Source: a bacterium (GTDB taxonomy: Bacteria; UBA8248; JACPRG01; G963555815). From it: a stretch of DNA of 64,000 bases. Of the stretch, positions 1 to 64,000 are shown piece by piece; positions within the stretch are counted from its first letter, which is position 1, and every line of letters starts with the position of its first letter. The notes beneath the pieces were generated by a model, which saw only the letters and a program-made list of their open reading frames with translations, made no database searches and was not told where the DNA came from. The stretch covers positions 192,001-256,000 of the forward strand of contig CBDHDG010000003.1 of the NCBI GenBank assembly GCA_965261595.1, in the 5' to 3' direction. A program made the position numbers and the translations under genes.

Positions 1-384
1 GATCCGGTCCCGGGGCGATCTTCCTCCGTCGGCGGCGGCGTTCACGCCCACCCAGAGGTTTTCCTCCACCGAGAGGCCGGGGAAGATGCTGGTGACCTGG
101 AGGGTCCGGGCGACGCCCAGGCGGGCGATGGCGTGGGCGGGAAGGCCGGTGACCCGCTCCCCCCGAAAGAAGACCTCCCCCTCGTCGGGGGAGAGGAGCC
201 CGGTGATGACATTGAATAACGTTGTTTTCCCCGCTCCGTTGGGGCCGATGATGGCATGGAGATCCCCCGGACGGACTTGAAGATCGACGGCGGTCAAGGC
301 CGCCAATCCGCCGAAGTGTTTCGTGATCCGCCGGGCTTCAAGGAGCGGACTTTGGTGTTCCGCCGAGTGGGCGCCTTGAATCAC
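1..384 (-). CDS. Branched-chain-amino-acid-type ABC transporter ATP-binding protein (LivG-like), runs off the window edge
   Basis: Manual translation from GTG at 384 gives LLEARRITKHFGGLAAL...IIGPNGAGKTTLFNVITG (Walker A)...GVARTLQVTSIFPGLSVEENL; lies downstream of LivH/LivM-type permeases. Confidence 0.9.
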   Translation of the reverse strand, partial: MIQGAHSAEHQSPLLEARRITKHFGGLAALTAVDLQVRPGDLHAIIGPNGAGKTTLFNVITGLLSPDEGEVFFRGERVTGLPAHAIARLGVARTLQVTSIFPGLSVEENLWVGVNAAADGGRSPRDRI

Positions 385-423
385 AAATCCTTCCTTTTCG
401 TTGTTCCCTGAAATTCCGGCCGC

Positions 424-1443
424 CTAAAACTTCCAACTCCCTCTGATCCGCCGGCGCGCAAATCCCAGAATGCCCCGGGGAGCGAAGATCACGATTCCCA
501 GCATCAGAACGCCCACGACGATTGGGTATCCCTTGGGCCACCAGGACGAAAGATAATCTTTGGCCACCAGAAGGACCCCCGCGCCGAGGACCGGTCCCAC
601 CAGTGTGCCCGTCCCACCCAGCAGGGTCCAAATCATGACGTCCCCCGAAATAAACCAGTGGAAATAGTCCTGGTTGGCGAACTGGGTTACGGCGGTCGAG
701 TACAGCGCGCCCGACAACCCTGTGAACACGCCCGCGAGGATAAACGCCCGAAGTTTCTGGTTTCGGACGTCATAACCCAACAACGCCGCGCGGTCCTCGT
801 TCTCCCGAATGGCCTCGAAGACCCGCCCTTGCCGGGAGCCCACAAACCACCGCAGGGCCAGAAACGCCAGAGAGACCACAACCAGAACAAAATAGTACGC
901 CGAGATGGGTTTGCTGAGCGAACCCTTCCAAAATCCCAGGCGGAGCGCCGGAACGTTAAAAGGAATCCCCGCGTCTCCACCTGTTACACGCTGCCAGTGG
1001 TTGGCAATCAGGTAGAAAACGACGGACGTGAGGGCGGTCAGGATGATAAAGCCGGCCGTCCCGACGCGCACGGCGAAAAAACCGATGAACCACGCGGAGA
1101 TCAGGGCCAGGACCAGTCCGGCCAACAAGGCCGTCCAGAGATTGACATGAAACCAGTGAACGGAGAGGGCGACCCCGTAAACGCCCATCCCGAAGAACAC
1201 GGATTGGCCGAAGCTCAGAAGACCCGCGTAACCGTACAGAAGGTCGAAGGCCATGGCGAACAGGCCCCAGACCAGAATCTCCGTCAAGAGCGTCTGCCAG
1301 AAAAGACTCAGATAAGGGGGCAAAAAAACCAGAAGGGCGAAGATGACCAGGAGAATTCCGTGAAAGACCCTCTGTCCTCGGGGTTGACGGGTGTGAATTG
1401 ATTCAGAGAAATCCTGGTTTTTCGCTGTGGGGGATGCGGCCAT
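424..1443 (-). CDS. Branched-chain amino acid ABC transporter permease (LivM-like)
   Basis: Hydrophobic protein with GYAGLLSFGQSVFFGMG, TGGDAG, AIRENEDRAALLGY and LLGGTGTLVGPVLGA motifs. Confidence 0.92.
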   Translation of the reverse strand: MAASPTAKNQDFSESIHTRQPRGQRVFHGILLVIFALLVFLPPYLSLFWQTLLTEILVWGLFAMAFDLLYGYAGLLSFGQSVFFGMGVYGVALSVHWFHVNLWTALLAGLVLALISAWFIGFFAVRVGTAGFIILTALTSVVFYLIANHWQRVTGGDAGIPFNVPALRLGFWKGSLSKPISAYYFVLVVVSLAFLALRWFVGSRQGRVFEAIRENEDRAALLGYDVRNQKLRAFILAGVFTGLSGALYSTAVTQFANQDYFHWFISGDVMIWTLLGGTGTLVGPVLGAGVLLVAKDYLSSWWPKGYPIVVGVLMLGIVIFAPRGILGFARRRIRGSWKF

Positions 1444-2306
1444 CAGGCCTCCTCGAACAGACCCTGCGGCCGGAAGAGAAGAATTCCGGCCATCACCAGG
1501 AGGGCGGCCACCCGGGCCGGCGTCGGCGCGAGAAAGATGCTCGCAATCCCGACCAGCTCCCCCACCAACAGGGCCGATATCACCGAGCCTTTCAGACTTC
1601 CGACCCCTCCGATGATGACGACGATGAAGGCCAAGATGATGATGTCAATCCCCATTCGGAAATCAACGCCGACAATGGGCGCGGTCAACACGCCGCTCAG
1701 GGCGGCCAGATAAGCCCCCAGCCCGAATGTCAGGGTGTATACGGTCGTGACCGGGATTCCCAGTGCCAGGGCCATTTCCTTGTCTTGCTTGACGGCCCGA
1801 ATCCAGAGCCCGGCCCGGGTCTTGTGCAAAAAGGCCCATGTCCCGAAAAGGATGAAGATCGCGAACGCCGCCACCAAAATACGGTAGCCGGAGTAGCCGA
1901 AATCCCAGAAGGAGAGTCGGAATTGGACGGGTTCCGGGACCATCCTTCCCGCCCCCCCGAACGTCAGCAGCACGACCTGCTGAAAGATGAGCAACAGGGC
2001 GAATGTAGCGATGATGGTCATGACCGGATTCTTTTCGATGGGTCGCAGGACCGTCCGCTCAAGCGCCATCCCCAGGATTCCCACCCCAATTGGCGCCACG
2101 GCCAATCCAAACCAGAAGTTGCCTGTCCACTCGATGATGTACCAGGCCAGGACCGCTCCGAGCATGTAGAGCGTGCCGTGGGCGATATTGATGATCTGGA
2201 GAAGGCCGAAGATGAGGCTGAGACCCAGGGAAATGAGGGCCAAGATCCAACCCCAGACAAAGCCATTCAGGATCTGGAGAAGAACCTGGGACGCCACGGA
2301 AATCAA
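1443..2306 (-). CDS. Branched-chain amino acid ABC transporter permease (LivH-like)
   Basis: LISLGLSLIFGLLQIINIAHG, AFIVVIIGGVGSLKG and RPQGLF motifs; overlaps the start of the LivM-like gene. Confidence 0.92.
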   Translation of the reverse strand: MISVASQVLLQILNGFVWGWILALISLGLSLIFGLLQIINIAHGTLYMLGAVLAWYIIEWTGNFWFGLAVAPIGVGILGMALERTVLRPIEKNPVMTIIATFALLLIFQQVVLLTFGGAGRMVPEPVQFRLSFWDFGYSGYRILVAAFAIFILFGTWAFLHKTRAGLWIRAVKQDKEMALALGIPVTTVYTLTFGLGAYLAALSGVLTAPIVGVDFRMGIDIIILAFIVVIIGGVGSLKGSVISALLVGELVGIASIFLAPTPARVAALLVMAGILLFRPQGLFEEA

Positions 2307-2421
2307 AGCTCCCGAGCCGAGGAACGATGCGAAACTGAACGAGGGCCGCGCCCCTTTCCTTTAGAACCAAAAGGGTGCGCGGCCCTCGTCGTGGGATGGC
2401 TGGATGAACCGCCCGCTGAGG

Positions 2422-3705
2422 TTAAAAACCCATCTTTCGGAGATCGACCGGGGGCGGGTACATGCCCATTTCCTTCGGAAAGGATTTGACCACGACGTAG
2501 CGGTCGCCCTGGGTCTGTTCGATGTAGTAATCGCGGAAGGCCCGGTGGTCTTGCGGACGGATCACCATATCGCCCGCCGGAAAACCGGGGCCTGCTTTAA
2601 ATGACATTCCTTCCAGGGTCTCGACCAGTTTCGGGTTGTCGTCCCGGCTCTTCCAGCCGCTGGCTTCAACGCCCGCCTTGATGACGTGAACGTTGGTCCA
2701 GGGCACCCAGTAATGCTCGCCGGTCGTGGCCCACTTGCCGCCCACGTCCATGCCCACCTTGTCGATCCCGCAGGCCTTCCGGATGGCGGCGTTGTAGGCC
2801 CGGAGATTCTTGGGGATCTGGCTGAGCTCCCGGGGGAGCTCACTGACGTAGTGAGAGCCCTGAGCGGCCGGGCCCAGGTGCTTGGGACTCATCCCCTCAA
2901 TCGCGCCCATGCTGCCGAAGAGCTTGGCCTTCTTCAGGAGCCCGAGCTGGTCGGCGTCTTTGATGAGACGGGTGACGCTCGGTCCCCACGAGACCTGGTA
3001 GAGCACCTCGGTGTCCCGGCTGACTTTTCCCAGGGAGGGGACGTAGTCGTTGGTCCCGATGGGGACGTAGAACTCGCCCAGATTCTCTCCGCCCACCTTC
3101 CGGATCCGCTCGGTGAAGTCTTTGGCGTGGCCGCGTCCCCAAGCGGATTCAAAACCCACGAAGCTCCACTTCTTCCCCAGGTTTTTCACCGCCCAGCGGT
3201 AGGACACCTCCGCCTTGACGCGGGTGTTGTGCCCCAGGCGGAAGACGTAGCGGTTGGCCTCCGGCGCGCCCGGATCGATGGGAACGTCATCGGAGGGGAA
3301 ATAGAGGACGTTCAGGCTTTTGGCCAGGGCGCCGCTGACCCCCGTGATCCCCGATTGGATGGTCCCCAGAATGAAATCGGCCCCTTCTCGAAGGACCAGC
3401 CGCCGCATCGCGCGGGCGCCCGTCTTGGGGTCGGAGGCGGTATCTCCCGTCTCCAGCTTGAGCTTCCTTCCGGCGATGCCTCCTTCACTGTTGAGCTTCT
3501 TGACGACGGCCTTGGCCGAGCGGTCGTTCCAGAATCCGAAGATGGCCGAGACGCCCGTCAATTCCCCTTGGTGGCCGATGATGAGGTCTTTGGCCGCCCT
3601 GGGCGCCCGCATCGGAAAGTGGTACACCGTGAATCCCGCCGCCCCCGCCGCCGCGGTCTTCAGGAACTTTCGCCGCGAGATCTTACGCTCCCCGCTCTTC
3701 TTCAT
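2422..3705 (-). CDS. ABC transporter substrate-binding protein (Leu/Ile/Val-binding family) with Tat signal
   Basis: SRRKFLK twin-arginine signal; NSEGGIAGRKL and DTASDP motifs; first gene of the liv-type operon; start may be further upstream (ORF open to 3726). Confidence 0.88.
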   Translation of the reverse strand: MKKSGERKISRRKFLKTAAAGAAGFTVYHFPMRAPRAAKDLIIGHQGELTGVSAIFGFWNDRSAKAVVKKLNSEGGIAGRKLKLETGDTASDPKTGARAMRRLVLREGADFILGTIQSGITGVSGALAKSLNVLYFPSDDVPIDPGAPEANRYVFRLGHNTRVKAEVSYRWAVKNLGKKWSFVGFESAWGRGHAKDFTERIRKVGGENLGEFYVPIGTNDYVPSLGKVSRDTEVLYQVSWGPSVTRLIKDADQLGLLKKAKLFGSMGAIEGMSPKHLGPAAQGSHYVSELPRELSQIPKNLRAYNAAIRKACGIDKVGMDVGGKWATTGEHYWVPWTNVHVIKAGVEASGWKSRDDNPKLVETLEGMSFKAGPGFPAGDMVIRPQDHRAFRDYYIEQTQGDRYVVVKSFPKEMGMYPPPVDLRKMGF

Positions 3706-4011
3706 CTTTTTTCCCTCCCTCGTCAAAAGACGTCTTGGACGGTGTCCGCTTCGGTGAGTCTCGGCCGGCGTGAGGCATCCCCTTCGAGAAAAAATCTTGT
3801 TTTTTCATGGCTCACTTTGGGGGAATTCTAGCACATTTCCGCCAAAATCCAGCCGTTCCTCCCATCGCGCGATGGCGTTGACCGCTCACTTCCCCATTGC
3901 GCGCGGGCAGCCGTTTGATGGAAAGGCGGCTTTCCCCGATGAATCCGCCCCTCGGCGTCCCGGACGCCCGTTGGGCGGGTCAGGCCGGCGGGCCTTCGCG
4001 CGCCGGGGCCG

Positions 4012-6414
4012 TTACGAGCCGCCGTTCTTCCCGAGGGCGGCCAGAATGCGGTCGGGGGAGAAGGGCATGTCGTGAAGGCGCACGCCGATGGCGTCGCAGA
4101 TGGCGTTGGCCACTGCCGCGGCCGTCGGCACCAGGGCCGGCTCGCCGATCCCCTTGGCGCCGAAAGGACCCGTCGGGTCTTCGTCTTCCACCAGGAGCGG
4201 ATAGACCCGCGGCATGTCCAAGGTGGTGGGGATCTTGTAATCGAGCAGCGTCGGGTTCGTCACCGCGCCGTTCTCGAACACCATCTCCTCGGAAAACAGC
4301 CACCCCACGCCGATGGACACCGCCCCCTCGATCTGTCCCTCGCATCCCGCGGGGCTGATGGCCTTTCCGACGTCGTGGGCGGAGTGAAGGCTCGTGACCT
4401 CGACCAGGCCGGTCTCGGTGTCCACCTCCACTTCGGCGATCTGGGTGCCGAAGATGAATGCGGGGAGCGACATGAAATTCCACCCCTCGATTTCCATGTC
4501 TTCGGGTTGCTCGTACTTGGGCGGGTCGAAGCTCGAACCCTTTCCCAGGAGGACCCCGCCGTCCACATAGAGGCCGTACATGACCACATCGTCATAAGCA
4601 GTGCGGCGGTCCGGCGCGCTTCGGACGTAGACCTCGCCGTTGTCCATCTCGAGGTCCTGCGGATCGGCCTCGAGCATCGCGGCGGCGATTTTCAGGAAAT
4701 GCTCCTTGACCTCGGCCGCGGCGCGGATGATGGCGTTTCCGGTGTTGTAGGTGGTCCGGCTGGCGTCGGTCGCCCAGTCGAAAGGCGTGGTGAGGGTGTC
4801 CGACATGACAATCGAGACCCGCTCATAAGGGACGCTCAGCGCCTCCGCGGCAATCTGCGACAGGACGGTCCTTTGTCCGGCGCCCACCTCCGTCCCGCCC
4901 GCCAGAACCGTGACGGACCCGCCGGCCTCCATCTTGACGATGGCACTGGACGCGAAGATGGCGCTCACGTGCTGCATCGAGGCCACGCCGATGCCGGTCT
5001 TTTTTTTCGGGTCGCTGGATTTCGGAGTGGGCTTCCGGCGGTTTTCCCAGTCCCAGCCCGTGCTCTCCGCTGCCCGGCGAAGCGTTTCCTTGTAGGCGCT
5101 GTGGGGCGTGGGTTGGCCCGACAAAAGCCGCTGTCCGCTCGCAATCCCGTTTTTCATCCGGAACTCGACGGGATCGATGCCGATCTCCTTCGCCAAGTCA
5201 TCCAGTTGAGATTCCCCCGCGAAGTGGACCTGCGGGCCGCCGTACCCCCGGTATCCTCCGAACGGAAGCTTGTGGGTGTAGACGAGGCTTGCCTCCAGGC
5301 GGATGTCGGGAATTTCGTAGGGACCGCGCGCATGCGTGATGGCGGCCCCGATCACGCCGGGTCCCTGGTGGGCGTAGGCGCCGGAATCCGCGACGAAATT
5401 GATCTCTCTTGCGGTAATGCGGCCGTCCTTCTTGACGCCGGTCTTGAATTTCAGCCGGAAAGGGTGCCTCGGGGTGCCGGAGATGAATTCCTCCTCGCGG
5501 GTCAGGACAATCTTCACCGGACGGCGTGTCTGCCGGGCGAGGAGCACCGCGTGGGGCTCGACGCGGACGTCCAGCTTTCCGCCGAACCCCCCGCCGATGA
5601 ACGGCGCGACGACCCGGACCTCGCTGGGGTGAAGCCCCAGACACTCGACCAACCCCTTCCGGACCTCGGCGACCGTCTGGGTGCTTGTCCAGACGGTGAC
5701 GTGCCCTTTCGCATTCACCTGGGCCACCGCGGCGTGGGGCTCCAGGTAGCACTGGTGGTGGGTCACGGTCTCAAACCGCTGCTCCAGGATGTGATCGGCC
5801 TCATCGAACCCCTTGTCCGGATTCCCCATGAGGAGCTTGATTCGGGACGCGACGTTCCCATTCCGGATGGGTTCGTATCCCGGAACGGGCTTATACCGAT
5901 CCAGGTTCTCATGGACCAGCGGCGCGTCGGGCTTCATGGCCTCGATGGGATCGAAGACGGCGGGAAGGTCCTCGTAATCGACGTCGATCAACTCGGCGGC
6001 CTCTTCCGCCGCGTCTTCATCCCCCGCCGCGACAACCGCAATCGCCTCGCCGACGAATCGGACCTTCTCATGCGCCAGGATGGCATGGTCCCGAATGTAC
6101 GCCCCGACGGTGAGAAGGTTGCCGTCTTCATCTTTCGGGCAACCCTCCGCCGTGAGGACGGCTTTCACCCCGGAGACCTTGAGGGCCTTTGATGCGTCGA
6201 TATGGAGGATCTTGGCGTGGGGCAGTTTGGAGCGGAGGAATTTTCCGTAAAGTATGCCCGGCAGGTGCATGTCCGTCGCGAAGGTGCCGGTGCCCGTTGC
6301 CTTTTCAGCCCCGTCCTCGCGAATCACGTTTTTCCCGACCCACCTATGCTCCTTCACGTCTTCCCCCTGGACACTCATGAATTCTCTCGTTGGAAATGGA
6401 AGGCTTGCCTCCAT
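4012..6414 (-). CDS. Xanthine dehydrogenase family molybdopterin-binding (large) subunit
   Basis: LEPHAAVA, IGGGFGGK, YRGYGGPQ, EGQIEGA and GPFGAKGIGEP (catalytic Glu) motifs; 800 aa; start may be 6378. Confidence 0.93.
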   Translation of the reverse strand: MEASLPFPTREFMSVQGEDVKEHRWVGKNVIREDGAEKATGTGTFATDMHLPGILYGKFLRSKLPHAKILHIDASKALKVSGVKAVLTAEGCPKDEDGNLLTVGAYIRDHAILAHEKVRFVGEAIAVVAAGDEDAAEEAAELIDVDYEDLPAVFDPIEAMKPDAPLVHENLDRYKPVPGYEPIRNGNVASRIKLLMGNPDKGFDEADHILEQRFETVTHHQCYLEPHAAVAQVNAKGHVTVWTSTQTVAEVRKGLVECLGLHPSEVRVVAPFIGGGFGGKLDVRVEPHAVLLARQTRRPVKIVLTREEEFISGTPRHPFRLKFKTGVKKDGRITAREINFVADSGAYAHQGPGVIGAAITHARGPYEIPDIRLEASLVYTHKLPFGGYRGYGGPQVHFAGESQLDDLAKEIGIDPVEFRMKNGIASGQRLLSGQPTPHSAYKETLRRAAESTGWDWENRRKPTPKSSDPKKKTGIGVASMQHVSAIFASSAIVKMEAGGSVTVLAGGTEVGAGQRTVLSQIAAEALSVPYERVSIVMSDTLTTPFDWATDASRTTYNTGNAIIRAAAEVKEHFLKIAAAMLEADPQDLEMDNGEVYVRSAPDRRTAYDDVVMYGLYVDGGVLLGKGSSFDPPKYEQPEDMEIEGWNFMSLPAFIFGTQIAEVEVDTETGLVEVTSLHSAHDVGKAISPAGCEGQIEGAVSIGVGWLFSEEMVFENGAVTNPTLLDYKIPTTLDMPRVYPLLVEDEDPTGPFGAKGIGEPALVPTAAAVANAICDAIGVRLHDMPFSPDRILAALGKNGGS

Positions 6415-7172
6415 TCTAACCTGCTATGAAGACGAGCTGTCAAGTATAGCTGATCCTTTTTGTTGTAACCCTGTCTTCGCTGCTGTTTGGACCGTCTCTC
6501 ACCAGCCGTCTATTCGGGGTCCTGCCTCGGCCCCAGGTTTCGGTTCGGCGAGCCAGGCCCCATACGGATTTATGAGCTGTTTCGCTCACCAGGTTACCCG
6601 GCGAATCGGGGGGACACCATACTTATTTCTGCTTATGCCCCTGTTTTCGTCCTGGATTCTGCCGTTGCAGGATACAGGAAAAGAATAAGATCAGATCTTA
6701 CATTCCAACATCCAGGGTATAGCAAGATAGGGTCAGGTCTCGAATTATTAGCTTCAAGATTGAACCCGGTTCCGCGAAGGGCAGTGCCCTCGAACGACGC
6801 TCAGTAAAATCACCCACCGAGCACCAGTGGTAATCCGAAAATTCAAAAATCCCATGTGGACTATCAGGGGGAAGCTAATTCGCCCGGCATTCTGCAGAAC
6901 CGTCCCTACAGTGTAAATCTTTGCCAGGAGCTATTCCGAATTCATTGGATTTTCGTGTCTCTTACGCCTAAATAGATGTAGGACCATTCGTGGGTTCAAC
7001 CCAAGCGGAAGGCGGTCAAGGAAGCCACAGCAAAAACCTCATGGCCAACCGGCGAGACGCCTTGGAATCCACCGGGCCAGAAAACGCTAACGGCAAAGGG
7101 GCAGGGTGCGACAAAGGTAAAAGTGAAAAACAAAGCCAAATTTCTGTTGGTATATAAAGATTTTCTGTTTGA

Positions 7173-7397
7173 CTTTTGGCTTTCGGGGGGGGAAGGCTCC
7201 CTCGCGCGCCAGGGACGTGGTGGTCAGGGCAAGGTCCTTCACCCCCAGCCTGACCGGCGTGCAAGCGCCCCTTTTGGCTTTCGGGGGAAGTCCAGTTTCC
7301 ATGCGCCAAAGACGTTGTAATGAGCACAACAAGCTTCACCCGCTACTTGGCTGGCACGCAAGTGCCTCACCCGCAGCCTGGCCGGCGTGCAAGCGCC
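7173..7397. repeat. Two imperfect tandem units with conserved ends and variable middles
   Basis: CTTTTGGCTTTCGGGGG at 7173 and 7271; TCACCC(C/G)CAGCCTG(A/G)CCGGCGTGCAAGCGCC at 7239 and 7367. Confidence 0.75.
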
Positions 7398-7402
7398 TGA
7401 CG

Positions 7403-9598
7403 TTAGCCGGACAGTTCGACCTCAAAGAGCGCCGGCGCTCCCTTTTCGGCGATCTCGATGGCGTGCTGTCGGCCGCAGCCGGGGCAGTAGTACGCGCGAA
7501 GCTCGAGATCCTCGTGGATGGAGATCAGCGGCCCCGCCTCTTTCGGGCCGAGCCGGACGCTGCGCGCTCCCTCCTTCCAGTTGGACCCGTTGTTGGAAAG
7601 GATTTGGCCGCATTCACATACGCTCTTCAGTCCCTTCCCGTTTCGGACGATCCGGATGAACTCCCCCAACGATCCCATTTGCCGGTCTTCGGAGGTGTTT
7701 GTCATCTTTCGGGAGTGTTTGCCCTGGGTGAATTTGCCCTGTGCGAACGGCGGGCGCGCCAGCCGCTTATGCCGGAGCCGGTCCCTGCGCGCTCGCGTCG
7801 CGTTAGCCCGGACCCGGCCCGTCCGGGAGTCGAGGGCGACGCCGTAGATCCCCCGGGCCGCCTCGCGGGAGACGAGGCCGTCCCCCACGTCCTTGGCCAC
7901 CTCGTCCGGATTCCGGTCGATGGGATCTCCGTATCCGCCTCCCCCCTGCCAGGAGTTCTCGAAGACGTCCCCCCGGTGGAGCGCGACCCGGCCCGGCTTG
8001 GCCCCCAGATCGATCCACTTTCCGCTCAGTTGCTTCATGTCGGCCGGGGTTCGAGAGCGCTGGAACCATTCCTTCACGTCGGTGTCCCGAATCAGCGTGT
8101 TGACGGTGCACGACGCCGGCAGCCCGCCGTAGAGGCCTTGCGCGTTGGGGACTTTGACCCCGTGGGAGACCAGGACCCCCGAGAGGTCGTCCACGTCGTG
8201 GACCGTAAAGGCCAGTCCGCAGGATATGCCGCCCCGGTGTCTGCCGGGCCCCCCCGTGTCGCGAATCAGTTTTCGGTAAAGGTACAGGATGGGCGTTACG
8301 TTCTCCGTCGTCTCGACGTTGGCGATGTTGGGCACGGGAATGGGGTGGCTGCCCGACGCGTGGAGGCCGTCCTTGTACGAAAACGCCCCCCCGCCTCCCG
8401 CGAGGCTATCCAGGAGCATCGTCCCGAACGGCTCTCCGTACTGGTTCAGGCCGCCCAGGTTGAAGATGGAAATGGCCCCCCGGGTGTTCGCCTGGAGATG
8501 GGGACGGTGGGCGGGGTCGGCGCCCATCATCCTGGAGAGCGCCAGCGTGCAGGCCCCGTTGACCGCGTACATGACGCCGCACGTGGCCATGCTGACCGGC
8601 CCCGGAGGCCGCGCGTTGCAGATCTTCCCCTCGGGCGCTTCGATTCGCACCGGCCGCAAAAGCCCTTCCGTCCAGGGGATGTCGTAGGCGACGACGGTGA
8701 ACAGGGCGGTGCACACCGCCCCCATCAGTCCCGAGCGGGTGCAGTTGATGAAGCCGGGGGCCTGGTCCGAGGACTCGCCGAAATCGAAGATGAGCCGGTC
8801 CCGCTTTTTTGTCATCGAGAGCGCGACCTTGTACGTGCGGTCCTCGTGGCCGTCGTGGTCGAGGAAATCGACCGCCCGGTAGACGCCGTCCGGAAGGCGG
8901 CGGAGGCGGGCCCTCAGCTTCCGCTCGGAAAGGCGGATCAGGCCCTCCATGGCGGAAAGGGCCGTTTCGCGCCCGTAGCGCTCGATGAGACCGATGAGGC
9001 GCGTCTTCGCGGTGTTGTTGGCGGCCGTCATCGCCCGGAGGTCCAGCCCCAGCAGGAAGGGCAGGCGCGTCATGCTCAGGATGGTGTTCCAGACGTCCTG
9101 GCGGACCTCGCCCGCCTCGATGAGCTTCAGGGGCGGCAGGTTCATGGACTCCTGCACGCGCTCCGTCGCGCGCGGACACCAGCTCCCCACGTCCATCCCG
9201 CCCATATCGAGCTGGTGGGCGACCGTGCCGACCCAGGCCACGCGCTCGCCCTCGAAGAATACCGGCGCCGCCAGGGAGACGTCCGAGCCGTGGAGGGCGC
9301 CCTTGTAGGGGTCGTTGCAGATGAACATGTCCCCGTCGCCGATGCCGGGGCGCTCCTCGCAGTCGGAGATGATCGAGCGGATGACGTTGGCCATGGCCCC
9401 GGTCTGCCAGATCATCTGGCGGCCCAGCGTGACAATGGCGCCGTCGGAGAGATACAGGCCCGTGTTGAAATCGTTGGCCTCGGTGACGACGGGCGAGCCC
9501 GAAACCTTTTTCAGCGTGTTCGACTGCTCCCAGGTGATGGAGAGCAGCTTGTGCTTGATGACCTCGAACAGGATGGGATCGATCTTGTTCTTCGCCAC
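7403..9598 (-). CDS. Hydantoinase B/oxoprolinase family protein with C-terminal acetone carboxylase gamma-subunit-like Zn domain
   Basis: FICNDPYKGALHGSD, AHQLDMGG, DTGGPGRHRGG and GGGGYGDP motifs; C-terminal CECG...YYCPGCG. Confidence 0.9.
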   Translation of the reverse strand: MAKNKIDPILFEVIKHKLLSITWEQSNTLKKVSGSPVVTEANDFNTGLYLSDGAIVTLGRQMIWQTGAMANVIRSIISDCEERPGIGDGDMFICNDPYKGALHGSDVSLAAPVFFEGERVAWVGTVAHQLDMGGMDVGSWCPRATERVQESMNLPPLKLIEAGEVRQDVWNTILSMTRLPFLLGLDLRAMTAANNTAKTRLIGLIERYGRETALSAMEGLIRLSERKLRARLRRLPDGVYRAVDFLDHDGHEDRTYKVALSMTKKRDRLIFDFGESSDQAPGFINCTRSGLMGAVCTALFTVVAYDIPWTEGLLRPVRIEAPEGKICNARPPGPVSMATCGVMYAVNGACTLALSRMMGADPAHRPHLQANTRGAISIFNLGGLNQYGEPFGTMLLDSLAGGGGAFSYKDGLHASGSHPIPVPNIANVETTENVTPILYLYRKLIRDTGGPGRHRGGISCGLAFTVHDVDDLSGVLVSHGVKVPNAQGLYGGLPASCTVNTLIRDTDVKEWFQRSRTPADMKQLSGKWIDLGAKPGRVALHRGDVFENSWQGGGGYGDPIDRNPDEVAKDVGDGLVSREAARGIYGVALDSRTGRVRANATRARRDRLRHKRLARPPFAQGKFTQGKHSRKMTNTSEDRQMGSLGEFIRIVRNGKGLKSVCECGQILSNNGSNWKEGARSVRLGPKEAGPLISIHEDLELRAYYCPGCGRQHAIEIAEKGAPALFEVELSG

Positions 9599-9615
9599 GC
9601 GCCGCGTCCTTCCTC

Positions 9616-11802
9616 TCAGGGTTCAATTCGGACGTTGAGATACGGGTCGACGGCCGCCCGCTGGCCGGGCTCGATGAGGACCGTCGTCCCCGCGTACTCC
9701 AAAACGGCCGGCCCCTGGATTTCCCGGCCGGGAGAAAGGTCCGCCCCCCGGTGGAACTTTGTCGGCAGCGTTCCGCCGGCCTCGTAGAAATAAACGTCTC
9801 GCGTCGCGTGCGGCTTCGCGCGTTTTCCCGCGGACTTCCGGCGGGGCCGGAGCCTCGGCTTCACCTTCCGGCCGATGGCCTCGATCCGAAACGTCGTCAC
9901 CTCCAGGCCGGCTTCGCGGTATTGGGATCCCCGGCCGTAGCGCGCCTCGTACTCCGCCTCGAACCGTTCGACGAGCAGATCGACCCGGGAGCGGGAGAAG
10001 CGTCCGTCCGGGGCCGGAACGGGGACCTCGTGCGTCTGGCGGCGGTAGCGCATGTGGACGTAGCGCTGGAACGCCATGTCCCGCTTCGCCACGCCGTTTC
10101 TCGCCAGGGCCGTTCGGCCTTGCTCCTCCAGCGTCTTGAATACGCTCTCGATCTCACGCGCTTCCAGGTGGTCGGAGGCGGTGCCGGAGAGGGGGGGCGT
10201 CCGCATGAGTCGGGAGAGAACAAAAGAGTATTGGATGTCCGAGGCCACCGCGCCGAAGGCCGAGTGCGAGCCCGCGGTGAGCGGGATGACGATCCGCGAC
10301 AGGCGCAGCTCCTTTCCAAAAGAGGCGCAGTGCATCGGCCCCGCCCCCCCGTAGGCGTACAACACGAAGTCCTGCGGATCATATCCCCGCTCCAGGGTGA
10401 CGCGGCGGATCAAATCGGCCATGCGCTGATCGATGATTTGGCGGATCCCCGCCGCCGCCTCGAGGACCGGGATGTCCAGGGGCTTCGCCACCCGCGCCTC
10501 GATGGCCCGGCGCGCCCGTTCCGGGTCCAGGTGAATCCGGCCCCCCAGGAAAAAGGCGGGATCGATGATCCCGAGGACCACGTCGGCGTCGGTGACCGTG
10601 GGCTCCGTCCCGCCCCGGCCGTAGCAGACGGGTCCGGGCGCCGCGCCCGCGCTGTCGGGGCCGACCGTGAGATTGCCGTCCTCCACGCGGGCGATGCTTC
10701 CGCCGCCGGCCCCGATGGTCTCGATGGCCATCATCGGGACGAGGGTGTGATATTTATCGTGGACGGCCCCTTCCGCCTTCAAGGGCCGGCCGCCGACGAT
10801 CAGGCCCACATCAAAGCTTGTTCCGCCCATGTCGGCCGTGATGATGTCATCGTGACCCAGGGTTTCCCCCAGCGTCCGGCAGCCGATGACCCCGCCGGCG
10901 GGACCGGACATGAGGAGGGTGAGGGCGTTGTCGGAGGCTTCCCCGGCCGAGATCACCCCGCCGGCGGAGTGCAGAATCAGGGGGGAGGTCCCGAGGCCGG
11001 CCTCTTTCAATCTCGTCTCCAGCCCCCGGAAATAGTCCCGGACGATGGGCCCCAGGTATCCGTTGAGGACCGTCGATGCCGTCCGCTCATACTCGCCGAG
11101 GATGGGAAAGTGGTCGCTGGATGTCGTGACGTAGACCCCGCGGGCTTCCGCCAGGCCCCGGACCGCCCGCTCGTGGACCGGGTTGAGAAATGACCAGAGG
11201 AAGCAGACGGCGATGGCGTCCGCGCCCGCTTCGATGAGCCCCGCGACCGCCTCCTCGGCTTCATTCCGGTTCAGCGCGACGACGACCTCGCCCTTGTAAT
11301 CGACGCGCTCGCTCACCTCGCGGATGAGGGCCGGCGGGACGAGAGGGTCCGGGTAGGCCCGCAGCGTGTAATCGGCCAGCTCCTCTTCGGTCAGCCCCGC
11401 CGTCATGCCCAGTGAGCGTTGGATGAGGAGGGTGTCCTTGAAGCCGCGGGTGGTGATGAGACCCAGGCGGGCGCCCCGGCGTTGAAGGAGGGCGTTGGTC
11501 GCAATCGTGGTGCCGTGACCGAAATAGACCGTCTTTTCCAGAAAATTCCGCGCGCTTTCCCCGTGGTCCGCCGCCGCCAGCGCGATCCCTTCCAGGACCC
11601 CGCCGAGCAGGTCATCGAGTGTGGAGGGGGTCTTGTAGGTGGAGACCCGGCCCCGTTCGTCGAGGAGGCAAATGTCTGTGAAGGTGCCTCCGATGTCTAC
11701 GCCCAGCAGGAGGCTTCCGGCCTTTCCGGCGCGGCCTTTCCCGGGGCGGCGTCCGGCGCCGTTGTCACGGATTCGGGTTTTCGAGGACCTTCCCTGTCTC
11801 AT
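9616..11802 (-). CDS. Hydantoinase A/oxoprolinase family ATP-binding subunit
   Basis: GVDIGGTFTD, HGTTIATNA, SGPAGG, DMGGTSFDV, IGAGGGSIA, GPDSAGAAPGPVCYG and YGGAGPMH motifs. Confidence 0.93.
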   Translation of the reverse strand: MRQGRSSKTRIRDNGAGRRPGKGRAGKAGSLLLGVDIGGTFTDICLLDERGRVSTYKTPSTLDDLLGGVLEGIALAAADHGESARNFLEKTVYFGHGTTIATNALLQRRGARLGLITTRGFKDTLLIQRSLGMTAGLTEEELADYTLRAYPDPLVPPALIREVSERVDYKGEVVVALNRNEAEEAVAGLIEAGADAIAVCFLWSFLNPVHERAVRGLAEARGVYVTTSSDHFPILGEYERTASTVLNGYLGPIVRDYFRGLETRLKEAGLGTSPLILHSAGGVISAGEASDNALTLLMSGPAGGVIGCRTLGETLGHDDIITADMGGTSFDVGLIVGGRPLKAEGAVHDKYHTLVPMMAIETIGAGGGSIARVEDGNLTVGPDSAGAAPGPVCYGRGGTEPTVTDADVVLGIIDPAFFLGGRIHLDPERARRAIEARVAKPLDIPVLEAAAGIRQIIDQRMADLIRRVTLERGYDPQDFVLYAYGGAGPMHCASFGKELRLSRIVIPLTAGSHSAFGAVASDIQYSFVLSRLMRTPPLSGTASDHLEAREIESVFKTLEEQGRTALARNGVAKRDMAFQRYVHMRYRRQTHEVPVPAPDGRFSRSRVDLLVERFEAEYEARYGRGSQYREAGLEVTTFRIEAIGRKVKPRLRPRRKSAGKRAKPHATRDVYFYEAGGTLPTKFHRGADLSPGREIQGPAVLEYAGTTVLIEPGQRAAVDPYLNVRIEP

Positions 11803-11887
11803 CGGAAACTGCCTTCATCAGGGGGTGAGGATATTCCGGGCCAAGCTCATTGGTTCCATTTTCGGTTGACAAAGATCGTTCGGTGGC

Positions 11888-13045
11888 ATGAAAATCGACA
11901 AATCAACGATGGAAAGTTCCCCGAACGTGCGCGCCGTCCTGGAGCGGCGCCTTGAACGAGTTTGGAGTGCGTGCAAAATGTATGAGCTCCTTGACCTGAT
12001 GCCGGGCGCGCGAAACTGTGTGCGAGATTACGCGTTTATCGAGCGGGGGCACAAGGTCCTCATCTGGACCGACCGGACGGGAGAGGTGGATGACCGGGTC
12101 GTCCAGGCCATCGCGATGGCCTGTGAAGAGGTCGGGGCGGAGACGCATCTGCTTTCCTCTCACGCCGGGATCAACCGCCTGCGCGAACCCATCTCTCCGC
12201 TGGTGCTGTCGGCCATGGAATCGGCGGACGTGCTCATCACGGCCTTGGCGCTTGATAACGCCGCCATTGTGGACAATCTTCATTTCTCGTATTTTCTCAA
12301 ACGGACCGGCAAGCGATGTGTCTCCCTGATCTGCCCCACGCCGGCCCTGCTGGCCTCCGCTTGGGCCCGCTTTCCCGGAGAGCTTGTCTGGGCGATTTAC
12401 GAGAAGACCGCCGAGCGGGCCAGGCGGGGGAAGGATGACATGTTTCATCTGACCCACCCCAACGGGACCGACCTCCGGGGGAGGCTGCCCTTTGTGATGG
12501 GTTTTTCCGAGAAACAGGCGCCCCGGGGATGGATGTTTTTCCCGGCCGGGGACATGGCCGAGCATCCGGAATCCCCCGTGAACGGGACCGTGGTGTTCGA
12601 GCACATCGAGGGGTACGCGGGACGGCTGCGCGAACCCCTCCGGCTCACAGTCGAGGATCACTGGGTGACCCGCGTCGAGGGCGGGGACGAGGCCCGGTGG
12701 CTCGATGACCTCATGAACCGCTACGAGAAGGGGAGGTATTTCTCGGAGATCGCCATCGGGACGCATCCGAAGGCGCCCGTGGCGGAAGGGCTCCAGTGCC
12801 GCGCGCCCGACACCATCTTGTTCCGTCACGCGGGAAGCTTTCACGCCGCCGTGGGGCACTGGCCCTGGTTGCCCGAGGCGGACAGCCGCCTTCACTGGGA
12901 CGGCGGCGGAATGAAGCCCTCGTTCAGCGTCGGCGGCGAGGCCCTTATCGATTCGGGCCGGCTCCTGACGTTGGAAGATCCGGCCATCGTAGAGCTGGCC
13001 TCCAAGTTCGGCGATCCGGCCGAGCTTCTTTCAGAGGTGTGGTAG
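11888..13045 (+). CDS. Thermophilic metalloprotease (M29)-like / NicX-like metalloenzyme
   Basis: HPNGTDLRG, FFPAGD, NGTVVF, EIAIGTHPKA, HAGSFHAAVG and HWDG motifs typical of the M29/NicX fold; start uncertain. Confidence 0.6.
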   Translation: MKIDKSTMESSPNVRAVLERRLERVWSACKMYELLDLMPGARNCVRDYAFIERGHKVLIWTDRTGEVDDRVVQAIAMACEEVGAETHLLSSHAGINRLREPISPLVLSAMESADVLITALALDNAAIVDNLHFSYFLKRTGKRCVSLICPTPALLASAWARFPGELVWAIYEKTAERARRGKDDMFHLTHPNGTDLRGRLPFVMGFSEKQAPRGWMFFPAGDMAEHPESPVNGTVVFEHIEGYAGRLREPLRLTVEDHWVTRVEGGDEARWLDDLMNRYEKGRYFSEIAIGTHPKAPVAEGLQCRAPDTILFRHAGSFHAAVGHWPWLPEADSRLHWDGGGMKPSFSVGGEALIDSGRLLTLEDPAIVELASKFGDPAELLSEVW

Positions 13046-13130
13046 TGGACGTATCTGTTTGGTCGGGCGGTCCGGACAGTCGGGCTGGCTGAAGGTGTTT
13101 TCAACCGGGATCGTAAAGGAGCGTAGACCC

Positions 13131-14114
13131 ATGAGAAGACTCACCACCGGGATTTTGGCGTTGGCAGCGACGTTTCTGCTCGGGTTCGGCGGAACCGCGG
13201 GATGGGCGGCGGAGGAAATAACCGCCGTGGCGAACCCCTCTTTGACCCAGACCGCGTTTCACAACTTGCCCCGTTTCGCGGCCAAGCATGGGGTCAAGCT
13301 CAAGATTCGGCGCATGGGCTCTTACACCCAGATGCAACAGGCGGTCGAGACGGCCGCGGCGGATCTGGCCGCCATCGGTTATGTGAACCTGGTCCACATG
13401 GCCGCCGCGGGCGGCGCCCCCAAGGCCCAGGCGGTGAGCGGCATCTTCGTCGGCGGCCAGAATGTGGTCTTTCGCAAGGGTGTGAAGATCACCAAGTGGA
13501 AGGACGTCGAGGGGAAGACCATCGGCCGCATCCCCGGCTCGTACGCGGAATTCCTGTTCAGGGTCGCGGTGAAGCACAACGGCGCGGATCTGTCGAAGGT
13601 GAAGTTCAAGGACTTCGGATTTTCTTACGCGACGATGAACCTCGCCCTGAAGAAAAAGGTCGTGGACGCCCTGATCATCTGGTCGCCCGGCATGGACATG
13701 CCGGTGGTCGAGGGACACGGTTATTTCCCGCCCATCAGCGTTGAGGACACGCCGGTGGGGAACGTGAACGGGCTGATGGCGATGAACACCGCCTTCATGA
13801 AGAAGAACCCGGGCATCGCGAACAAGATCGTAAAGGCTTTTACGGAGTCCACGCGGTATTACGCCTCGAACCCGAAGGCGATGATCCAGGGCGCCCGCGA
13901 CCTCACGGGCGCAAGCATGGAAATCCTCGAGGAAGGCATGAAGCATGCCAGCCTGGAGAACAGGATGTTCGTGAAAAGCGCGAAGACCCTTGCCAACCTC
14001 GCGTTCGAGGGCGGGATCGTCAAGAAAAACGCCGCAAGCGCCGTTGGCGGATGGATGAATTATCAGTTTCTGATGAATGCGACGGGAAAGAGCAAGGCAG
14101 ACCTGGGCGGCTGA
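13131..14114 (+). CDS. ABC transporter substrate-binding protein (NitT/TauT/SsuA-like)
   Basis: Signal peptide; ITKWKDVEGKTIG and VDALIIWSP motifs; RBS AAGGAG upstream. Confidence 0.82.
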   Translation: MRRLTTGILALAATFLLGFGGTAGWAAEEITAVANPSLTQTAFHNLPRFAAKHGVKLKIRRMGSYTQMQQAVETAAADLAAIGYVNLVHMAAAGGAPKAQAVSGIFVGGQNVVFRKGVKITKWKDVEGKTIGRIPGSYAEFLFRVAVKHNGADLSKVKFKDFGFSYATMNLALKKKVVDALIIWSPGMDMPVVEGHGYFPPISVEDTPVGNVNGLMAMNTAFMKKNPGIANKIVKAFTESTRYYASNPKAMIQGARDLTGASMEILEEGMKHASLENRMFVKSAKTLANLAFEGGIVKKNAASAVGGWMNYQFLMNATGKSKADLGG

Positions 14115-14462
14115 GAAAGAGGCCTGGGAGCTCCGGCGCGCGCCTCGTTGCGCCGGCGCCGGAGTTTCCCCGCTCTCCCGTTTCATGAGGTGGAAGGCCT
14201 AGGCGAGGTGGTCTCGGCTTTCGCGTGAATGGCGGCCCGGCTCGAAGACCGGCGAAGCGGCGGTCCTTGACAGGTGCAAAATTCAAAGGCGGATGGTATA
14301 AAGGAGCCGCAGACAGCCATTCAAAGGGTAAGGGGCTTCTCTTGCGACTGCGGTAAGGGGTCCTCTTTCGAGGAGTTTCCCGATTTGCCGAAGCCGGAGC
14401 GAGCGGGGTCTGTCTCGCCGTGATTGGATGACGGCGCGTCCAACCTGAAGGGAGAGAGAACG

Positions 14463-15482
14463 GTGAAAGCTCGAAAAGCGTTTTATGGGTTGTGCGGCGT
14501 CCTAATGGCGGCCTGGATGGCCGGTGCGGGCGTCCCTGATGCCCTGGCCGCCAAGACGGTGAAGGCCGGGCTGTTTCCCTTCGGTCCGGGCCGGATGGTC
14601 GATCAATACATTATGGACAACGGAATTCACAAAAAGTGGGGCGCGAAGGTCGGTGTGCAGTTCAAGATCACACACCCCCGGGACGATTTCGCGGCTTTCA
14701 TGGGCAAGTCCGTCGATATCGTCAGTCTCAGCACCTTGGAAATCTCCCGGCTGGTCGGTGACGAAGGCCACGACATCGTGATGTACGGCAAGCAGGTGGA
14801 CGCCTTCATAGACATGTACGTCCGCACGGGTTCCTCGTACAGGAGCCCGGCCGATCTCAAAGGCAAGAAGATTGTCCATCCCGGGTGGGACACCGGCACC
14901 GCGCAGATGGCCACCGTTCTGCTCAAGGAGTGGTACGGGCTGGACATGAAGAAGGATTTCAGGGTGGTGACCGCCCCCTGGCCCGTGGGCCCTCAACTCC
15001 TCGCCAAAGGGGACGTGGAGATGTCCTTGAACCTGATCCCCCTTTCGATGAAGCTGTGGAGGAGCGGCAAGATCCGTCCGGTCCTGGCCACGTACGCCAC
15101 CGAGTGGGCCAAGAGGCGGGGCACGAAGCATCACCTCGCCATCTCCGCCTTCACGGGCTGGGGGAAATGGGTGAGAGGGAATCAGCGGGTCGCCAGGGCG
15201 TGGCTCGGGGCGTATTCCGAGGGGATGAAGTACGCCCACGAGAATCTCCTGCCCTGGGCGAGGAAGTACAGGGACTTCATCACGAAGAACGCCACGGACG
15301 CCCAGGTCGAATGGTTCGCGAAGTGGATGGGCAAGTACGGGTCGGTCTACAAGGACGCCCATATCGACCAGACGTACGTCGAGGAAGAACTGGCCTTTTT
15401 GAAAATGGCCCTCAAGGCCGGTTTCGTGAAGCCCGCCGGACTGAACAGGAAAATGTGGATGATACTCAAACCGCTGATGTAA
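14463..15482 (+). CDS. ABC transporter substrate-binding protein (NitT/TauT-like)
   Basis: Signal peptide ending ALA-A; SPADLKGKKI and LLAKGDVE motifs. Confidence 0.78.
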   Translation: MKARKAFYGLCGVLMAAWMAGAGVPDALAAKTVKAGLFPFGPGRMVDQYIMDNGIHKKWGAKVGVQFKITHPRDDFAAFMGKSVDIVSLSTLEISRLVGDEGHDIVMYGKQVDAFIDMYVRTGSSYRSPADLKGKKIVHPGWDTGTAQMATVLLKEWYGLDMKKDFRVVTAPWPVGPQLLAKGDVEMSLNLIPLSMKLWRSGKIRPVLATYATEWAKRRGTKHHLAISAFTGWGKWVRGNQRVARAWLGAYSEGMKYAHENLLPWARKYRDFITKNATDAQVEWFAKWMGKYGSVYKDAHIDQTYVEEELAFLKMALKAGFVKPAGLNRKMWMILKPLM

Positions 15483-15601
15483 CTGAGGATTGAAGCCGGC
15501 CTCGCCGAAGTGGGGCGGCCTCGATCAGCGGGGTGATATTCTGTGCTTTGCAAGGCCCGGGGAAACCCTTCTCCCCGGGCCTTGAATTTTGTGAGTCGGC
15601 C

Positions 15602-17371
15602 ATGATCAATCAGACGAATCGCTCCCGGCGCCGGACCGCGCGGCCTACCGGTTCCGCACCGAATTCGGCCGACCGCGTCGTGCGGAACTGCCGGCTTGTC
15701 AACGTCCTGACCCGGGAGATCCACCCGGCGGACATCGAGATTTCCGGATCGCGGATCCGGAGGATCGTCGGCCCGAATGAGGGCCGCGGGCGAAAGGCCC
15801 TGGATGCCGCGGGGGCCTTTGCCGTGCCCGGCCTGATGGACGCGCACCTCCACACCGAGGCGACCCTCCTCACATTGGGGCGCTTCGCCGAGGCCGTTCT
15901 GCCCGGCGGGACCACCTCTTTCTTCATCAATCCCCACGAAATCGCCAACGTCCTGGGCCTGAAAGGCATTCAGTGGATGCTCCGGGACGCGGCGGGACTC
16001 CCCATCCGGATCTACCTGATCGCGCCCTGCAAGGTGCCCACGGCGCCGGGGCTGGAAACCTCCGGCGCCGAATTCAAACGGCTGCAAGTGCGGGAGATGG
16101 CCGAATGGCCGGGTGTTGTCGCCTTCGGCGAGTTCAACGGGGACCGGCTCCTGGCCGGCGACGCCCGGCAGCGGGAGATCCTTCAGTGGGTGCGGCCGGC
16201 CGGGAAGATCCTCGCCGGCCACGCGCCCGGCGTGCTGGGGGAGGACGTGGGGCGGCTATGGGAAATGGGCATCCGGGACGACCATGAGAGCACGACGTTC
16301 GAGGAGGTCCGCGACCGTCTGCGCCAGGGCATGACGGTCTTTCTCCGCGAAGGCTCGACCGAGCGTAGCATCGGGGAGATCCTGCCTGAAATTCTGAAGG
16401 AGGGCATCTCCACCGACCGGCTCTGCTTCTGCACGGACGACAAGCATCCGGACGATCTGCTCGCCGAGGGAGACATCGACCATCACGTCCGCGAGGCCAT
16501 CCGCCTGGGGATGGACCCCATCGACGCCTTGCGATGCGCCACCTGGAATTGCGCGCTTCACTACGGCCTCGAAGGGGACCTGGGCGCCCTGACCCCCGGA
16601 CGCCTGGCCGACATCGTCCTGGTGGGGAGCCTGAGGCGGTTCGACGTGCGGGCGGTTCTGGTCGATGGACAACCGGTCTTTTGGGACGGACGCCCGGTTC
16701 GCCGCCCCCGGGAGAAGGAGGTCCCGGAGTGGGTGCGGCGGACCGTGAAACTCCCGAATCGAATCAAGCCGAAGACCCTCGTCATCAAGGCCCCCATCAT
16801 GCATGGGAAGCTGAAGGCCCGGGTGATCGAGGTTCATCCTCGCCTCCCCACGACCCGGATGAGGGTGCTCGACGCGCCGGTTTTTGGAGGGGAGGTCCTC
16901 TCGAACGTGAGCCGGGATGTGTTGAAGATCGTGTGCGTGGATCGCCACAGCGGGCTGGGGAAGGCGGGGGCCGCGCTGGTCAAGGGGTTCGGCCTGCGGG
17001 AGGGGGCCTTGGGTTCCTCGGTTGCGCACGATCACCACAATCTGGTCGTCGTGGGGGCTTCGGACGATGAGATTCTGACGGCGTTGCTTCACCTTCGGCG
17101 GATGCGGGGCGGCCTGGTGGTTGTGAGAGGGAAAAAGGCCCTGGCGCGGCTGCCTCTGCCCATCGCGGGCCTCCTGTCCGTGTGTCCGGTCCGTGAGGTG
17201 GTGAAGGGGTTGCGCGATCTCAAGGTCTCCGCCCGGGCCTTGGGCTGCCCGCTTCCCAATCCTTTCATGACGTTGTCGTTCGTCTCGCTCCCGACGATTC
17301 CGGAGTGCGGGCTGAGCGATCACGGCCTCGTGGACGTGCGCGCCCACGAGATTGTTCCCGTTCCGGTGTAG
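15602..17371 (+). CDS. ade: Adenine deaminase
   Basis: PGLMDAHLHTE, NPHEIANVLG, DDHES, LREGS, CTDDKHPDD, SSVAHDHHN and PFMTLSFVSLP motifs. Confidence 0.85.
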   Translation: MINQTNRSRRRTARPTGSAPNSADRVVRNCRLVNVLTREIHPADIEISGSRIRRIVGPNEGRGRKALDAAGAFAVPGLMDAHLHTEATLLTLGRFAEAVLPGGTTSFFINPHEIANVLGLKGIQWMLRDAAGLPIRIYLIAPCKVPTAPGLETSGAEFKRLQVREMAEWPGVVAFGEFNGDRLLAGDARQREILQWVRPAGKILAGHAPGVLGEDVGRLWEMGIRDDHESTTFEEVRDRLRQGMTVFLREGSTERSIGEILPEILKEGISTDRLCFCTDDKHPDDLLAEGDIDHHVREAIRLGMDPIDALRCATWNCALHYGLEGDLGALTPGRLADIVLVGSLRRFDVRAVLVDGQPVFWDGRPVRRPREKEVPEWVRRTVKLPNRIKPKTLVIKAPIMHGKLKARVIEVHPRLPTTRMRVLDAPVFGGEVLSNVSRDVLKIVCVDRHSGLGKAGAALVKGFGLREGALGSSVAHDHHNLVVVGASDDEILTALLHLRRMRGGLVVVRGKKALARLPLPIAGLLSVCPVREVVKGLRDLKVSARALGCPLPNPFMTLSFVSLPTIPECGLSDHGLVDVRAHEIVPVPV

Positions 17372-17472
17372 CGTCTCTCCTCCCGCCTTCCACCCGCTTT
17401 CCGCGGCGGATGAATTGCCCTGGGTCTCTCGGGAAGGCCTGTCCGGACCGGCTCTTCAGGATGCCGATACGC

Positions 17473-18369
17473 ATGGATTCTCTCCTCACCGCTCAAATTT
17501 TCGCGGTCCTTTCCGCACTCGCGTTTTCCACCGGGAGCTTGACCAGCCGGTACGGTTTGCGCACCTCGACGCCCCTGGCGAGCACGCTGATCTTGGGGTT
17601 GGTCACGTTGGCGATTTACGGGCCCATCGCCCTCGCCACGTCTCCCTTATCGGAGTACGAGGTGAGAGGCCTGCTGATTCTCGCGGCCGCGGGCGCCTCA
17701 TCGCCGGGGCTGGCCAGGACTTTGCTCAACATGTCCATTCAAAGGGTCTGCCTGGCCCGGTCGGTGACGATCATCAACGTCGCGCCCCTGGTGACGGTCG
17801 TCCTGGCGGTCGCCGCCCTGGGCGAGAGGCCTTCCCCCGGCGTGTACCTCGAGACGTTCCTCCTCGTGGTCGGTGTGATGCTGTTGACGCAGGAGCAGCG
17901 CGCCGCCTCCAAATCCGACAGCTCCGGGAAACCCCTCTGGTATTACTTTCTTTATGCGCTGCTTGCGGGTCTGGCGCTCGGGGTCGCCATCGTCATTCGA
18001 AAAATTGGAATCTCCATCATTCCCAGTCTCAGCACGGGGCTCTCCATGGCGGCGCTCGGGACCCTCCTCGTTCTCTTTCTCTGGCAGCCCTTCCTGACGC
18101 CGGAAGAGCGGTTCAAATTCAGCCGGCGGGGGGTCGGGTGGTTTCTGGCGAGCGCGGTCTTTACAAGCTCGGCTCATCTTTTCTTCTTCGCCGCCCTGCA
18201 AAGGGGTCCGGTCACCATTGTGGCGCCCCTGTCGTCCACGGTGCCCCTGTTCACCCTGGGCTACTCCAGGCTGTTGTTGCGGGAAGTGGAGAGGCTGAGC
18301 TTCCGCTTGGTGGCCGGGGCGTTTCTCATCTGCGCCGGCGCGGCCTTGATTTCGATGTCCCGGGGCTGA
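17473..18369 (+). CDS. DMT/EamA family transporter (tandem copy 1)
   Basis: About 300 aa, highly hydrophobic, two EamA repeats (LGERPS...; LQRGPVTIVAPL...LREVE). Confidence 0.88.
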   Translation: MDSLLTAQIFAVLSALAFSTGSLTSRYGLRTSTPLASTLILGLVTLAIYGPIALATSPLSEYEVRGLLILAAAGASSPGLARTLLNMSIQRVCLARSVTIINVAPLVTVVLAVAALGERPSPGVYLETFLLVVGVMLLTQEQRAASKSDSSGKPLWYYFLYALLAGLALGVAIVIRKIGISIIPSLSTGLSMAALGTLLVLFLWQPFLTPEERFKFSRRGVGWFLASAVFTSSAHLFFFAALQRGPVTIVAPLSSTVPLFTLGYSRLLLREVERLSFRLVAGAFLICAGAALISMSRG

Positions 18370-18555
18370 GTCCGCGAAGGGGAAGGGGGGAGGGGGGGGA
18401 TGCGGGAGGACGCCCTTTCAGGATGTCTCGGCGCGGCCGGGAATTCGGGCCTGTTTGCAAAGGGGCGGTCTGGTCCGTAAATAGCGCGCCGCCGAGTCTT
18501 CGGCGGGCCTCGGCCCGGAACGGGTGAGGTTGCAACCTTGTTTCTCCCATGAGGC

Positions 18556-19458
18556 ATGTGGATGTCCGATCTGGCGTTGGCCCAATTCCTCGCCGTCCTC
18601 ACCGCTTTCGGGTTTGCCTCGGGAGATACGTGCGCCCGTTTCGCGCTGCGCACGTCCACACCCATCACGGCGACCTTGATTGTTTCGTGCATCACCCTGG
18701 CGATGTACGGGCCATTCGCTCTGACCCCTTCTTCCCTGAGCAGTCTCAGCCTTTCGGGCGCGGTCGTTTTCTTGGTGGCGGGCGTTTCCGCGCCGGGCCT
18801 GGCCCGAACCTTTCTTTACATGAGTTTCAACCGCATCGGGATGTCCCGCTCGACGGCCTTCATCTCCATTTCCCCCCTGGTCACGGTCCTTTTGGCCATC
18901 GTGGCCCTGGGCGAGCGGCCCACGCCCTTGGTTTACCTGGGGACGTTTCTGATTGTCGGGGGTGTGCTGATCTTGACGCTCGAACAAAAGTCCGCCACCG
19001 AGGGTGAAGGGCGCGGGAAGACCGTTTGGCATTTTTTCGTCTACGCCCTGCTGGCGATGCTCACGCTCGGGATCGCCTCTTTTCTCCGGAAGGTGGGGGT
19101 CACACTCATCCACAGCCTCAGCGTGGGGTTGTGTCTGTCGGCCCTCGGCACGCTGGCCGTGACCGTCATCTGGAATTTTCTCCTGCCTTCGGGCGACCGC
19201 ATCCGGTTCACCCGGCAGAGCACTTTGCCCTTTCTCCTGAGCGGGACCTTCACGAGCCTCGCTCATCTCGCGTTTTTCTCCGCGCTTCAAAGGGCCTCCC
19301 TGTCCACCGTCGCGCCCCTGGTCTTTACGGTGCCCTTGTTCGTGCTGGGATTCTCCTGGCTGTTGTTTCGGGAGGTGGAGCGATTGAACGCCCGCCTTCT
19401 GTCGGGCGTGTTCCTGATCTGCGGCGGGGCCGTGTTGGTGACGATGGCGCGCGGGTGA
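18556..19458 (+). CDS. DMT/EamA family transporter (tandem copy 2)
   Basis: Paralogous to neighbours: PGLART, ALGERPT, LQRASLSTVAPL, FREVERL. Confidence 0.88.
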   Translation: MWMSDLALAQFLAVLTAFGFASGDTCARFALRTSTPITATLIVSCITLAMYGPFALTPSSLSSLSLSGAVVFLVAGVSAPGLARTFLYMSFNRIGMSRSTAFISISPLVTVLLAIVALGERPTPLVYLGTFLIVGGVLILTLEQKSATEGEGRGKTVWHFFVYALLAMLTLGIASFLRKVGVTLIHSLSVGLCLSALGTLAVTVIWNFLLPSGDRIRFTRQSTLPFLLSGTFTSLAHLAFFSALQRASLSTVAPLVFTVPLFVLGFSWLLFREVERLNARLLSGVFLICGGAVLVTMARG

Positions 19459-19509
19459 TCCGCCGGGCGGCCGGCCGGCCCGGACGCCGATATTCCTACA
19501 CGCCGGTGC

Positions 19510-20412
19510 ATGGCCATGGATGACCTGATCGCCGCCCAGCTTTTTTCTCTGCTCGCCGCCGTGGTGTTCGCCATCTCGAACATCACCATGAATTATGGGT
19601 TGCGCACCGCGACGCCCTGGACGAGCACGCTGGTCCTGGCGTTGTTCACATTGGGGGTGTTTAGGCCGATTGCTTGGGCCACCACTTCCTTCGGGGAAAT
19701 CCGGGTGGCGGGGCTTTGGATCTTTCTCATCGGGGGCGTCGCCTCGCCGGGGCTGGCCAGGACCCTGCTCACGATGAGCGTTCGGGGAATCGGCCTCTCC
19801 CGGTCGGTGACCATCACAAACGCCGCGCCCCTGTTCTCGGTCTTCATCGCCGTCGCGGCCCTCGGGGAGAGGCCCACGGCACTGGTGTATCTTGGAACGC
19901 TGCTGGTCGTCGGCGGGGTGTCCATGTTGTCTTATAAGCCGGGAGCCGCCGCCCGGGGCGAAGCGGGCCGGAAATTGGCGTGGCCCTACTTCCTGATGTC
20001 CGTTCTGTCCTGCGTGTTGTTGGGCGTCGCCTTCTCCCTTCGGAAGGCGGGGGTTTCCATCCTGCCCAGTTTGAGCTTGGGTCTTTCCGCGACGGCCGTC
20101 GGCGCCTTGATCGTTCTGGGGTTGTGGTGTCCGTTTCTCCCCCCGGAGGAGCGGCTCCGGGTCAGCCGGCGGGATTTCAGGCGCCTGATCAGCAGCGCCC
20201 TCTTCACGAGTCCGGCTCAGCTCTCGATGTTAGCCGCCGTCCAAAGGGGGCCGGTCGCCACCGTGGCGCCGCTCATTTCCACCACCCCGCTTTTCACCCT
20301 GGCCCTGTCCTGGGTGTTGTTTCGGGAGGCGGAACGGATCAATCTTCGGTTGGCGGCGGCCGTGGCGCTTGTCTGCGCGGGCGCCGCGTTGGTGACGATG
20401 GCCCGGACTTGA
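19510..20412 (+). CDS. DMT/EamA family transporter (tandem copy 3)
   Basis: PGLARTLL, ALGERPT, VQRGPVATVAPL, FREAERI. Confidence 0.88.
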   Translation: MAMDDLIAAQLFSLLAAVVFAISNITMNYGLRTATPWTSTLVLALFTLGVFRPIAWATTSFGEIRVAGLWIFLIGGVASPGLARTLLTMSVRGIGLSRSVTITNAAPLFSVFIAVAALGERPTALVYLGTLLVVGGVSMLSYKPGAAARGEAGRKLAWPYFLMSVLSCVLLGVAFSLRKAGVSILPSLSLGLSATAVGALIVLGLWCPFLPPEERLRVSRRDFRRLISSALFTSPAQLSMLAAVQRGPVATVAPLISTTPLFTLALSWVLFREAERINLRLAAAVALVCAGAALVTMART

Positions 20413-20484
20413 CCGGCAAGCCTTGCGCGGTGAGGATTCAGAAACTGCACGGCGGGCCGCGATCGACCCTTTCAACCGTCAAGC

Positions 20485-21364
20485 TTGAGCGAGAGGCCGG
20501 TGTTTGCAGCCCAGAGTTTCGCGATCCTGGCCGCCCTGGCGTGGGCGATCGGCGATTCCTCCGCCCGCGTCGCCTTGCGCACGTCCACCCCCGTTACGGG
20601 GACCCTGACGCTGGGGTTGGTGTCCCTCGCGGTTTGGGGCCCCGTCGCCTGGGGCGCCTTCGATCGTGGGGAGATACAAGTCCGGGGGTTGTTGATTTTT
20701 GTGGTGTCGGGCGTGACGCTGGGTCTCGCCAGAAACCTCCTCAACATGAGCTTTGGAAGGATCGGCCTGGCCCGCTCGACGACGATCGTGTCCTCATCGC
20801 CCCTGATCGCTGTCCTCGTCGCCGCGATTTTCCTGGGAGAAGCCCCTTCTTCTCTGATCTATCTGGGGACGCTCTCGATCATGGGCGGCATCATCTTCCT
20901 GGCGCAAGAGCGGCGGTCCACCGCCCGGGCCTGGGGTGCGGTCCGGCATGATTTCCTGTTCGCCGCGCTCTCCGCCCTGGCCTTCGGGATCACGGTCGTT
21001 CTCCGGAAGGCGGGGGTCTCCCTCGTCCCCAGTCTGAGCCTGGGTCTCTCCACGGCGGCTTTGGGGACGCTGGGGCTCATCGCCGTCTTTTATCCGCTTC
21101 TTCCCCGGACAGAGCGGGTTCAATTCAGTCGTAAGAATTTCGGTTACTTCCTGATCAGCGCGTTCTTCTCGACCCTGAGCCACTTCGCCTTCCCAAAGAG
21201 GGCCCCTGTTCACTGTAGCGCCGCTGGTTTACACGTCCCCCCTTTTCGTCCTGGTCTTTTCGTGGCTTTGGTTCCGGCAGGCCGAGGGGTTGAGTTTTCG
21301 CTTGGCGGCCGGGGTGGTTCTTGTCTGCGCTGGGGCGGCTCTCGTGGCGATGTCGCAGGGGTGA
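20485..21364 (+). pseudogene. DMT/EamA family transporter (tandem copy 4), frameshifted near 21192
   Basis: After HFAF the paralog-like C-terminus QRGPLFTVAPLVYTSPLF...RQAEGLSFRLAAGVVLVCAGAALVAMSQG* continues in the +1 frame, ending at TGA 21362-21364; about 11 nt missing relative to paralogs. Confidence 0.8.
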
Positions 21365-21450
21365 AGTCGAGCGCCCGTTAGGGGGTCGTCGCCCCGTGAG
21401 CAGGGTTCGGAGCGGCCGGGGCTCGCCCGGATCGAGACCGAAGCGCCGCC

Positions 21451-22467
21451 CTACGCCCCCGTGCGGGGTTCAAGTCCGAAGGCTTCGGCGAGGAGCTCAT
21501 AGGACCTGACGCGAGCCGCGAAATCGTGAGTAATCGTCAAGATGACCAGCTCGTCGACAGCGTATTCCTCGGCCAGCGATTCCAGGCGGGCTTTCACTTG
21601 GTCCGGCGTGCCGACGACCGTGCGTTGCCGGTTGGCCTCGACACGGATCCGCTCCTCTTCGCTGTAGGGGTAAGCCAGGGCCTCATCGGGGGAGGGGTAG
21701 GGTCCCAGCTCTCCGCGATCGAGGCGGATGCGCCAAAGGTCGCGGCTGAGGGCGAGTCGCCGCGCTTCTTCTTCGATCTCGGCGCAAATGACGAAGACGC
21801 AAAGGCTCCCCTCCGGTTCTTTCCGCAGCCCGGATGGGTTGAATTGGTCCCGGTAGGCCTGGAGCACCTGGTCCCCCCCCTGCGGGGTGATGAAGTGAGC
21901 GAAGGAGAAGGCGATGCCGAATTGCGCGGCGTACATCGCGCTTTGGGCGCTCGATCCCAAAAGCCAGACCTCGGGGATGGACGGCGCCTTGGGCGTCGCC
22001 CGGACGCCGGAAAAAGCCTCCGTCGCCGGAGTGGAATCCTCCAGGAAGGCGACCAGGTCGGCAATCCGCGCCGGGAAGTATTCGATGCCGACCTGTGAGC
22101 CGTAGGCAAGCGCCCGGGCGGTGCGCGTGTCGCTGCCGGGGGCCCGGCCGATCCCGAGGTCGATCCGGCCCGGGTAGAGGAGCTCGAGCAGACGGAAGGT
22201 TTCCGCGACCTTCAGCGGGCTGTAGTGGCTCAGCATGACGCCCCCCGATCCGACCCGGATATCGCGGGTGGCGGCGGCGACGCGGGCGACGAGGATCTCC
22301 GGCGCGGAACCCGCGAACCCGTCGGTGCCGTGGTGCTCGGCCAGCCAATAGCGGCGATAGCCGAGCCGCTCCACCGCCTGCGCGAGCCGAACGGTCTCCT
22401 GAACGGCGTCCGAGGGGGTCCCCCCGCTGCGAACGGGTGATTGGTCGAGGGCGCTGAGATGAATCAT
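21451..22467 (-). CDS. LLM class flavin-dependent oxidoreductase (luciferase-like)
   Basis: LSALDQSP, YWLAEHH, IRVGSGGVMLSHYSPLKVAETF, PGRIDLGIGRAPG and WLLGSS motifs. Confidence 0.93.
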   Translation of the reverse strand: MIHLSALDQSPVRSGGTPSDAVQETVRLAQAVERLGYRRYWLAEHHGTDGFAGSAPEILVARVAAATRDIRVGSGGVMLSHYSPLKVAETFRLLELLYPGRIDLGIGRAPGSDTRTARALAYGSQVGIEYFPARIADLVAFLEDSTPATEAFSGVRATPKAPSIPEVWLLGSSAQSAMYAAQFGIAFSFAHFITPQGGDQVLQAYRDQFNPSGLRKEPEGSLCVFVICAEIEEEARRLALSRDLWRIRLDRGELGPYPSPDEALAYPYSEEERIRVEANRQRTVVGTPDQVKARLESLAEEYAVDELVILTITHDFAARVRSYELLAEAFGLEPRTGA

Positions 22468-22612
22468 GGAGTACGCACAGCCGCTGGAGGACGAATCCTC
22501 GAATCGTGGTGAACATCCGGTCACAAGAAAATTCAGCTTAACAGATGTGATTATAAAGGATTGTTGGGCCGATCCGGAGAGGCGTTCAAGAACGGGGGGA
22601 CGCGGGGATTCC

Positions 22613-22658
22613 CCAGGATCTTATTGAAAGAAGTTCCAGGATCTTATTGAAAGAAGTT
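22613..22658. repeat. Perfect 23-bp tandem duplication in a divergent intergenic region
   Basis: CCAGGATCTTATTGAAAGAAGTT at 22613-22635 and 22636-22658. Confidence 0.9.
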
Positions 22659-22850
22659 GGGGACTGTGGTTAAATAACAAGTAAATCGCATCAAAGGTGG
22701 AAAATCTTAGCGGTCTCAGTCCAGGCATATGCATGTGTTCCGCGGATGCCCGCTGTTGAAATCTCCGGACGCGCCGGAGAGGATTGGGGGAGGGGCCGAG
22801 CGGCTCGATCCGGGCGCCCTTCCCAGGTGATGCCACAGGAGGGAAAAACA

Positions 22851-23864
22851 ATGAGGTATCTGTTGAAAGTCGCCGGGTTGTTTGTCGTCTTGTCTTTCCT
22901 GATGACGGGTTCCGCCCCGGCGGCCAAGAAGCTGAACTTCACGATGGACTGGATCATTTACTCGGCGCATACTTTCGCCGTCGCGGCCGATAAGCTGGGA
23001 TACTATAAGGAGGCGGGGCTGAATGTCAGCATTCGCCGCGGGTTTGGCTCGACCGACACCATCAAGAAGGTCGGCGTCGGACAGGCCGATTTCGGAATGG
23101 CGGACACGGGCAGTCTGATCGTAGCGCGGACCAAAGGTGTCAAAGCGAAGGAGCTCGGGGTCCTTTACGCGAGGGCGCCGTACGAGCTTGCTTGTTTGAA
23201 GAAGAGGGGAATCGAGAAACCGAAGGATATCGAAGGGAAGATCATGGGGACCAACATCGGGACCTCCGTCTACACCCTCTTCCCCGCGTTTGCCAGAGCG
23301 TCGGGTGTGGATCAGTCCAAGGTCAAATGGGCCTTTATCCAACCCAGCGCCATCATTCCCAGCCTGGTGGCGGGGAAGATCGATTGCGCCTTCGTGTACG
23401 CGAACAATCGTCCCATCGCCGTCAACAACGTCAGGAAGGCCGGCCAGGGTGAGATCACGGTCCTCGCCTACGCCGATCACGGTGTGGACATCTACGCCAA
23501 CGGTCTCATCACCCAGGATGAGCGCATCGCCAACAATCCCGACCAGGTCCGGAGATTCGTGGAGGCCAGCTTCAAGGGGGTCGCGTGGGTCGTCGAAAAC
23601 CCGAAAAAGGGATTGCAGATCGTTCTGGACCGTTTCCCTTCCCTGAACCGTCAGAACAACCTGGAAGGCTTGAGAGTCAGCTTGGACTTGCTTTTGACGG
23701 ATGAGACCGAAAAATACGGCATCGGCTGGATGTCCCGGGAAAAAGTCAAAAGAACCCGGGACCTTACCACCAAGTACATGAAGCTGAAGACGGTGGTGCC
23801 GATTGATGACATTTACACGATGAAGTTCCTGCCGAAGCTCTTCCCCAAGAGGGGCGAGCTATAA
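22851..23864 (+). CDS. ABC transporter substrate-binding protein, NMT1/THI5-like
   Basis: Signal peptide; NFTMDW, GYYKEAGLNVSIRRGFGS, ADFGMAD, PKDIEGK and DIYANGLIT motifs; RBS GGAGGG. Confidence 0.88.
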   Translation: MRYLLKVAGLFVVLSFLMTGSAPAAKKLNFTMDWIIYSAHTFAVAADKLGYYKEAGLNVSIRRGFGSTDTIKKVGVGQADFGMADTGSLIVARTKGVKAKELGVLYARAPYELACLKKRGIEKPKDIEGKIMGTNIGTSVYTLFPAFARASGVDQSKVKWAFIQPSAIIPSLVAGKIDCAFVYANNRPIAVNNVRKAGQGEITVLAYADHGVDIYANGLITQDERIANNPDQVRRFVEASFKGVAWVVENPKKGLQIVLDRFPSLNRQNNLEGLRVSLDLLLTDETEKYGIGWMSREKVKRTRDLTTKYMKLKTVVPIDDIYTMKFLPKLFPKRGEL

Positions 23865-23904
23865 AGAGACTTCACCTTTCAAGGCTTTGAGATTCGGTTC
23901 GGAG

Positions 23905-23937
23905 TCCGGAGGGCGCGCCGCACGCGCGCCTTCCGGA
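23905..23937 (+). terminator. GC-rich hairpin downstream of the binding-protein gene
   Basis: TCCGGAGGGCGCG-CCGCACG-CGCGCCTTCCGGA; a near-identical hairpin lies at 30479-30509 after the paralog's 3' end; no U tail. Confidence 0.5.
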
Positions 23938-23973
23938 TGAGGAATCTTGATGTCCTCCATCCCGTTCCTCTAA

Positions 23974-24301
23974 CCTCTATTTCTCACAAAGAGAATTTTG
24001 AACCTCGGATGGGCCAGTGAGCTGGTTGCCTTTCAATACATTGCCCGATGCGAGCGAGTTGCTTGGCTGAAACACCCCGTTCTCTGCGCGGGCGTGTGAC
24101 GGGCCGGTACGGGGACCACCGAGGCGGTGGCACCGTCCGGCCCCTGCGACGAAAAACCCTGTTTACCCGTAGGGGCGGGTCCCCGTACCCGCCCGCAAAG
24201 ACGGTCGTTGCGAGTATCCGCTACACTCCGCCGAACAAGGCGGCCGGTGCGATCTCTGCGGCAAGCAGAGCACGAGACCATCGGTTGGTGAGAAATCCAG
24301 G
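23974..24301. mobile_element. 328-bp non-autonomous MITE with IS1380-like ends and internal REP-like hairpins
   Basis: Left end CCTCTATTTCTCACAAA, right end (reverse complement) CCTGGATTTCTCACCAA, flanked by CTAA direct repeats (23970-23973, 24302-24305); no transposase ORF. Confidence 0.7.
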
Positions 24302-24417
24302 CTAATCGTTGACATGGGATTTTGAGCGTGAGTCACCCGGCTCGCGCGAAGGATCTTGCGTTTTGTGGCGCCGAATGCCGGATCAAGCCGGGGGAAGGGC
24401 GGGGGGAGACCCTTGTA

Positions 24418-24449
24418 TCGGTTGACCCCCCGGGTCGGTTGACCCCCCG
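24418..24449. repeat. 15-bp direct repeat with 17-bp period
   Basis: TCGGTTGACCCCCCG at 24418 and 24435. Confidence 0.75.
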
Positions 24450-24758
24450 CTTTGATGCGTCATCCGGCCTTCCCTTTCGGACGTTGCTCGCCCGTCGCTC
24501 AGGGTGAAAAGGGCGTCGATTATTTATCGCTTCCCGTAAGACCTTCCGCGGAATGTCGTTGATCCGGTTCAATCCTGTGGTACACTTTTGGTTCGTTTTA
24601 TCCAAGGATAGTGAGTCCCAACAGTTTCAGTAGGGGCATGTGTCTTTGATGCGCATATGCCTTGAAGGAAATCTGCGGATGGCCGGAGATGGTTTTTTGG
24701 AGGGACGCTGAGCCTCTTAAGAGAGGACGCATCCGACACCGTGACCAAGGAGGGAGAA

Positions 24759-24919
24759 ATGAGACATCTGTTGAGAGCGGCCGGTTTGTTCGTTGCTTTG
24801 TCTTTCCTGATGTCGGCCTCCGCCCTGGCGGGCGAGAAGCTGAACTTCACGCTGGACTGGGTCATCAACGCGCCCCACTCGTATTTTATCTCGGCCAAAA
24901 AATTGGGTTATTACAAAAA
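24759..24919 (+). pseudogene. 5' fragment of a second NMT1/THI5-like binding protein, truncated by the IS1595 element
   Basis: MRHLLRAAGLFVALSFLM...KLNFTLDWVINAPHSYFISAKKLGYYK aligns with the N-terminus of 22851..23864 and stops at the inverted repeat. Confidence 0.88.
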
Positions 24920-24963
24920 GGGAATTATATACTTGAATCCCAAAAATGCCGGTAGTGTCTCAG

Positions 24964-25152
24964 TCACATGGGCTCCAATCCTATCGGGACAACGACTTCG
25001 AGTGGGTTCCCGTAGAAGCACTGCTCAAACAATTCTCTCTTCAAGTCCAGTCGGTCAATGAATCCCATCGGCCTGCGAATACACCCACACATGGCGGCCT
25101 CATCAAATAGACGGTCCTCAAGGTACAGGCGGGTTTCATGGTCTGCTGTCAT
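24964..25152 (-). CDS. Small hypothetical protein at the left end of the IS1595 element
   Basis: 62-aa ORF with a good RBS (AAGGAG on the minus strand) upstream of ATG. Confidence 0.45.
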   Translation of the reverse strand: MTADHETRLYLEDRLFDEAAMCGCIRRPMGFIDRLDLKRELFEQCFYGNPLEVVVPIGLEPM

Positions 25153-25194
25153 GGCACTTCTCCTTTTGGGCGCACTGCGCCCGCAAAAAGAGTG

Positions 25195-25223
25195 TTGACA
25201 GCTTCTTGGAAGGAGTCTAAATT
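25195..25223 (+). promoter_or_regulatory. Sigma70-like promoter inside the IS1595 left arm
   Basis: TTGACA-17 bp-TAAATT. Confidence 0.55.
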
Positions 25224-25296
25224 GAAGGATGTTGTGTTTCCTTCAATGAGACTCTCAGCCAATCGGCTGCCTGAAAAGCCTTCTTCCACGGAAGGC

Positions 25297-26739
25297 GAGG
25301 GTGTCCCGAATTCAGTTGAAGGTTTGAGGCGGCGGTCCGTGTGTGGTTCACCTTATGCGACCTCCTCTCGGGTGTCAAAGCGGGGCTCGTCCAGAACGGC
25401 CTTCAGGATCCACAGGTCCCGGTAGCCGTCCAGGCGACGGAAGTTCTTCTCGGTGGCGAGGAAGGCGGAAGCGGCCCACCTTTTCACCATCGCCCCGTCC
25501 CGCCAGCGGCCGACGCGCCGGGTGCGCATCCGCACCCCCGAACAGGGACTCTCGATCAGGTTCGTGCTCACCAGGCAGCGCCGAAGGCCGGGCGGAAGAG
25601 CCAAGCGGTTGACGGTGAAGATCTCCTCCAGACCCTCCAAAAGGCTGGCGGCCGCGTCCGGATGCTCGATCTGAAGCCACCGGGCCTGCTTGCGCAGACG
25701 GGCAATCCCCTCCTTCGGCGCCAGCCGCCAGGCCGCCTTCATCGTCGCCTTCACCGGATCCTTCAACTCCTCGGGCAGGTGGTCCATCACGTTCTTCACC
25801 TTGTGGTTGCGGCACCGCTGCACCGGATTGTCGTCCCCGTACACCCGGTCAATCGCCGCACGAAGCGCCCTCGAGCCGTCGATGACAAAAAGCCGACGCC
25901 GCCCGGGCCGCACGCCGCGCTCCACCAACTCCTCAAGAAGCGCCGTCACGACCGTGGCGTTCTCGGTGGCGCCCGACCTCAGGCCCAGAACGTGCTTTTG
26001 GCCCCGTGTGTCCACCCCAACGGCCACGATGACGTGATGCGCGCCGAAGCGCAGACCGTCCAGGTAGAGGATGAGGAGGTCGATGTCGTCAAAACGCCGC
26101 TCACAAAGACGCCGCAGCTTCGCCTCGGCCGCCTCGATGCTCTCCCGGCTCACGGCCGACTTCGACACCCCCACCGTCTCGGCCAGCTCGGGAAGAACGG
26201 CCGCGTAGTTCCGCGTCGAGACCCCTCGCATCAGCAAATCCAGCATCCGCTCCCCCAGCCCGGGGTCGGCCTGCATGGCCGCATACGCCGGCACCTCCAC
26301 CTCCCCGCCCCGACCCTGGCCCCGGCGGCGAAGCCGCGGCTTTCTCACCTTCAGCTTGCGCCCCTTCAGGGTCACCCGGCCCCCCTGGCTGCCGTGCCGG
26401 CGGACCTCGCCACCCCGCTTGCCTGGATGCGGCGCGCCCGTCAAGCCCTTGGCCGACAGCAAAAGCACGGCCTCCAGGCCCGCCCGGCCCATGACGTCCA
26501 TCAGGTCCTCCACCGCCAGTTGGGACTGCTCCACCAGCGACACCAGAGGAAAAAACGCCTGCCCGTGCTCCGCCACAAAGGCGGCCAACCTTTGGGTCTC
26601 TTTCTTCTCGATGATCTGGTAAGCTTCACTCATGGCGGTTCCTCCTCTTTGAATGTTTGCCAACCCGATTCTAACCGAGTCGGCAGGAGTGAACCGCCAC
26701 CTCTTTTTCTCAACCTTCAACTATGAATGGGACAGGCTC
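25297..26739 (-). mobile_element. IS256-family insertion sequence nested in the IS1595 element
   Basis: Imperfect IRs GAGGGTGTCCCGAATTCAGTTGAAGG / GAGCCTGTCCCATTCATAGTTGAAGG; 8-bp target duplication CGGAAGGC (25289-25296, 26740-26747). Confidence 0.93.
25353..26633 (-). CDS. IS256 family transposase
   Basis: GVSTRNY, VSKSAVSR, LYLDG, FVIDGSRAL, QRCRNHK and STNLIES (DDE) motifs. Confidence 0.95.
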   Translation of the reverse strand: MSEAYQIIEKKETQRLAAFVAEHGQAFFPLVSLVEQSQLAVEDLMDVMGRAGLEAVLLLSAKGLTGAPHPGKRGGEVRRHGSQGGRVTLKGRKLKVRKPRLRRRGQGRGGEVEVPAYAAMQADPGLGERMLDLLMRGVSTRNYAAVLPELAETVGVSKSAVSRESIEAAEAKLRRLCERRFDDIDLLILYLDGLRFGAHHVIVAVGVDTRGQKHVLGLRSGATENATVVTALLEELVERGVRPGRRRLFVIDGSRALRAAIDRVYGDDNPVQRCRNHKVKNVMDHLPEELKDPVKATMKAAWRLAPKEGIARLRKQARWLQIEHPDAAASLLEGLEEIFTVNRLALPPGLRRCLVSTNLIESPCSGVRMRTRRVGRWRDGAMVKRWAASAFLATEKNFRRLDGYRDLWILKAVLDEPRFDTREEVA

Positions 26740-26828
26740 CGGAAGGCTTTTTTGGGTCTAGGCCAATCAGGCCCTTTTGTCAATCCTTCCTACTGCTTCC
26801 CGGCGTTATCCACCGCCCACAAAAGTGC

Positions 26829-26858
26829 TTGACACCCTTTGGGATTTGTTGGTACAAT
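26829..26858 (+). promoter_or_regulatory. Sigma70-like promoter for the IS1595 transposase
   Basis: TTGACA-18 bp-TACAAT with extended -10 TG; followed by RBS GGAGG and ATG at 26884. Confidence 0.6.
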
Positions 26859-26883
26859 GGCCTCCTGAATGGGAGGAAGGGCA

Positions 26884-27840
26884 ATGGCTAAGAAGGGACC
26901 GGGCAAGCACTTCAGGCAAGGAATCACGACCCGTCAATTCTACTCTATGTTCGACGAGGCCACGGCGGAAGAGTGGTTCATCCAGCAGCGTTGGCCGAAC
27001 GGCGTCTGTTGCCCTGACTGCGGCTCGCTGAACGTCAACCTCAAATCCAAACACAAGACGATGCCTTTCCGTTGTCGGGAGAAGGGCTGCTACAAGCAGT
27101 TCAGCGTGAAGGTCGGAACCTTCATGCATTCCAGCCCGCTCGATTATGTCGATTGGCTCTATGTCCTGTATCTCGTATCAACGAACCTCAAGGGCGTTTC
27201 ATCCATGCGGTTGCACCGTGACCTGGGCCGGACACAGAAGACGGCCTGGCACGTTGCCCATCGGGTTCGGAAGCTCATGGATCAGGGCAAGCCGTTGTTC
27301 TCCGGCCCGGTCGAAGTCGATGAAACTTTCGTCGGCGGCAAGCGGAAGAACATGAGGCCGGAGAAGCGGAAAAGCTTGATGGGCCGGGGGGCGGTCGGTA
27401 AGGTTGCCGTTGCAGGGATGAGAGATCGGGCCACGGGACAGGTTTCCGCTCAACCTGTACCTGACACAACGGGCGAAACGTTGAGCGGGTTCATTGCGGA
27501 CCGGTCGGTTCCTGGGGTGAAGGTTTTCACCGATGACGCAGTAGCATACAAGCACCTCCCGAACCATGAGTCCGTAAAACATTCAGTTTCCGAATACGTC
27601 CGGGGGGACGTGCACACGAATGGCGTCGAATCCTTTTGGGCGGGATTCAAGCGGGGTCACTACGGAACGTTCCACCGGATGGGTCCGAAACATCTGCACC
27701 GATATGTCGATGAATTTGTCGGACGGCACAACATCCGCGACCTCGACACGCTGGACCAGATGGCGGCGATAGCCAAGAGGATGCACGGGACGCGGCCCAG
27801 CTACAAGGCTCTGGTGGAGGGTGTCCGAAAAGGGTCTTGA
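26884..27840 (+). CDS. IS1595 family transposase
   Basis: RWPNGVCCPDCGS Zn ribbon, KQFSVKVGT, KGVSS, QKTAW, GPVEVDETFVGG, FTDD, HTNGVESFW and YVDEF motifs. Confidence 0.95.
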   Translation: MAKKGPGKHFRQGITTRQFYSMFDEATAEEWFIQQRWPNGVCCPDCGSLNVNLKSKHKTMPFRCREKGCYKQFSVKVGTFMHSSPLDYVDWLYVLYLVSTNLKGVSSMRLHRDLGRTQKTAWHVAHRVRKLMDQGKPLFSGPVEVDETFVGGKRKNMRPEKRKSLMGRGAVGKVAVAGMRDRATGQVSAQPVPDTTGETLSGFIADRSVPGVKVFTDDAVAYKHLPNHESVKHSVSEYVRGDVHTNGVESFWAGFKRGHYGTFHRMGPKHLHRYVDEFVGRHNIRDLDTLDQMAAIAKRMHGTRPSYKALVEGVRKGS

Positions 27841-27946
27841 CACACTATGGCACATTGTGGCACCATCTTTAGAGCTGATGTTCGATTTGGGAGAGACTCA
27901 AGGCGAGCAGCTCAGAATGACACAAATCCATTGGGAGGTAACAGAA

Positions 27947-29584
27947 ATGTTGAAGCGGAAAATGTTCAACAGTTTCTTCGCCTTCGCCCTGGTCGCGGCG
28001 TTGGTCATGGCGGGCTGTGGCGGCGGAGGTGGTGGCAGCAACGGCACACCGCCGGAGATGGCGGGGCCAGGCACACCGCCGGAGATGGCGGGGCCAACAG
28101 ATGCAGAGAAGATCACCGCGGCGCAGGGCGCGGCCAAGACGGCCTACGAAGCGGCCAAGGCTGCGCTCGCGGCCGTTGAGGCGAACAAGGACGTTGATTT
28201 GGCTTCTCACACACGCGCCTCGGACGCCGTAGATGATGCAGAGGCCGCGAACGAGATGGCCAAGGCGGCCACCACGGCGGATGCAGCTGAAACCGCTCAG
28301 GGAGACGTAGAGGACGCCAGAGACAACGCCGTGAAGTACGCCGGCATGGTGACGATGGCGAAGATGGACGCGATGGACGCCAAGATGGCGGCTGATGCGT
28401 TGGCCGCGGCGAACAAGGTGGCGATGACGAAGAAGACGGCGATCATGACCGAGGAGACTGAGACGCCGGGCGATTCTTCGGGAGGCTTTGACGATACCGA
28501 CAGCGCTTACACCCTGATGATCGAGCACAAGGACGGCGCGGTCAAAACGACCATCACTGATCCGGCCCTTCCAGATGAGAACGACCCCAAGTTCATGCAG
28601 TCCGGCATGATGAACACGCGGACCAGGAGTGGCATGACGGAAGTGGTCGTCGTCCATACGGACATCGAGGCTCCCGACGCCGTGCCGTTCGGCGGGACCG
28701 ACTCAGGCTACAGCCTCACCGAAGACATCGATGACACGACAACAGCGCTGGACACTTACGTTGTTCTGCTTGAAGATGCCACCAAGCTCGGCGGTTCCGC
28801 GATAGTCCCAACCAAGGGAAGCGCTGGCACCAAAATCCTCACCCTTTATGATGCCGCCACTGAGGCTGGGAAAAAGACGTATAGAGGAAGCCTGGCCGAA
28901 GTGCCGGGGACATTCAGATGCAATGCAGGGACATGCACTGTCACAAGAGCCGACGATGCGGATGGGACCTTGACCATCACCGGTGGTGGAACGATCTGGT
29001 TCACACCGGACAGGGGCGCTACGGTGGACGTGGACGATGACGACTACCTGCACTACGGCCTCTGGGTGAAGAAGACCGTGAAGGAAGGCGTGACCACTTC
29101 TTACGACGCCGTCCAGACCTTCGCCGGTTCCAATCTGTCGGTCGCCGACGTTAGCGATATTGAGGGCACGGCTACGTATGAAGGCAATGCGGCCGGCGTG
29201 TACACGCACGACACGCTCGACGAAAGCGGGGACGTGGATGTATCCGGCGCCGGAACGTTTACGGCGGACGTTGCCTTGACGGCCTCTTTCGGAGGCTTTT
29301 CGGTCGCCCAAGATGACTTTGACACCATCAAGGGCACGGTATCGCGCTTCGAACTGTCCGGCGGCCAGGCCAACAACTGGAAGCTGGACCTGCCCAGCGC
29401 AGCAATCCAACCAGCTGATGGTACGTTCGGGGCCACGACTGATGTAGTATGGAGCGGGTCCCTCCACCAGCCTGATAACCATCCTGACGATGAAGCTCCG
29501 ACCGTGGCCGTGGGCGAGTTCAACGGTTCCTTCGTGAACGGCAAAGTGGCCGGAGCCTTCGGCGCGCGGAAGATGGAGGAGTAA
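27947..29584 (+). CDS. Surface lipoprotein with Ala-rich helical linker and a C-terminal domain resembling the transferrin-binding-protein (TbpB-like) beta barrel
   Basis: Lipobox VMAG-C followed by poly-Gly; GTPPEMAGP x2; DYLHYGLW, GTATYEGNAAGVY, FTADVALTASF and GEFNGSFVNGKVAGAFGA. Confidence 0.75.
   Translation: MLKRKMFNSFFAFALVAALVMAGCGGGGGGSNGTPPEMAGPGTPPEMAGPTDAEKITAAQGAAKTAYEAAKAALAAVEANKDVDLASHTRASDAVDDAEAANEMAKAATTADAAETAQGDVEDARDNAVKYAGMVTMAKMDAMDAKMAADALAAANKVAMTKKTAIMTEETETPGDSSGGFDDTDSAYTLMIEHKDGAVKTTITDPALPDENDPKFMQSGMMNTRTRSGMTEVVVVHTDIEAPDAVPFGGTDSGYSLTEDIDDTTTALDTYVVLLEDATKLGGSAIVPTKGSAGTKILTLYDAATEAGKKTYRGSLAEVPGTFRCNAGTCTVTRADDADGTLTITGGGTIWFTPDRGATVDVDDDDYLHYGLWVKKTVKEGVTTSYDAVQTFAGSNLSVADVSDIEGTATYEGNAAGVYTHDTLDESGDVDVSGAGTFTADVALTASFGGFSVAQDDFDTIKGTVSRFELSGGQANNWKLDLPSAAIQPADGTFGATTDVVWSGSLHQPDNHPDDEAPTVAVGEFNGSFVNGKVAGAFGARKMEE
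28043..28096 (+). repeat. 27-bp perfect coding tandem repeat (GTPPEMAGP x2)
   Basis: GGCACACCGCCGGAGATGGCGGGGCCA at 28043 and 28070. Confidence 0.9.
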
Positions 29585-29681
29585 GGGGTAGACCGAACGG
29601 CCACAACATGACGAGCAACCAAGAAGGGGGGCCGTGTGGCAAACAAGCGCGGCTCCCCTTTCATGTTCTGGAGGAATAGAC

Positions 29682-29854
29682 ATGGACCCCCAAGACTGGA
29701 TCATGTGGCTGTCGTAGTAGGGAACCTAGGATTCCTGTGGAACCTGCATCGGGATATGGCAGGTCTTCGCGAGCGGATGGCGAGTCTTGAGGGGAAGGTT
29801 GAAATCATGACGCAGGTTTTCTCCAATCATGTTGGGTTCAGAGCGGAAGCCTAG
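29682..29854 (+). pseudogene. Small membrane-anchored coiled-coil protein, probably with a 1-nt frameshift
   Basis: RBS GGAGG then ATG GAC CCC (MDPQDWI) stops early; the adjacent frame continues VAVVVGNLGFLWNLHRDMAGLRERMASLEGKV. Confidence 0.5.
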
Positions 29855-30068
29855 ACGCGCCACCCGTTGGGGGCGTCCCATCACGCGCTACCGTGAGTGG
29901 TGTGAGTACTGATTCCCGTTCGAGAGATTGAGTCCTCCCCACGGGAAGATGGAACCGATGAGGACGCCCCCTCGCTACTCCGTCCTATCGGGAAAGGAGG
30001 CTAAGCATGGGCTAACATCTGGATCGGTTTCAAGGTGTTTTTGAGGGGCTCATGTCGAGGGAGAAAGC

Positions 30069-30272
30069 ATGATGAGCGACAATCCTAAGAAGCGCACCGT
30101 TGAGCTGGTTCGTTCCACCTACCATCCGACGAAGCGCGAGAAGATGGAAGGTATCCCTCCGCTTTCAGATGACGCGCCGGAGGACATCACCGAGCGGATG
30201 GAGATGCTTGGGAAGGGTCTCACTGAGTCGGTGGATGTTCGCTGGATAGACAAGCCCAGGAACCGCCAGTAG
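30069..30272 (+). CDS. Small hypothetical protein at the right end of the IS1595 element
   Basis: 67-aa ORF with RBS GAGGGAG, ending 12 bp before the right IR. Confidence 0.6.
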   Translation: MMSDNPKKRTVELVRSTYHPTKREKMEGIPPLSDDAPEDITERMEMLGKGLTESVDVRWIDKPRNRQ

Positions 30273-30307
30273 GCTCAGGCGGTGTGGGATTCAAGTATAT
30301 AATTCCC

Positions 30308-30421
30308 AAAGAAAAGATGACGCGGACCCGCGACATCATCACCAAGTTCATGAAATTGAAGGAAGTTATTCCCATCGACGATATTTATACGATGAAGTTT
30401 CTGCCGAAGCTCCTGCCCTGA
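30308..30421 (+). pseudogene. 3' fragment of the disrupted NMT1/THI5-like binding protein
   Basis: Translates KEKMTRTRDIITKFMKLKEVIPIDDIYTMKFLPKLLP*, matching the C-terminus of 22851..23864; starts right after the IR. Confidence 0.88.
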
Positions 30422-30661
30422 CCGGGGAAGCTCCGGGGAGGAATTGCGGTTGCTGATTTCCGCCGCTTGATTCACGCGCCGGAGGGCGCGCCTCGCGCGC
30501 GCCCTCCGGATTGCGTTTCTCCTCCGTCTCTCCGCCCCCTTCTTCAATGCCGTTGAGTTGTATGTCCCCGGACCGCGGCGCCCCTGTCGCCGGGGGACGC
30601 GGCCCTCCCCCTCCCCCCCCCCGCGGACCCTCTCGCGACGCATCGAAACGCGGAAAAGCCT

Positions 30662-33016
30662 ATGGCCGGAAGCGTCATCGGAAGGTCGGTCCCCCGTGTC
30701 GACGGGCGCCCCAAGGTGACGGGGCGCGCGGATTACGTGGGGGACCTGAAACTGCCGGGCATGCTGCACGCCGCCGTGTTGAGAAGCCCGCACCCGCATG
30801 CGCGGTTGAAAAAGGTGGACGCCGGGGAGGCCCGGCGGGTCCCGGGCGTCCGGGCGGTCGTCACCGGGGCGTACCTTCTCCGGATGGACGATGTGCAGCC
30901 CCGCTACGGGCCCGCCTTCAAGGATCAGCCCATCGTCGCCATCGACAAGGTCCGCCACGTGGGCGAGGCGGTCGCCGCCGTGGCGGCCGACACGCGGGAG
31001 ACGGCCGATGAGGCCCTCGCCCGGGTCCGCGTCGAATACGAGCCCCTTCCCGCCGTGCACTCCGTCCTGGAAGCCGTCAAGCCGGACGCGCCGCTGGTGC
31101 ACGAGAAGGTGGAGTCCGCCAAGATCTTCGCCGACCTGGCCCATCTCAAGGGGGGCGGCTCCAATGTCATCCACCATTTCAAGCTCAGAACGGGCGACGC
31201 CGAAAAGGCCCTGTCCCAAGCGGCGCGGGTTTTTGAAGACGATTACGTTTCCCCTCCGGTCTCGCACGTGCACCTGGAGCCGCACGGCGTGGCGGCCCGG
31301 TGGGAGGCGGACGGACGGCTGACGGTCTGGTCTTCCACGCAGAGCCCTTCCGTCGTCCGGAGCGAGCTGGCCGCGATTTACGGGACGCCGATCAACCGGG
31401 TGAGGGTGATCGTCCCGTACGTGGGGGGCGCCTATGGGGGAAAGGTCTACAACAAGATTGAGCCGATCGCCTCGCTGCTGGCCAGACTGTCCGGGCGGCC
31501 CGTGCGGTTTGTTCTGAGCCGGGAGGAGGTCTTCGTCACCTCTTCCAAGCACGGGGCCGTCTGCCGGATGAAGACCGGCGTGTCCCGGGACGGAAGGATC
31601 ACCGCGCGGAAGGTCGAGGTCTATTACGACACGGGCGCGTTCGCCGAGATCGGGCCTCGCATCGCGTACAAGACGGGTTGCGTGGCCTCCGGCCCTTACC
31701 GGATCCCCAACATCCGGATCGATTCTTACTGCGTCTATACGAACAAGACGCCCTCCGGCCCGTTTCGGGGGTTCGGCGTTCCGCAGCTCGCCTTCGCCTA
31801 CGAAGCCCATATGGACAAGGTCGCGCATTACCTGGGACGCGATCCCGTCGAGCTCCGAAGGGAATACGCTTATCGGGAGGGCGACGTTTTCGCGACGGGA
31901 ACCCCCCTCACGAGCCTCGGCCTTCACGAGTCGCTGGACCGCTGCGCCGAGGCCATCGGATGGACGCCCGGCCCGGCGGCGCCCCCCTCGCCGCCGCCCG
32001 CCAAAGGGGTTCGCCGCGGAAAGGGCGTCTGCCTGGCCATCAAGGGCCTGCTTGCGCCTTCAGCCTCCGCCGCGATCCTGGAGATGACGAGCGACGGCAG
32101 CCTGAATGTCCTTACGTCCACGGTGGAGATGGGGCAGGGGTCCGACACCGCCCTTTGCCAGATCGCCGCCGAGGAGATGGGCGTTCCCCTGGAGCACGTG
32201 AAGATCGTGCGGCCCGACACGGACGTCACGCCCTACGACATGCTTACGGCGGGAAGCCGATCGACGTTCAACATGGGGCGGGCCGTCCAGATGGCCGCCG
32301 CCGACCTGAAGCGGCAGCTTTTCGAAACGGCGTCCGAAGCCCTGGAGGTGGACGCGGGGGAGTTGGAGACCCGAGAGGGAGCGGTCCGGGTCCTAGGCGC
32401 GCCCGAGCGGAAGCTTTCTTTGGAAGAGGTGTTTCACCGCAGGTTTCAGGGGGCGCGGGGAGGAACGCTGGTGGGACAGGGGTTGTTCCAGATCGCCATC
32501 GTCCCCATGGACAAGGAGACGGGGCAGTCCGAGAACATGACGGCGCACTGGTTCAGCGGCGCTTCGGCCGCCGAGGTCGAGGTGGATTGCGAGACGGGGA
32601 CGGTCAGGGTTTTGAAGTTCGCCGCGGCGGCCGACGTGGGGCGGGCCGTCCATCCCGCCCACTGTGAGCAGCAGATCAACGGCGCGGCCATCACGACGCT
32701 GGGGCTGACGCTTTTCGAATCCATGCGGTTCGAGGAAGGCCGGCTCACGAATGCGTCTTTCCTCGAGTATCCGATTCCCTCCTTCGGCGACGTGCCGCCC
32801 GAGATGGAGGCCATCCTGATCGAAGAGCCCCACCCGGACGGTCCCTACGGCGCCAAAGGGGTCGGCGAGACCGGGACGATGGCCACCGTCCCGGCGGTCG
32901 CCGGCGCGATCTTCGACGCCGTCGGGGTGTGGGTGAGCGAGATCCCGATCACCCCGGAATCCCTTCTGCGGGCCATCCGGTCGGCAAGGGGCGATGCGTG
33001 CGGTTCGGATGATTGA
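30662..33016 (+). CDS. Xanthine dehydrogenase family molybdopterin-binding (large) subunit
   Basis: LRSPHPHA, HLEPHG, VGGAYGGK, FRGFGVPQ, EMGQG, AGSRST and GPYGAKGVGE motifs. Confidence 0.93.
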   Translation: MAGSVIGRSVPRVDGRPKVTGRADYVGDLKLPGMLHAAVLRSPHPHARLKKVDAGEARRVPGVRAVVTGAYLLRMDDVQPRYGPAFKDQPIVAIDKVRHVGEAVAAVAADTRETADEALARVRVEYEPLPAVHSVLEAVKPDAPLVHEKVESAKIFADLAHLKGGGSNVIHHFKLRTGDAEKALSQAARVFEDDYVSPPVSHVHLEPHGVAARWEADGRLTVWSSTQSPSVVRSELAAIYGTPINRVRVIVPYVGGAYGGKVYNKIEPIASLLARLSGRPVRFVLSREEVFVTSSKHGAVCRMKTGVSRDGRITARKVEVYYDTGAFAEIGPRIAYKTGCVASGPYRIPNIRIDSYCVYTNKTPSGPFRGFGVPQLAFAYEAHMDKVAHYLGRDPVELRREYAYREGDVFATGTPLTSLGLHESLDRCAEAIGWTPGPAAPPSPPPAKGVRRGKGVCLAIKGLLAPSASAAILEMTSDGSLNVLTSTVEMGQGSDTALCQIAAEEMGVPLEHVKIVRPDTDVTPYDMLTAGSRSTFNMGRAVQMAAADLKRQLFETASEALEVDAGELETREGAVRVLGAPERKLSLEEVFHRRFQGARGGTLVGQGLFQIAIVPMDKETGQSENMTAHWFSGASAAEVEVDCETGTVRVLKFAAAADVGRAVHPAHCEQQINGAAITTLGLTLFESMRFEEGRLTNASFLEYPIPSFGDVPPEMEAILIEEPHPDGPYGAKGVGETGTMATVPAVAGAIFDAVGVWVSEIPITPESLLRAIRSARGDACGSDD

Positions 33017-33126
33017 TTTCCTCTCGGTTTGAAGCCGAAGAGGGGCCGGGTCGCGGTGTGGGAGGGCCGCGTCCGGCGGTCCTGGCGGTGTGTTCGCGTA
33101 CGGATGTCCTTCCTATGTCCTTCCTA

Positions 33127-33158
33127 TTGACACCCCCCCCCTTTTTTGAAATGATAAT
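33127..33158 (+). promoter_or_regulatory. Candidate promoter with a homopolymeric spacer
   Basis: TTGACA-C9-T6-GAAAT-GATAAT (20-bp spacer) upstream of the LLM operon. Confidence 0.4.
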
Positions 33159-33247
33159 ATTGGGCATGCTGCGCCTAGCCCTTGAACAGTGCGCTCCCTT
33201 CCATCCGACGGGGGATTTTCTCTCACCTTTACACCCTGGAGGCGTCC

Positions 33248-34405
33248 ATGCAGTTTTATTTTTTCCATTTGATGCCTTACCCGTACATGCCGGAGGATTA
33301 CCTCGAGACCTACGGGACCTCCTGGGCCACGATACCGAACCAGCTCTATGATCCCGAAAAGGGCCACATCCTTTACAACCAATACCTGGACGTGTTCGAG
33401 CGGGCGGATCAATTGGGCTACGACGGCATTTGCGTGAACGAGCATCACCAGACCTGTTACGGCCTGATGCCTTCGCCCAACCTCATGGCCGCCGCGTTGG
33501 CGCGCCGGACAAAGCGCGCGAAGATCGCCATCCTGGGAAACGCCATCTGCCTCCGGGACCATCCCCTGCGGGTGGCGGAAGAGGTGGCCATGCTGGACGT
33601 GATCACCAAAGGGCGGATCATCTCGGGGTTCGTCCGGGGGGTGGGGGACGAGTACACAGCCTTCAGCATGGACCCCACAACGTCGCGGGACCGGTTCCTG
33701 GAAGCCTACGACCTGATCATCCGGGCGTGGACCGAGCCGGGACCGTTTTCCTTCGAAGGCAAACATTACAACTTCCGGTATGTGAATCCCTGGCCGCGTC
33801 CCTATCAGAAGCCCCACCCCCCTGTGTGGATGCCCTCCCAGGGAAGCCAGGAGACGATTGAATTCGCCGCCAAGCGGAAGTATCCCTACATGCAGGTCTT
33901 CAGCCCATTTGAAGCGATGAAGAAGATCCTGGATCGATATAAAGAACAGGCCGAGGTTTACGGGTACACGGCGACGAGCGACCAGCTTGGCTGGGCCGTC
34001 CCGATCTATGTGGCCGACACCGACGAGCAGGCGTGGGCCGAGGCGGAAACCCACCTCTCCTTTCTCTTCAACAAGCTCTTGCGGCGTCCGGGGCACCAAT
34101 TCTTTCCGCCGGGCTACCTGACGGATAAGTCCATGGCCCGCATCCTGGAGGCCAAGGCGGATAAGATGGCCGGAGACCGAAGCCCCCGTGAGCTGGACGA
34201 AAAGGGGGTCATCATCGTGGGAAGCGCGGCCACGGTGCGCGAGCGGCTTAAGGAATACGAGAAGGAGGCGGGGTTCGGGTTTCTGGTCACGCTATTGCAT
34301 TTCGGAAGCCTGCCCCACGACCTCACCATGAAAAACGTCGAGATGTTCGCAAGCGAGGTCATGCCTCACTTTCAGGTCGAGGCCCCGGCGGGTGCGGCCA
34401 CCTAG
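33248..34405 (+). CDS. LLM class flavin-dependent oxidoreductase
   Basis: GYDGICVNEHH, PLRVAEEVAMLD, GRIISGFVRG, WPRPYQKPHPPVW and MFASEVMPHF motifs. Confidence 0.92.
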   Translation: MQFYFFHLMPYPYMPEDYLETYGTSWATIPNQLYDPEKGHILYNQYLDVFERADQLGYDGICVNEHHQTCYGLMPSPNLMAAALARRTKRAKIAILGNAICLRDHPLRVAEEVAMLDVITKGRIISGFVRGVGDEYTAFSMDPTTSRDRFLEAYDLIIRAWTEPGPFSFEGKHYNFRYVNPWPRPYQKPHPPVWMPSQGSQETIEFAAKRKYPYMQVFSPFEAMKKILDRYKEQAEVYGYTATSDQLGWAVPIYVADTDEQAWAEAETHLSFLFNKLLRRPGHQFFPPGYLTDKSMARILEAKADKMAGDRSPRELDEKGVIIVGSAATVRERLKEYEKEAGFGFLVTLLHFGSLPHDLTMKNVEMFASEVMPHFQVEAPAGAAT

Positions 34406-34578
34406 ATCGCACGGCGGGCTCTGACCGGCGCGTCCCCGTTTTCGGATGGGGGGGGGGGGACGCTCAGGCGTCCAGGAAATTTCAGGGATCGGGAGGAACG
34501 GGGGGGCCGGTCCGCAAGGGTGCGTTTCGGATCCCCTCAGCGCGGGGGCGGAACGCCCGGAAGGACCGGGAACTCGTA

Positions 34579-35457
34579 TTGAATCTGGAACTGAACGTTC
34601 TCCCCGAGCTTATGGCCGTTCTGGCCGCGTTCATGCTCAGCGTGGCCAATGTGTTTTCCAAGGGGGCGTTGAGGCACGCGCCCCCCTTCACCGGGGCGGT
34701 GATGTTCGCCCTGGTTCCGCTTGTCTTGTTGGGGCCGTGGCTCCCGGTCCTGGTTCCCTTGGAGGCGGGCACACGGGAGGGATTCCTTTGGTTTTTGCTG
34801 TCCGGTGTGGTCCACCCGGGACTGGCCATCACCTTCCTACTCCTCGGCAACCAGCGTGTGGGGATTTCGCGGGCCTCGACCATCGCTTCGGTGGCGCCGC
34901 TGATCAGCGTCCTCATCGGGGTCTCCTTTCTCGGGGAGCGTCCGGATTGGACGGTTTGGGTGGGGGGGCTGCTCATCGTGGGCGGCGTGGTGGCCATCTC
35001 CGGGGAAAAATCGGGGGGCCGATTCAAGCGGAAAGATTTCCTCTTTCCGGTCCTCGCCGGGCTTGCGATGGGCGTGACGCCGGCGTTGAGAAAACTGGGC
35101 CTCATGCATGTCCCTTTCCCGATTTACGGGGTGGTCGCGGCGGCGCTGGGCGGCGTGCTGGGGCTTTCCGCCATGGCCCGTTTTTTCCCCCGGGGAGAGC
35201 GGCTCCGACTCGCGCCCAAGGGCTTGTTGTTCTTCGGATGGGCGGCCTCCTTCGCCCTGGCGGGGCGGCTGTTGTTCTTTGACGCGTTGAACCGGGGGGA
35301 ATTTTCCCGGGTGGTCTTCCTCATCCACTCGATGCCCTTGTGGGTGCTGTTGCTGTCGTGGCTGCTTCTGAGGGAGAGTGAGCGCATCACCTCCAGGCTG
35401 GTCGCGGCGACGGTGGTCGTTGTCCTGGGGATCGGAGTCATTTCGATGGGCGTATAA
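34579..35457 (+). CDS. DMT/EamA family transporter
   Basis: Same family as the tandem copies (HPGLA, FLGERP, LLRESERIT); start may be ATG 34612. Confidence 0.86.
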   Translation: MNLELNVLPELMAVLAAFMLSVANVFSKGALRHAPPFTGAVMFALVPLVLLGPWLPVLVPLEAGTREGFLWFLLSGVVHPGLAITFLLLGNQRVGISRASTIASVAPLISVLIGVSFLGERPDWTVWVGGLLIVGGVVAISGEKSGGRFKRKDFLFPVLAGLAMGVTPALRKLGLMHVPFPIYGVVAAALGGVLGLSAMARFFPRGERLRLAPKGLLFFGWAASFALAGRLLFFDALNRGEFSRVVFLIHSMPLWVLLLSWLLLRESERITSRLVAATVVVVLGIGVISMGV

Positions 35458-35579
35458 AGACGGGTTCCGGGGAGGGGAGGGGGATCCCCGGGTTCGTTTG
35501 CGTTCGGGGGGGGGTGCGTTTTGATTCTTTTCGAAAACAGGCTTTTCTCTCAACTCTTTTGACCCTGGGAGTGTGACAC

Positions 35580-36365
35580 ATGACACAGGCAACGGATGTA
35601 CTCACGGAATTCGTCCAGGTTCGGGATGTGAAGGTGCGGCTTCTTCGCGGAGGGGAAGGTCCGCCCCTGCTCTATCTTCACGGAGCGGGGCGGTCGGGCG
35701 TCTGGCTGCCGGTGATGGAAGAGCTGGCCAAGGATTTCGATGTCCTCGCGCCCGACCACCCGGGTTTCGGCCAGTCCGATCGGCCCGATTGGCTCGACGG
35801 GATGGACGATATGGTCTACCACTACCTCGACTTTCTGGACCAGATGGGTCTGGATCAGGTCAACGTGGTCGGCATCTCCTTCGGCGGATGGCTGGCGGCC
35901 GAGTTTGCGGTGGCCCACCCTGAGCGGGTCTCAAAAGTGATTCTGTCGGCGGCCTCGGGGCTTCGCGTGGAGGGGACGCCCATCACGGACCTCTTCACCC
36001 TTTCCCCGGCCGAGACCGCGGAGTATCTGTTTTCGGATCCGGAAAAGGTGAAGGCGTTGGTGGAAAGCGAGCCGACTCCCGAGATTCAGCAGGAGCTCTA
36101 TCGGGGACGGGTCACGCTGGCCCACCTGGGGTGGAACCCGCTTTTGTTCAATCCGGCGCTGCGGCGGCGCCTCTACCGGGTCACATGTCCGACCCGGGTG
36201 TTCTGGGGAGAGCAGGATCGCCTCGTCCCCATCGCGCACGGCGAGGCGTACGCCTCGGAGATCGCAGGTGCGGAGCTGGTGACGTTCAAGGACTGCGCCC
36301 ACTCCATCCAGCAGGAAAAACCCGGGGAGTTCGCCGCCGAAGTGAAAAAATTCCTGAAGGCGTAG
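35580..36365 (+). CDS. Alpha/beta fold hydrolase
   Basis: LYLHGAG, APDHPGFGQS, GISFGG nucleophile elbow, WGEQDRLVP and CAH. Confidence 0.92.
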   Translation: MTQATDVLTEFVQVRDVKVRLLRGGEGPPLLYLHGAGRSGVWLPVMEELAKDFDVLAPDHPGFGQSDRPDWLDGMDDMVYHYLDFLDQMGLDQVNVVGISFGGWLAAEFAVAHPERVSKVILSAASGLRVEGTPITDLFTLSPAETAEYLFSDPEKVKALVESEPTPEIQQELYRGRVTLAHLGWNPLLFNPALRRRLYRVTCPTRVFWGEQDRLVPIAHGEAYASEIAGAELVTFKDCAHSIQQEKPGEFAAEVKKFLKA

Positions 36366-36412
36366 CCTCCGGAAAACGGGGAAGGAGAGGTGTGAGTTGA
36401 GGAAGCAAAGTC

Positions 36413-37240
36413 TTGGCTGCTGAGTGGACGTTTCCGAAGATGTTCCGGCTGGACGGCAAGGTGGCCCTGATAACCGGAGGCGCCAGGGGGCTGGGCCTGG
36501 CCATGGCCACGGGGCTCGCGGAGGCCGGGGCCGAGGTCGTCCTGGCCGATATCCTGCGGGACGAAGGCGAAGAGAAGGCCCGGGACCTGACCGCCCGCGG
36601 GCAAAAGGCCCATTACCGCACGATCGACGTATCTGATCGGGACGGTGTGTTCGCGGCGATGAATGAGGTCGCGGACGCCCTGGGAGGGATCGATGTCCTG
36701 ATCAACAACGCCGGCGTGGGGGGGAAAAGCCACGGGGGCCCGTTCGCCGCCCAGGAGATGACGCCCGAACATTGGCGGGCCTTGATGTCCATCAACCTGG
36801 ACGGTCCCTTTGCCTGTTGCCAGGCCGTCCATCCCATCATGAAGGCGCGGGGCGGCGGCGCCATCATCAACATCGCCTCTGTTTGGGGCCTCGGCGCCAG
36901 CTCGAGCATGCCCGTCGCCGCCTATGCGTCATCCAAGGGGGCGTTGGTCAACCTGACCCGGCAGTTGGCCGTTGAATGGGCCCGGGACGGGATCCGGGTG
37001 AATGCCATCGCCCCGGGATTTTTCGACACCCAGCTTGCCGCGGGCGGGGGAGGGGGCGGAGGCGGCCCGGAGGCGGATTGGAAGAAAAAGATGCGAGAGC
37101 AGATCGGCGAGCGAATGCCGATGGGGCGGCGTGGGGCGCCGGAGGAGATCAAGGGAGCGGCCATTTTCCTGGCGTCGGAGGCCTCCGGTCTGGTGACGGG
37201 TCACACCCTCCCGGTGGACGGGGGCTGGATGGCGTGGTGA
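36413..37240 (+). CDS. Short-chain dehydrogenase/reductase (SDR)
   Basis: TGGARGLG, INNAG, YASSK, VNAIAPG and VDGG motifs. Confidence 0.93.
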   Translation: MAAEWTFPKMFRLDGKVALITGGARGLGLAMATGLAEAGAEVVLADILRDEGEEKARDLTARGQKAHYRTIDVSDRDGVFAAMNEVADALGGIDVLINNAGVGGKSHGGPFAAQEMTPEHWRALMSINLDGPFACCQAVHPIMKARGGGAIINIASVWGLGASSSMPVAAYASSKGALVNLTRQLAVEWARDGIRVNAIAPGFFDTQLAAGGGGGGGGPEADWKKKMREQIGERMPMGRRGAPEEIKGAAIFLASEASGLVTGHTLPVDGGWMAW

Positions 37241-37334
37241 GAGCGAACCGGCGACCCCGGGCCGGCCGTTTCCCCCGCAAACTCCGGGCTGATCCCATGA
37301 TGAGCGGTTTTCCACATTTGGTGACCGGGAGGGG

Positions 37335-38654
37335 ATGCCGTTGAGTATGATCGAGGACGAAAAACGCGTTTTGGCCTGGATCGATTCCAATCGCGGCGAC
37401 GCCATCGAGCTTCTTCAGGACCTTGTGCGGATTCCGAGCCTCACGGGCGAAGAAGGTCCCGGCCAGGAATTCATGGCGGGTTACCTGAAAGAGATGGGAC
37501 TCGAAGTCGAGCGTTGCGTCGCCGATATGGAGGCCCTCGAGGGCCATCCCGAGTTCATCCCGGTGGACCCGGAGGTGAACGTCGGGAACTATGAGGAAAG
37601 ACCCAACGTCATCGGGAGATATCGGGGAGCGGGCGGAGGGCGCTCGATCATGTTCTTCGCCCACATGGACACGGTTCCGCCGGGAGACGGCTGGACCCGG
37701 GACCCCTACGGCGCGGAGATCGTGGACGGCCGGATGTACGGCCTCGGAACGGCCGACATGAAGGCCGGGATGGCCGCGTCTTTTTACGCGCTGAAGGCGT
37801 GCATGGGGGCCGGCGTCCGCCTCAAGGGCGACGTCCTTTGCATGAGCAACATCGAGGAGGAGATCGGCGGCAGCGGCGGTATTTTGGCCTGCGTCGCCCA
37901 GGGCTACCGGGCGGACGCGGGCATCCACACCCACCCGGGCGAGGGGAAGCCCGAGATGGTCTGGATCGCCTCCTCCGGCGTCCTGACTTTCCGGGTGAAG
38001 GTCAAGGGCCGGACGACCCACGGGTTTCAGTCCCACTTGGGCGTGAACGCATTGGAGAAGGCGTGGCGGATCGTCGAGGCCCTTCGGGAGCTCGACCGTC
38101 ACTTGGGCGTGACGAGCCGGGAGCCCCTCACCGAGAGCACCTTTTACCTCAGCGGCCGGCCGGTCCGCGCCGTCAACCTGTACCTCAGCGCGATGCGCGG
38201 GGGCGGGTGGCTATACCAGGTCCCGCCGGACTGCGAGATGGACTGGGTGTACACCTTTCCGAACAACGAATCCCTGGAAGAGAACGTGTCCCTCATCGAG
38301 GAGACCGTTCGGACCGCCGCCGCCGCGGACCCGTGGCTGAAGGAGAACCCGCCCGAGGTCCAGTGGCTTCCGATCAAGTTCAGCCCCTGCCGGTGCGATC
38401 CCGACGACCCGTTTGTCCGGGTGACACGAGAGAGCATCGAGGCCGTCACGGGGGAGAAGACGAGTCTCGGGGCGACGCCGGTGGGGAGCGACATGCGGGT
38501 GCCCGCCCTGTACGCGGAGATGCCGACGGTCAACATCGGCCCCCTGGGCGGGGGCGGCCATTCGCCTGACGAGTGGGTGGACGTCGAATCCTACGTGGAT
38601 GCCGTCAAGATGTTCGCCGTCCTCCTGATCCGGTGGTGCGGCGCGGCGTCTTGA
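37335..38654 (+). CDS. M20 family metallopeptidase/deacylase (ArgE/DapE-like)
   Basis: AHMDTVP, GLGTADMKAG, EEEIGG and HSPDEWV motifs. Confidence 0.9.
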   Translation: MPLSMIEDEKRVLAWIDSNRGDAIELLQDLVRIPSLTGEEGPGQEFMAGYLKEMGLEVERCVADMEALEGHPEFIPVDPEVNVGNYEERPNVIGRYRGAGGGRSIMFFAHMDTVPPGDGWTRDPYGAEIVDGRMYGLGTADMKAGMAASFYALKACMGAGVRLKGDVLCMSNIEEEIGGSGGILACVAQGYRADAGIHTHPGEGKPEMVWIASSGVLTFRVKVKGRTTHGFQSHLGVNALEKAWRIVEALRELDRHLGVTSREPLTESTFYLSGRPVRAVNLYLSAMRGGGWLYQVPPDCEMDWVYTFPNNESLEENVSLIEETVRTAAAADPWLKENPPEVQWLPIKFSPCRCDPDDPFVRVTRESIEAVTGEKTSLGATPVGSDMRVPALYAEMPTVNIGPLGGGGHSPDEWVDVESYVDAVKMFAVLLIRWCGAAS

Positions 38655-38707
38655 GCCGGTAACCGCCGAGGGCGCGGCCCCGGTGATTCCGAAAGCGAGA
38701 ATGGGCA

Positions 38708-39466
38708 TTGCGGCTTAAGGATCGCGTTGTCATCGTCACCGGGGCGGCCCGGGGGATCGGGAGGGTCTACGCGAAGGCCGCGGCCGCGGAGGGGGCGAAG
38801 GTTGTCGTCTCGGACGTCCTGGACGGCGAAGAAGCGGTGGAGGAAATCCGCAAGGGCGGCGGGGAGGCGATGTACGTCCGCGCCGATGTGTCCGAGGAGC
38901 GGAGCGTGAGGGCCCTCGCCCGGTCGGCCCACGGCCGATACGGCCGCGTCGACGGTTTGGTGAACAACGCCGCGCGCGTGGCGGATATCCGCCTGGGCGG
39001 TTTCGATGAGGTCTCCGTCGAGGAGTGGGACGCGGTCATGGCCGTCAACGTCAAGGGCGCGTGGTTGGCCTCGAAGGCGGTCCACCCCTATATGAGAGAC
39101 CGGGGATCGGGGAAGATCATCACCATCGCCTCGGGCGTCCCGTTCAAGGGAACCCCGATTCCCGCCCACTATACGGTCTCCAAGGGCGTGGTCATCACAT
39201 TGACGCGGGTCCTGGCGCGGTCGATGGGGAAGGACGGGATTTGCGTCAACTGCGTCGCCCCGGGTCTGACGCGAAGCGAGAGCCTGGCCGAGGCGCGCGG
39301 CGAGGATTACGAGCGGGTGGAGACGCTCCAGATCGCGACGCGGGCAATCCCGCGCGGTGAGGTCCCGGAAGACCTCATCGGCGCCGTTTTGTTCTTCCTG
39401 TCGGACGGGGCCGACTTCATCACGGGCCAGACCCTGCTGGTGGACGGCGGCTCGTTCATGAATTGA
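38708..39466 (+). CDS. Short-chain dehydrogenase/reductase (SDR)
   Basis: TGAARGIG, VNNAA, YTVSK and ITGQTLLVDGG motifs. Confidence 0.92.
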   Translation: MRLKDRVVIVTGAARGIGRVYAKAAAAEGAKVVVSDVLDGEEAVEEIRKGGGEAMYVRADVSEERSVRALARSAHGRYGRVDGLVNNAARVADIRLGGFDEVSVEEWDAVMAVNVKGAWLASKAVHPYMRDRGSGKIITIASGVPFKGTPIPAHYTVSKGVVITLTRVLARSMGKDGICVNCVAPGLTRSESLAEARGEDYERVETLQIATRAIPRGEVPEDLIGAVLFFLSDGADFITGQTLLVDGGSFMN

Positions 39467-39505
39467 CCGACCACGCCGCCGACTTTTTGCCCTTGGAAGA
39501 GAGGA

Positions 39506-40453
39506 GTGTCAATGAAGACCCATGAGTTGTTCGCCAACCCGGACACGGTTCACTGGGGGACTTTCGACCATCGCCTGGAGCCCGTCCTGACCCTCGCCTC
39601 GGGCGACCGGGTGATTGTCCACACCTTGTCGGGCCATCCCGACCTGCTGCCGGAAGACGAGAGCCGGATCCCCGAGGAGCTGAGGGCCATCCACGCGAAG
39701 GTCCCCAAGGGGCCGGGGCCGCACATCCTGTTGGGCCCGGTGGCCGTGGAAGGGGCGGCGCCGGGGGACGTCCTGGAAATCGTCATCGAGGAGATTTGGC
39801 CGAGGTTCGACTGGGCGTATAACCGCTTAGGACCCCTGTTGGGCGCGCTGCCCGATGATTTCACGGAAGTGAACGCCCGGATCATCGACCTGGACCTGAA
39901 CGCCGGCACGGCGGAGGTGGTGAAGGGGTGGAAGGTGCCCCTGCGCCCGTTCTTCGGCATCCTCGGCGTATGCCCGCCGGAGGGGATGGGCGCCATCCCG
40001 AGCAATCCGCCCTACCTCCACGGCGGCAATCTGGACAACAAGGAACTCGTGGCCGGCTCGACGATTTACCTTCCGGTTTGGAAGAAAGGCGCGGGTCTGT
40101 CCGTCGGCGACGGACACGGCGCGCAAGGCGACGGGGAGGTGGACGTAACGGCGGTCGAGACCTCGATGCGGGCGGTCCTCCGGCTCACGGCCCGCAAGGA
40201 CGTGAAACTCAGGAAATGGCCGCGAGCGGAGACGCCGACCCACTACATCACCATGGGGTTCGATCAGGACCTGGACGACGCGGTGAAGGAGGCCCTCCGG
40301 GAGATGATCGAGTTTCTGGGCGACCGCTTCGGTCTCGGCCGGGAGGACGCCTACGCCTTTTGCAGCACGGCGGTTGACCTGAGAGTCACGCAGGTGGTGA
40401 ACGGCTACAAGGGCGCTCACGCCATGCTGGCCAAAGACCTGACGCCTTCGTAG
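39506..40453 (+). CDS. Acetamidase/formamidase family protein
   Basis: GPHILLGPVAVEGA, PFFG, GGNLDNKEL, GDGHGAQGDGEV and TAVE motifs. Confidence 0.92.
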   Translation: MSMKTHELFANPDTVHWGTFDHRLEPVLTLASGDRVIVHTLSGHPDLLPEDESRIPEELRAIHAKVPKGPGPHILLGPVAVEGAAPGDVLEIVIEEIWPRFDWAYNRLGPLLGALPDDFTEVNARIIDLDLNAGTAEVVKGWKVPLRPFFGILGVCPPEGMGAIPSNPPYLHGGNLDNKELVAGSTIYLPVWKKGAGLSVGDGHGAQGDGEVDVTAVETSMRAVLRLTARKDVKLRKWPRAETPTHYITMGFDQDLDDAVKEALREMIEFLGDRFGLGREDAYAFCSTAVDLRVTQVVNGYKGAHAMLAKDLTPS

Positions 40454-40471
40454 GGACAGGGGTTTTCGCGC

Positions 40472-41356
40472 ATGCGGGCCGATCTGGAGATCCTGGAGGG
40501 GGCGTGCGACATCCACGTCCACACGAACCCCGACGTCTTCCCCCGGATGGTGGACGACGTGGAGGCCGCGCGCGGGGCGAAGGAATACGGGTTTCGCGCG
40601 ATCATCACAAAATCGCACCAGCTCGAAACGGCCTCCCGGGCGCATTTCGCCCGGCGGATCGTCGGCGGGATCGACATCTTCGGGAGCACCACGCTGGACT
40701 ACACCCACGGGGGGCTGAACCCGTTCAGTGTGGACGCCGTGATCAAGGTGGGCGGGAAGAAGGTCTTCATGCCCACGACCGACGCCGCCTACCACAAGGA
40801 GTTGTTCGGCGCCATCGGGGGCGTGGGGAGCTATGAGGCCGGCGGCGGAATCGGGGCGCTCTATGCCGAGCAGCCGCCCCTGCGGATCATCGACGGAAAG
40901 GGAAAGCTCCTGTCCGCCGTCCGCGACATCCTGAAGCTTGCGGCCGAAGCGGGGATCATCGTCAGCGCCGGCCACACCTCCTTGGAGGAGATCCGGGCGC
41001 TTCTGGCCGGGTGCAAGGACATGGGGCTTCGGAAGGTTGTCGTCGATCACCCGTTCTTCACGAAGATCCCCGTCGAGGCCCAGGAAGAGATCGCCCGCGC
41101 GGGCGCCTACATCAACTACGCCTACTGGGACATCTGCCCGAAGTTCTACTGCGTCTCCCTGCCCGAGCTCGCCGCCGCCATCCGCCGCGTCGGCCCGGCC
41201 CGGGCCGTCCTCTCCAGCGACGCCGGCCAGCTCTTCAACGCCCCCCCGGCCGAGTGCCTCCGGACGTACGTTCAGATGCTCCTGGAGGAGGGGTTTTCGT
41301 CCCAGGAAATCCGGCGGATGGTTTGTGATAATCCGGCGTTTTTGGTTTATGAGTAG
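40472..41356 (+). CDS. DUF6282-like metal-dependent hydrolase (amidohydrolase/PHP-like)
   Basis: DIHVHTNPD, KSH, VFMPT, SAGH, VDHP and LSSDAGQ motifs. Confidence 0.72.
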   Translation: MRADLEILEGACDIHVHTNPDVFPRMVDDVEAARGAKEYGFRAIITKSHQLETASRAHFARRIVGGIDIFGSTTLDYTHGGLNPFSVDAVIKVGGKKVFMPTTDAAYHKELFGAIGGVGSYEAGGGIGALYAEQPPLRIIDGKGKLLSAVRDILKLAAEAGIIVSAGHTSLEEIRALLAGCKDMGLRKVVVDHPFFTKIPVEAQEEIARAGAYINYAYWDICPKFYCVSLPELAAAIRRVGPARAVLSSDAGQLFNAPPAECLRTYVQMLLEEGFSSQEIRRMVCDNPAFLVYE

Positions 41357-41680
41357 GCAATGACGTTAAGTATTTCTCCATCCTTCTTTCCCCACATATT
41401 TAACGAATATTTTGACCTCACAAGATGAATGAATGTGTGATTCGTCCGGCGGGATGTGCATCACCCAGGGAGGTTCTGAGCGAGCGGAAACCATTTTAAT
41501 CCACAAGGTGCGCATACGCTTGAACAGGCAAGGGAGGTTTATCCGAGGGGCCTGTGGATATCCTTCCGGCCGGCGGTTTTTTTGTGCGCCCGACTCGGTT
41601 AGGATTGTGGAAGGGGCGATTCACTGTGATCTCACACTCCGGTTCGCGCCGCATCCGAGGATGTGGCGGGAGGGCGCGTC

Positions 41681-43075
41681 ATGGACGGAATTCTCATCAA
41701 GAACGCCGAGTGGGTCGTCACGATGGACCCGGAAAGGCGGCTCATCCGGGACGGGGCGGTGGCCATTCGGGACGACCGGATCGTGAAGGTCGGCAAATCC
41801 GAAGACATCGAGCGGCGGTTCAAGGCGGAGAAGGTCATCGACGGCGCCGGCAAGCTCGTCCTGCCCGGATTGATTGACACGCACGTTCACAACGTCCAGC
41901 AGCTCGGCCGCGGTCTGGCGGACGGATGCGATATGCCCGTCCACCTCCTGGAGCGATTGTACGGTTATGAGAAGGAGTTGATGGAGGAGGACGCGTACTG
42001 GGCCGGTCTCGCCTGTCAGCTCGAGATGATCCGGGCGGGGACGACCTGCTTCATCGATCCCGGGAGCTATTTTCCCGACCAGACCGCCGCCTCGCTCGGC
42101 GAGAGCGGCATGCGGGGGATCGTCGCGCGGACGGCCTTCGACCTGTTCGAGACGCCCATCGGCCCCCTTCCCGCCGGGATGTTCCGGGAGGACACGGACG
42201 AGACGCTTCAAAAGGCCCAGGACGTGGTGAGCCGGCTGAACGGCGCCCACGGGGGCCGGCTCAAGGCTTGGTACGCCCTGCGCATCCTCTCCGGGTGCTC
42301 GGATGACCTGATCCGGGAGATCAAAAAGTTTTCCGAGCGCGACGATGTGGGCATCGTCCTCCACGCCTCCGAATCCCGCGACGAGGTGGTCGGCTCCCGG
42401 GTGAAGTACGGCATGGCCGACATCGAGCGGATGGACGCCCTCGGCGCCCTTGGGCCGAACATGGTTTTCATCCACATGGGCTGGACGAACCCCCGGGAGG
42501 TCAAGCTGGTTGTGGATTACGATCTCAAGGTCTCGTGCACCCCGACCGCGGGGATGAAGCTGGGGATGGGCAGCATGAATTTCGGCCACTTCCCCGAGAT
42601 GCTCGAGTTCGGAACCACCGTCGCCTTGAGCTCCGACTCGGCCATGTCGAGCAATTTCCTGGATATCGTCCGGGCGATGTACCTCGCCTCGGGCGGGATC
42701 AAGGCGGCCCGTCTGGACGCGACGATCATGGGGCCCGAGACCATGCTCGAGATGGCGACCCTCAACGGCGCGAAGGCGGCCCTGTGGGAGAACGAGATCG
42801 GATCGCTCGCCCCCGGGAAGAAGGCCGACATCGCCGTTTTCGATACAAAAAAGCCCGAGTGGCGTCCCATCCTCAACCCCATCGCCAACCTGGTTTATTC
42901 GTCCCGGGGGGGTGCGGACACTGTGATCATCGACGGAAAGATCGTGATGGAAGAGGGAACCGTTCTGACGATCGACGAAGAGAAAACGCTGGTGGAGGCC
43001 CAAACGCGGGGGGAAAAGCTGGCGGAGAAATCCGGGCTCTGGGACCTGGCGAAACCCAAGTGGCCCGTTCTTTGA
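41681..43075 (+). CDS. Amidohydrolase family deaminase (MtaD/AtzA-like)
   Basis: PGLIDTHVH, LHASE, FIHMG, ALSSD, MATLNGAKA and GSLAPGKKADI motifs. Confidence 0.88.
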   Translation: MDGILIKNAEWVVTMDPERRLIRDGAVAIRDDRIVKVGKSEDIERRFKAEKVIDGAGKLVLPGLIDTHVHNVQQLGRGLADGCDMPVHLLERLYGYEKELMEEDAYWAGLACQLEMIRAGTTCFIDPGSYFPDQTAASLGESGMRGIVARTAFDLFETPIGPLPAGMFREDTDETLQKAQDVVSRLNGAHGGRLKAWYALRILSGCSDDLIREIKKFSERDDVGIVLHASESRDEVVGSRVKYGMADIERMDALGALGPNMVFIHMGWTNPREVKLVVDYDLKVSCTPTAGMKLGMGSMNFGHFPEMLEFGTTVALSSDSAMSSNFLDIVRAMYLASGGIKAARLDATIMGPETMLEMATLNGAKAALWENEIGSLAPGKKADIAVFDTKKPEWRPILNPIANLVYSSRGGADTVIIDGKIVMEEGTVLTIDEEKTLVEAQTRGEKLAEKSGLWDLAKPKWPVL

Positions 43076-43132
43076 GGGCGGCCGTTCGCCGCCGTTCGGA
43101 TCGACCCAACGGGTAAGGAGAGGTATTTCGGC

Positions 43133-44020
43133 ATGATCATCGATTGTCACGTTCACGCGGGGAAGATTGGAGAGCATTATCCCGAGTGGTGGGTGAAGGA
43201 GCTCTACCGGGTCTGGGGCGGCGTGGACCAGTGGACCGGCGGAAAGAAGGACCTGAGCGTGGGCGAGCGGCTGGTCGCCCAGATGGACGCGCACGGGATC
43301 GACAAGATGTGCATCATGACCTCCGACCACCGGCGGGTCTACGGCCGGGTGAAAGGTCCCTACACACCGAACGAATTCCTTCTGGAAGTCCGCAAGGCTG
43401 CGCCCGAGCGGTTCGCCCTGACGTGCTGCGTGGACCCGCTGCGGGACGTGTACGAGGCGACGCTCGAAGTCGAGCGGTGCATCCGGGATGAGGGCTACGA
43501 CGCCTGCAAGATTTACCCCTCCTACGACCACTTCGACCCGCGGGACGAGCGCCTGTTCCCCCTGTACGAGAAATTCATCGAACTCGACATCGCCGTGCAG
43601 ATCCACATGGGCTGGACGCCCTGCATGAACGCCCCCATGAAGTATCAGCACCCCCACCTCCTCGATGACGTGGCCCTGCGGTATCCCGAGATGAAGATGG
43701 TTGTGTGTCACCTGGGGTGGCCGTGGGTGGATGAGTGCATGGCGCTGATCGCCAAGTACGACAACATCCACGCCGACCTGGCCTACTGGGGCTGGTTCAC
43801 GCCCGAGGAGAACCTGAAGGTGATTGAGCGGTTCGGCCGGCTCTGCGGGTTCGATAAGCTCCTCTTCGGCTCCGAGAACTCCCACACCCACATGGCGGTG
43901 GAGCTCATGCTCGGGCTGAACGATGAAGCGGCGCGCTTGGGGATTGGGCCGATCTCTCCGGACGACCTGGACAAGGTCATGTGGAAGAACACGGCCCGCC
44001 TTTGGAAGATCGATGTCTGA
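43133..44020 (+). CDS. Amidohydrolase_2 family protein
   Basis: IIDCHVH, KIYPSY, IHMG, VCHLGWPW and LLFGSE motifs. Confidence 0.88.
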   Translation: MIIDCHVHAGKIGEHYPEWWVKELYRVWGGVDQWTGGKKDLSVGERLVAQMDAHGIDKMCIMTSDHRRVYGRVKGPYTPNEFLLEVRKAAPERFALTCCVDPLRDVYEATLEVERCIRDEGYDACKIYPSYDHFDPRDERLFPLYEKFIELDIAVQIHMGWTPCMNAPMKYQHPHLLDDVALRYPEMKMVVCHLGWPWVDECMALIAKYDNIHADLAYWGWFTPEENLKVIERFGRLCGFDKLLFGSENSHTHMAVELMLGLNDEAARLGIGPISPDDLDKVMWKNTARLWKIDV

Positions 44021-44073
44021 CCCCATCTGTTCACACCCGAAAATGGGCGCCCCGTTGGACGCGGGGGGGGGCC

Positions 44074-44964
44074 ATGCGGAAAAAGGAAGGAATGACCCGA
44101 GAGGCGCGGATAACGGGTCGGGACCCTTCAAGGTTGGTTCTCGTTTCCGATTTGGATGCCACCCTCCTTCACGAGGAGACCTACGATCCCGGCGAGGTCC
44201 GCCCCCTGTTGCGGTTTCTCGGGAAGCGGGGTGTTCCGCTGGTTCTGGCGTCGAGCAAGACCCGCAAGGAAATGGAAGCGGTCCAGGCGGAATTGGATGT
44301 TCACGGACCGTTCATCTGTGAGAACGGCGGCGCTGTCGTCATTCCGCCCGGGTTCTTCCCGGGGCCGGTTCCGGGCGCGGCCGTGATCGACGGCAAAGAA
44401 GTCCTCGTGCTGGGACGGCCGGTCCGTGTTCTCCAAGAGGCCGTGGGGAGAATGGCGGCGGAGGCCGCTCTGACGGTCCGGACGATCCTTGAGATGGACG
44501 TCGATGAGGTGGCCGCGCTGACCGGTCTTTCGAAGGAGAAGGCCGCGCTTGCCCGTGACCGGGAGTACATCCTGCCGTTTCAGCATGAAGGCCCGGACGC
44601 CGCCATGGAGGCGTTCCGGCGGAAGGCCGAGGGGGAGGGTCTCCGGGTGGTTCGAGGAGGGCGATTTCATCACCTCATGGGGGACGTGGACAAGGGGAAG
44701 GCCTTCTGGCGTCTCCGGGCGATTTTTGAATCCGACGGTGATCCGCGGTATGTCGTAGCGCTGGGAGACGCCGAGAACGACCTGGGTTTGTTGCGGGGAG
44801 CGAACCAGGCGGTTGTCATTCCCCGGCAACCGGGTTGGGATTGGAAACTGATGGAGGCGCCCGGCGTCCGCCCGGCGGCCAGGAGGGCCCCGGGCGGATG
44901 GGCCGATGAGGTGTGGGCCGTCCTGAATGAATTCGGCATAGGCGTTATGGATTCACCGGAATGA
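44074..44964 (+). CDS. gpgP: Mannosyl/glucosyl-3-phosphoglycerate phosphatase (HAD IIB)
   Basis: SDLDATLL, ASSKT, PFICENGG, REY, GGRFHHL, DKGKA and ALGDAEND motifs; adjacent to gpgS. Confidence 0.82.
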   Translation: MRKKEGMTREARITGRDPSRLVLVSDLDATLLHEETYDPGEVRPLLRFLGKRGVPLVLASSKTRKEMEAVQAELDVHGPFICENGGAVVIPPGFFPGPVPGAAVIDGKEVLVLGRPVRVLQEAVGRMAAEAALTVRTILEMDVDEVAALTGLSKEKAALARDREYILPFQHEGPDAAMEAFRRKAEGEGLRVVRGGRFHHLMGDVDKGKAFWRLRAIFESDGDPRYVVALGDAENDLGLLRGANQAVVIPRQPGWDWKLMEAPGVRPAARRAPGGWADEVWAVLNEFGIGVMDSPE

Positions 44965-45528
44965 GGTTTTGCACGGCTCTTCGGTCGAATACGTATCACC
45001 ATCCCGATTTTTACCGGCAGGTCCCTGAATTCGCTGAAATAATCGAATGATCTAAACTTCGGACGCTTTGATTGGGAATTCATGCGGGACACCGCTCACA
45101 TGATGGTCTTTCGCTCCCATCGGGATGGTCGGTGAGCGGGAAAGGGGTGCTTTTTAATCTTTTCCCGAGAGTGATTTTTAGGTAGGATTTGTGATTGAGA
45201 TGGCCCACATATAAATACCAACGGGGTAAGAAATATGAAGGTTTCCTGTAAAGACGATTGATTCTGTCGACTTGGCACGGTCCGGGGCGGGGTTGTCGAT
45301 TCGGGATTCCCGGTTTTCACTTGCTGGGCCTTGAATTCATCATCGAGTTTTCCTCCAGCGACAAATTCAGGTCCACCCGGACACTCCGGACTCAGAAGTG
45401 ATTTGGTGGAGAAGTTCGATCATCCAGTGATCCCACCCGGTGTGTAACGTGTAATACGGCAAAGGCGCGATGACAAGCGTCCATTCCGGGGGAGAAGGGA
45501 TCCCCCAATCCATGAGGAGGGTTGACTC

Positions 45529-46746
45529 ATGGCCGATTTTTATCAGAACGGACCCATCGCCACGCTGAACCGCTTGTGCTCCGATGTCCTTCCCGAGCTG
45601 GAAGAGGAGCTGGTTCATTACGCCGAGGAGTCCCCGATCTCCCTTGTCCTTCCGGCACTGGCGAGGGAAATGGACGGGGAAGCCCTTCCCCGCATCGTTC
45701 GCGAGCTTTGCGGGGCCGATTACGTGAGCGAGATTGTCGTTGCCCTTGGAAGGGCCGATGGGGAGGATTATCAGCGGGCGTTGGACTTTTTCGCCCCCTT
45801 GCCCCGCAAGAAGATTCTGTGGCTCGATGGCCCGCCGTTCCAGGGTTTGGTGGAGACCTTGGTCGAGAACGAGTTGAATCCGGGCGGGGAGGGCAAGGGC
45901 CGCGCCGCCTGGCTCGCTTATGGGTACATCCTCTCGGAAGGCCGCTCGGAGATCATCGCTCTGCATGACTGCGATATCACGACATACGACCGGGAGCTCC
46001 TGGCCCGGTTGTGCTACCCATTGGTTCATCCGGCGTTCCCCTTCGAGTTCTGCAAGGGGTTTTACAGCCGGGTGACGGATCGTCTCCACGGCCGGGTGAC
46101 GCGCCTGCTGGTGACGCCGCTTATCCGGACCCTGCAAGGCCTGCTGGGCCATTTGCCCTTCCTGGATTACATGGACAACTTCCGGTATCCGCTGGCGGGG
46201 GAATTTTCCATGAAAATTGATTTGGCCCGCATCAACCGCGTCCCTTCCGATTGGGGGCTGGAGGTGGGGACGCTGGCGGAGGTGTACCGGAACTGCTCGG
46301 TCAAACGTGTGTGCCAGGCGGAGCTTTGCGAGAATTACGACCATAAGCACCAACCCCTTTCGGCCGACGACCCCACCCAGGGACTGCTCAAGATGAGCAT
46401 CGATATTTGCAAGGCCATCTTCCGGATGCTGGCTTCGGAGGGCGTGGTCCTTTCCCAAGGTCTTCTGAATAGTCTCCGGGTGGCCTATCTCCGGATGGCG
46501 CAGGACCATATTGTGCGCTACCACGCGGACGCCGCCATCAATCAGTTGTATTTCGACCGCCACGAGGAGGGCCTTGCGGTTGAGGCCTTCGTCAGCGCCA
46601 TCGAGACCGCGGGAAGCGATTTCTACCACGACCCCCTGGGCGAAAGGCCCATGCCCAACTGGAACCGGGTCATTTCGGGGATCCCCGACTTCTTCGACCG
46701 GATTCAGGCTGCCGTCGCGGAGAGCGAAAGGCTTGTTCAGGTGTAG
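45529..46746 (+). CDS. gpgS: Glucosyl-3-phosphoglycerate synthase
   Basis: MADFYQNG, GKGRAAW, LHDCDI, CKGFYSRV, GRVTRLLV, FRYPLAGEF, DWGLEVG and YDHKHQ motifs. Confidence 0.88.
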   Translation: MADFYQNGPIATLNRLCSDVLPELEEELVHYAEESPISLVLPALAREMDGEALPRIVRELCGADYVSEIVVALGRADGEDYQRALDFFAPLPRKKILWLDGPPFQGLVETLVENELNPGGEGKGRAAWLAYGYILSEGRSEIIALHDCDITTYDRELLARLCYPLVHPAFPFEFCKGFYSRVTDRLHGRVTRLLVTPLIRTLQGLLGHLPFLDYMDNFRYPLAGEFSMKIDLARINRVPSDWGLEVGTLAEVYRNCSVKRVCQAELCENYDHKHQPLSADDPTQGLLKMSIDICKAIFRMLASEGVVLSQGLLNSLRVAYLRMAQDHIVRYHADAAINQLYFDRHEEGLAVEAFVSAIETAGSDFYHDPLGERPMPNWNRVISGIPDFFDRIQAAVAESERLVQV

Positions 46747-47515
46747 GAGGAAGACCCCCCCGTCGGAGATCCCGAAAAGGGCGGTTTTGCGCCGCCCCCT
46801 CCTTTTCCATTGAAGACCTGTCAGGGTCTTGAGCGCCCCTCCCCCCCTCCTTCCCCGGAGGAGGCCGCGGGATGCAATCTCCCCTGAATTGATTATCAAA
46901 TCTTGTCTGGCGGCCGCCTTTCGCTTCCATAAAAAAGCGTACGCAAAGTCCTGGCCCCATCCTCTGGTGCGGTTTTTGCACTTGTCACTAATGTGGTTTA
47001 CGAAGGCGAGGGTCGCACAGTCTGGCCAAACGGCGCAAAATTTACGTGAATCATGGATTACGAAAGCAAAATCACCGAGCATTTGGATGTCATCGAGCGT
47101 TGCTCGATATTAACCAACGGGCGGCGGGCTTTGCTGGCGGGCCTTCCGGACGCCCGGTATCCCTACGTTTATCCCCGGGACGTTTGGGCCGCCGTCCGAT
47201 TGCTCAGTGAGGTGGCGCTCAGCGATTTGCTCTTATCGGACCGGGCTTTCACCTTGTTGCGTGAAGTCGTGGCCTTCATCGCGTACGTCCAACGCGAGGA
47301 TGGGCACTGGGGACAGCGCTATGAGGTCTCCGGCGAGGATAAGTCCATCTATCGTCAGGAGGACAACGTGGCCTACGCCGGCTCCGCGTTGGCGACCTAT
47401 CTGCTCACCGCAAACGCACTCGGCCGGGAAGTCCCCAACTGGGAGGACCTCCCCCGCTCTAGGGTTTTGTTGGACACTCGATTGATCCATGATTCATGGA
47501 GAAAGGGGTGTCGCG

Positions 47516-47902
47516 ATGAACGAACAAAAGCAAGAGGGGGCTTTGGCGGAGGGCGCCCGCAGGGCGAACGGAGCCAAGGCCCCAGGGCATCGCAGTGAGC
47601 GGGGTCGGTTCTCCTGCCAGCGCAAGCGGGAGGCGGTCCTGCGTCTTTTGCGGGGCGAGAGCCTGGAGACGCTCTGCCGCGAGTTGGGCACGACAGCGGC
47701 TCGGCTTTCCGCCTGGCGCGAGGCGTTCCTTCGCGGGGGCGAGGCGGCGCTCAAAGCCCGCCCGGCGGATGAGCGGGACGAGGAGAACGCCCGGCTCAAG
47801 GCCAAGGTGGGCGAACTCACGATGGAGGGCGAGGTCCTGCGGGAGAAGATCGACCGCCTGGAGGCCGGCCGCCCTTTAGCCGGCAGGAGGTGGAGGCGAT
47901 GA
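47516..47902 (+). CDS. IS3-family transposase OrfA (HTH)
   Basis: KREAVLRLLRGESLETLCRELG...LSAWREAF...LKAKVGELTME. Confidence 0.88.
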   Translation: MNEQKQEGALAEGARRANGAKAPGHRSERGRFSCQRKREAVLRLLRGESLETLCRELGTTAARLSAWREAFLRGGEAALKARPADERDEENARLKAKVGELTMEGEVLREKIDRLEAGRPLAGRRWRR

Positions 47903-48807
47903 GTCAGGCCCGCTTCACCTCCACGGGCAGAGCCTACGGCCTGAAGCGGGTGTGCGCCCTTTGGGGCTTGGCGCGCTCCACGGTCTACGCGCAACGGCGG
48001 CGAGAGGCGGTCCCCGTTCATGAACGCCCCACGCCCAATAAGCGCGGCCCTGTGGGCCCGTGCACCGATGCGGAACTCCTCGGCCACATCCGGCAGGTCC
48101 TGGAGGACTCTCCCTTCCATGGCGAGGGCTACCGCAAGGTGTGGGCGAGGCTGCGCTTCGCGGGCATCCGCACCAGCAAGGAGCGGGTGCGTCGCCTGAT
48201 GCGGGAGGCGGGGCTTCAGGCCCCCCACCGGGTGGGCAAACCCCGAGGTCCCAAGGCCCACAACGGGACCATCCGCACCGAGCGGCCCGACCGAATGTGG
48301 GGCACGGACATGACGACGACGGTGACCACCGAGGAGGGGATGGCCTCGGTGTTCGTGGCGGTGGATCACTGCTCGGTGGACTGCGTGGGGATCCATGCGG
48401 CCAAGAGCGGCAACCGCTTCGAGGCCCTGGAGCCGATCCGGCAGGGGGTCGCCGAGCGCTTCGCCGGCTTGGAGGCGGATGTCGCCGAGGGGCTTAAAGT
48501 TCGTCACGACCACGGCCCCGCCTATCTGTCCGATGACTTTCAGCGGGAGATCGCCTACCTGGGCATGACCAGTTCGCCCAGCTTCGTGCGGGCGCCCGAG
48601 GGAAATGGCTACTGTGAGTGGTTTATCCGCATCTTGAAGGAGAATCTCCTGTGGGTGCGCTCTTTCGCCACCGTAGAGGAACTGCGGTGGGCGCTGCTTG
48701 AGTTCAAGAACCTGTATAACCATCATTGGATTCTCGAGGGCTACGGCTACCGAACGCCGGCCCAGGCAAGGCAGGAAAAACTCGCTCAAGTTGCGGAGGC
48801 CGCATGA
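47899..48807 (+). CDS. IS3-family transposase OrfB (integrase core)
   Basis: GYRKVWARL, WGTD, VRHDHGPAY and EGNG..E.F...LKE motifs; ATGA overlap with OrfA. Confidence 0.9.
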   Translation: MSQARFTSTGRAYGLKRVCALWGLARSTVYAQRRREAVPVHERPTPNKRGPVGPCTDAELLGHIRQVLEDSPFHGEGYRKVWARLRFAGIRTSKERVRRLMREAGLQAPHRVGKPRGPKAHNGTIRTERPDRMWGTDMTTTVTTEEGMASVFVAVDHCSVDCVGIHAAKSGNRFEALEPIRQGVAERFAGLEADVAEGLKVRHDHGPAYLSDDFQREIAYLGMTSSPSFVRAPEGNGYCEWFIRILKENLLWVRSFATVEELRWALLEFKNLYNHHWILEGYGYRTPAQARQEKLAQVAEAA

Positions 48808-49620
48808 GGTCGAATACCCTCACCCGAGTGTCCAATAACCCAGGGGCGGTCCAGTTCCTTGAAAGCAGCTTGTGGTCGCCGGAATTCGGTTTGTTGCAGC
48901 GTTACCTTCCCTTTAACGAATACATGAGTATGCACGCCCACGCCGGCAACGGCCCCTGGTTTCAGTACACCGGCATCCTGGCCCAGTATTACTATTTCAT
49001 GGGCAACCGGGATCGGGGAGATGAAATCCTCAGCATCATGGACCAATACCGGTCTGAAGACGGCTATCTGCCCGAGCACGTCAGCTCCTGCGAGCGGTTT
49101 TGGGAGTTCATCCGGACGGAATGGGAGACCGGGAATGACGCCCGCAAGGAGTTCGATCCGGAAATCCTTTTGCCGAACCTGTCGTACGATCTCATCGTCG
49201 AGGAATTGGTCAACATGAAGAAATCGTACGATGGCATCCGCGGGTATTGCACCCTCCAGAGAGGCGGGTCGTCTTTCATCCGTTTCTCCACCCCGTTGAT
49301 GTGGTCGCACGCCGAATACGCCATGGCCCTCCTCGTCCGCCGCAAGGCGGGATACCCGGCGATGATTTCCGTCTCGTGAGCCGCTGAAGAGCGGGATCGG
49401 GTCCTCCAAGATCACAGCGAATGGGTGGGACTTTTTCCAACGTGCTCGTACAGGGCGGGAGGAGAGGTTTGTCCCCGTTCGGCGATTTTGGGATGGGTGG
49501 GACAGCGCCGGAAGTTTCGCCGGGCCTCTCCGGAAACGATTTCAGGCTCGGAAATGTCGATTGCGCGAAGACCCGTTTATCGGCCGCCGGGGGGGTGTGG
49601 TAAAGGACGCGACGCGCCGA

Positions 49621-51252
49621 TTACCCGGACCGCTCGATGAGATAGGCGATGAGGATCATCAGGAAAAAATACACGACGACCCACGCATAGACCCTGGGCC
49701 AGCGGATGGCTCCGTCCGTTTGGCTCCATTCCCGAATCGGGAGGACAAACCCGCTTTCCGTCACGCCTCGGATGGACAGGAGGGCGGCGACGAGGACCGG
49801 AACGATGAACCCGGTGAAATTCCACCAAAGCCACGAGACCTGCGTGAACCGCCACAGAAACAGGTTGACCGCGATTCCGGCCAGGACGCCGATCTTCACC
49901 GGACCCGGCTTGGCCCACCGGGTGGCCATGCCGAGGACAAAGGTCGCCAGGATCGGTCCGTAGAGCAGACTCCCCACGGTGTTGATCAGGATCAGGGTGG
50001 TTTGCCTCAGTGCCCCGCCGGAATGGGCGAGGCCGATCGCCGCCGCCACGCAAAACACGCCCCACAATCCCGTGCAGATTCTGGAGGCCGTCAAATAGTG
50101 CGCGTCGTCCGCGCCGGGGCGGATGCGTTTTTGATAGATGTCCCGGATGGTCACGGCGCTCAGGGAGTTCAGCGCCGAGTCGAGGCTTGACATCAGGGCG
50201 GCGAGGATGGCCACAAAGATCAAACCAATGACGCCGTGCGGCAGGTAGGAGAGGATGAAGAGCGGAACCAACCGGTCGGGGCTTTGTCGCAAGGTCTCCG
50301 CTACGGCGGCCGGATCGGACCCCGTCGCGGAAGCGATTGCGCTCAGCGCCCCGGGCTGAGAGACGGCCGCGCCGACGAGGACCCCCACCGCGCAATACAG
50401 GAGCACCACCGGATATCGGCCCAGGGCGTTCAACAAAAGTGATTTTCTCACCTCTTCCACCGACGGGACGGTGAGCTCCCGCTGCACCTGGCTCTGATCA
50501 CATCCGTAATAAGAGGCGTAGAGGAACATCCCCCCGATCAGCATGGGCCAGAAGCCGTATTGACCCCCGCCGGAAAGGCCGAGACTCCGGAAGTCGAGGA
50601 TTTGAAGGCGCCCGGGGTCCAAGGCGCTCCAGGCTTCCGACCACCCGACCATCGACCACGCGCTGCCCCCCACGATCACCAGGCCCAGGATCACGATCCC
50701 CATTTGCAGGACATCGCTCTGAATCACGATCCCGATGCCGCCGATGATGTCGTAAAGAATCGTGATCACCCCGATCAACAGGATGGCGGACGTGATGGAC
50801 ATCCCGGTCGCGCTCGAAGCGATGATGCCGCCCGCGAGAACGGCGACGGCGGTCGCGAGACCGCGCGCGAGCTGGAACAAGCCGCTGATCAGAATCCGGG
50901 TCTCCTCGTCGAACCGCTCTTCGAGGTATTCGTAGATGCTGATGTAGTTTCCCCGGTGAAGGGCGGGAATGATCAGCGCCATGACCGCGATCAGGCCCAG
51001 GGGAACGCCGAATTCGTAGGCCAGCCACTTGAGGCCACCGCCCTCTTTGAGCGCGACGAACGCGGGCGCCGAGACGAAGCTGATCGCGCTCAGCTGGGTC
51101 GCCATTGTGGATACGCCCGACTGCCACCAGCGGATCCGTCTGCCCGCCAGATAATAATCCTGGACATCGTTTTGGTTCCGGTTCATCGACAGGGCCATTC
51201 CCAGCAGGGCGGCCATGTAAATGGCGATGATGACCCAATCGAGGGAATTCAT
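49621..51252 (-). CDS. Sodium:solute symporter (SSS family)
   Basis: DYYLAGR, ATQLSAISF, SIYEYLEERF, SDVLQ, YGCDQSQVQR and AALMSSLDSALNSLS motifs; start MNSLDW. Confidence 0.92.
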   Translation of the reverse strand: MNSLDWVIIAIYMAALLGMALSMNRNQNDVQDYYLAGRRIRWWQSGVSTMATQLSAISFVSAPAFVALKEGGGLKWLAYEFGVPLGLIAVMALIIPALHRGNYISIYEYLEERFDEETRILISGLFQLARGLATAVAVLAGGIIASSATGMSITSAILLIGVITILYDIIGGIGIVIQSDVLQMGIVILGLVIVGGSAWSMVGWSEAWSALDPGRLQILDFRSLGLSGGGQYGFWPMLIGGMFLYASYYGCDQSQVQRELTVPSVEEVRKSLLLNALGRYPVVLLYCAVGVLVGAAVSQPGALSAIASATGSDPAAVAETLRQSPDRLVPLFILSYLPHGVIGLIFVAILAALMSSLDSALNSLSAVTIRDIYQKRIRPGADDAHYLTASRICTGLWGVFCVAAAIGLAHSGGALRQTTLILINTVGSLLYGPILATFVLGMATRWAKPGPVKIGVLAGIAVNLFLWRFTQVSWLWWNFTGFIVPVLVAALLSIRGVTESGFVLPIREWSQTDGAIRWPRVYAWVVVYFFLMILIAYLIERSG

Positions 51253-51411
51253 CGGATTGATCCTCGGGCGTCGGAGTCGGGTCGGACCGGGGGCTCTTCG
51301 GGATGCGAGCGAACGGGACAAACCGTCAGGACGGATGGCTGTGCGGGCGGGGGCGGAAAGTCTGCAATCCTGACGGATATTTCCAACCCGGAAGTTGTTG
51401 CGTGTATTATA

Positions 51412-53079
51412 CCCGCATTTCCCATATGGATCATAAGTTTTGTCGGACCGAATGCCATTTTCTCGTGTAAGATCAAGGTGTTGGCCTCTCCCTGCCATCA
51501 TCTTGCGAGGGGACCCAATGGGTGAAGCGAAGAAGGGGGCTTTGAAGATCCGTTTTGACCGTCGGCTGAGGCTTGAGTTTCACGGAACCAGAATCACTTC
51601 GGATGCAGGATTGCTGGCCTGCCGGGAGCTGGATGATGCGCTGGGTTTGACGGTGAGAGCGCCAGTGCAATTGCAAGAGATCCGTCATGGCCGGAACATC
51701 CAGCATGAGTTGGCGCCGCTATTGCGCCAGTCGGTCTATAGCCGCTTGGCAGGGTATGAAGACACCAACGATGCCGAGCGGTTGGCCCAGGACCCCGCGA
51801 TGCAAGCCGTGGTCGGCCGCCGAGCGCTTGAGAAGCAGGCGGCGGGCGCCAACACCCTGAGCCGGTTCGAGACCGAGGTTCTCACCAAGGAGGAGAATCT
51901 CAAGGGGCCGGAGCGAGCTGAACCGGGAGTGGGTGGACCGGGCCATGGCACACTCACCCCATCAGCGAATCATCCTGGACATGGACAGCTCGGAAAGCCC
52001 CGTCCATGGGGAGCAGGAAGGTACGGCCTACAACGGCCACTTTCGTTGCACCTGTTATCACCCTCTTTTTTGCTTTAACCAGTTCGGGGACTGCGAAGGG
52101 GCGATGTTGCGCCCCGGCAACGTGCACAGCGCCGATGGCTGGCGCGAGTTGCTTTCGCCCATCGCGGCCCGGTATGAGCGGGCGGGTGTTCGCCGTTACT
52201 TCCGAGCCGATGCCGCCTTTGCGCGCCCGGAGGTCTATGAGTGCCTGGAAGCGCACAGCTTCCTTTACGCCATCCGCCTTCCCGCCAACGACGTGGTGCA
52301 GCGAGAGATCGACTTCCTCCTCACCCGCCCGGTCGGTCGCCCGCCCAAGAGACCCATCATCTTCTATTACGACTTCCGGTATCAGGCTGGAAGCTGGGAC
52401 CGTTCCCGGCGGGTCGTGGCGAAGGTGGAATGGCACTCAGGCGAACTCTTCCCTCGCGTCGGATTCATTGTCACGAACCTGACGGCTCGACCCGAGGGGG
52501 TCGTGCACTTCTACAACCAGCGAGGCACAGCCGAGCAATGGATCAAGGAAGGCAAGTACGCCATGAACTGGACACGCCTTTCCTGTCACCGGTTCGTGTG
52601 CAACCAGGTGCGGCTCCTTCTCTTCGTCCTGGCGTACAACCTGGGCAATTTCCTGCGCAGGCTAGCCTTGCCCAGGGGGCTCAAGCACTGGTCGCTGCGA
52701 AGCCTCCAGGTCAAGCTCATCAAAATGGGCGGGAGGATTGTGCGGCACGCCCGGCAGATCATCTTTCAATTGGCCGAAGTAGCGGTATCCAGGGAAGAGT
52801 TCGCCATCATCCTGGACCGAATCAACCGATTACGGCCGGTGCCGGTCTAACCTTGTGCAGAGGGTTCCCGGCAGCATGAGGTGATTGGTTAACGGGTTGA
52901 ACCGCGAATAAAGGGGACCGAAGGGCGAGGGTCCGCCTTTTGGGGCAGTCGATGGCCGTCAGCACCTTGTTGCGGAGGGTTGGAAGGCTCTTGACAAACC
53001 CATCGGAAGGGGATCAACTGGTTTTCATCGGGAAAGGGGACCGGAAACCACCCAAGCAAGTTGATATGGGAAATTCCGG
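51412..53079 (+). mobile_element. IS1380-family insertion sequence
   Basis: 16-bp imperfect IRs CCCGCATTTCCCATAT / CCGGAATTTCCCATAT; 5-bp target duplication TTATA (51407-51411, 53080-53084). Confidence 0.9.
51518..52850 (+). pseudogene. IS1380 transposase, frameshifted near 51910
   Basis: MGEAKKG...ITSDAGLL...GYEDTNDA in one frame; ELNREWVDR...LDMDSS...YHPL...RADAAF...YNQRGTAEQWIKEGK in the next. Confidence 0.85.
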
Positions 53080-53154
53080 TTATAACCAATCCAAATCAGC
53101 GTATCAGGGGTTTGACGAAACGGCATCCCCGGAATGAAGGAGTGATGAGGCCCG

Positions 53155-54249
53155 ATGAAAACGGAATACTCAGCGGTCATGGAGGGCAAGGAGCGGATGA
53201 GCCTCCGGGAGTTCCCGTTGCCCGAAATCGGCGAGGACGACGGCCTCATGCGGGTGGAGATGTCGGGGGTGTGCGGGTCGGATTACGCTTGGTTTCATGA
53301 AAAGGTGAAGCTCCCGGAGTACCCCGTCATCCTGGGCCATGAGATCCTGGGCCGCCTCGAGAAGCTCGGCAAAAAGGTGGCGGACCGTCTCGGGCTGGCC
53401 GAGGGGGACCGGGTCGTGGTCGAGTCCCGCATCGGCTGCGATGGGTGCAGATACTGCAAGGCGGGACACTATGTCTTTTGCGAAAAAGAGCTCGGCTACG
53501 GCACGACGGTCTCTTGCGCCCGGCCCCCGCACCTTTGGGGGGCTTACGGGGAGTGCCTGTACATTGCCCCGGGGACCCGGGTGCACAAGATTGCCGAGTC
53601 CGTTCCGGCCGAGGCCGCCGTCTTGACGTGCGGCGTCCTGGCCAACGGGATCCGGTGGGTCCATCAAAAGGGCGGCGTCGGGATTGGGGACGTGGTGATT
53701 GTCGAGGGCGTCGGCCAGCAGGGGCTGGCGGCGATCATCGCCTCCAAGGAGGCCGGCGCCCACCTGGTCATCGCGACGGGCGTCTCAGGGGACGAGAAAC
53801 GCTTTGCGCTGGCCCGCGAGTTCGGGGCGGACCACACCATCGACATCGAGGCGCCCGGCGCGGTCGAGCGCATTCTGGACTTGACCGAGGGTTTGGGCGC
53901 GGACGTCGTCGTCGACGCGACATCGAGCCCCGCCGCCTTGGAGACCGCCATCGACCTGGTGCGCAAGCGGGGAACCGTCATCAGCGCCGGCCTCAAGGGG
54001 ACGCTGGTCCGGACGCCCATCAACGTGGACAAGGTCGCCCTCAACGAGATTCGGATTCAAGGGGTGTTCACCCACGACGCGGAATCGGTGGTCCCGACCA
54101 TCAGACTGCTGGAGTCCGGGAAGTATCCGGTGGAGAAGATGGTGACCCACCGGTTCAAATTGTCCGAGGCCGAAAAGGCCGTTCAGTGCGTCGGGCGGCA
54201 GCTGGAAGGGGAGGACCCCATCAAGGTCGTCATCCTGCCGGAGGTGTAG
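53155..54249 (+). CDS. Zinc-dependent alcohol dehydrogenase (MDR family)
   Basis: GVCGSD, GHE, CDGCRYC..G..VFC and GVGQQG motifs. Confidence 0.93.
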   Translation: MKTEYSAVMEGKERMSLREFPLPEIGEDDGLMRVEMSGVCGSDYAWFHEKVKLPEYPVILGHEILGRLEKLGKKVADRLGLAEGDRVVVESRIGCDGCRYCKAGHYVFCEKELGYGTTVSCARPPHLWGAYGECLYIAPGTRVHKIAESVPAEAAVLTCGVLANGIRWVHQKGGVGIGDVVIVEGVGQQGLAAIIASKEAGAHLVIATGVSGDEKRFALAREFGADHTIDIEAPGAVERILDLTEGLGADVVVDATSSPAALETAIDLVRKRGTVISAGLKGTLVRTPINVDKVALNEIRIQGVFTHDAESVVPTIRLLESGKYPVEKMVTHRFKLSEAEKAVQCVGRQLEGEDPIKVVILPEV

Positions 54250-54496
54250 CGGGAGGCGGGCAAGACGCCCGTTCTCACAAGGGGCGGCGCTGGCGGCTTC
54301 TCTGCCGGCGCCGCATTTTTAAAATGAAGCGCGCGTCCATTATTCCTGAGGCTGGTCCCCGTCCCGGCCCGTCACACGCCCATAGGGAACAGAATGCTGG
54401 AACTTGGTCAGCACCCGTGCGTTGGTAAATTATTGAACGCTAACCGGTTCAATCGACCTACACCGTTCGGTCGTTTAAGTTGCTGAGAAATGCGGC

Positions 54497-55846
54497 CTAG
54501 GGTCTCCCTGGTGCAAAATCCTCCAGTGTTCTCAGATCCGGAAGCGACAACGGCTCCTTATACAAATGTTGCTCTTGCCAGAGACCGCTCTCTCGGATCC
54601 TGGTTTTTGGCGAAAAGCTGCCCAACCAGCCTGGAGAGGGACAGCAAGAGCGACAGAGGGAAACAGTCGCAATGCCGCGCCGCTCGAATTCAAGGCAAAC
54701 CTCGCGATTTGGGACGGCGATGGTGCAAAACGAGAGATTCCGTGTGATATGTTCCGATACAGAATTTTCGACCTGCCCCTGTCTTTCCTTGTCGACAAAC
54801 GTCCCATAGCGCTCACGGTTTTTCCGTGAGGTGAGATCGAAGTCCCACGTTTTGAGGAATGGGTCGCCGTCCCTGTTGAGGAGCGCACGTACCAGGTTTT
54901 TGCGAAAGATACTACGATCCTTGTTCGGCGTTACGTGCTCCTTGAGACGTGCCCTCAGGTTGCCATCGCCAGTGTGACTGCCGATCCGCACGATACGCTC
55001 ACCAACATGGCCCGGTTCGGCGGCCTCAAACAGAAAATAGAGGCCATTGTCCGGAATCCCGTAATCAGGCGGTGAAAAACTGTGTTGTTTGAGCCGGTGC
55101 AAGATCTCGTGGAGGCGTGAGCATAACTCTTCTCTTTCAACCAATTGGCGCTGCGACGGATGGAGAAAGCTCCACGGGTTTTCAAACGCCCGCTCTAGCT
55201 CTTCCACGTTGCTCATCACGCGAAAGCGGCGCTTTGCATCGGGCTGATCAAACGGGTCGGTGTTTGCCGCTACCAGTGGCAGAACAGGTGGCGCCACACC
55301 GGTCGCCAGGTTCAACAGCGCCTCGGCGGCCTCGTCGGGCAGGTGAGCGGCCAGTTCCAGAATGGAGTCTTCGTTGGCCTTCCGCACATCTGCCAGCCAC
55401 TCGACAGGCAGCCCGCAGTCGAGCAGTTCATCATCCGACAGATGTTCATAGAGGGGTGGCTTGGGGAGATCGGGCTGTTCGACTTCCACGTACTTCGGGA
55501 CGGGGATTTCCTGGACCCGCTCGCGAATTTCCACCAACTGCGCCGCGCCGGTTTTCGGATGGGTTTCCAGCTTGCGCTGCTCAGCCCAGTCATAGGCCCG
55601 GTCGTGGTGATCCACATAGCACAGGAGTAGGCTCGTTTTGGTCTTGTGCACGATGATCCGCAGGTCGCGGCTGACTCGCACCGAACAGAAGTTTTTGTCC
55701 TTGGCCCTGTCGAGCTTGTGGAATTTCTTGCCCGGGGTGTCGCGCTTTATCTGAAGGTCGAAGGCTGTGGTCTTGACGGCTTTTTGCTCGTCGCCGGTCA
55801 ATCTCGTGAGGCTGTCAGTAAAGGTGTCGGCGATACGAAAGTCCAT
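54497..55846 (-). CDS. Chimeric protein: RelE-like N-terminal region of UvrD-type helicases fused to a GIY-YIG-like nuclease domain
   Basis: MDFRIADTFTDSL...KTTAFDLQ...FHKLDRAKDKNF.SVRVSRDLRIIVH...YVDHHD.AY.WA...FLHPSQRQLVER, then GLYFLFE...IVRIGSH...NLRARLKEH...SIFRKN; no Walker A motif. Confidence 0.7.
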   Translation of the reverse strand: MDFRIADTFTDSLTRLTGDEQKAVKTTAFDLQIKRDTPGKKFHKLDRAKDKNFCSVRVSRDLRIIVHKTKTSLLLCYVDHHDRAYDWAEQRKLETHPKTGAAQLVEIRERVQEIPVPKYVEVEQPDLPKPPLYEHLSDDELLDCGLPVEWLADVRKANEDSILELAAHLPDEAAEALLNLATGVAPPVLPLVAANTDPFDQPDAKRRFRVMSNVEELERAFENPWSFLHPSQRQLVEREELCSRLHEILHRLKQHSFSPPDYGIPDNGLYFLFEAAEPGHVGERIVRIGSHTGDGNLRARLKEHVTPNKDRSIFRKNLVRALLNRDGDPFLKTWDFDLTSRKNRERYGTFVDKERQGQVENSVSEHITRNLSFCTIAVPNREVCLEFERRGIATVSLCRSCCPSPGWLGSFSPKTRIRESGLWQEQHLYKEPLSLPDLRTLEDFAPGRP

Positions 55847-56460
55847 TACTTGTGGGGCCAAAAGTAATGCACCGGTGCCAGCCAATATTGCGATGGATCC
55901 CGTTCGCTCTCGTGGCGGATAGAGCTGAGATCATTCACCCACCTTTTTTCGAACCCCTCTCGTGCAGCGACCGCCGAGATGATGGCATCTCGCTCGTGTT
56001 CCTGTTTGTTCTTCATCTCTACCTTTACTGAGAACTGCTTGAAAAAAGTATCGCCTCTCTTCAATTTCAACGCGGCCATTACAGCTTTGGGATGAGTCTC
56101 CGTGACGCCGACATCCGGAAAGAGTCGTCGAATCCGGTCCACGAACATCATGCCTTGGACGAGTGCCGCGCCACGCAATGAGTTCACCGCTTACACCTGT
56201 CCACCGGAAAAACCGTACTCCCCTCTTAACCACTGATCCGCCATACGGGCGCTGGAACGCCCAGACGACCACCACAAAGGGGCATCCACTCCAATACCGG
56301 CAGGTTGCGCTTTCACGAGGTTCGTGACTTTATCGACGGCCTCATCCGCACAGTCCACACAACACGTCTGCGCCGACCCGTCCGATTTGAGAATAGCCAA
56401 TCCAAAACTCCCCTTGCCGCCCGGATCCGCACCGATCCAGATGTTGTTGCGCGACCTCAT
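55846..56460 (-). pseudogene. DUF429-like (RNase H-like) predicted nuclease with an internal TAA stop
   Basis: WIGADPGG, GVDAPLWW, R.AD..LR, then GGQV*AVNSLRGA in the same frame (stop 56191-56193), TETHPK, HERDAIISA. Confidence 0.75.
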
Positions 56461-56732
56461 ACCTTGAACACCTCGAACCTCTGTCAAATCGATAGTTCAT
56501 CATTGAGAAAAGCCCTTGCGCAGGCGTAGTGCCAGTTTGTGTGCACGGGCTTGTAACGAACCGTTCGCCAGCCAGTTTGTACGGGCGCCTCAGATGACGC
56601 GTAGAAGACAATCTTTTCGGCAGGAAGCTGCTTGGTTAGTCGGTAAAACAACGGGAGATAGTCCTTTCCCCCGCTCTAGGGTTTTGTTGGACACTCGATT
56701 GATCCATGATTCATGGAGAAAGGGGTGTCGCG

Positions 56733-57119
56733 ATGAACGAACAAAAGCAAGAGGGGGCTTTGGCGGAGGGCGCCCGCAGGGCGAACGGAGCCAAGGCCCC
56801 AGGGCATCGCAGTGAGCGGGGTCGGTTCTCCTGCCAGCGCAAGCGGGAGGCGGTCCTGCGTCTTTTGCGGGGCGAGAGCCTGGAGACGCTCTGCCGCGAG
56901 TTGGGCACGACAGCGGCTCGGCTTTCCGCCTGGCGCGAGGCGTTCCTTCGCGGGGGCGAGGCGGCGCTCAAAGCCCGCCCGGCGGATGAGCGGGACGAGG
57001 AGAACGCCCGGCTCAAGGCCAAGGTGGGCGAACTCACGATGGAGGGCGAGGTCCTGCGGGAGAAGATCGACCGCCTGGAGGCCGGCCGCCCTTTAGCCGG
57101 CAGGAGGTGGAGGCGATGA
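56733..57119 (+). CDS. IS3-family transposase OrfA
   Basis: Same protein sequence as 47516..47902. Confidence 0.88.
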   Translation: MNEQKQEGALAEGARRANGAKAPGHRSERGRFSCQRKREAVLRLLRGESLETLCRELGTTAARLSAWREAFLRGGEAALKARPADERDEENARLKAKVGELTMEGEVLREKIDRLEAGRPLAGRRWRR

Positions 57120-58024
57120 GTCAGGCCCGCTTCACCTCCACGGGCAGAGCCTACGGCCTGAAGCGGGTGTGCGCCCTTTGGGGCTTGGCGCGCTCCACGG
57201 TCTACGCGCAACGGCGGCGAGAGGCGGTCCCCGTTCATGAACGCCCCACGCCCAATAAGCGCGGCCCTGTGGGCCCGTGCACCGATGCGGAACTCCTCGG
57301 CCACATCCGGCAGGTCCTGGAGGACTCTCCCTTCCATGGCGAGGGCTACCGCAAGGTGTGGGCGAGGCTGCGCTTCGCGGGCATCCGCACCAGCAAGGAG
57401 CGGGTGCGTCGCCTGATGCGGGAGGCGGGGCTTCAGGCCCCCCACCGGGTGGGCAAACCCCGAGGTCCCAAGGCCCACAACGGGACCATCCGCACCGAGC
57501 GGCCCGACCGAATGTGGGGCACGGACATGACGACGACGGTGACCACCGAGGAGGGGATGGCCTCGGTGTTCGTGGCGGTGGATCACTGTTCGGTGGACTG
57601 CGTGGGGATCCATGCGGCCAAGAGCGGCAACCGCTTCGAGGCCCTGGAGCCGATCCGGCAGGGGGTCGCCGAGCGCTTCGCCGGCTTGGAGGCGGACGTC
57701 GCCGAGAGGCTTAAAGTTCGTCACGACCACGGCCCCGCCTATCTGTCCGATGACTTTCAGCGGGAGATCGCCTACCTGGGCATGACCAGTTCGCCCAGCT
57801 TCGTGCGGGCGCCCGAGGGAAATGGCTACTGTGAGTGGTTTATCCGCATCTTGAAGGAGAATCTCCTGTGGGTGCGCTCTTTCGCCACCGTAGAGGAACT
57901 GCGGTGGGCGCTGCTTGAGTTCAAGAACCTGTACAACCATCATTGGATTCTCGAGGGCTACGGCTACCGAACGCCGGCCCAGGCAAGGCAGGAAAAACTC
58001 GCTCAAGTTGCGGAGGCCGCATGA
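57116..58024 (+). CDS. IS3-family transposase OrfB
   Basis: Same as copy 1 except G>R in DVAE(G/R)LKV. Confidence 0.9.
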   Translation: MSQARFTSTGRAYGLKRVCALWGLARSTVYAQRRREAVPVHERPTPNKRGPVGPCTDAELLGHIRQVLEDSPFHGEGYRKVWARLRFAGIRTSKERVRRLMREAGLQAPHRVGKPRGPKAHNGTIRTERPDRMWGTDMTTTVTTEEGMASVFVAVDHCSVDCVGIHAAKSGNRFEALEPIRQGVAERFAGLEADVAERLKVRHDHGPAYLSDDFQREIAYLGMTSSPSFVRAPEGNGYCEWFIRILKENLLWVRSFATVEELRWALLEFKNLYNHHWILEGYGYRTPAQARQEKLAQVAEAA

Positions 58025-58685
58025 GGTCGAATACCCTCACCCGAGTGTCCAATAACCCAGGGGCGGTCCACCTTGCCACCAAAAAAGTAGATCGGCCCCT
58101 CATCATCAGGGCTCAAATGGCAGAAATCCTCATACGGATCGCCTTTCCCGCGGCGCTTATAGGCATCGGCATTACCAGAAAAGGTGATGTCATAGATGGG
58201 AAGGGGGTAGTTGGCACGTACGAGCCCCCAGCCTGCAGACAAAATGAGAACATTTTCAAGACCAAACTTGGAGACCAGTTCCCGATAGATCGGAGGTCTG
58301 TAGAGTCGGTAAGCTTCGAGCAGTTTGAAAGGGTTGTCGTGTCGGGTGTCATCATAATTATCGAGTTGCTCGCGCCACGACGTGCCCGGTCGGTCTGAAG
58401 GAGCATCGTCATCGGGGTGCGCCCATTCCCAGTCGCTACTTGCAGGGGTTTTTTCGGGGTGCGCGACAAACTTCACGCGCTTGCCAGCCTTCGTCTGGAA
58501 AAAGCCCGCTGAGGGCACCTTCGACCCAGCGCACTGAATCACAACTTTCATGATCGATTATCTCACAAATTCAGGGACAGAAGTTCTGCAACGGATTTAC
58601 CCGACAACTACTTTTTCGGTTAGTATACAAGGCGGGGAAATGGTGAGATCAAAAACTTCCTTGCAAACTCCGGCTTAAGACGCGG

Positions 58686-58746
58686 TGGGCCACTCTTGGT
58701 TTCTTGGACATTCGGGCGAGGGTAATCGACCTCATGCGGCCTCCGC
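58686..58746 (-). mobile_element. Diverged relic of the right end of the same IS3-type element, inverted
   Basis: TGGGCCACTCTTGGTTTCTTGGACATTCGGGCGAGGGTAATCGACCTCATGCGGCCTCCGC aligns with the reverse complement of 58010-58070. Confidence 0.75.
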
Positions 58747-58987
58747 GCTGCACAGGCTGACAAGCTGCCGGTGGCATCCATATTTAAAGACTCCCAGTTT
58801 AAAGAGGCGTCCAATATCCCCGAAGCTTTGTCAGCGAATGGATTCATCGGAACGGCGGTGCGCGTCCGCTCCAATGGATGTGTAACGGGGGGGATTGCGC
58901 TTGAGCAAGCCAGGGTTTAAAAAGGTGCGCTCGTTTCTCCCTTTCTGTTGACGTTCAATCAGGCTTGAATCACAAAAGGATTCGAAC

Positions 58988-60385
58988 ATGAAGGATTTGA
59001 GAACCTTCATCGAGGACATGGAAGAGCGCCACCCGGGTGAGATCCTGCGGGTCCAGCGCCCGGTGGACGCCCGGTTCGAGATCTCTTCCGTTATCAGACG
59101 CCTGCAGGAGGAGCGGAAATTCCCGGCGGTCTTCTTTGAAAGCGTCCGGGGAAGCGACCACGGGGTGATCACAAACGTTCACGCCACCCGGGAACGGATG
59201 GTGTACGGCATGGGCGTTTCGGATCGCAAGGCGATGCTCCGCGCCTGGAGCGAGCGGCTCGATAACCCCATCGCGCCGATCGACGTGGAGACCGGACCCG
59301 TCAAGGAGGTGATTCACTTGGGCGAGGCGTGCGACCTCCGGCGGCTCCCCATCGTGACCCACGCCGAGCAGGATTCGGGCGCTTTCATCACCGCCGGCGT
59401 CCTGATCATCCGGAATCCCGACACGGGCGAGCCGAACATCGGAATCTATCGCCACATGGTGAAGGGGCCGAACCGTCTGGGCTGCTTTATGAATGAGGGC
59501 ACGCACCTGTTCCATCTCCTGAAGAAGGCCGAGGCGAAGGGACAGGATCTGGAGTGCGTCATCTTCATCGGCCACCATCCCCTGGGCATCCTGGCCTCCC
59601 AGGTCCGGGGGGCGCTCCAGAACGAGCTGGCCACGATGGGCGGGGTCCTGGGAGAGGCGATCGAGATCGCCCCGGCCGAGACGGTGGACGTGCCCGTGCC
59701 GGCCCGGGCGGAGATCGCCATCGAGGGCAAGATCCTCGCGGGCGTCCGGGAGGAGGAGGGGCCCTTCGGCGAGTACACCTTCTTATATGGGGAAGCCCGG
59801 AATTCCCCGGTCATCGAGGTGTCGGCCATCACGCACCGCCGCGACGCCATCTTCTACGACGTGCACTCCCCGTATATCGACCATGTGAACTGCTCCGTCC
59901 TGGCGCAGGACGCTTATGTGTTCAATAAGATTCGGGCCTCGGTGCATAACATCCTGGACGTGTTTCACCCCTCGGAGGGCATCGTCCATACGGCGATGAT
60001 CCAGATCCGCAAAGAGACGGAAGGGCAGGGCAAGGCGGCGGGTCTGGCCGCGCTGGCCTCGGTGTACCTGCTCAAGATCGCCATCATTGTGGATGACGAC
60101 GTGGATCCGACCAATCTCGGGGAGGTCCTTTGGGCCATCACGGCCAGGACCCGGCCGGATCGGGACTTCGACTTCATCAAGGACGTGCATTGCGGCACGC
60201 TGGACGCCATGGGCGTTTCGGGAGAGGGTTGGCCGCAAAGGGGCGGCCTCAACACCAAGGTGATCATCGACGCGACGAAGCCCATCGATGTCCCGCTGCC
60301 CGACCGCTGCGACCCGCCCGAGGCGATGTGGCGCGCGATGGACCTCGCCGAGTATTTCCCGGACGGGAATTTCGGGTCGGGCTGA
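58988..60385 (+). CDS. UbiD family (prFMN-dependent) decarboxylase
   Basis: DLRTFI, NIGIYR, EIAIEG, EEGPFGEYT, IIVDDDVDP..L.EVLWA and KVIIDATKP motifs. Confidence 0.92.
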   Translation: MKDLRTFIEDMEERHPGEILRVQRPVDARFEISSVIRRLQEERKFPAVFFESVRGSDHGVITNVHATRERMVYGMGVSDRKAMLRAWSERLDNPIAPIDVETGPVKEVIHLGEACDLRRLPIVTHAEQDSGAFITAGVLIIRNPDTGEPNIGIYRHMVKGPNRLGCFMNEGTHLFHLLKKAEAKGQDLECVIFIGHHPLGILASQVRGALQNELATMGGVLGEAIEIAPAETVDVPVPARAEIAIEGKILAGVREEEGPFGEYTFLYGEARNSPVIEVSAITHRRDAIFYDVHSPYIDHVNCSVLAQDAYVFNKIRASVHNILDVFHPSEGIVHTAMIQIRKETEGQGKAAGLAALASVYLLKIAIIVDDDVDPTNLGEVLWAITARTRPDRDFDFIKDVHCGTLDAMGVSGEGWPQRGGLNTKVIIDATKPIDVPLPDRCDPPEAMWRAMDLAEYFPDGNFGSG

Positions 60386-60415
60386 GGCGTTTCGCTCAGG
60401 CGAGAAAGGAACAAC

Positions 60416-61705
60416 ATGCAGCGCGAAGCCATCCATTGTCCGAAGGTCCCCCGGCCCGTCATGGGGTCCCACGCCGTCAAGGCCGGGGACTTTGTCTTCC
60501 TGGGCGGGCAGATCCCGTCCGATTACAAAAACGGGCTCGCCCCCGAGGTGAAAAATAACAGCCGCGGTGTCTCCAACCCGGTGGACCTGTCGAAGATTCA
60601 GTCGGATTACATCCTCAAAAACGCGCGGGCCATCCTGAAATCCGCCGGGTCGTCTTTCAAGAACGGCGTCCGGATCGATCAGTTCGTGACACGGCCCGAG
60701 GCCGCCTCTCCGTATCTGGACACCCGCAAACGGTTTGTGCCGCCCTCCATCCGGCCGGCCAGCACCCACGTCGCGATCGAGGCCCTGGCTGTGCCCGACG
60801 CGTTGGTGGGGCTCGAGCTGATTGCCGTCACGGACGCCGGAGCGGCCCGGAAGCGGATCATCGACATGGAGGGCGTCCCCAAGTCTCCGGGCGGACCTTT
60901 CGCGGGGGGGCCGCAGGCGGTTGCGGCGGGGGACTTCATCTTCTTGACCGGCCAGATCGCGAGCGATTTCAAAACCGGCATCGTCCCCGAGGCCCGGAAG
61001 GATCCCGGTTTCTGGTACGGCTCGGCCATCGGGCTTCAGACCGAATACGTCCTGAAGCGTCTTCAGATGGTTCTCGAAGAGGCGGAGAGCTCGCTCGATC
61101 ACGTCGTCAAAGCCGATGTGTGGCTCATGGACATGGAGGACGTCCGTGAGTTCGATGAGGTCTGGAAGGAGTATTTCCCGAAAAATCCGCCCGCGCGGAG
61201 CCTCCTGCCGGTCAGCCGGATCGCCGATGCCGAATGCCTGATCGAGATCAACCTGATTGCCGTCCGGGAAGGGGGGAAGGCGAAAAAAAAGAGCGTTATG
61301 GCCAGGGGCGTCCCCGCGCCGGGGGGCCACCAGCCCCACGCGGTTCGCGCCGGGGATTTCCTGTTCCTGTCTGGGATTTTTGCGGCCGACGACGGCCGGG
61401 AGATCGCTCCGCAGGCGCGGATTCACCCGGACATGCCTTGGTTCGGCGCCGCCGGCCGCCGGCAGACCGAGCATATCCTGAGCCAAATGGAGAAAATCTG
61501 CCAGGCGGGCGGGAGCCGCCTCGCGGACGTTGTCTGGACGCAGAACTTCTACACGGACTTCAGTGAGTTCGACGCCTCTCGCGAAGTCTGGGAGCGGGTT
61601 TTTCCGAAAGCGCCCCCGGCGGCGCTGGTTTGCGGGGTGAGGCCCCCCCAATGGGTTCGGGGCTGCACGATCCAGATGGATGCCGTGGCCATCGTCGCAC
61701 GTTAG
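60416..61705 (+). CDS. Protein of three tandem RidA/YjgF (Rid) domains
   Basis: Three repeats beginning HAVKAGDFVFLGGQ / QAVAAGDFIFLTGQ / HAVRAGDFLFLSG and ending LELIA / IEINLIA / IQMDAVA. Confidence 0.88.
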   Translation: MQREAIHCPKVPRPVMGSHAVKAGDFVFLGGQIPSDYKNGLAPEVKNNSRGVSNPVDLSKIQSDYILKNARAILKSAGSSFKNGVRIDQFVTRPEAASPYLDTRKRFVPPSIRPASTHVAIEALAVPDALVGLELIAVTDAGAARKRIIDMEGVPKSPGGPFAGGPQAVAAGDFIFLTGQIASDFKTGIVPEARKDPGFWYGSAIGLQTEYVLKRLQMVLEEAESSLDHVVKADVWLMDMEDVREFDEVWKEYFPKNPPARSLLPVSRIADAECLIEINLIAVREGGKAKKKSVMARGVPAPGGHQPHAVRAGDFLFLSGIFAADDGREIAPQARIHPDMPWFGAAGRRQTEHILSQMEKICQAGGSRLADVVWTQNFYTDFSEFDASREVWERVFPKAPPAALVCGVRPPQWVRGCTIQMDAVAIVAR

Positions 61706-61790
61706 AATACGCTTCACGAGGTCACGCAGCCTCCGCGCTACACGCATCTTCTTCCAGAAAAAGGTCTCCCGGCGAAAGGAGCGGAACACC

Positions 61791-63428
61791 GTGTACGTCA
61801 ATCCCGACAGCATCCGAACCGCCTATCCCGCGGCTTGGCCGCAATATCCCTTCGATGAAGCCCCGAAGACGCCGGAGGCCTCCGTGCCCCGGTATTCGAT
61901 CTATCCGGAGGAAGGCATCCGTATCCCGATGCGCGACGGCGTCAAGCTGGCGGCGGACATCTTCCGGCCCTACGCCCCCGGGGAAAAGTTTCCCGCCCTG
62001 GTGGCGTGGTCGTGTTATTCGCGCCAGCTCCAGCACACGCCGGTCCCGCTCGGCCAGAACGAGGCGGGCATCACCCAGTTCTGGACGCCGCGAGGCTACG
62101 TCCACGTTGTGGTGGACGCCCGGGGCTCCAACGACTCCGACGGTGTGTGGGATTTCTGCGGGCCCGTCGAGCAGCACGACCTGTTCGAGACCATCGAATG
62201 GGCGGCTTCGCAGCCCTGGTGCAACGGCAACGTCGGGATGGTGGGCTGCTCCTATTTCGCGAGGAGCCAGATCATGGTGGCGGGCAGCCACCAACCCCCC
62301 AGCCTGAAAGCCATCTTCCCCTACGACGCCGCCACGGACATGTACCGCGACTCCTGTTTCCACGGCGGCATCCCGTCGGACGGTTTCCTGCGGGGCTGGT
62401 TCGCCAACATGTCCTATTTGAACTTCTGGGGCGGCCGGCTGAAGGATCCGTCCGGATTCCATCACCATTTCCAGACGGCCCTCGGTCTCAAGTTTCCCCT
62501 GGATTGCGAGTACTATCAGGAACGCTCCGCCTGGCCGAGGCTGGACCGCATCAACGTCCCCACGTACTTCGGCTGCGACTGGCAGTTCTATCAACTGCAC
62601 CTCCGGGGCGCTTTCAGCGGCTGGGAGGGCGTGAACGGCGTCCCCAAGCGGATGCTGATCGGTCCGGTTCCGCAGCCCCGCAGGCCCTTCGCGAATTATC
62701 ACCAGGAGGCCCTTCGGTGGTACGACCAATGGCTGAAGGGCATGGACACCCGGGTCATGGAGGGGCCGCCCATCCAGCTTTATATCCAGGGGGAGGACGT
62801 CTGGCGATCGGAGGACGAGTGGCCCCTGGCCCGCACCGTATGGACGGACTTCCACCTGGGCGGTCCGCGGGACGGCCTGGTGGGGACGCTCTCGGACTCC
62901 CCGGGAAGCGGCGGGGAGCGGACCTACGAATACGATCCCCTGAGCGAGGAGAGCCGGTACGGGAATCCGCGGTTAGTTTACCGGACCGAGCCCATGGCCG
63001 AGCCCATGGAGGTGACCGGCCCCATTGTCCTGAATCTGGCGGCGAAATCCTCGGCGGAGGATACGGACTGGTTCGTCGTTTTGATGGATGAAGGCCCGGA
63101 CGGCGAGTCGAGGACCCTGACGAAGGGCTGGCTCCGGTCGTCCCACCGGGAGGTGGACGCGGAGAGAAGCAAGCCCTGGCAGCCTTGGCATACGCACGCC
63201 AGCGAAATCCCGCTGACGCCGAACCAGCCCGAGACATTCGCCATCGAAATCATGCCGACCTGCAACGTTTTCCAGCCGGGCCACCGGGTGCGGTTGGAGA
63301 TCGCGAGCTGCGATTCGGTCGCCGACAACTTCTTCTGGTATCACGCCGCGAAAGCCCTCAAGGCCCGGAATACGGTCCTGGAAGGATCGGGCGGCTCGCG
63401 CCTGGTGTTGCCCGTGATTCCGCGATAG
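61791..63428 (+). CDS. CocE/NonD family serine hydrolase
   Basis: IPMRDGVKLAADIFRP, DARGSNDSDG, WAASQPWCNGNVGMVGCSY, EDEWPL and FQPGHRVRLEI motifs; GTG start after AAGGAG. Confidence 0.9.
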   Translation: MYVNPDSIRTAYPAAWPQYPFDEAPKTPEASVPRYSIYPEEGIRIPMRDGVKLAADIFRPYAPGEKFPALVAWSCYSRQLQHTPVPLGQNEAGITQFWTPRGYVHVVVDARGSNDSDGVWDFCGPVEQHDLFETIEWAASQPWCNGNVGMVGCSYFARSQIMVAGSHQPPSLKAIFPYDAATDMYRDSCFHGGIPSDGFLRGWFANMSYLNFWGGRLKDPSGFHHHFQTALGLKFPLDCEYYQERSAWPRLDRINVPTYFGCDWQFYQLHLRGAFSGWEGVNGVPKRMLIGPVPQPRRPFANYHQEALRWYDQWLKGMDTRVMEGPPIQLYIQGEDVWRSEDEWPLARTVWTDFHLGGPRDGLVGTLSDSPGSGGERTYEYDPLSEESRYGNPRLVYRTEPMAEPMEVTGPIVLNLAAKSSAEDTDWFVVLMDEGPDGESRTLTKGWLRSSHREVDAERSKPWQPWHTHASEIPLTPNQPETFAIEIMPTCNVFQPGHRVRLEIASCDSVADNFFWYHAAKALKARNTVLEGSGGSRLVLPVIPR

Positions 63429-63457
63429 CGCGCGCCAGAAATGGATGAGATTTTGCG

Positions 63458-63958
63458 ATGATCATTGAAGGAAAACTCGATATCGCGGCCCCCATCCAGG
63501 AGGTCTGGGATTTTGTGATGGACATGGAGGCGTTCGCGTCCTGCGTGCCGGGCCTGGACGAGATCGCTCCATTGGACGACCGGACCTTCGATGGGGTGAT
63601 CGGCGCCAAGGTCGGCCCCATGTCCGGGAAGTTCCGGTTCCGGGCGTCCATCACCGAGATCGTCCCGCCCACGGACATGAAGGTTCGCGTGGAGGGGATG
63701 GATGACATGACCCGGAGCGCCATCAACGCGTGGGTCACGCTGAACCTGACCCCATCCGATCCGGCCGGGACGAAAATGACCCATCATTTCGACGCCGAGA
63801 TCAAAGGCCGAATCGCAATCGTCGGCGACATGATCCTCCGGGGCGTGGCCGGTGTGATGCTCAAGGAGTTTTCGAGACGGCTCCGCCGGCGCCTGGAGCG
63901 GGCCGAGGCGGGGCGGGACGACGCTGAGGAGAAACAGGGTGATGGCCGAGCCATATGA
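63458..63958 (+). CDS. CoxG/SRPBCC family protein
   Basis: IAAPIQEVWDFVMD...CVPG...AKVGPM...GRIA.VG..IL pattern. Confidence 0.85.
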   Translation: MIIEGKLDIAAPIQEVWDFVMDMEAFASCVPGLDEIAPLDDRTFDGVIGAKVGPMSGKFRFRASITEIVPPTDMKVRVEGMDDMTRSAINAWVTLNLTPSDPAGTKMTHHFDAEIKGRIAIVGDMILRGVAGVMLKEFSRRLRRRLERAEAGRDDAEEKQGDGRAI

Positions 63959-64000
63959 CGTGATCATCATCGGGGGCGGATCGGCGGGATGTGTAGCCGC
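63942..64000 (+). CDS. FAD-dependent (GMC-type) oxidoreductase, N-terminus only
   Basis: MAEPYDVIIIGGGSAGCVA Rossmann motif at the window end. Confidence 0.7.
   Translation, partial: MAEPYDVIIIGGGSAGCVA

Follow-up and report, generated by a model that had tools for sequence, protein, structure and literature searches.

The locus examined here raises the question of whether three adjacent genes, found within a window of 64,000 nucleotides (the whole stretch of DNA that was analysed), make up one undescribed three-gene operon, as an earlier note on this DNA had proposed, or were brought together from separate sources. The genes are co-oriented on the minus strand within a lower-GC islet of approximately 4.7 kb (about 54250-58987) that is inserted between two catabolic genes, ADH and UbiD, with a GC content of 0.53-0.59 for the three genes vs. 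0.60-0.70 for the flanks. The stop of gene 1 is separated from the ATG of gene 2 by 23 bp, and genes 2 and 3 overlap in a TAATG at 55846. Each ORF has strong homologues elsewhere in homology searches, so the trio is more than a product of chance. Its features are as follows.

58684-58746, no strand: IS3-type end remnant of 63 bp at the upstream islet edge, in the opposite orientation to the gene 1 IS
58071-58551, minus strand: 5' part of gene 1 (codons 1-160), encoding a DUF6884 / PDC-M57A-like protein of the long form, with CAGSK (CxxxK) and LSAGWG (LSAxxG)
56667-58070, plus strand: IS3-family element of 1404 bp that interrupts gene 1 (Pfam HTH_Tnp_1, HTH_21, rve)
57107-58024, plus strand: orfB of the IS3-family element (HTH_21/rve)
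56706-57119, plus strand: orfA of the IS3-family element (HTH_Tnp_1)
56484-56666, minus strand: 3' part of gene 1, comprising its final 59 codons and the stop, colinear with the C-terminal ends of homologues in relatives
55846-56460, minus strand: gene 2, a pseudogene for a DUF429 RNase H-like nuclease, interrupted in frame by TAA at 56191-56193
55115-55846, minus strand: gene 3 residues 1-244, RelE-like/UvrD-helicase 5' fragment, ending after 'LHPSQRQLVER' just 5' of the Walker A site
54497-55114, minus strand: C-terminal part of gene 3 (residues 245-449, then the stop), a GIY-YIG-like nuclease of the PDC-M57B (PF26468) type, complete except for its first ~5 residues
54350-54491, no strand: dispersed repeat of ~140 bp at the downstream islet edge, with 18 other HSPs in the genome (71-97% identity)

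Both edges of the islet are repeats. Contig depth is in excess over the downstream repeat, and the upstream remnant shares ~85% identity with IS-copy ends (190 HSPs), forming an 86% inverted repeat with 58010-58072. ADH and UbiD are directly adjacent in relatives G004 and G006, with gaps of ~112 and 181 bp, and on this comparative evidence the proposal that the islet was horizontally acquired holds. The earlier description of three tightly spaced, lower-GC genes was likewise borne out in its coordinates and breaks, including the inactivation of two of the three genes by an IS in gene 1 and a nonsense codon in gene 2.

The bounds of the IS3-family element were set by BLAST against its other copies in the genome, where 177 full-length copies occur among 198 HSPs. 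The 5' frame of gene 1 enters the element and terminates at 58003, and a 4-bp direct repeat, AAGG, stands on both sides of the insertion (56663-56666 and 58071-58074). Deletion of 56667-58074, the repair put forward in the earlier note, does yield 660 nt (219 codons and a stop), and the rebuilt gene is colinear with the intact 217-aa homologues of 6 relatives, to which its 5' part is 44-48% identical. The 3' part is 98% identical to the metagenome locus L030, which has an empty insertion site with a single AAGG, and IS-free contigs joining 56662 to 58071 are present in runs X5 and X6 from two other studies. The DUF6884-like assignment of gene 1 is supported by the CxxxK and LSAxxG motifs, as defined in PMC11701544, and by an hhalign result of 88% to DUF6884-GIY-YIG fusion proteins.

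The frame of gene 2 opens with the ATG at 56460 and runs on past the TAA to 55846. With the stop read through as X, its translation scores 26.3 bits against Pfam DUF429 (cut-off 23), in agreement with the original call; homologues form 664 representative clusters at E<=1e-3, residues D12, D59, E121, H123, and D158 are conserved, and DUF429 matched no PADLOC family. The stop position is Q in most of 23 aligned homologues, and L030, at 97.7% DNA identity, carries CAA there. Judging from these alignments, gene 2 is a CAA-to-TAA nonsense mutant.

Gene 3 had been read as a RelE-like/GIY-YIG chimera, and both folds are recovered, but a designed architecture is not, as the gene consists of a helicase gene cut short and fused to M57B. 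The RelE fold occupies residues ~1-95 (55562-55846), for which Foldseek returns YoeB, RelE, and YafQ at a prob of 1.0 and E of 2e-4, while residues 1-244 as a whole are 60-86% identical to the N-terminal ends of helicases of ~690 aa and to N-terminal fragments. Colinearity with helicase P0003 extends as far as 'LVER', and GSAGTGKT is absent from gene 3. The C-terminal half matches the PADLOC model PDLC04713 (M57B) with an E of 2.9e-72, gene 3 residues 253-456 aligning to profile positions 3-207 of 211, its homology beginning at 'EELC', approximately codon 5 of the stand-alone proteins; most of its 333 homologues are such proteins of 196-240 aa, and all 23 invariant M57B residues are present. 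In a structure model of the M57B domain with a pLDDT of 93, GIY-YIG nucleases rank on top in VIA-align, five of them with Z of 5.1-6.6, a range below the level deemed safe by the tool's own notes, and Foldseek gave no match for this domain at E<=1e-3. The halves of gene 3 match separate ORFs in relatives (689-710 aa and 241-245 aa), and among the best 120 of 8000 matches only the same-lineage P0002 spans both halves, the other 119 covering 51-52%. These alignments show a cut of the helicase gene ~12 residues into its motor domain, with an in-frame join to M57B near codon 5.

A junction of this kind could arise if the assembly had wrongly fused a helicase gene to an M57B gene, particularly in a repeat-rich genome with so many IS copies. 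We regard such an artefact as next to impossible, and it is refuted by seven alleles of the same fusion on contigs of several assemblies, together with single contigs from three runs in three studies that run through the junction from 54389 to 56662 with 0-5 differences. These alleles also describe the state of the locus. Three of the seven are truncated and four are full-length, and that of the window carries 4 substitutions found in none of the others, one of them G319V, which alters a glycine retained by at least 90% of the homologues. The TAA of gene 2 is common to runs X1 (the likely source run of the window), X5, and X6, with the IS in gene 1 confined to X1. Given the nonsense codon, the IS, and the truncated alleles, the locus is decaying and most likely non-functional in this genome; in IS-free strains, only the pair of intact gene 1 and chimeric nuclease could still work.

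The associations of these genes elsewhere point to two separate sources, each half of gene 3 keeping to a conserved partner of its own. Gene 1 together with the C-terminal part of gene 3 corresponds to the PADLOC candidate PDC-M57, a name that comes from the PADLOC model labels and is absent from the main text of the preprint, which presents the 145 PDCs as predicted candidates. In a sample of 29 other M57B loci, mostly with short flanks, DUF6884 is adjacent or fused in 25 (15/15, plus 10/14 in another phylum), and gene 1 homologues abut M57B in 6/6 relatives. The fusion protein P0184 matches both PDLC04712 (1.6e-53) and PF21818 (1.3e-42), by which PDC-M57A is, on profile evidence, DUF6884. 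The PADLOC M57A model gave no match to the gene 1 pieces of the window and a weak one to an intact homologue (E 7e-6). In relatives, DUF6884 proteins of the long type go with another M57B subtype, PDLC04714, whereas the window carries the PDLC04713 type; the pairing of gene 1 with M57B here is therefore possibly secondary.

Gene 2 has different company. Among the 69 DUF429 loci with sequence long enough to show a helicase start, this start lies <=30 bp downstream of DUF429 in 41 and 0.6-1.1 kb downstream in 3 more. The ORF upstream of DUF429 is a ~930-aa N6_N4 methylase in 21/60 cases, matching PADLOC MTase_III at E=0 and preceded by a Res-like gene. DUF429 and the RelE-like/UvrD helicase normally close a type III operon of the order Res-Mod-DUF429-helicase, an arrangement for which we found no existing name, and gene 2 with gene 3 residues 1-244 are by this homology the remains of the pair. 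Five loci have other genes between DUF429 and the helicase (RhuM/PDC-S05, an AAA ATPase, DUF6946, DUF4238, and a NucS-like gene), and L053 and L070 carry a duplicate of the helicase 5' end. The junction is shown by these comparisons to be a site where foreign cargo genes occur embedded.

These observations also bear on whether genes 2 and 3 could be a toxin-antitoxin-like pair, the RelE-like domain being an mRNA-cleaving toxin and gene 2 its antidote, as the fold of residues 1-95 and the stop/start overlap might suggest. This seems very improbable: the RelE-like domain elsewhere almost always begins a helicase of ~690 aa and scores 19.4 bits against Pfam HigB-like, under the cut-off of 27, and gene 2 is RNase H-like with conserved acidic catalytic residues and lacks an antitoxin fold. 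Gene 2 is moreover broken in three strains in which gene 3 is intact, with no sign of lethality.

The earlier note had set co-occurrence and a match to a named system as tests of its three-gene operon, and both went against it. Across 80 DUF429 loci, DUF6884 occurs in one, a near-identical relative, and M57B in none; DUF429 and the helicase N-terminus are found in 0/29 M57B loci, and the trio itself recurs in 1/80 (the same relative) and 0/29. A true hybrid three-gene system in recent decay, in which the RelE-like module would be a sensor or regulatory domain of the GIY-YIG nuclease within one operon with DUF6884 and DUF429, would fit the tight operon-like spacing, the in-frame 449-aa fusion, the strains with an IS-free gene 1, and the relative with an intact gene 2. 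We nonetheless consider it distinctly unlikely, as the trio is seen among these loci in this lineage only, the break in gene 3 falls inside the helicase motor domain and away from a domain border, and an intact set of all three genes is missing from every genome sampled (the TAA persists in X5 and X6; in L030 gene 2 is intact, but gene 1 is truncated and a repeat cuts gene 3).

The islet is, we believe with considerable confidence, a mosaic, acquired and now decaying, that combines two two-gene modules unrelated to each other, and not one three-gene system. An M57 cassette would have embedded itself in a helicase gene belonging to a type III-associated operon; later deletion and rearrangement may have produced the gene 3 fusion with loss of Res, Mod, and the helicase motor, and the remnant would have moved to its present site with mobile-element help. 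Some features sit against a mosaic. Gene 3 is an intact 449-codon frame with every invariant M57B residue, and with four full-length alleles persisting, some selection on the fused gene is possible; the 23-bp gap and TAATG overlap are operon-like, and embedding alone would not place gene 1 upstream of DUF429.

As for what the M57 pair does, we tentatively favor a type IV-like, modification-dependent restriction, though with somewhat less than even confidence. DUF6884, a DNA binder that resembles YaaA and has a CxxxK/LSAxxG pocket, would detect a base that is unusual or modified in incoming DNA, and its GIY-YIG partner would then cut the DNA so marked. A non-immune role in DNA-lesion repair, with DUF6884 finding abasic sites or ribonucleotides and a UvrC/Slx1-like nuclease incising, seems unlikely by comparison. 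It would accord with YfjM, a DUF6884 member resembling YaaA and placed among the interactors of abasic and RNA-base lesions in PMC11701544, with the UvrC domain being among the best fold matches, and with the location of the pair amid housekeeping genes in 6 relatives. Against this, the pair is patchy (8/51 genomes of the phylum and 13/401 in another phylum), is present on 8 viral contigs, shows cassette-like insertion with the 3' end of the neighbour gene duplicated in 4/6 relatives, evolves faster than its flanking genes, and was picked by PADLOC for embedding in defence systems; the restriction-type enzymes Eco29kI, T4 EndoII, and PD-T4-3 match as well as UvrC.

Among known systems, DpdC of the Dpd 7-deazaguanine DNA modification resembles gene 1 through weak PADLOC matches near LSAGWG (E 1.6e-4, and 4.5e-6 for an intact homologue), although the match spans just 30-40 residues and no other dpd genes are nearby. 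DUF6884 is related to YaaA according to PMC11701544, and a profile search of solved structures did not retrieve YaaA. Gene 3 residues 1-95 share the fold of the RelE/YoeB/YafQ toxins (TM 0.70-0.75 on the target over 83-87 columns), but form a domain of a larger protein without an antitoxin gene and fall below the Pfam cut-off. The modelled M57B domain would be closest to T4 EndoII, the UvrC N-domain, I-TevI, R.Eco29kI, and PD-T4-3 (a 5hmC-specific restriction enzyme, PDB 9u75), with Z of 6.6, 6.1, 5.6, 5.6, and 5.1, all under the level noted above, and 85-101 residues aligned at 2.7-3.0 Å with an identity of just 12-19%; it differs from these solved nucleases by ~100 extra residues around the core. 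The type III Res-Mod-DUF429-helicase operon shares gene 2 (48-96% identical), gene 3 residues 1-244 (55-85% identical), and the same overlapping gene 2/gene 3 junction, but the window lacks Res, Mod, and the whole helicase motor, and its DUF429 has a stop codon. PDC-M57, a predicted defence candidate, is matched by the fit of the gene 3 C-terminal half to M57B, by the DUF6884 motifs of gene 1, whose intact homologues weakly match M57A and DUF6884, and by the A-B linkage conserved elsewhere, fusions included. The window differs from it in an A gene of the 219-aa long form, unrecognised by the M57A model and split by the IS, in a DUF429 pseudogene between A and B, and in the 244 foreign N-terminal residues borne by B. 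The trio is, in sum, a broken patchwork of two separate kinds of candidate anti-virus gene pair, both of them catalogued before.

The islet that carries genes 1 to 3 lies between an alcohol-dehydrogenase-type gene (53155-54249) and a UbiD-type gene (58988-60385), which stand 4.7 kb apart in the window. Two relatives belonging to the same family have the orthologues of both flanking genes as direct neighbours (2174629-2176017 and 2176199-2177290 in G006; 23311-24402 and 24515-25903 in G004), and the islet is an insertion between them. The earlier note had described three ORF groups on the minus strand, lower in GC than the genes on either side and with two of the three genes inactivated, and the sequence agrees: the groups lie at the positions it gave, their GC of 0.53-0.59 compares with 0.60-0.70 in the flanks, the frame of gene 2 is broken by a TAA, and gene 1 is split by an insertion sequence. 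The mapped features of the islet and its edges are as follows.

54350-54491: dispersed repeat of about 140 bp just downstream of gene 3, at the islet edge, recurring in the genome as 18 further HSPs of 71-97% identity
56460 (ATG) to 55846, minus strand: gene 2, DUF429 pseudogene, in-frame TAA at 56191-56193
56667-58070: IS3-family element of 1404 bp, its limits set by a whole-genome BLAST search with 56640-58100
58684-58746: IS3-type end remnant of 63 bp, at the islet edge

About 1.5 kb from the islet, two overlapping plus-strand ORFs of 212 and 305 aa (51440-52850) encode putative transposase-like products, and a low-depth contig of X1, the run from which the window was likely assembled, connects 54490, in opposite orientation, with the IS boundary at 58071. 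The UbiD-type decarboxylase beside the islet belongs to a family that is unusually expanded in relatives, with dozens of paralogues per genome (32-57 matches in each of G001, G003, G004, and G006). A promoter and terminator scan gave nothing above shuffled expectation, with none at all on the minus strand, and the metatranscriptome run X19 yielded a single 244-nt contig of depth 2.2 on 55180-55423, which is too little to claim transcription. In a whole-genome tblastn search all five gene pieces lacked paralogues, and the rest of the helicase to which, as described below, gene 3 is related was not found either.

The frame of gene 1 opens at 58551 with MKVVIQCAGSK, enters foreign sequence at 58070, and resumes past the element to a TGA at 56484. 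The element is assigned to the IS3 family because it carries two overlapping ORFs, orfA and orfB (overlap at 57107-57119), with Pfam matches to HTH_Tnp_1 (1.2e-9) and HTH_21 (3e-11) as well as to rve and rve_3; AAGG stands on either side of it (56663-56666 and 58071-58074), and of the 198 HSPs from the whole-genome BLAST, 177 reach 1380 bp or more. This one element is massively expanded in the 6.17-Mb genome, where the 177 full-length copies, of about 99% identity or more, are spread over all 7 contigs and two lie inside the window (47450-48853 and 56667-58070). Rebuilt by removal of the IS and one AAGG, the repair that had been proposed, gene 1 comes to 219 codons plus stop (660 nt) and is colinear with homologues that six relatives carry intact at 217 aa. 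The empty site also occurs naturally, as the sequence at metagenome locus L030 is GGCAAGGACTATCTC, with AAGG present once, and contigs of runs X5 and X6, from two other studies, join 56662 directly to 58071.

The motifs CxxxK and LSAxxG are given for DUF6884 (PF21818) in PMC11701544. Gene 1 has both (CAGSK at residues 7-11, and LSAGWG), and they are kept in 6/6 homologues. Its separate pieces gave no match to Pfam DUF6884 at E<=0.1 and none at E<=1 to M57A, the PADLOC model for the first protein of the phage defence candidate PDC-M57, which matched nothing in the window's whole genome either. The intact 217-aa homologue of a relative reaches M57A at E 7e-6 and DUF6884 at 25.4 bits, below the gathering cut-off of 30, and a profile of the six homologues aligns with M57A-B fusion proteins at 88% probability (hhalign, E 3e-6). 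Searched against PDB sequences, the long DUF6884 profile gave nothing meaningful (best match a ribosomal protein, E 0.009) and did not retrieve YaaA. By profile matching, PDC-M57A is DUF6884 itself, since the N-terminal part of the fusion protein P0184 matches both the M57A model PDLC04712 (1.6e-53) and PF21818 (1.3e-42); its C-terminal part matches PDLC04713, a subtype model of the partner M57B, at 3e-90.

Gene 2, read with X at the stop, scores 26.3 bits against Pfam DUF429 (PF04250; cut-off 23) and aligns over its full length with proteins of about 205 aa (664 representative clusters at E<=1e-3). The position of the TAA, which the earlier note had taken for a mutated CAA, reads Q in most of 23 aligned homologues, and L030, at 97.7% DNA identity, has CAA there. 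DUF429 has been described as RNase H-like (PMC3985635), and residues D12, D59, E121, H123, and D158 of gene 2 are invariant or nearly so among 24 sequences.

The ATG of the TAATG overlap at 55846 opens gene 3, whose 449 residues derive from two unrelated genes. Among the best 120 of 8000 matches to the whole protein, only P0002 (99% identity, same lineage) covers both halves; the other 119 cover 51-52% of it and are mostly UvrD-helicase proteins of about 690 aa, which several sources label RelE-like. Gene 3 tracks one such helicase, P0003, at 85% identity through ...FLHPSQRQLVER ("LVER") and diverges where P0003 reads the Walker A motif GSAGTGKT. The break falls about 12 residues into the Pfam UvrD-helicase domain (which starts at P0003 residue 233) and so is not at a domain border; gene 3 has no Pfam UvrD domain, Walker A, or helicase motor domains. 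Its residues 253-456 match PDLC04713 at E 2.9e-72 (240.7 bits, profile positions 3-207 of 211; genome-level E 5.9e-72). Searched alone, this M57B part has 333 homologues, those listed being mostly stand-alone proteins of 196-240 aa with PF26468, and in the alignment the homology starts at EELCSRLH, at about the fifth residue of the stand-alone proteins. The two halves also separate among 41 related genomes, residues 1-240 matching ORFs of 689-710 aa in two of them (G005, G030) and residues of about 245-440 matching ORFs of 241-245 aa in four (G017, G020, G033, G036). A fusion made by assembly was considered and can be set aside, because seven alleles at least 97% identical occur in several assemblies and single contigs from three runs of three studies span 54389-56662, junction included, with 0-5 differences.

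The model of the M57B domain is confident (pLDDT 93.2). Foldseek against the PDB gave nothing at E<=1e-3, and in an exhaustive VIA-align comparison with 48,161 chains GIY-YIG nucleases make up five of the six best rows, with Z of 5.1-6.6. The domain is predicted to have the GIY-YIG core fold; these Z values are only moderate, and the argument therefore rests on the consistency of the family. The window's copy keeps the family-invariant residues Y25, R39, R42, H46, R55, E115, and E143, which may correspond to the canonical catalytic Tyr, Arg, and Glu positions of GIY-YIG enzymes. Residues 1-244 are modeled at pLDDT 75 (about 90 for residues 1-100), and residues 1-95 match YoeB, RelE, and YafQ by Foldseek (probability 1.0, E 2e-4, TM 0.70-0.75 on the target; 12 PDB chains at E<=1e-3); Pfam HigB-like gives 19.4 bits with a cut-off of 27. 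The layout of a type II toxin-antitoxin pair is absent, the RelE-like domain being the N-terminus of a 449-aa protein (about 690 aa elsewhere) and the upstream gene a DUF429 nuclease.

Outside the window the M57B-type gene keeps company with DUF6884. In 6/6 relatives with such a gene the gene 1 homologue follows directly, with overlapping stop and start. An HMM census, some of whose loci were seeds of the HMM, found DUF6884 adjacent or fused in 15/15 M57B loci (one genome contig, six relatives, eight viral contigs). In another phylum this holds for 10 of 14 M57B places, from 13/401 genomes, the four without DUF6884 being the weakest M57B matches with flanks of 1.5 kb only. DUF429 and the helicase N-terminus were found at 0/29 M57B loci. 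Scanning the genome contigs with the single M57B domain returned only one short contig, L014. One M57B homologue, P0156, carries a C-terminal MazG-like nucleotide pyrophosphohydrolase fusion instead of a DUF6884 partner. In the six relatives (L024-L029; e.g., L025:7165-9302) the pair occupies one syntenic site behind a PduO-like gene, a duplicated piece of whose 3' end follows the pair in 4/6, and the pair is 74-94% identical among them vs. 87-100% for the flanking genes. The pattern suggests insertion of a cassette that regenerates the end of its target gene.

DUF429 keeps different company. A metagenome scan with the DUF429 alignment gave 80 loci, 69 of them with at least 150 bp downstream; among these 69 the helicase N-terminus starts within 30 bp of DUF429 in 41, lies 0.6-1.1 kb off in 3, and is missing in 25. 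In at least 5 of the 41 (L035, L044, L053, L066, L070) just the first 18-52 helicase codons stand at that spot. By HMM, the 80 loci hold the helicase N-terminus in 44, M57B in none, and DUF6884 in one, L030, the near-identical relative of the window. The ORF immediately upstream of DUF429 is an N6_N4 methylase of about 930 aa in 21 of 60 upstream ORFs scanned, and in many cases its stop and the DUF429 start overlap. At L049 the methylase matches PADLOC MTase_III (E=0) and is preceded by a Res-like gene of about 1020 aa. The resulting four-gene operon, seen at L031, L049, and L078 (e.g., L049:2116-10726) and common among metagenomes, consists of Res (about 1020 aa), Mod (about 935 aa), DUF429 (204 aa), and helicase (about 690 aa); helicases from sources assigned to different phyla share 60-86% identity. 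Because DUF429 loci pair in this way with the helicase start, the upstream methylase, and a Res-like gene, this operon is where gene 2 and the first half of gene 3 natively belong; by tblastn, Res, Mod, and the helicase motor are present neither in the window nor elsewhere in the genome. DUF429, which keeps its RNase H-like acidic residues, and the helicase may serve type III restriction as a nuclease-helicase accessory. No PADLOC family matches DUF429, and we found no name for the Res-Mod-DUF429-helicase arrangement.

In five loci foreign genes stand between DUF429 and the helicase (L053:4188-5470, L070:922-2424, L061:8551-9351, L065:1484-2629, and L044:3839-4726), with cargo of RhuM-family (the PADLOC candidate PDC-S05), AAA_16 ATPase, DUF6946, DUF4238, and NucS_C-like nuclease kinds. 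At L053 and L070 the 5' end of the helicase gene (first 41-51 codons) is duplicated and stands on both sides of the cargo, and the junction looks like a recurrent embedding site.

The claim of the earlier note that 54497..58551 holds an undescribed three-gene defense system does not stand, as the trio occurs in 1 of 80 DUF429 loci (L030) and in 0 of 29 M57B loci, and its parts match PDC-M57 and the type III-associated pair. The locus is a lineage-specific, decaying juxtaposition of a PDC-M57 member and the stump of a DUF429/helicase pair. Its origin may, most simply, have taken three steps: an M57 cassette would have been embedded in the helicase gene of a Res-Mod-DUF429-helicase operon, deletions would then have made the in-frame join and removed the remaining operon, and the remnant would have moved to its present site. 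By itself this sequence of events leaves unaccounted for the place of gene 1 upstream of DUF429, and also the combination here of a long-form DUF6884 with a PDLC04713-type B protein, relatives having the PDLC04714 type. A circular permutation (order B, A, DUF429, helicase 5' end) was considered for the place of gene 1 and dropped.

The decay of this juxtaposition can be partly ordered. The TAA of gene 2 is common to the X1, X5, and X6 contigs, which differ across 54389-56662 only at 54891, 55075, 55234, 55235, and 55244, and the IS insertion in gene 1 is found in X1 alone among the three runs, so that the nonsense mutation predates the IS insertion. L030 keeps CAA; there gene 1 is truncated on its 5' side and a multi-copy repeat interrupts gene 3 some 14 nt from its start. 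Four of the seven gene 3 alleles encode 449 aa; the others are an allele of 433 aa with a frameshift near its end, one of 329 aa without the first 121 residues, and one of 258 aa that breaks off after residue 256. The window's allele has four private substitutions, including G319V at a Gly kept in at least 90% of M57B homologues. All three genes are intact in no sampled genome.

As for function, the DUF6884 protein of the M57 pair might read an unusual base in foreign DNA and its GIY-YIG partner cut there, a tentative proposal to which we give somewhat less than even weight. It is suggested by the YaaA-like character of DUF6884 (a relationship stated in PMC11701544) and its weak likeness to DpdC, by the patchy and mobile distribution of the pair, and by the restriction-type GIY-YIG enzymes among the fold matches. 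A role in repair is less likely but a live alternative; it would fit the UvrC-like fold of M57B and the binding of lesions reported for the DUF6884 member YfjM (PMC11701544). Quite improbable as a joint claim is a wider picture in which the RelE-like 244-residue module works as a portable sensor or regulatory unit that nature has grafted onto a GIY-YIG effector, DUF6884 and the chimeric nuclease form a hybrid defense variant in IS-free strains, and the DUF429|helicase junction is a general docking site for swapped defense cassettes.

That the locus fails as a candidate new immune system spares cloning and phage-challenge work on a patchwork of pseudogenes. The locus adds one more independent case of DUF6884/GIY-YIG linkage, with a long-form DUF6884, which strengthens the case for testing an intact pair, and it offers a natural example of how defense cassettes embedded in restriction operons can yield chimeric genes. 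DUF429 with the RelE-like/UvrD helicase forms a widespread, highly conserved, and to our searches nameless extension of type III R-M operons that takes cargo at its internal junction.

Among known systems the closest is PDC-M57. According to the Payne et al. preprint, the 145 PDCs are untested defense predictions, and what defined PADLOC's PDC systems was their embedding within BREX, DISARM, type I R-M, and Hma systems; the name PDC-M57, which comes from PADLOC model labels, is absent from the main text of the preprint, and a literature search found no paper with it. The window has the B-model match in gene 3, but A and B are not intact and adjacent: the 1404-bp IS splits gene 1, a DUF429 pseudogene keeps A apart from B, and B bears 244 foreign residues. 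Gene 1-type DUF6884 resembles DpdC weakly, around LSAGWG. In fold, the GIY-YIG nucleases among the best matches of M57B are T4 EndoII (Z 6.6), the UvrC N-domain (6.1), I-TevI and R.Eco29kI (5.6 each), and the 5hmC-specific PD-T4-3 (5.1).

Follow-up and report, generated by a model that had tools for sequence, protein, structure and literature searches.

The window, that is, the whole 64,000-nucleotide stretch of DNA that was analysed, contains on its minus strand a chimeric open reading frame (ORF), which lies downstream of a DUF429 pseudogene, a methyltransferase remnant, and a gene, here called geneX, that is divided by an IS3-family element. The features of this locus are as follows.

54497..55846, minus strand: chimeric ORF P0001, from the ORF list and its translation; 449 amino acids counted from the ATG
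54500..55129, minus strand: GIY_YIG_3 (PF26468)/PDC-M57B nuclease-like part, codons 240–449, assigned from PADLOC, homologues, and fold
55124..55135, minus strand: in-frame fusion junction (…V-E-R-E / E-L-C…), read from the sequence and crossed by contigs of other studies
55130..55846, minus strand: helicase-derived part, codons 1–239, with a RelE/YoeB-like fold (about residues 1–95), a linker and helical region, and a UvrD Q motif
55139–55168, minus strand: UvrD Q motif FLHPSQRQLV, within the helicase-derived part
55846..56460, minus strand: DUF429 pseudogene, with its ATG at 56460 and an in-frame TAA at 56191–56193; its stop overlaps the ATG of the chimera by one base
56457..56471, minus strand: remnant of a Type III methyltransferase, the last five codons (V-F-K-V-stop), overlapping the DUF429 ATG; 16-nt identity with locus L135
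56484..56662, minus strand: 3' piece of geneX (DUF6884-like, M57A-like), parted from the 5' piece by the IS
56663..58070, plus strand: IS3-family element with orfA (56706–57119) and orfB (57107–58024), the Pfam domains HTH_Tnp_1, HTH_21, and rve, and terminal inverted repeats
58003..58551, minus strand: 5' piece of geneX, a 182-amino-acid ORF running into the IS end, with CxxxK and LSAxxG motifs

The chimeric ORF, which occurs as a single copy in the window's own genome, consists of two parts, residues 1–239 being derived from a helicase and residues 240–449 being of the GIY_YIG_3 type. The initial annotation had described an N-terminal part of approximately 240 amino acids followed by an in-frame switch at about 55100–55150, and the junction was indeed located there, between codons 239 and 240 (55129/55130), as a clean in-frame join with zero foreign letters. 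Residues 1–239 aligned at 85% identity with residues 1–243 of P0003, a UvrD-type helicase of 690 amino acids and the closest match, and at 57–85% identity with the N-termini of RelE-like/UvrD helicases of approximately 690 amino acids; thousands of helicases matched, each over 53% of the chimera query, and the closest helicase relative within the host's own phylum (51 genomes) was 67% identical. The alignment with P0003 stops at LVERE, and P0003 continues to its Walker A sequence, GSAGTGKT, at residue 252. The break falls inside the Pfam UvrD-helicase domain, which begins at residue 233 in a relative; no UvrD Pfam domain was matched in the chimera, and the Q-motif region is all that remains of the motor. 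The claimed lack of a Walker A and motor domain was confirmed, because the pattern [AG]xxxxGK[ST] is absent from the whole window protein. Since the stub breaks off within domain 1A, past the Q motif but short of Walker A, motor activity cannot remain. Thus, the chimera shares the N-terminus and the RelE/YoeB-like fold of the RelE-like UvrD/SF1 helicases, which are approximately 690 amino acids long and adjoin Type III restriction–modification (R-M) genes, but it lacks everything from Walker A onward, as well as EKWT, the four residues conserved among these helicases before the Q motif. Several positions that are near-invariant in the helicase alignment are also altered in the stub.

The RelE-fold assignment rests on a predicted model of the N-terminal half, the two halves having been folded separately; a mixed alignment of helicase stubs and M57B proteins was poorly aligned and was left out of the folding. 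The stub model had a mean pLDDT of 78.8, with values >90 over residues 1–100 and of 49–71 over the last ~50 residues. Nine PDB chains were retrieved by Foldseek at E ≤ 0.001, and all nine belonged to RelE, YoeB, YafQ, or similar toxin families; the best match, of residues ~1–95, had an E value of 1.4e-4 and a TM score of 0.75 (target-normalised) over 84 columns. Together with the 85% identity to P0003, these matches support the initial description of the N-terminus as RelE-like and helicase-associated. Residues ~1–95 match the Type II toxins RelE/YoeB/YafQ/ParE in fold and weakly match the Pfam family HigB-like_toxin (19.4 bits, E = 0.0015), but, unlike in those toxins, the Pfam score lies under the cut-off (27 bits) and the region belongs to a larger polypeptide. 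A Pfam scan of the neighbouring genes revealed no antitoxin gene.

Over its last 210 residues, the chimera is a nearly complete B component of PDC-M57, a candidate defence system in PADLOC (A = DUF6884, PF21818; B = GIY_YIG_3, PF26468), on which no paper, nor any on PF26468, was found in our literature search. Residues 240–443 matched the PADLOC profile PDC-M57B (PDLC04713) with an E value of 2.7e-72 over profile positions 3–207 of 211, and only the first ~4–5 codons of the native gene, the start of which can be seen at loci L052 and L031, are missing. There are 1886 free-standing homologues of ~210 amino acids, with a best identity of 63%. The precomputed PF26468 label is attached to P0002, a 99% identical protein, and to 120 of the 120 homologues listed, and the family name GIY_YIG_3 was taken from the Atlas rows. 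Our local Pfam search found no family for the C-terminal half because PF26468 is absent from the local copy, and NCBIfam gave no match to the whole chimera. In an alignment of 22 proteins, the window protein kept 52 of the 52 family-invariant columns, which include the motifs quoted in the initial annotation (GLYFLFE, RIVRIG, and RARLKEH), and deviated at two near-invariant positions, P258S and G319V (P19S and G80V in domain numbering). The family alignment contains the motifs NG(L/I)Y and R(I/V)VR(I/V)G and invariant R, H, N, and E residues, which, by the general pattern of the superfamily, may correspond to the GIY-YIG catalytic positions.

The model of the C-terminal part (pLDDT 93.8) matched 16 of 48,161 chains at Z ≥ 2 in a wide VIA-align search, the ten best with middling Z scores of 6.5 to 2.5. 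Eight of these ten are GIY-YIG nucleases by entry title, and the remaining two, At-HIGLE and the N-terminal domain of a plant Grx, share the GIY-YIG fold. The core fold is common to T4 EndoII, the UvrC N-terminal domain, I-TevI, and R.Eco29kI (Z = 6.5, 5.8, 5.7, and 5.4, respectively; 85–106 residues aligned). Unlike the solved GIY-YIG nucleases, the GIY_YIG_3 family extends at its C-terminus into an additional Cys-rich region (CxxC…W.G..SP) outside the matches, and it has no sequence-level match in the PDB or in the local Pfam: an alignment profile of the family gave 0 matches among PDB sequences at E ≤ 10. Foldseek with the C-terminal model returned no chain at E ≤ 0.001, the highest-ranking matches being GIY-YIG chains with E values of ~0.8. 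The suggestion of a GIY-YIG-like C-terminal half is thus borne out by the profile label and the fold. In natural proteins, the promiscuous PF26468 module is seen joined to DUF6884, MazG-like, HTH/MqsA-like, NDK, PF03747, and other domains, and such additions are frequent on its N-terminal side, so an N-terminal addition need not inactivate the nuclease. The nuclease half may still be functional, and if the protein is made, the GIY-YIG nuclease domain is most likely its active part, the RelE-like stub being carried along as a passenger.

The genes upstream of the chimera point to two different sources. The DUF429 gene matches its Pfam family over its first half (E = 6e-4), and homologues with 73% (L135) and 61% (L105) identity lie directly upstream of helicases. 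The L135 protein has Q where the window has the TAA stop, and the TAA site showed no variant in four other runs. At L135, a 928-amino-acid Type III methyltransferase is followed by DUF429 and then by the helicase, and the 16 nucleotides identical to the window are the end of the methyltransferase gene and the start of DUF429; in the window, they sit 12 nt after the geneX stop. The chimera locus thus resembles the L135-type operon in its DUF429 and Mod tail, but Res and Mod are absent from the locus. Neither the donor operon nor a close Type III methyltransferase was found elsewhere in the genome, where no match to Res or Mod exceeded 31% identity, the best methyltransferase match having 31% over part of the sequence.

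By contrast with these helicase neighbours, geneX resembles the A component of PDC-M57. Its IS-free allele is a single ORF of 219 amino acids, with weak matches to DpdC and an E value of 0.13 to DUF6884. Its homologues (45% identity), which have sub-threshold matches to DUF6884 and PDC-M57A, lie directly upstream of M57B at L052 and L031. Its CxxxK and LSAxxG motifs are as described (PMC11701544). DUF6884 itself is a putative DNA binder of the base-flipping, YaaA/DpdC-like kind. As in PDC-M57, this DUF6884-like gene is upstream of the B part on the same strand. However, B here has no start of its own and stands behind the 239-residue helicase stub; the A-like gene is not immediately upstream but is separated from B by ~1.35 kb of foreign DNA, and in this genome also by the IS; and it is of a divergent type below the Pfam cut-off, a PF21818 search of the host's own genome giving no match. 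This genome carries the IS3 copy in geneX, whereas four other samples lack it at that position, their contigs joining 56662 to 58071 (four of four runs, with four ambiguous bases). IS copies and dispersed repeats occur near the chimera. The initial annotation had called the chimera the only intact gene left in the operon, which is roughly right as long as it is confined to this genome, in which DUF429 has the in-frame TAA and the IS interrupts the gene that precedes it.

Elsewhere, the two parents keep different company. No helicase was found within 7 kb of M57B at any of 80 genome loci, 63 of which had at least 2.1 kb of upstream flank, and neither M57B nor geneX was found within 6 kb of the helicase at any of 80 metagenome loci (at least 700 nt downstream in 63). 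A clustered ORF was situated ≤100 nt upstream of M57B at 55 of its 80 loci, all six of the upstream ORFs scanned were PDC-M57A/DUF6884, and the gap between geneX and M57B elsewhere is at most ~16 nt. No second fusion of this kind was detected with HMMER among 1.84 billion representative proteins, the best match (345 bits) covering residues 9–239 only; two matches that seemed to span the junction were inspected and do not span it. Among the best 120 of 236 longer PF26468 proteins, a helicase family was found on none besides the cluster of the fusion itself (P0002). In the host's own genome, there was neither a second copy of either half nor a remaining full-length helicase, and no sister locus with an uninterrupted geneX–M57B pair, and no donor, was recovered. 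A literature search on RelE-like UvrD fusions with type III restriction yielded nothing relevant by title or abstract.

On this evidence, the chimera was probably born of a rearrangement in which a foreign operon fragment was captured at the start of M57B, as an accident in a decaying defence islet. The ancestral locus would have been a PDC-M57-type pair, in which geneX was followed a few bases on by the GIY_YIG_3 gene M57B. Into this pair, a foreign piece of ~1.35 kb would have been inserted between the geneX stop and about codon 5 of M57B. The donor operon presumably had the gene order Res (Type III)–Mod–DUF429–RelE-like/UvrD helicase, and the captured piece would have comprised the last five codons of Mod, the whole of DUF429, and helicase codons 1–239. 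We infer this order of events, and that the insertion occurred in a single step, from the anatomy of the locus and the usual partners of its parts. Because the right-hand break is in frame, M57B is read from the helicase start codon behind the 239-residue stub. The coding sequences on either side were spared by both breaks, which suggests that the event passed a selective filter for M57B to remain expressed.

Alternatively, the chimera may be a selected new effector, in which a RelE-like RNA- or ribosome-binding or RNase module came to serve the GIY-YIG DNase as its sensor or as a second nuclease, and which works with the upstream DUF6884-like protein as a variant PDC-M57 defence system; this seems to us unlikely. 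It is consistent with the confident modelling of the RelE-like fold, the promiscuity of PF26468 as a module fused to varied domains, and the preservation of both geneX and M57B by the break points. The ORF is, moreover, intact in at least five samples from at least five studies, being indel-free in the window, in contigs of four runs from four other studies, and in four of seven protein variants; this intactness, the retention of all the invariant GIY_YIG_3 residues, and the tiny polymorphism counts also weigh against an accident. However, no second example was found among the 1.84 billion representative proteins, the break lies within helicase domain 1A rather than at a domain boundary, the modelling of the stub is poor over its last ~50 residues, its conserved four-residue motif is deleted and near-invariant helicase positions are changed, and the co-captured DUF429 is dead. 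The variation at the locus argues in the same direction. The 90% cluster comprises seven protein variants, of which three are truncated, although these may include assembly errors, and the private changes comprise four non-synonymous, among them P258S and G319V, and one synonymous, a total of only five nucleotides. Judging from the proteins, a 5-nt deletion and a 13-nt insertion would best account for two of the truncations. The DUF429 stop codon and the IS in geneX are further signs that the whole locus is decaying, with a probable loss of function. The chimera itself is probably on its way out. A related proposal, that it is a working neo-effector observed shortly after its birth, with GIY_YIG_3 under the RelE-like sensor of a Type III R-M-associated helicase and surviving because the in-frame join kept the nuclease expressed beside its DUF6884 partner, is in our estimation unlikely; if true, two defence systems unrelated to each other would have swapped domains in nature.

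A simple in-frame deletion, in which a full DUF429–helicase cassette once stood upstream of M57B and helicase codons 240–690 were lost together with the M57B start, also appears improbable. The fusion is clean, in frame, and without foreign letters, as such a deletion would leave it; DUF429–helicase cassettes exist (L135 and L105); and defence genes cluster in islets, so adjacency by chance is possible. Nevertheless, an earlier event would still be required to insert between geneX and M57B a cassette beginning exactly five codons short of the Mod terminus, the two families were never adjacent in the 80 + 80 loci, and the genome retains no full-length helicase. Of the two options raised in the initial annotation, then, a dual RNase/DNase effector is disfavoured relative to an accidental rearrangement such as the fragment capture proposed here, and a deletion between neighbouring genes is improbable in its simple form. 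An assembly artefact at the junction, for which the metagenome-style assembly with 5.6% contamination and the nearby IS copies and dispersed repeats might speak, is refuted as far as contigs can show and has a negligible probability, because 54389–56662 is unbroken and indel-free in one contig per run in four runs from four other studies, at least 94% of the sampled words occur in 17 runs from six studies, and six further protein variants have the same junction on other contigs. Misassembly at the junction had been set beforehand as a possible refutation, and the contigs of the four other studies confirmed the join.

By these comparisons of sequences and contigs, the chimera is a genuine gene, restricted to one lineage. 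The RNA runs X18–X20 contain only 6–8% of the sampled words. A promoter/terminator scan gave counts no higher than in shuffles, and an Rfam scan of 53900–59100 gave zero matches at E ≤ 0.1.

By itself, this fusion, confined to a single lineage, is of minor importance. As a product of fragment capture, it would nevertheless exemplify gene birth in a defence islet, with the parents, the break points, and the polymorphism of the neighbours all readable in the sequence. If it is active, it would constitute a natural test of the tolerance of the GIY_YIG_3 module for arbitrary N-terminal sensors. It also calls for caution in annotation, because such ORFs are labelled as a RelE toxin or a helicase from the stub. 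Finally, it points to an unstudied pair, DUF6884 and GIY_YIG_3 (the candidate PDC-M57), which is widespread in bacteria and archaea and which has a second, 219-amino-acid A type that is missed by the Pfam cut-off.

The ORF at 54497..55846 on the minus strand encodes 449 residues from its ATG, which shares one base with the stop codon of the upstream ORF; an alternative TTG start at 55885 would add 13 residues. The initial annotation had described this protein as the N-terminus of a helicase joined in frame to a nuclease domain, and contigs from other studies support the junction. At least 94% of the words sampled from 54400-56600 were present in 17 sequencing runs from 6 studies, and in each of four runs from four studies, none of them the study with 100% of the sampled words, one contig spanned 54389-56662 without a break or indel. 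Seven distinct variants from seven contig sets made up the 90%-identity protein cluster, and the junction was identical in all of them. As far as contigs can show, the junction is real.

The two halves of the chimera belong to different families. NCBIfam gave no match to the protein, and the sole Pfam match was HigB-like (RelE family) at residues 36-81, with 19.4 bits, below the cut-off of 27. A word-indexed search returned at least 8000 scored matches, the best 120 of which were mostly proteins of ~690 aa bearing UvrD-helicase Pfam domains, with a query coverage of 53% in all but the near-identical fusion protein P0002. The best match among those listed, the full-length helicase P0003, was 85% identical across residues 1-239; the alignment ends at 'LVERE', after which P0003 runs on into its Walker A segment (GSAGTGKT, residue 252), and no Walker A pattern was found over the entire chimeric protein. 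Because the UvrD-helicase Pfam domain begins at residue 233 in one relative, the retained 'FLHPSQRQLV', the Q motif of SF1 helicases, is the beginning of motor domain 1A, and the fusion break falls within that domain, not at a linker. Compared with 25 helicase N-termini, the chimera lacks four conserved residues (EKWT) immediately before FLHPSQRQLV and deviates at several near-invariant positions. Helicase activity of the chimera is impossible. An AlphaFold model of the stub, built on the alignment with these N-termini, had a mean pLDDT of 78.8, exceeding 90 at roughly residues 1-100 and falling to 49-71 in the last ~50 residues. Foldseek grouped the first ~90 residues with the toxins RelE, YoeB, and YafQ; nine chains had E <= 0.001, the lowest value being 1.4e-4 with TM 0.75 on the target, so the description of this N-terminus as RelE-like holds at the level of the fold.

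Residues 240-443 matched PDC-M57B, the B gene product of the PADLOC candidate system PDC-M57 (E 2.7e-72); the match spans positions 3-207 of the 211-position profile. As sole query, the C-terminal half matched 1886 proteins; the listed homologues were mostly free-standing, ~200-240 aa in length, and all labelled PF26468 (named 'GIY_YIG_3' in the Atlas), with a best identity of 63%. In an alignment of 22 family members, the window sequence kept all 52 invariant columns, among them those of the motifs NG(L/I)Y and R(I/V)VR(I/V)G and of conserved R, H, N, and E residues. The GIY_YIG_3 domain of the chimera is complete in sequence. A profile search with this family against PDB sequences gave no match, and Foldseek of the model (pLDDT 93.8) against the PDB gave nothing significant, with the GIY-YIG domains of UvrC and R.Eco29kI in the top rows (E ~0.8). 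In an exhaustive VIA-align search, just 16 of 48,161 chains reached Z >= 2, and 8 of the ten best were GIY-YIG nucleases by entry title: T4 EndoII (Z 6.5), the UvrC N-terminal domain (5.8), I-TevI (5.7), R.Eco29kI (5.4), PD-T4-3 (4.8), two Slx1 entries (3.2 and 2.6), and Hpy188I (2.5). The remaining two of the ten, At-HIGLE and the N-terminal domain of a plant Grx, have this fold as well. These Z values are middling, and the weight of the model comparison rests on the consistency of one family among the matches.

A HMMER search of 1.84 billion representative proteins found no second fusion: the top score was 345 bits, with the match confined to residues 9-239; a two-half match would score far higher. 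Two matches with ranges crossing residue 240 were inspected: one is a helicase fragment with a frameshift, and in the other the alignment is spuriously extended. Residues 240-449 also matched 236 proteins of 246-786 aa. In the best 120 of these longer PF26468 proteins, the commonest extra domain by far was DUF6884, others being MazG-like, HTH_3 with PF15731, PF26345, PF03747, NDK, PF18731, and PF24698, and no helicase family occurred outside the fusion's own cluster (P0002). The chimera is a new domain architecture of known families, unseen elsewhere in these searches and restricted to one lineage. GIY_YIG_3 fusions with varied partners are exemplified by P0140, P0243, P0284, P0285, and P0252. 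Among these best 120 proteins, the module naturally occurs behind many N-terminal domains, which suggests an effector module deployed behind varied sensors.

The sequence upstream of the chimera contains the following features.

56460 (ATG), minus strand: DUF429 ORF with an in-frame TAA at 56191-56193, where the metagenome helicase locus L135 has Gln
16 bases around the DUF429 ATG, minus strand: methyltransferase remnant, identical to L135
58551..56484, minus strand: geneX, a 219-aa ORF when read without the insertion sequence
56663-58070: IS3-family element in geneX, 1408 bp

No variant at the DUF429 TAA was seen in the four runs compared. In another frame, the 16-base remnant reads V-F-K-V-stop, the end of the L135 methyltransferase, and 12 bases separate it from the TGA of geneX. 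The IS3 copy is polymorphic, present in the window genome and missing from the site in all four other runs (four studies), whose contigs run from 56662 straight on to 58071; the 4 ambiguous bases at the join are what a target duplication would give. GeneX bears CxxxK and LSAxxG motifs, which characterise DUF6884 according to the Pfam paper (PMC11701544). Two homologues 45% identical to geneX (L052:1011-1661 and L031:5426-6115) lie immediately upstream of M57B in their loci; both match DUF6884 below the threshold (E 5e-6 and 9e-5), as they do PDC-M57A (8e-5 and 8e-4). There, M57B starts 0-16 nt past the geneX homologue, and 4-5 residues precede an E-x-C matching E-L-C of the window (residues 240-242). 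The ~219-aa DUF6884-like protein is a second type of partner of the GIY_YIG_3 gene, below Pfam and PADLOC thresholds, and automated PDC-M57 calls would therefore miss it.

The parent families were not neighbours in the loci examined. No helicase occurred within 7 kb of M57B in 80 genome loci (63 with at least 2.1 kb upstream), and no M57B within 6 kb of the helicase in 80 metagenome loci (63 with at least 700 nt downstream). At 55 of the 80 M57B loci, a same-strand ORF clustering with the others lay <=100 nt upstream, and all six scanned were both PDC-M57A (E values between 1e-56 and 1e-63) and Pfam DUF6884; a further 16 M57B ORFs were >=300 aa and are probably fused forms. In the relatives' genomes G005 and G030, genes for a ResIII protein and an N6_N4 methyltransferase precede the helicase. 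G005 also has a broken second helicase copy (L093, G005:C1:279000-295000, about 7500-9700), again preceded by ResIII and methyltransferase genes and adjoining a resolvase gene; a TAG interrupts its N-terminal match, and a separate ORF carries the helicase core. A DUF429 gene lay directly upstream of the helicase in two of the 80 metagenome loci, L135 and L105 (73% and 61% identical to the window DUF429), and in L135 it is preceded by the gene of a Type III methyltransferase (928 aa, 1462 bits), the stop codon of which overlaps the ATG of DUF429. The L135 DUF429 match (L135:3957-4569) is split over two frames, with an apparent frameshift near 4370; this gene may be decaying as well, or the split may be a sequencing error.

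We infer that some 1.35 kb entered a PDC-M57-type geneX-M57B pair, between the stop codon of geneX and approximately codon 5 of M57B. This insert, from 55130 to some point in 56472-56483, would derive from a Mod-DUF429-helicase operon and comprise 5 codons of Mod, the whole of DUF429, and 239 helicase codons, taking the place of roughly 20-30 nt of target sequence. No such donor operon was found in the window's own genome (96.7% complete). A two-step route, in which the entire cassette was inserted and a deletion followed, is a less likely alternative, needing one event more and without support in the 160 loci examined. Of the initial alternatives, a new effector architecture or an accidental in-frame deletion between neighbouring genes, the accident is favoured, with fragment capture more likely than a deletion between neighbours.

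Because the GIY_YIG_3 domain is complete in sequence and the module is found behind varied N-terminal domains, the chimera may still supply the nuclease function in a PDC-M57-like system, in which a YaaA/DpdC-like DNA binder recognising unusual or damaged bases would be coupled to a GIY-YIG cut. Several signs point to decay. DUF429 is dead, the four runs showing no variant at its stop codon, and geneX is disrupted in the window genome. The window chimera differs from other samples at five bases, one synonymous and four non-synonymous (Q201, K205, S258, and V319 versus H, Q, P, and G); two of the four hit near-invariant family positions, and one of these, V319, also occurs in run X5. Truncation affects three of the seven protein variants; for two of them, comparison of the proteins with the window DNA suggests a deletion of 5 nt in one and an insertion of 13 nt in the other, and not single-base homopolymer errors. 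These observations argue against present-day selection, but they indicate relaxed constraint at most and are not proof of death, given the small numbers and the near clonality of the strains.

Further features lie around the chimera.

54500-58999: islet between a zinc-dehydrogenase-like gene (53155-54249) and a long plus-strand gene (58988-60385)
58684-58746: solo right end of the IS3 element (63 nt), inverted and 86% complementary to 58010-58072, upstream of geneX
54350-54491: dispersed repeat of ~140 nt, directly downstream of the chimera stop
51440-52850: DDE_Tnp_1_4 (IS1380-like) transposase, divided between two ORFs (212 and 305 aa) that overlap

The word depth of the IS3 element was 50-400 times that of its flanks in the four compared runs, indicating a very high abundance of the element in the communities sampled; it is probably active. 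The solo right end looks like what is left of a further insertion at the border of the islet. The dispersed repeat is MITE- or REP-like and has no Rfam match; its own genome has 22 matches including the window copy (71-97% identity, several partial), and in other samples its depth spikes and its sequence occurs in several variants. The split transposase represents an IS copy with a frameshift or else a case of programmed frameshifting. Outside the IS copy, the G+C content of the islet is 0.51-0.59 versus about 0.59-0.70 in the flanking genes, which fits horizontally acquired DNA.
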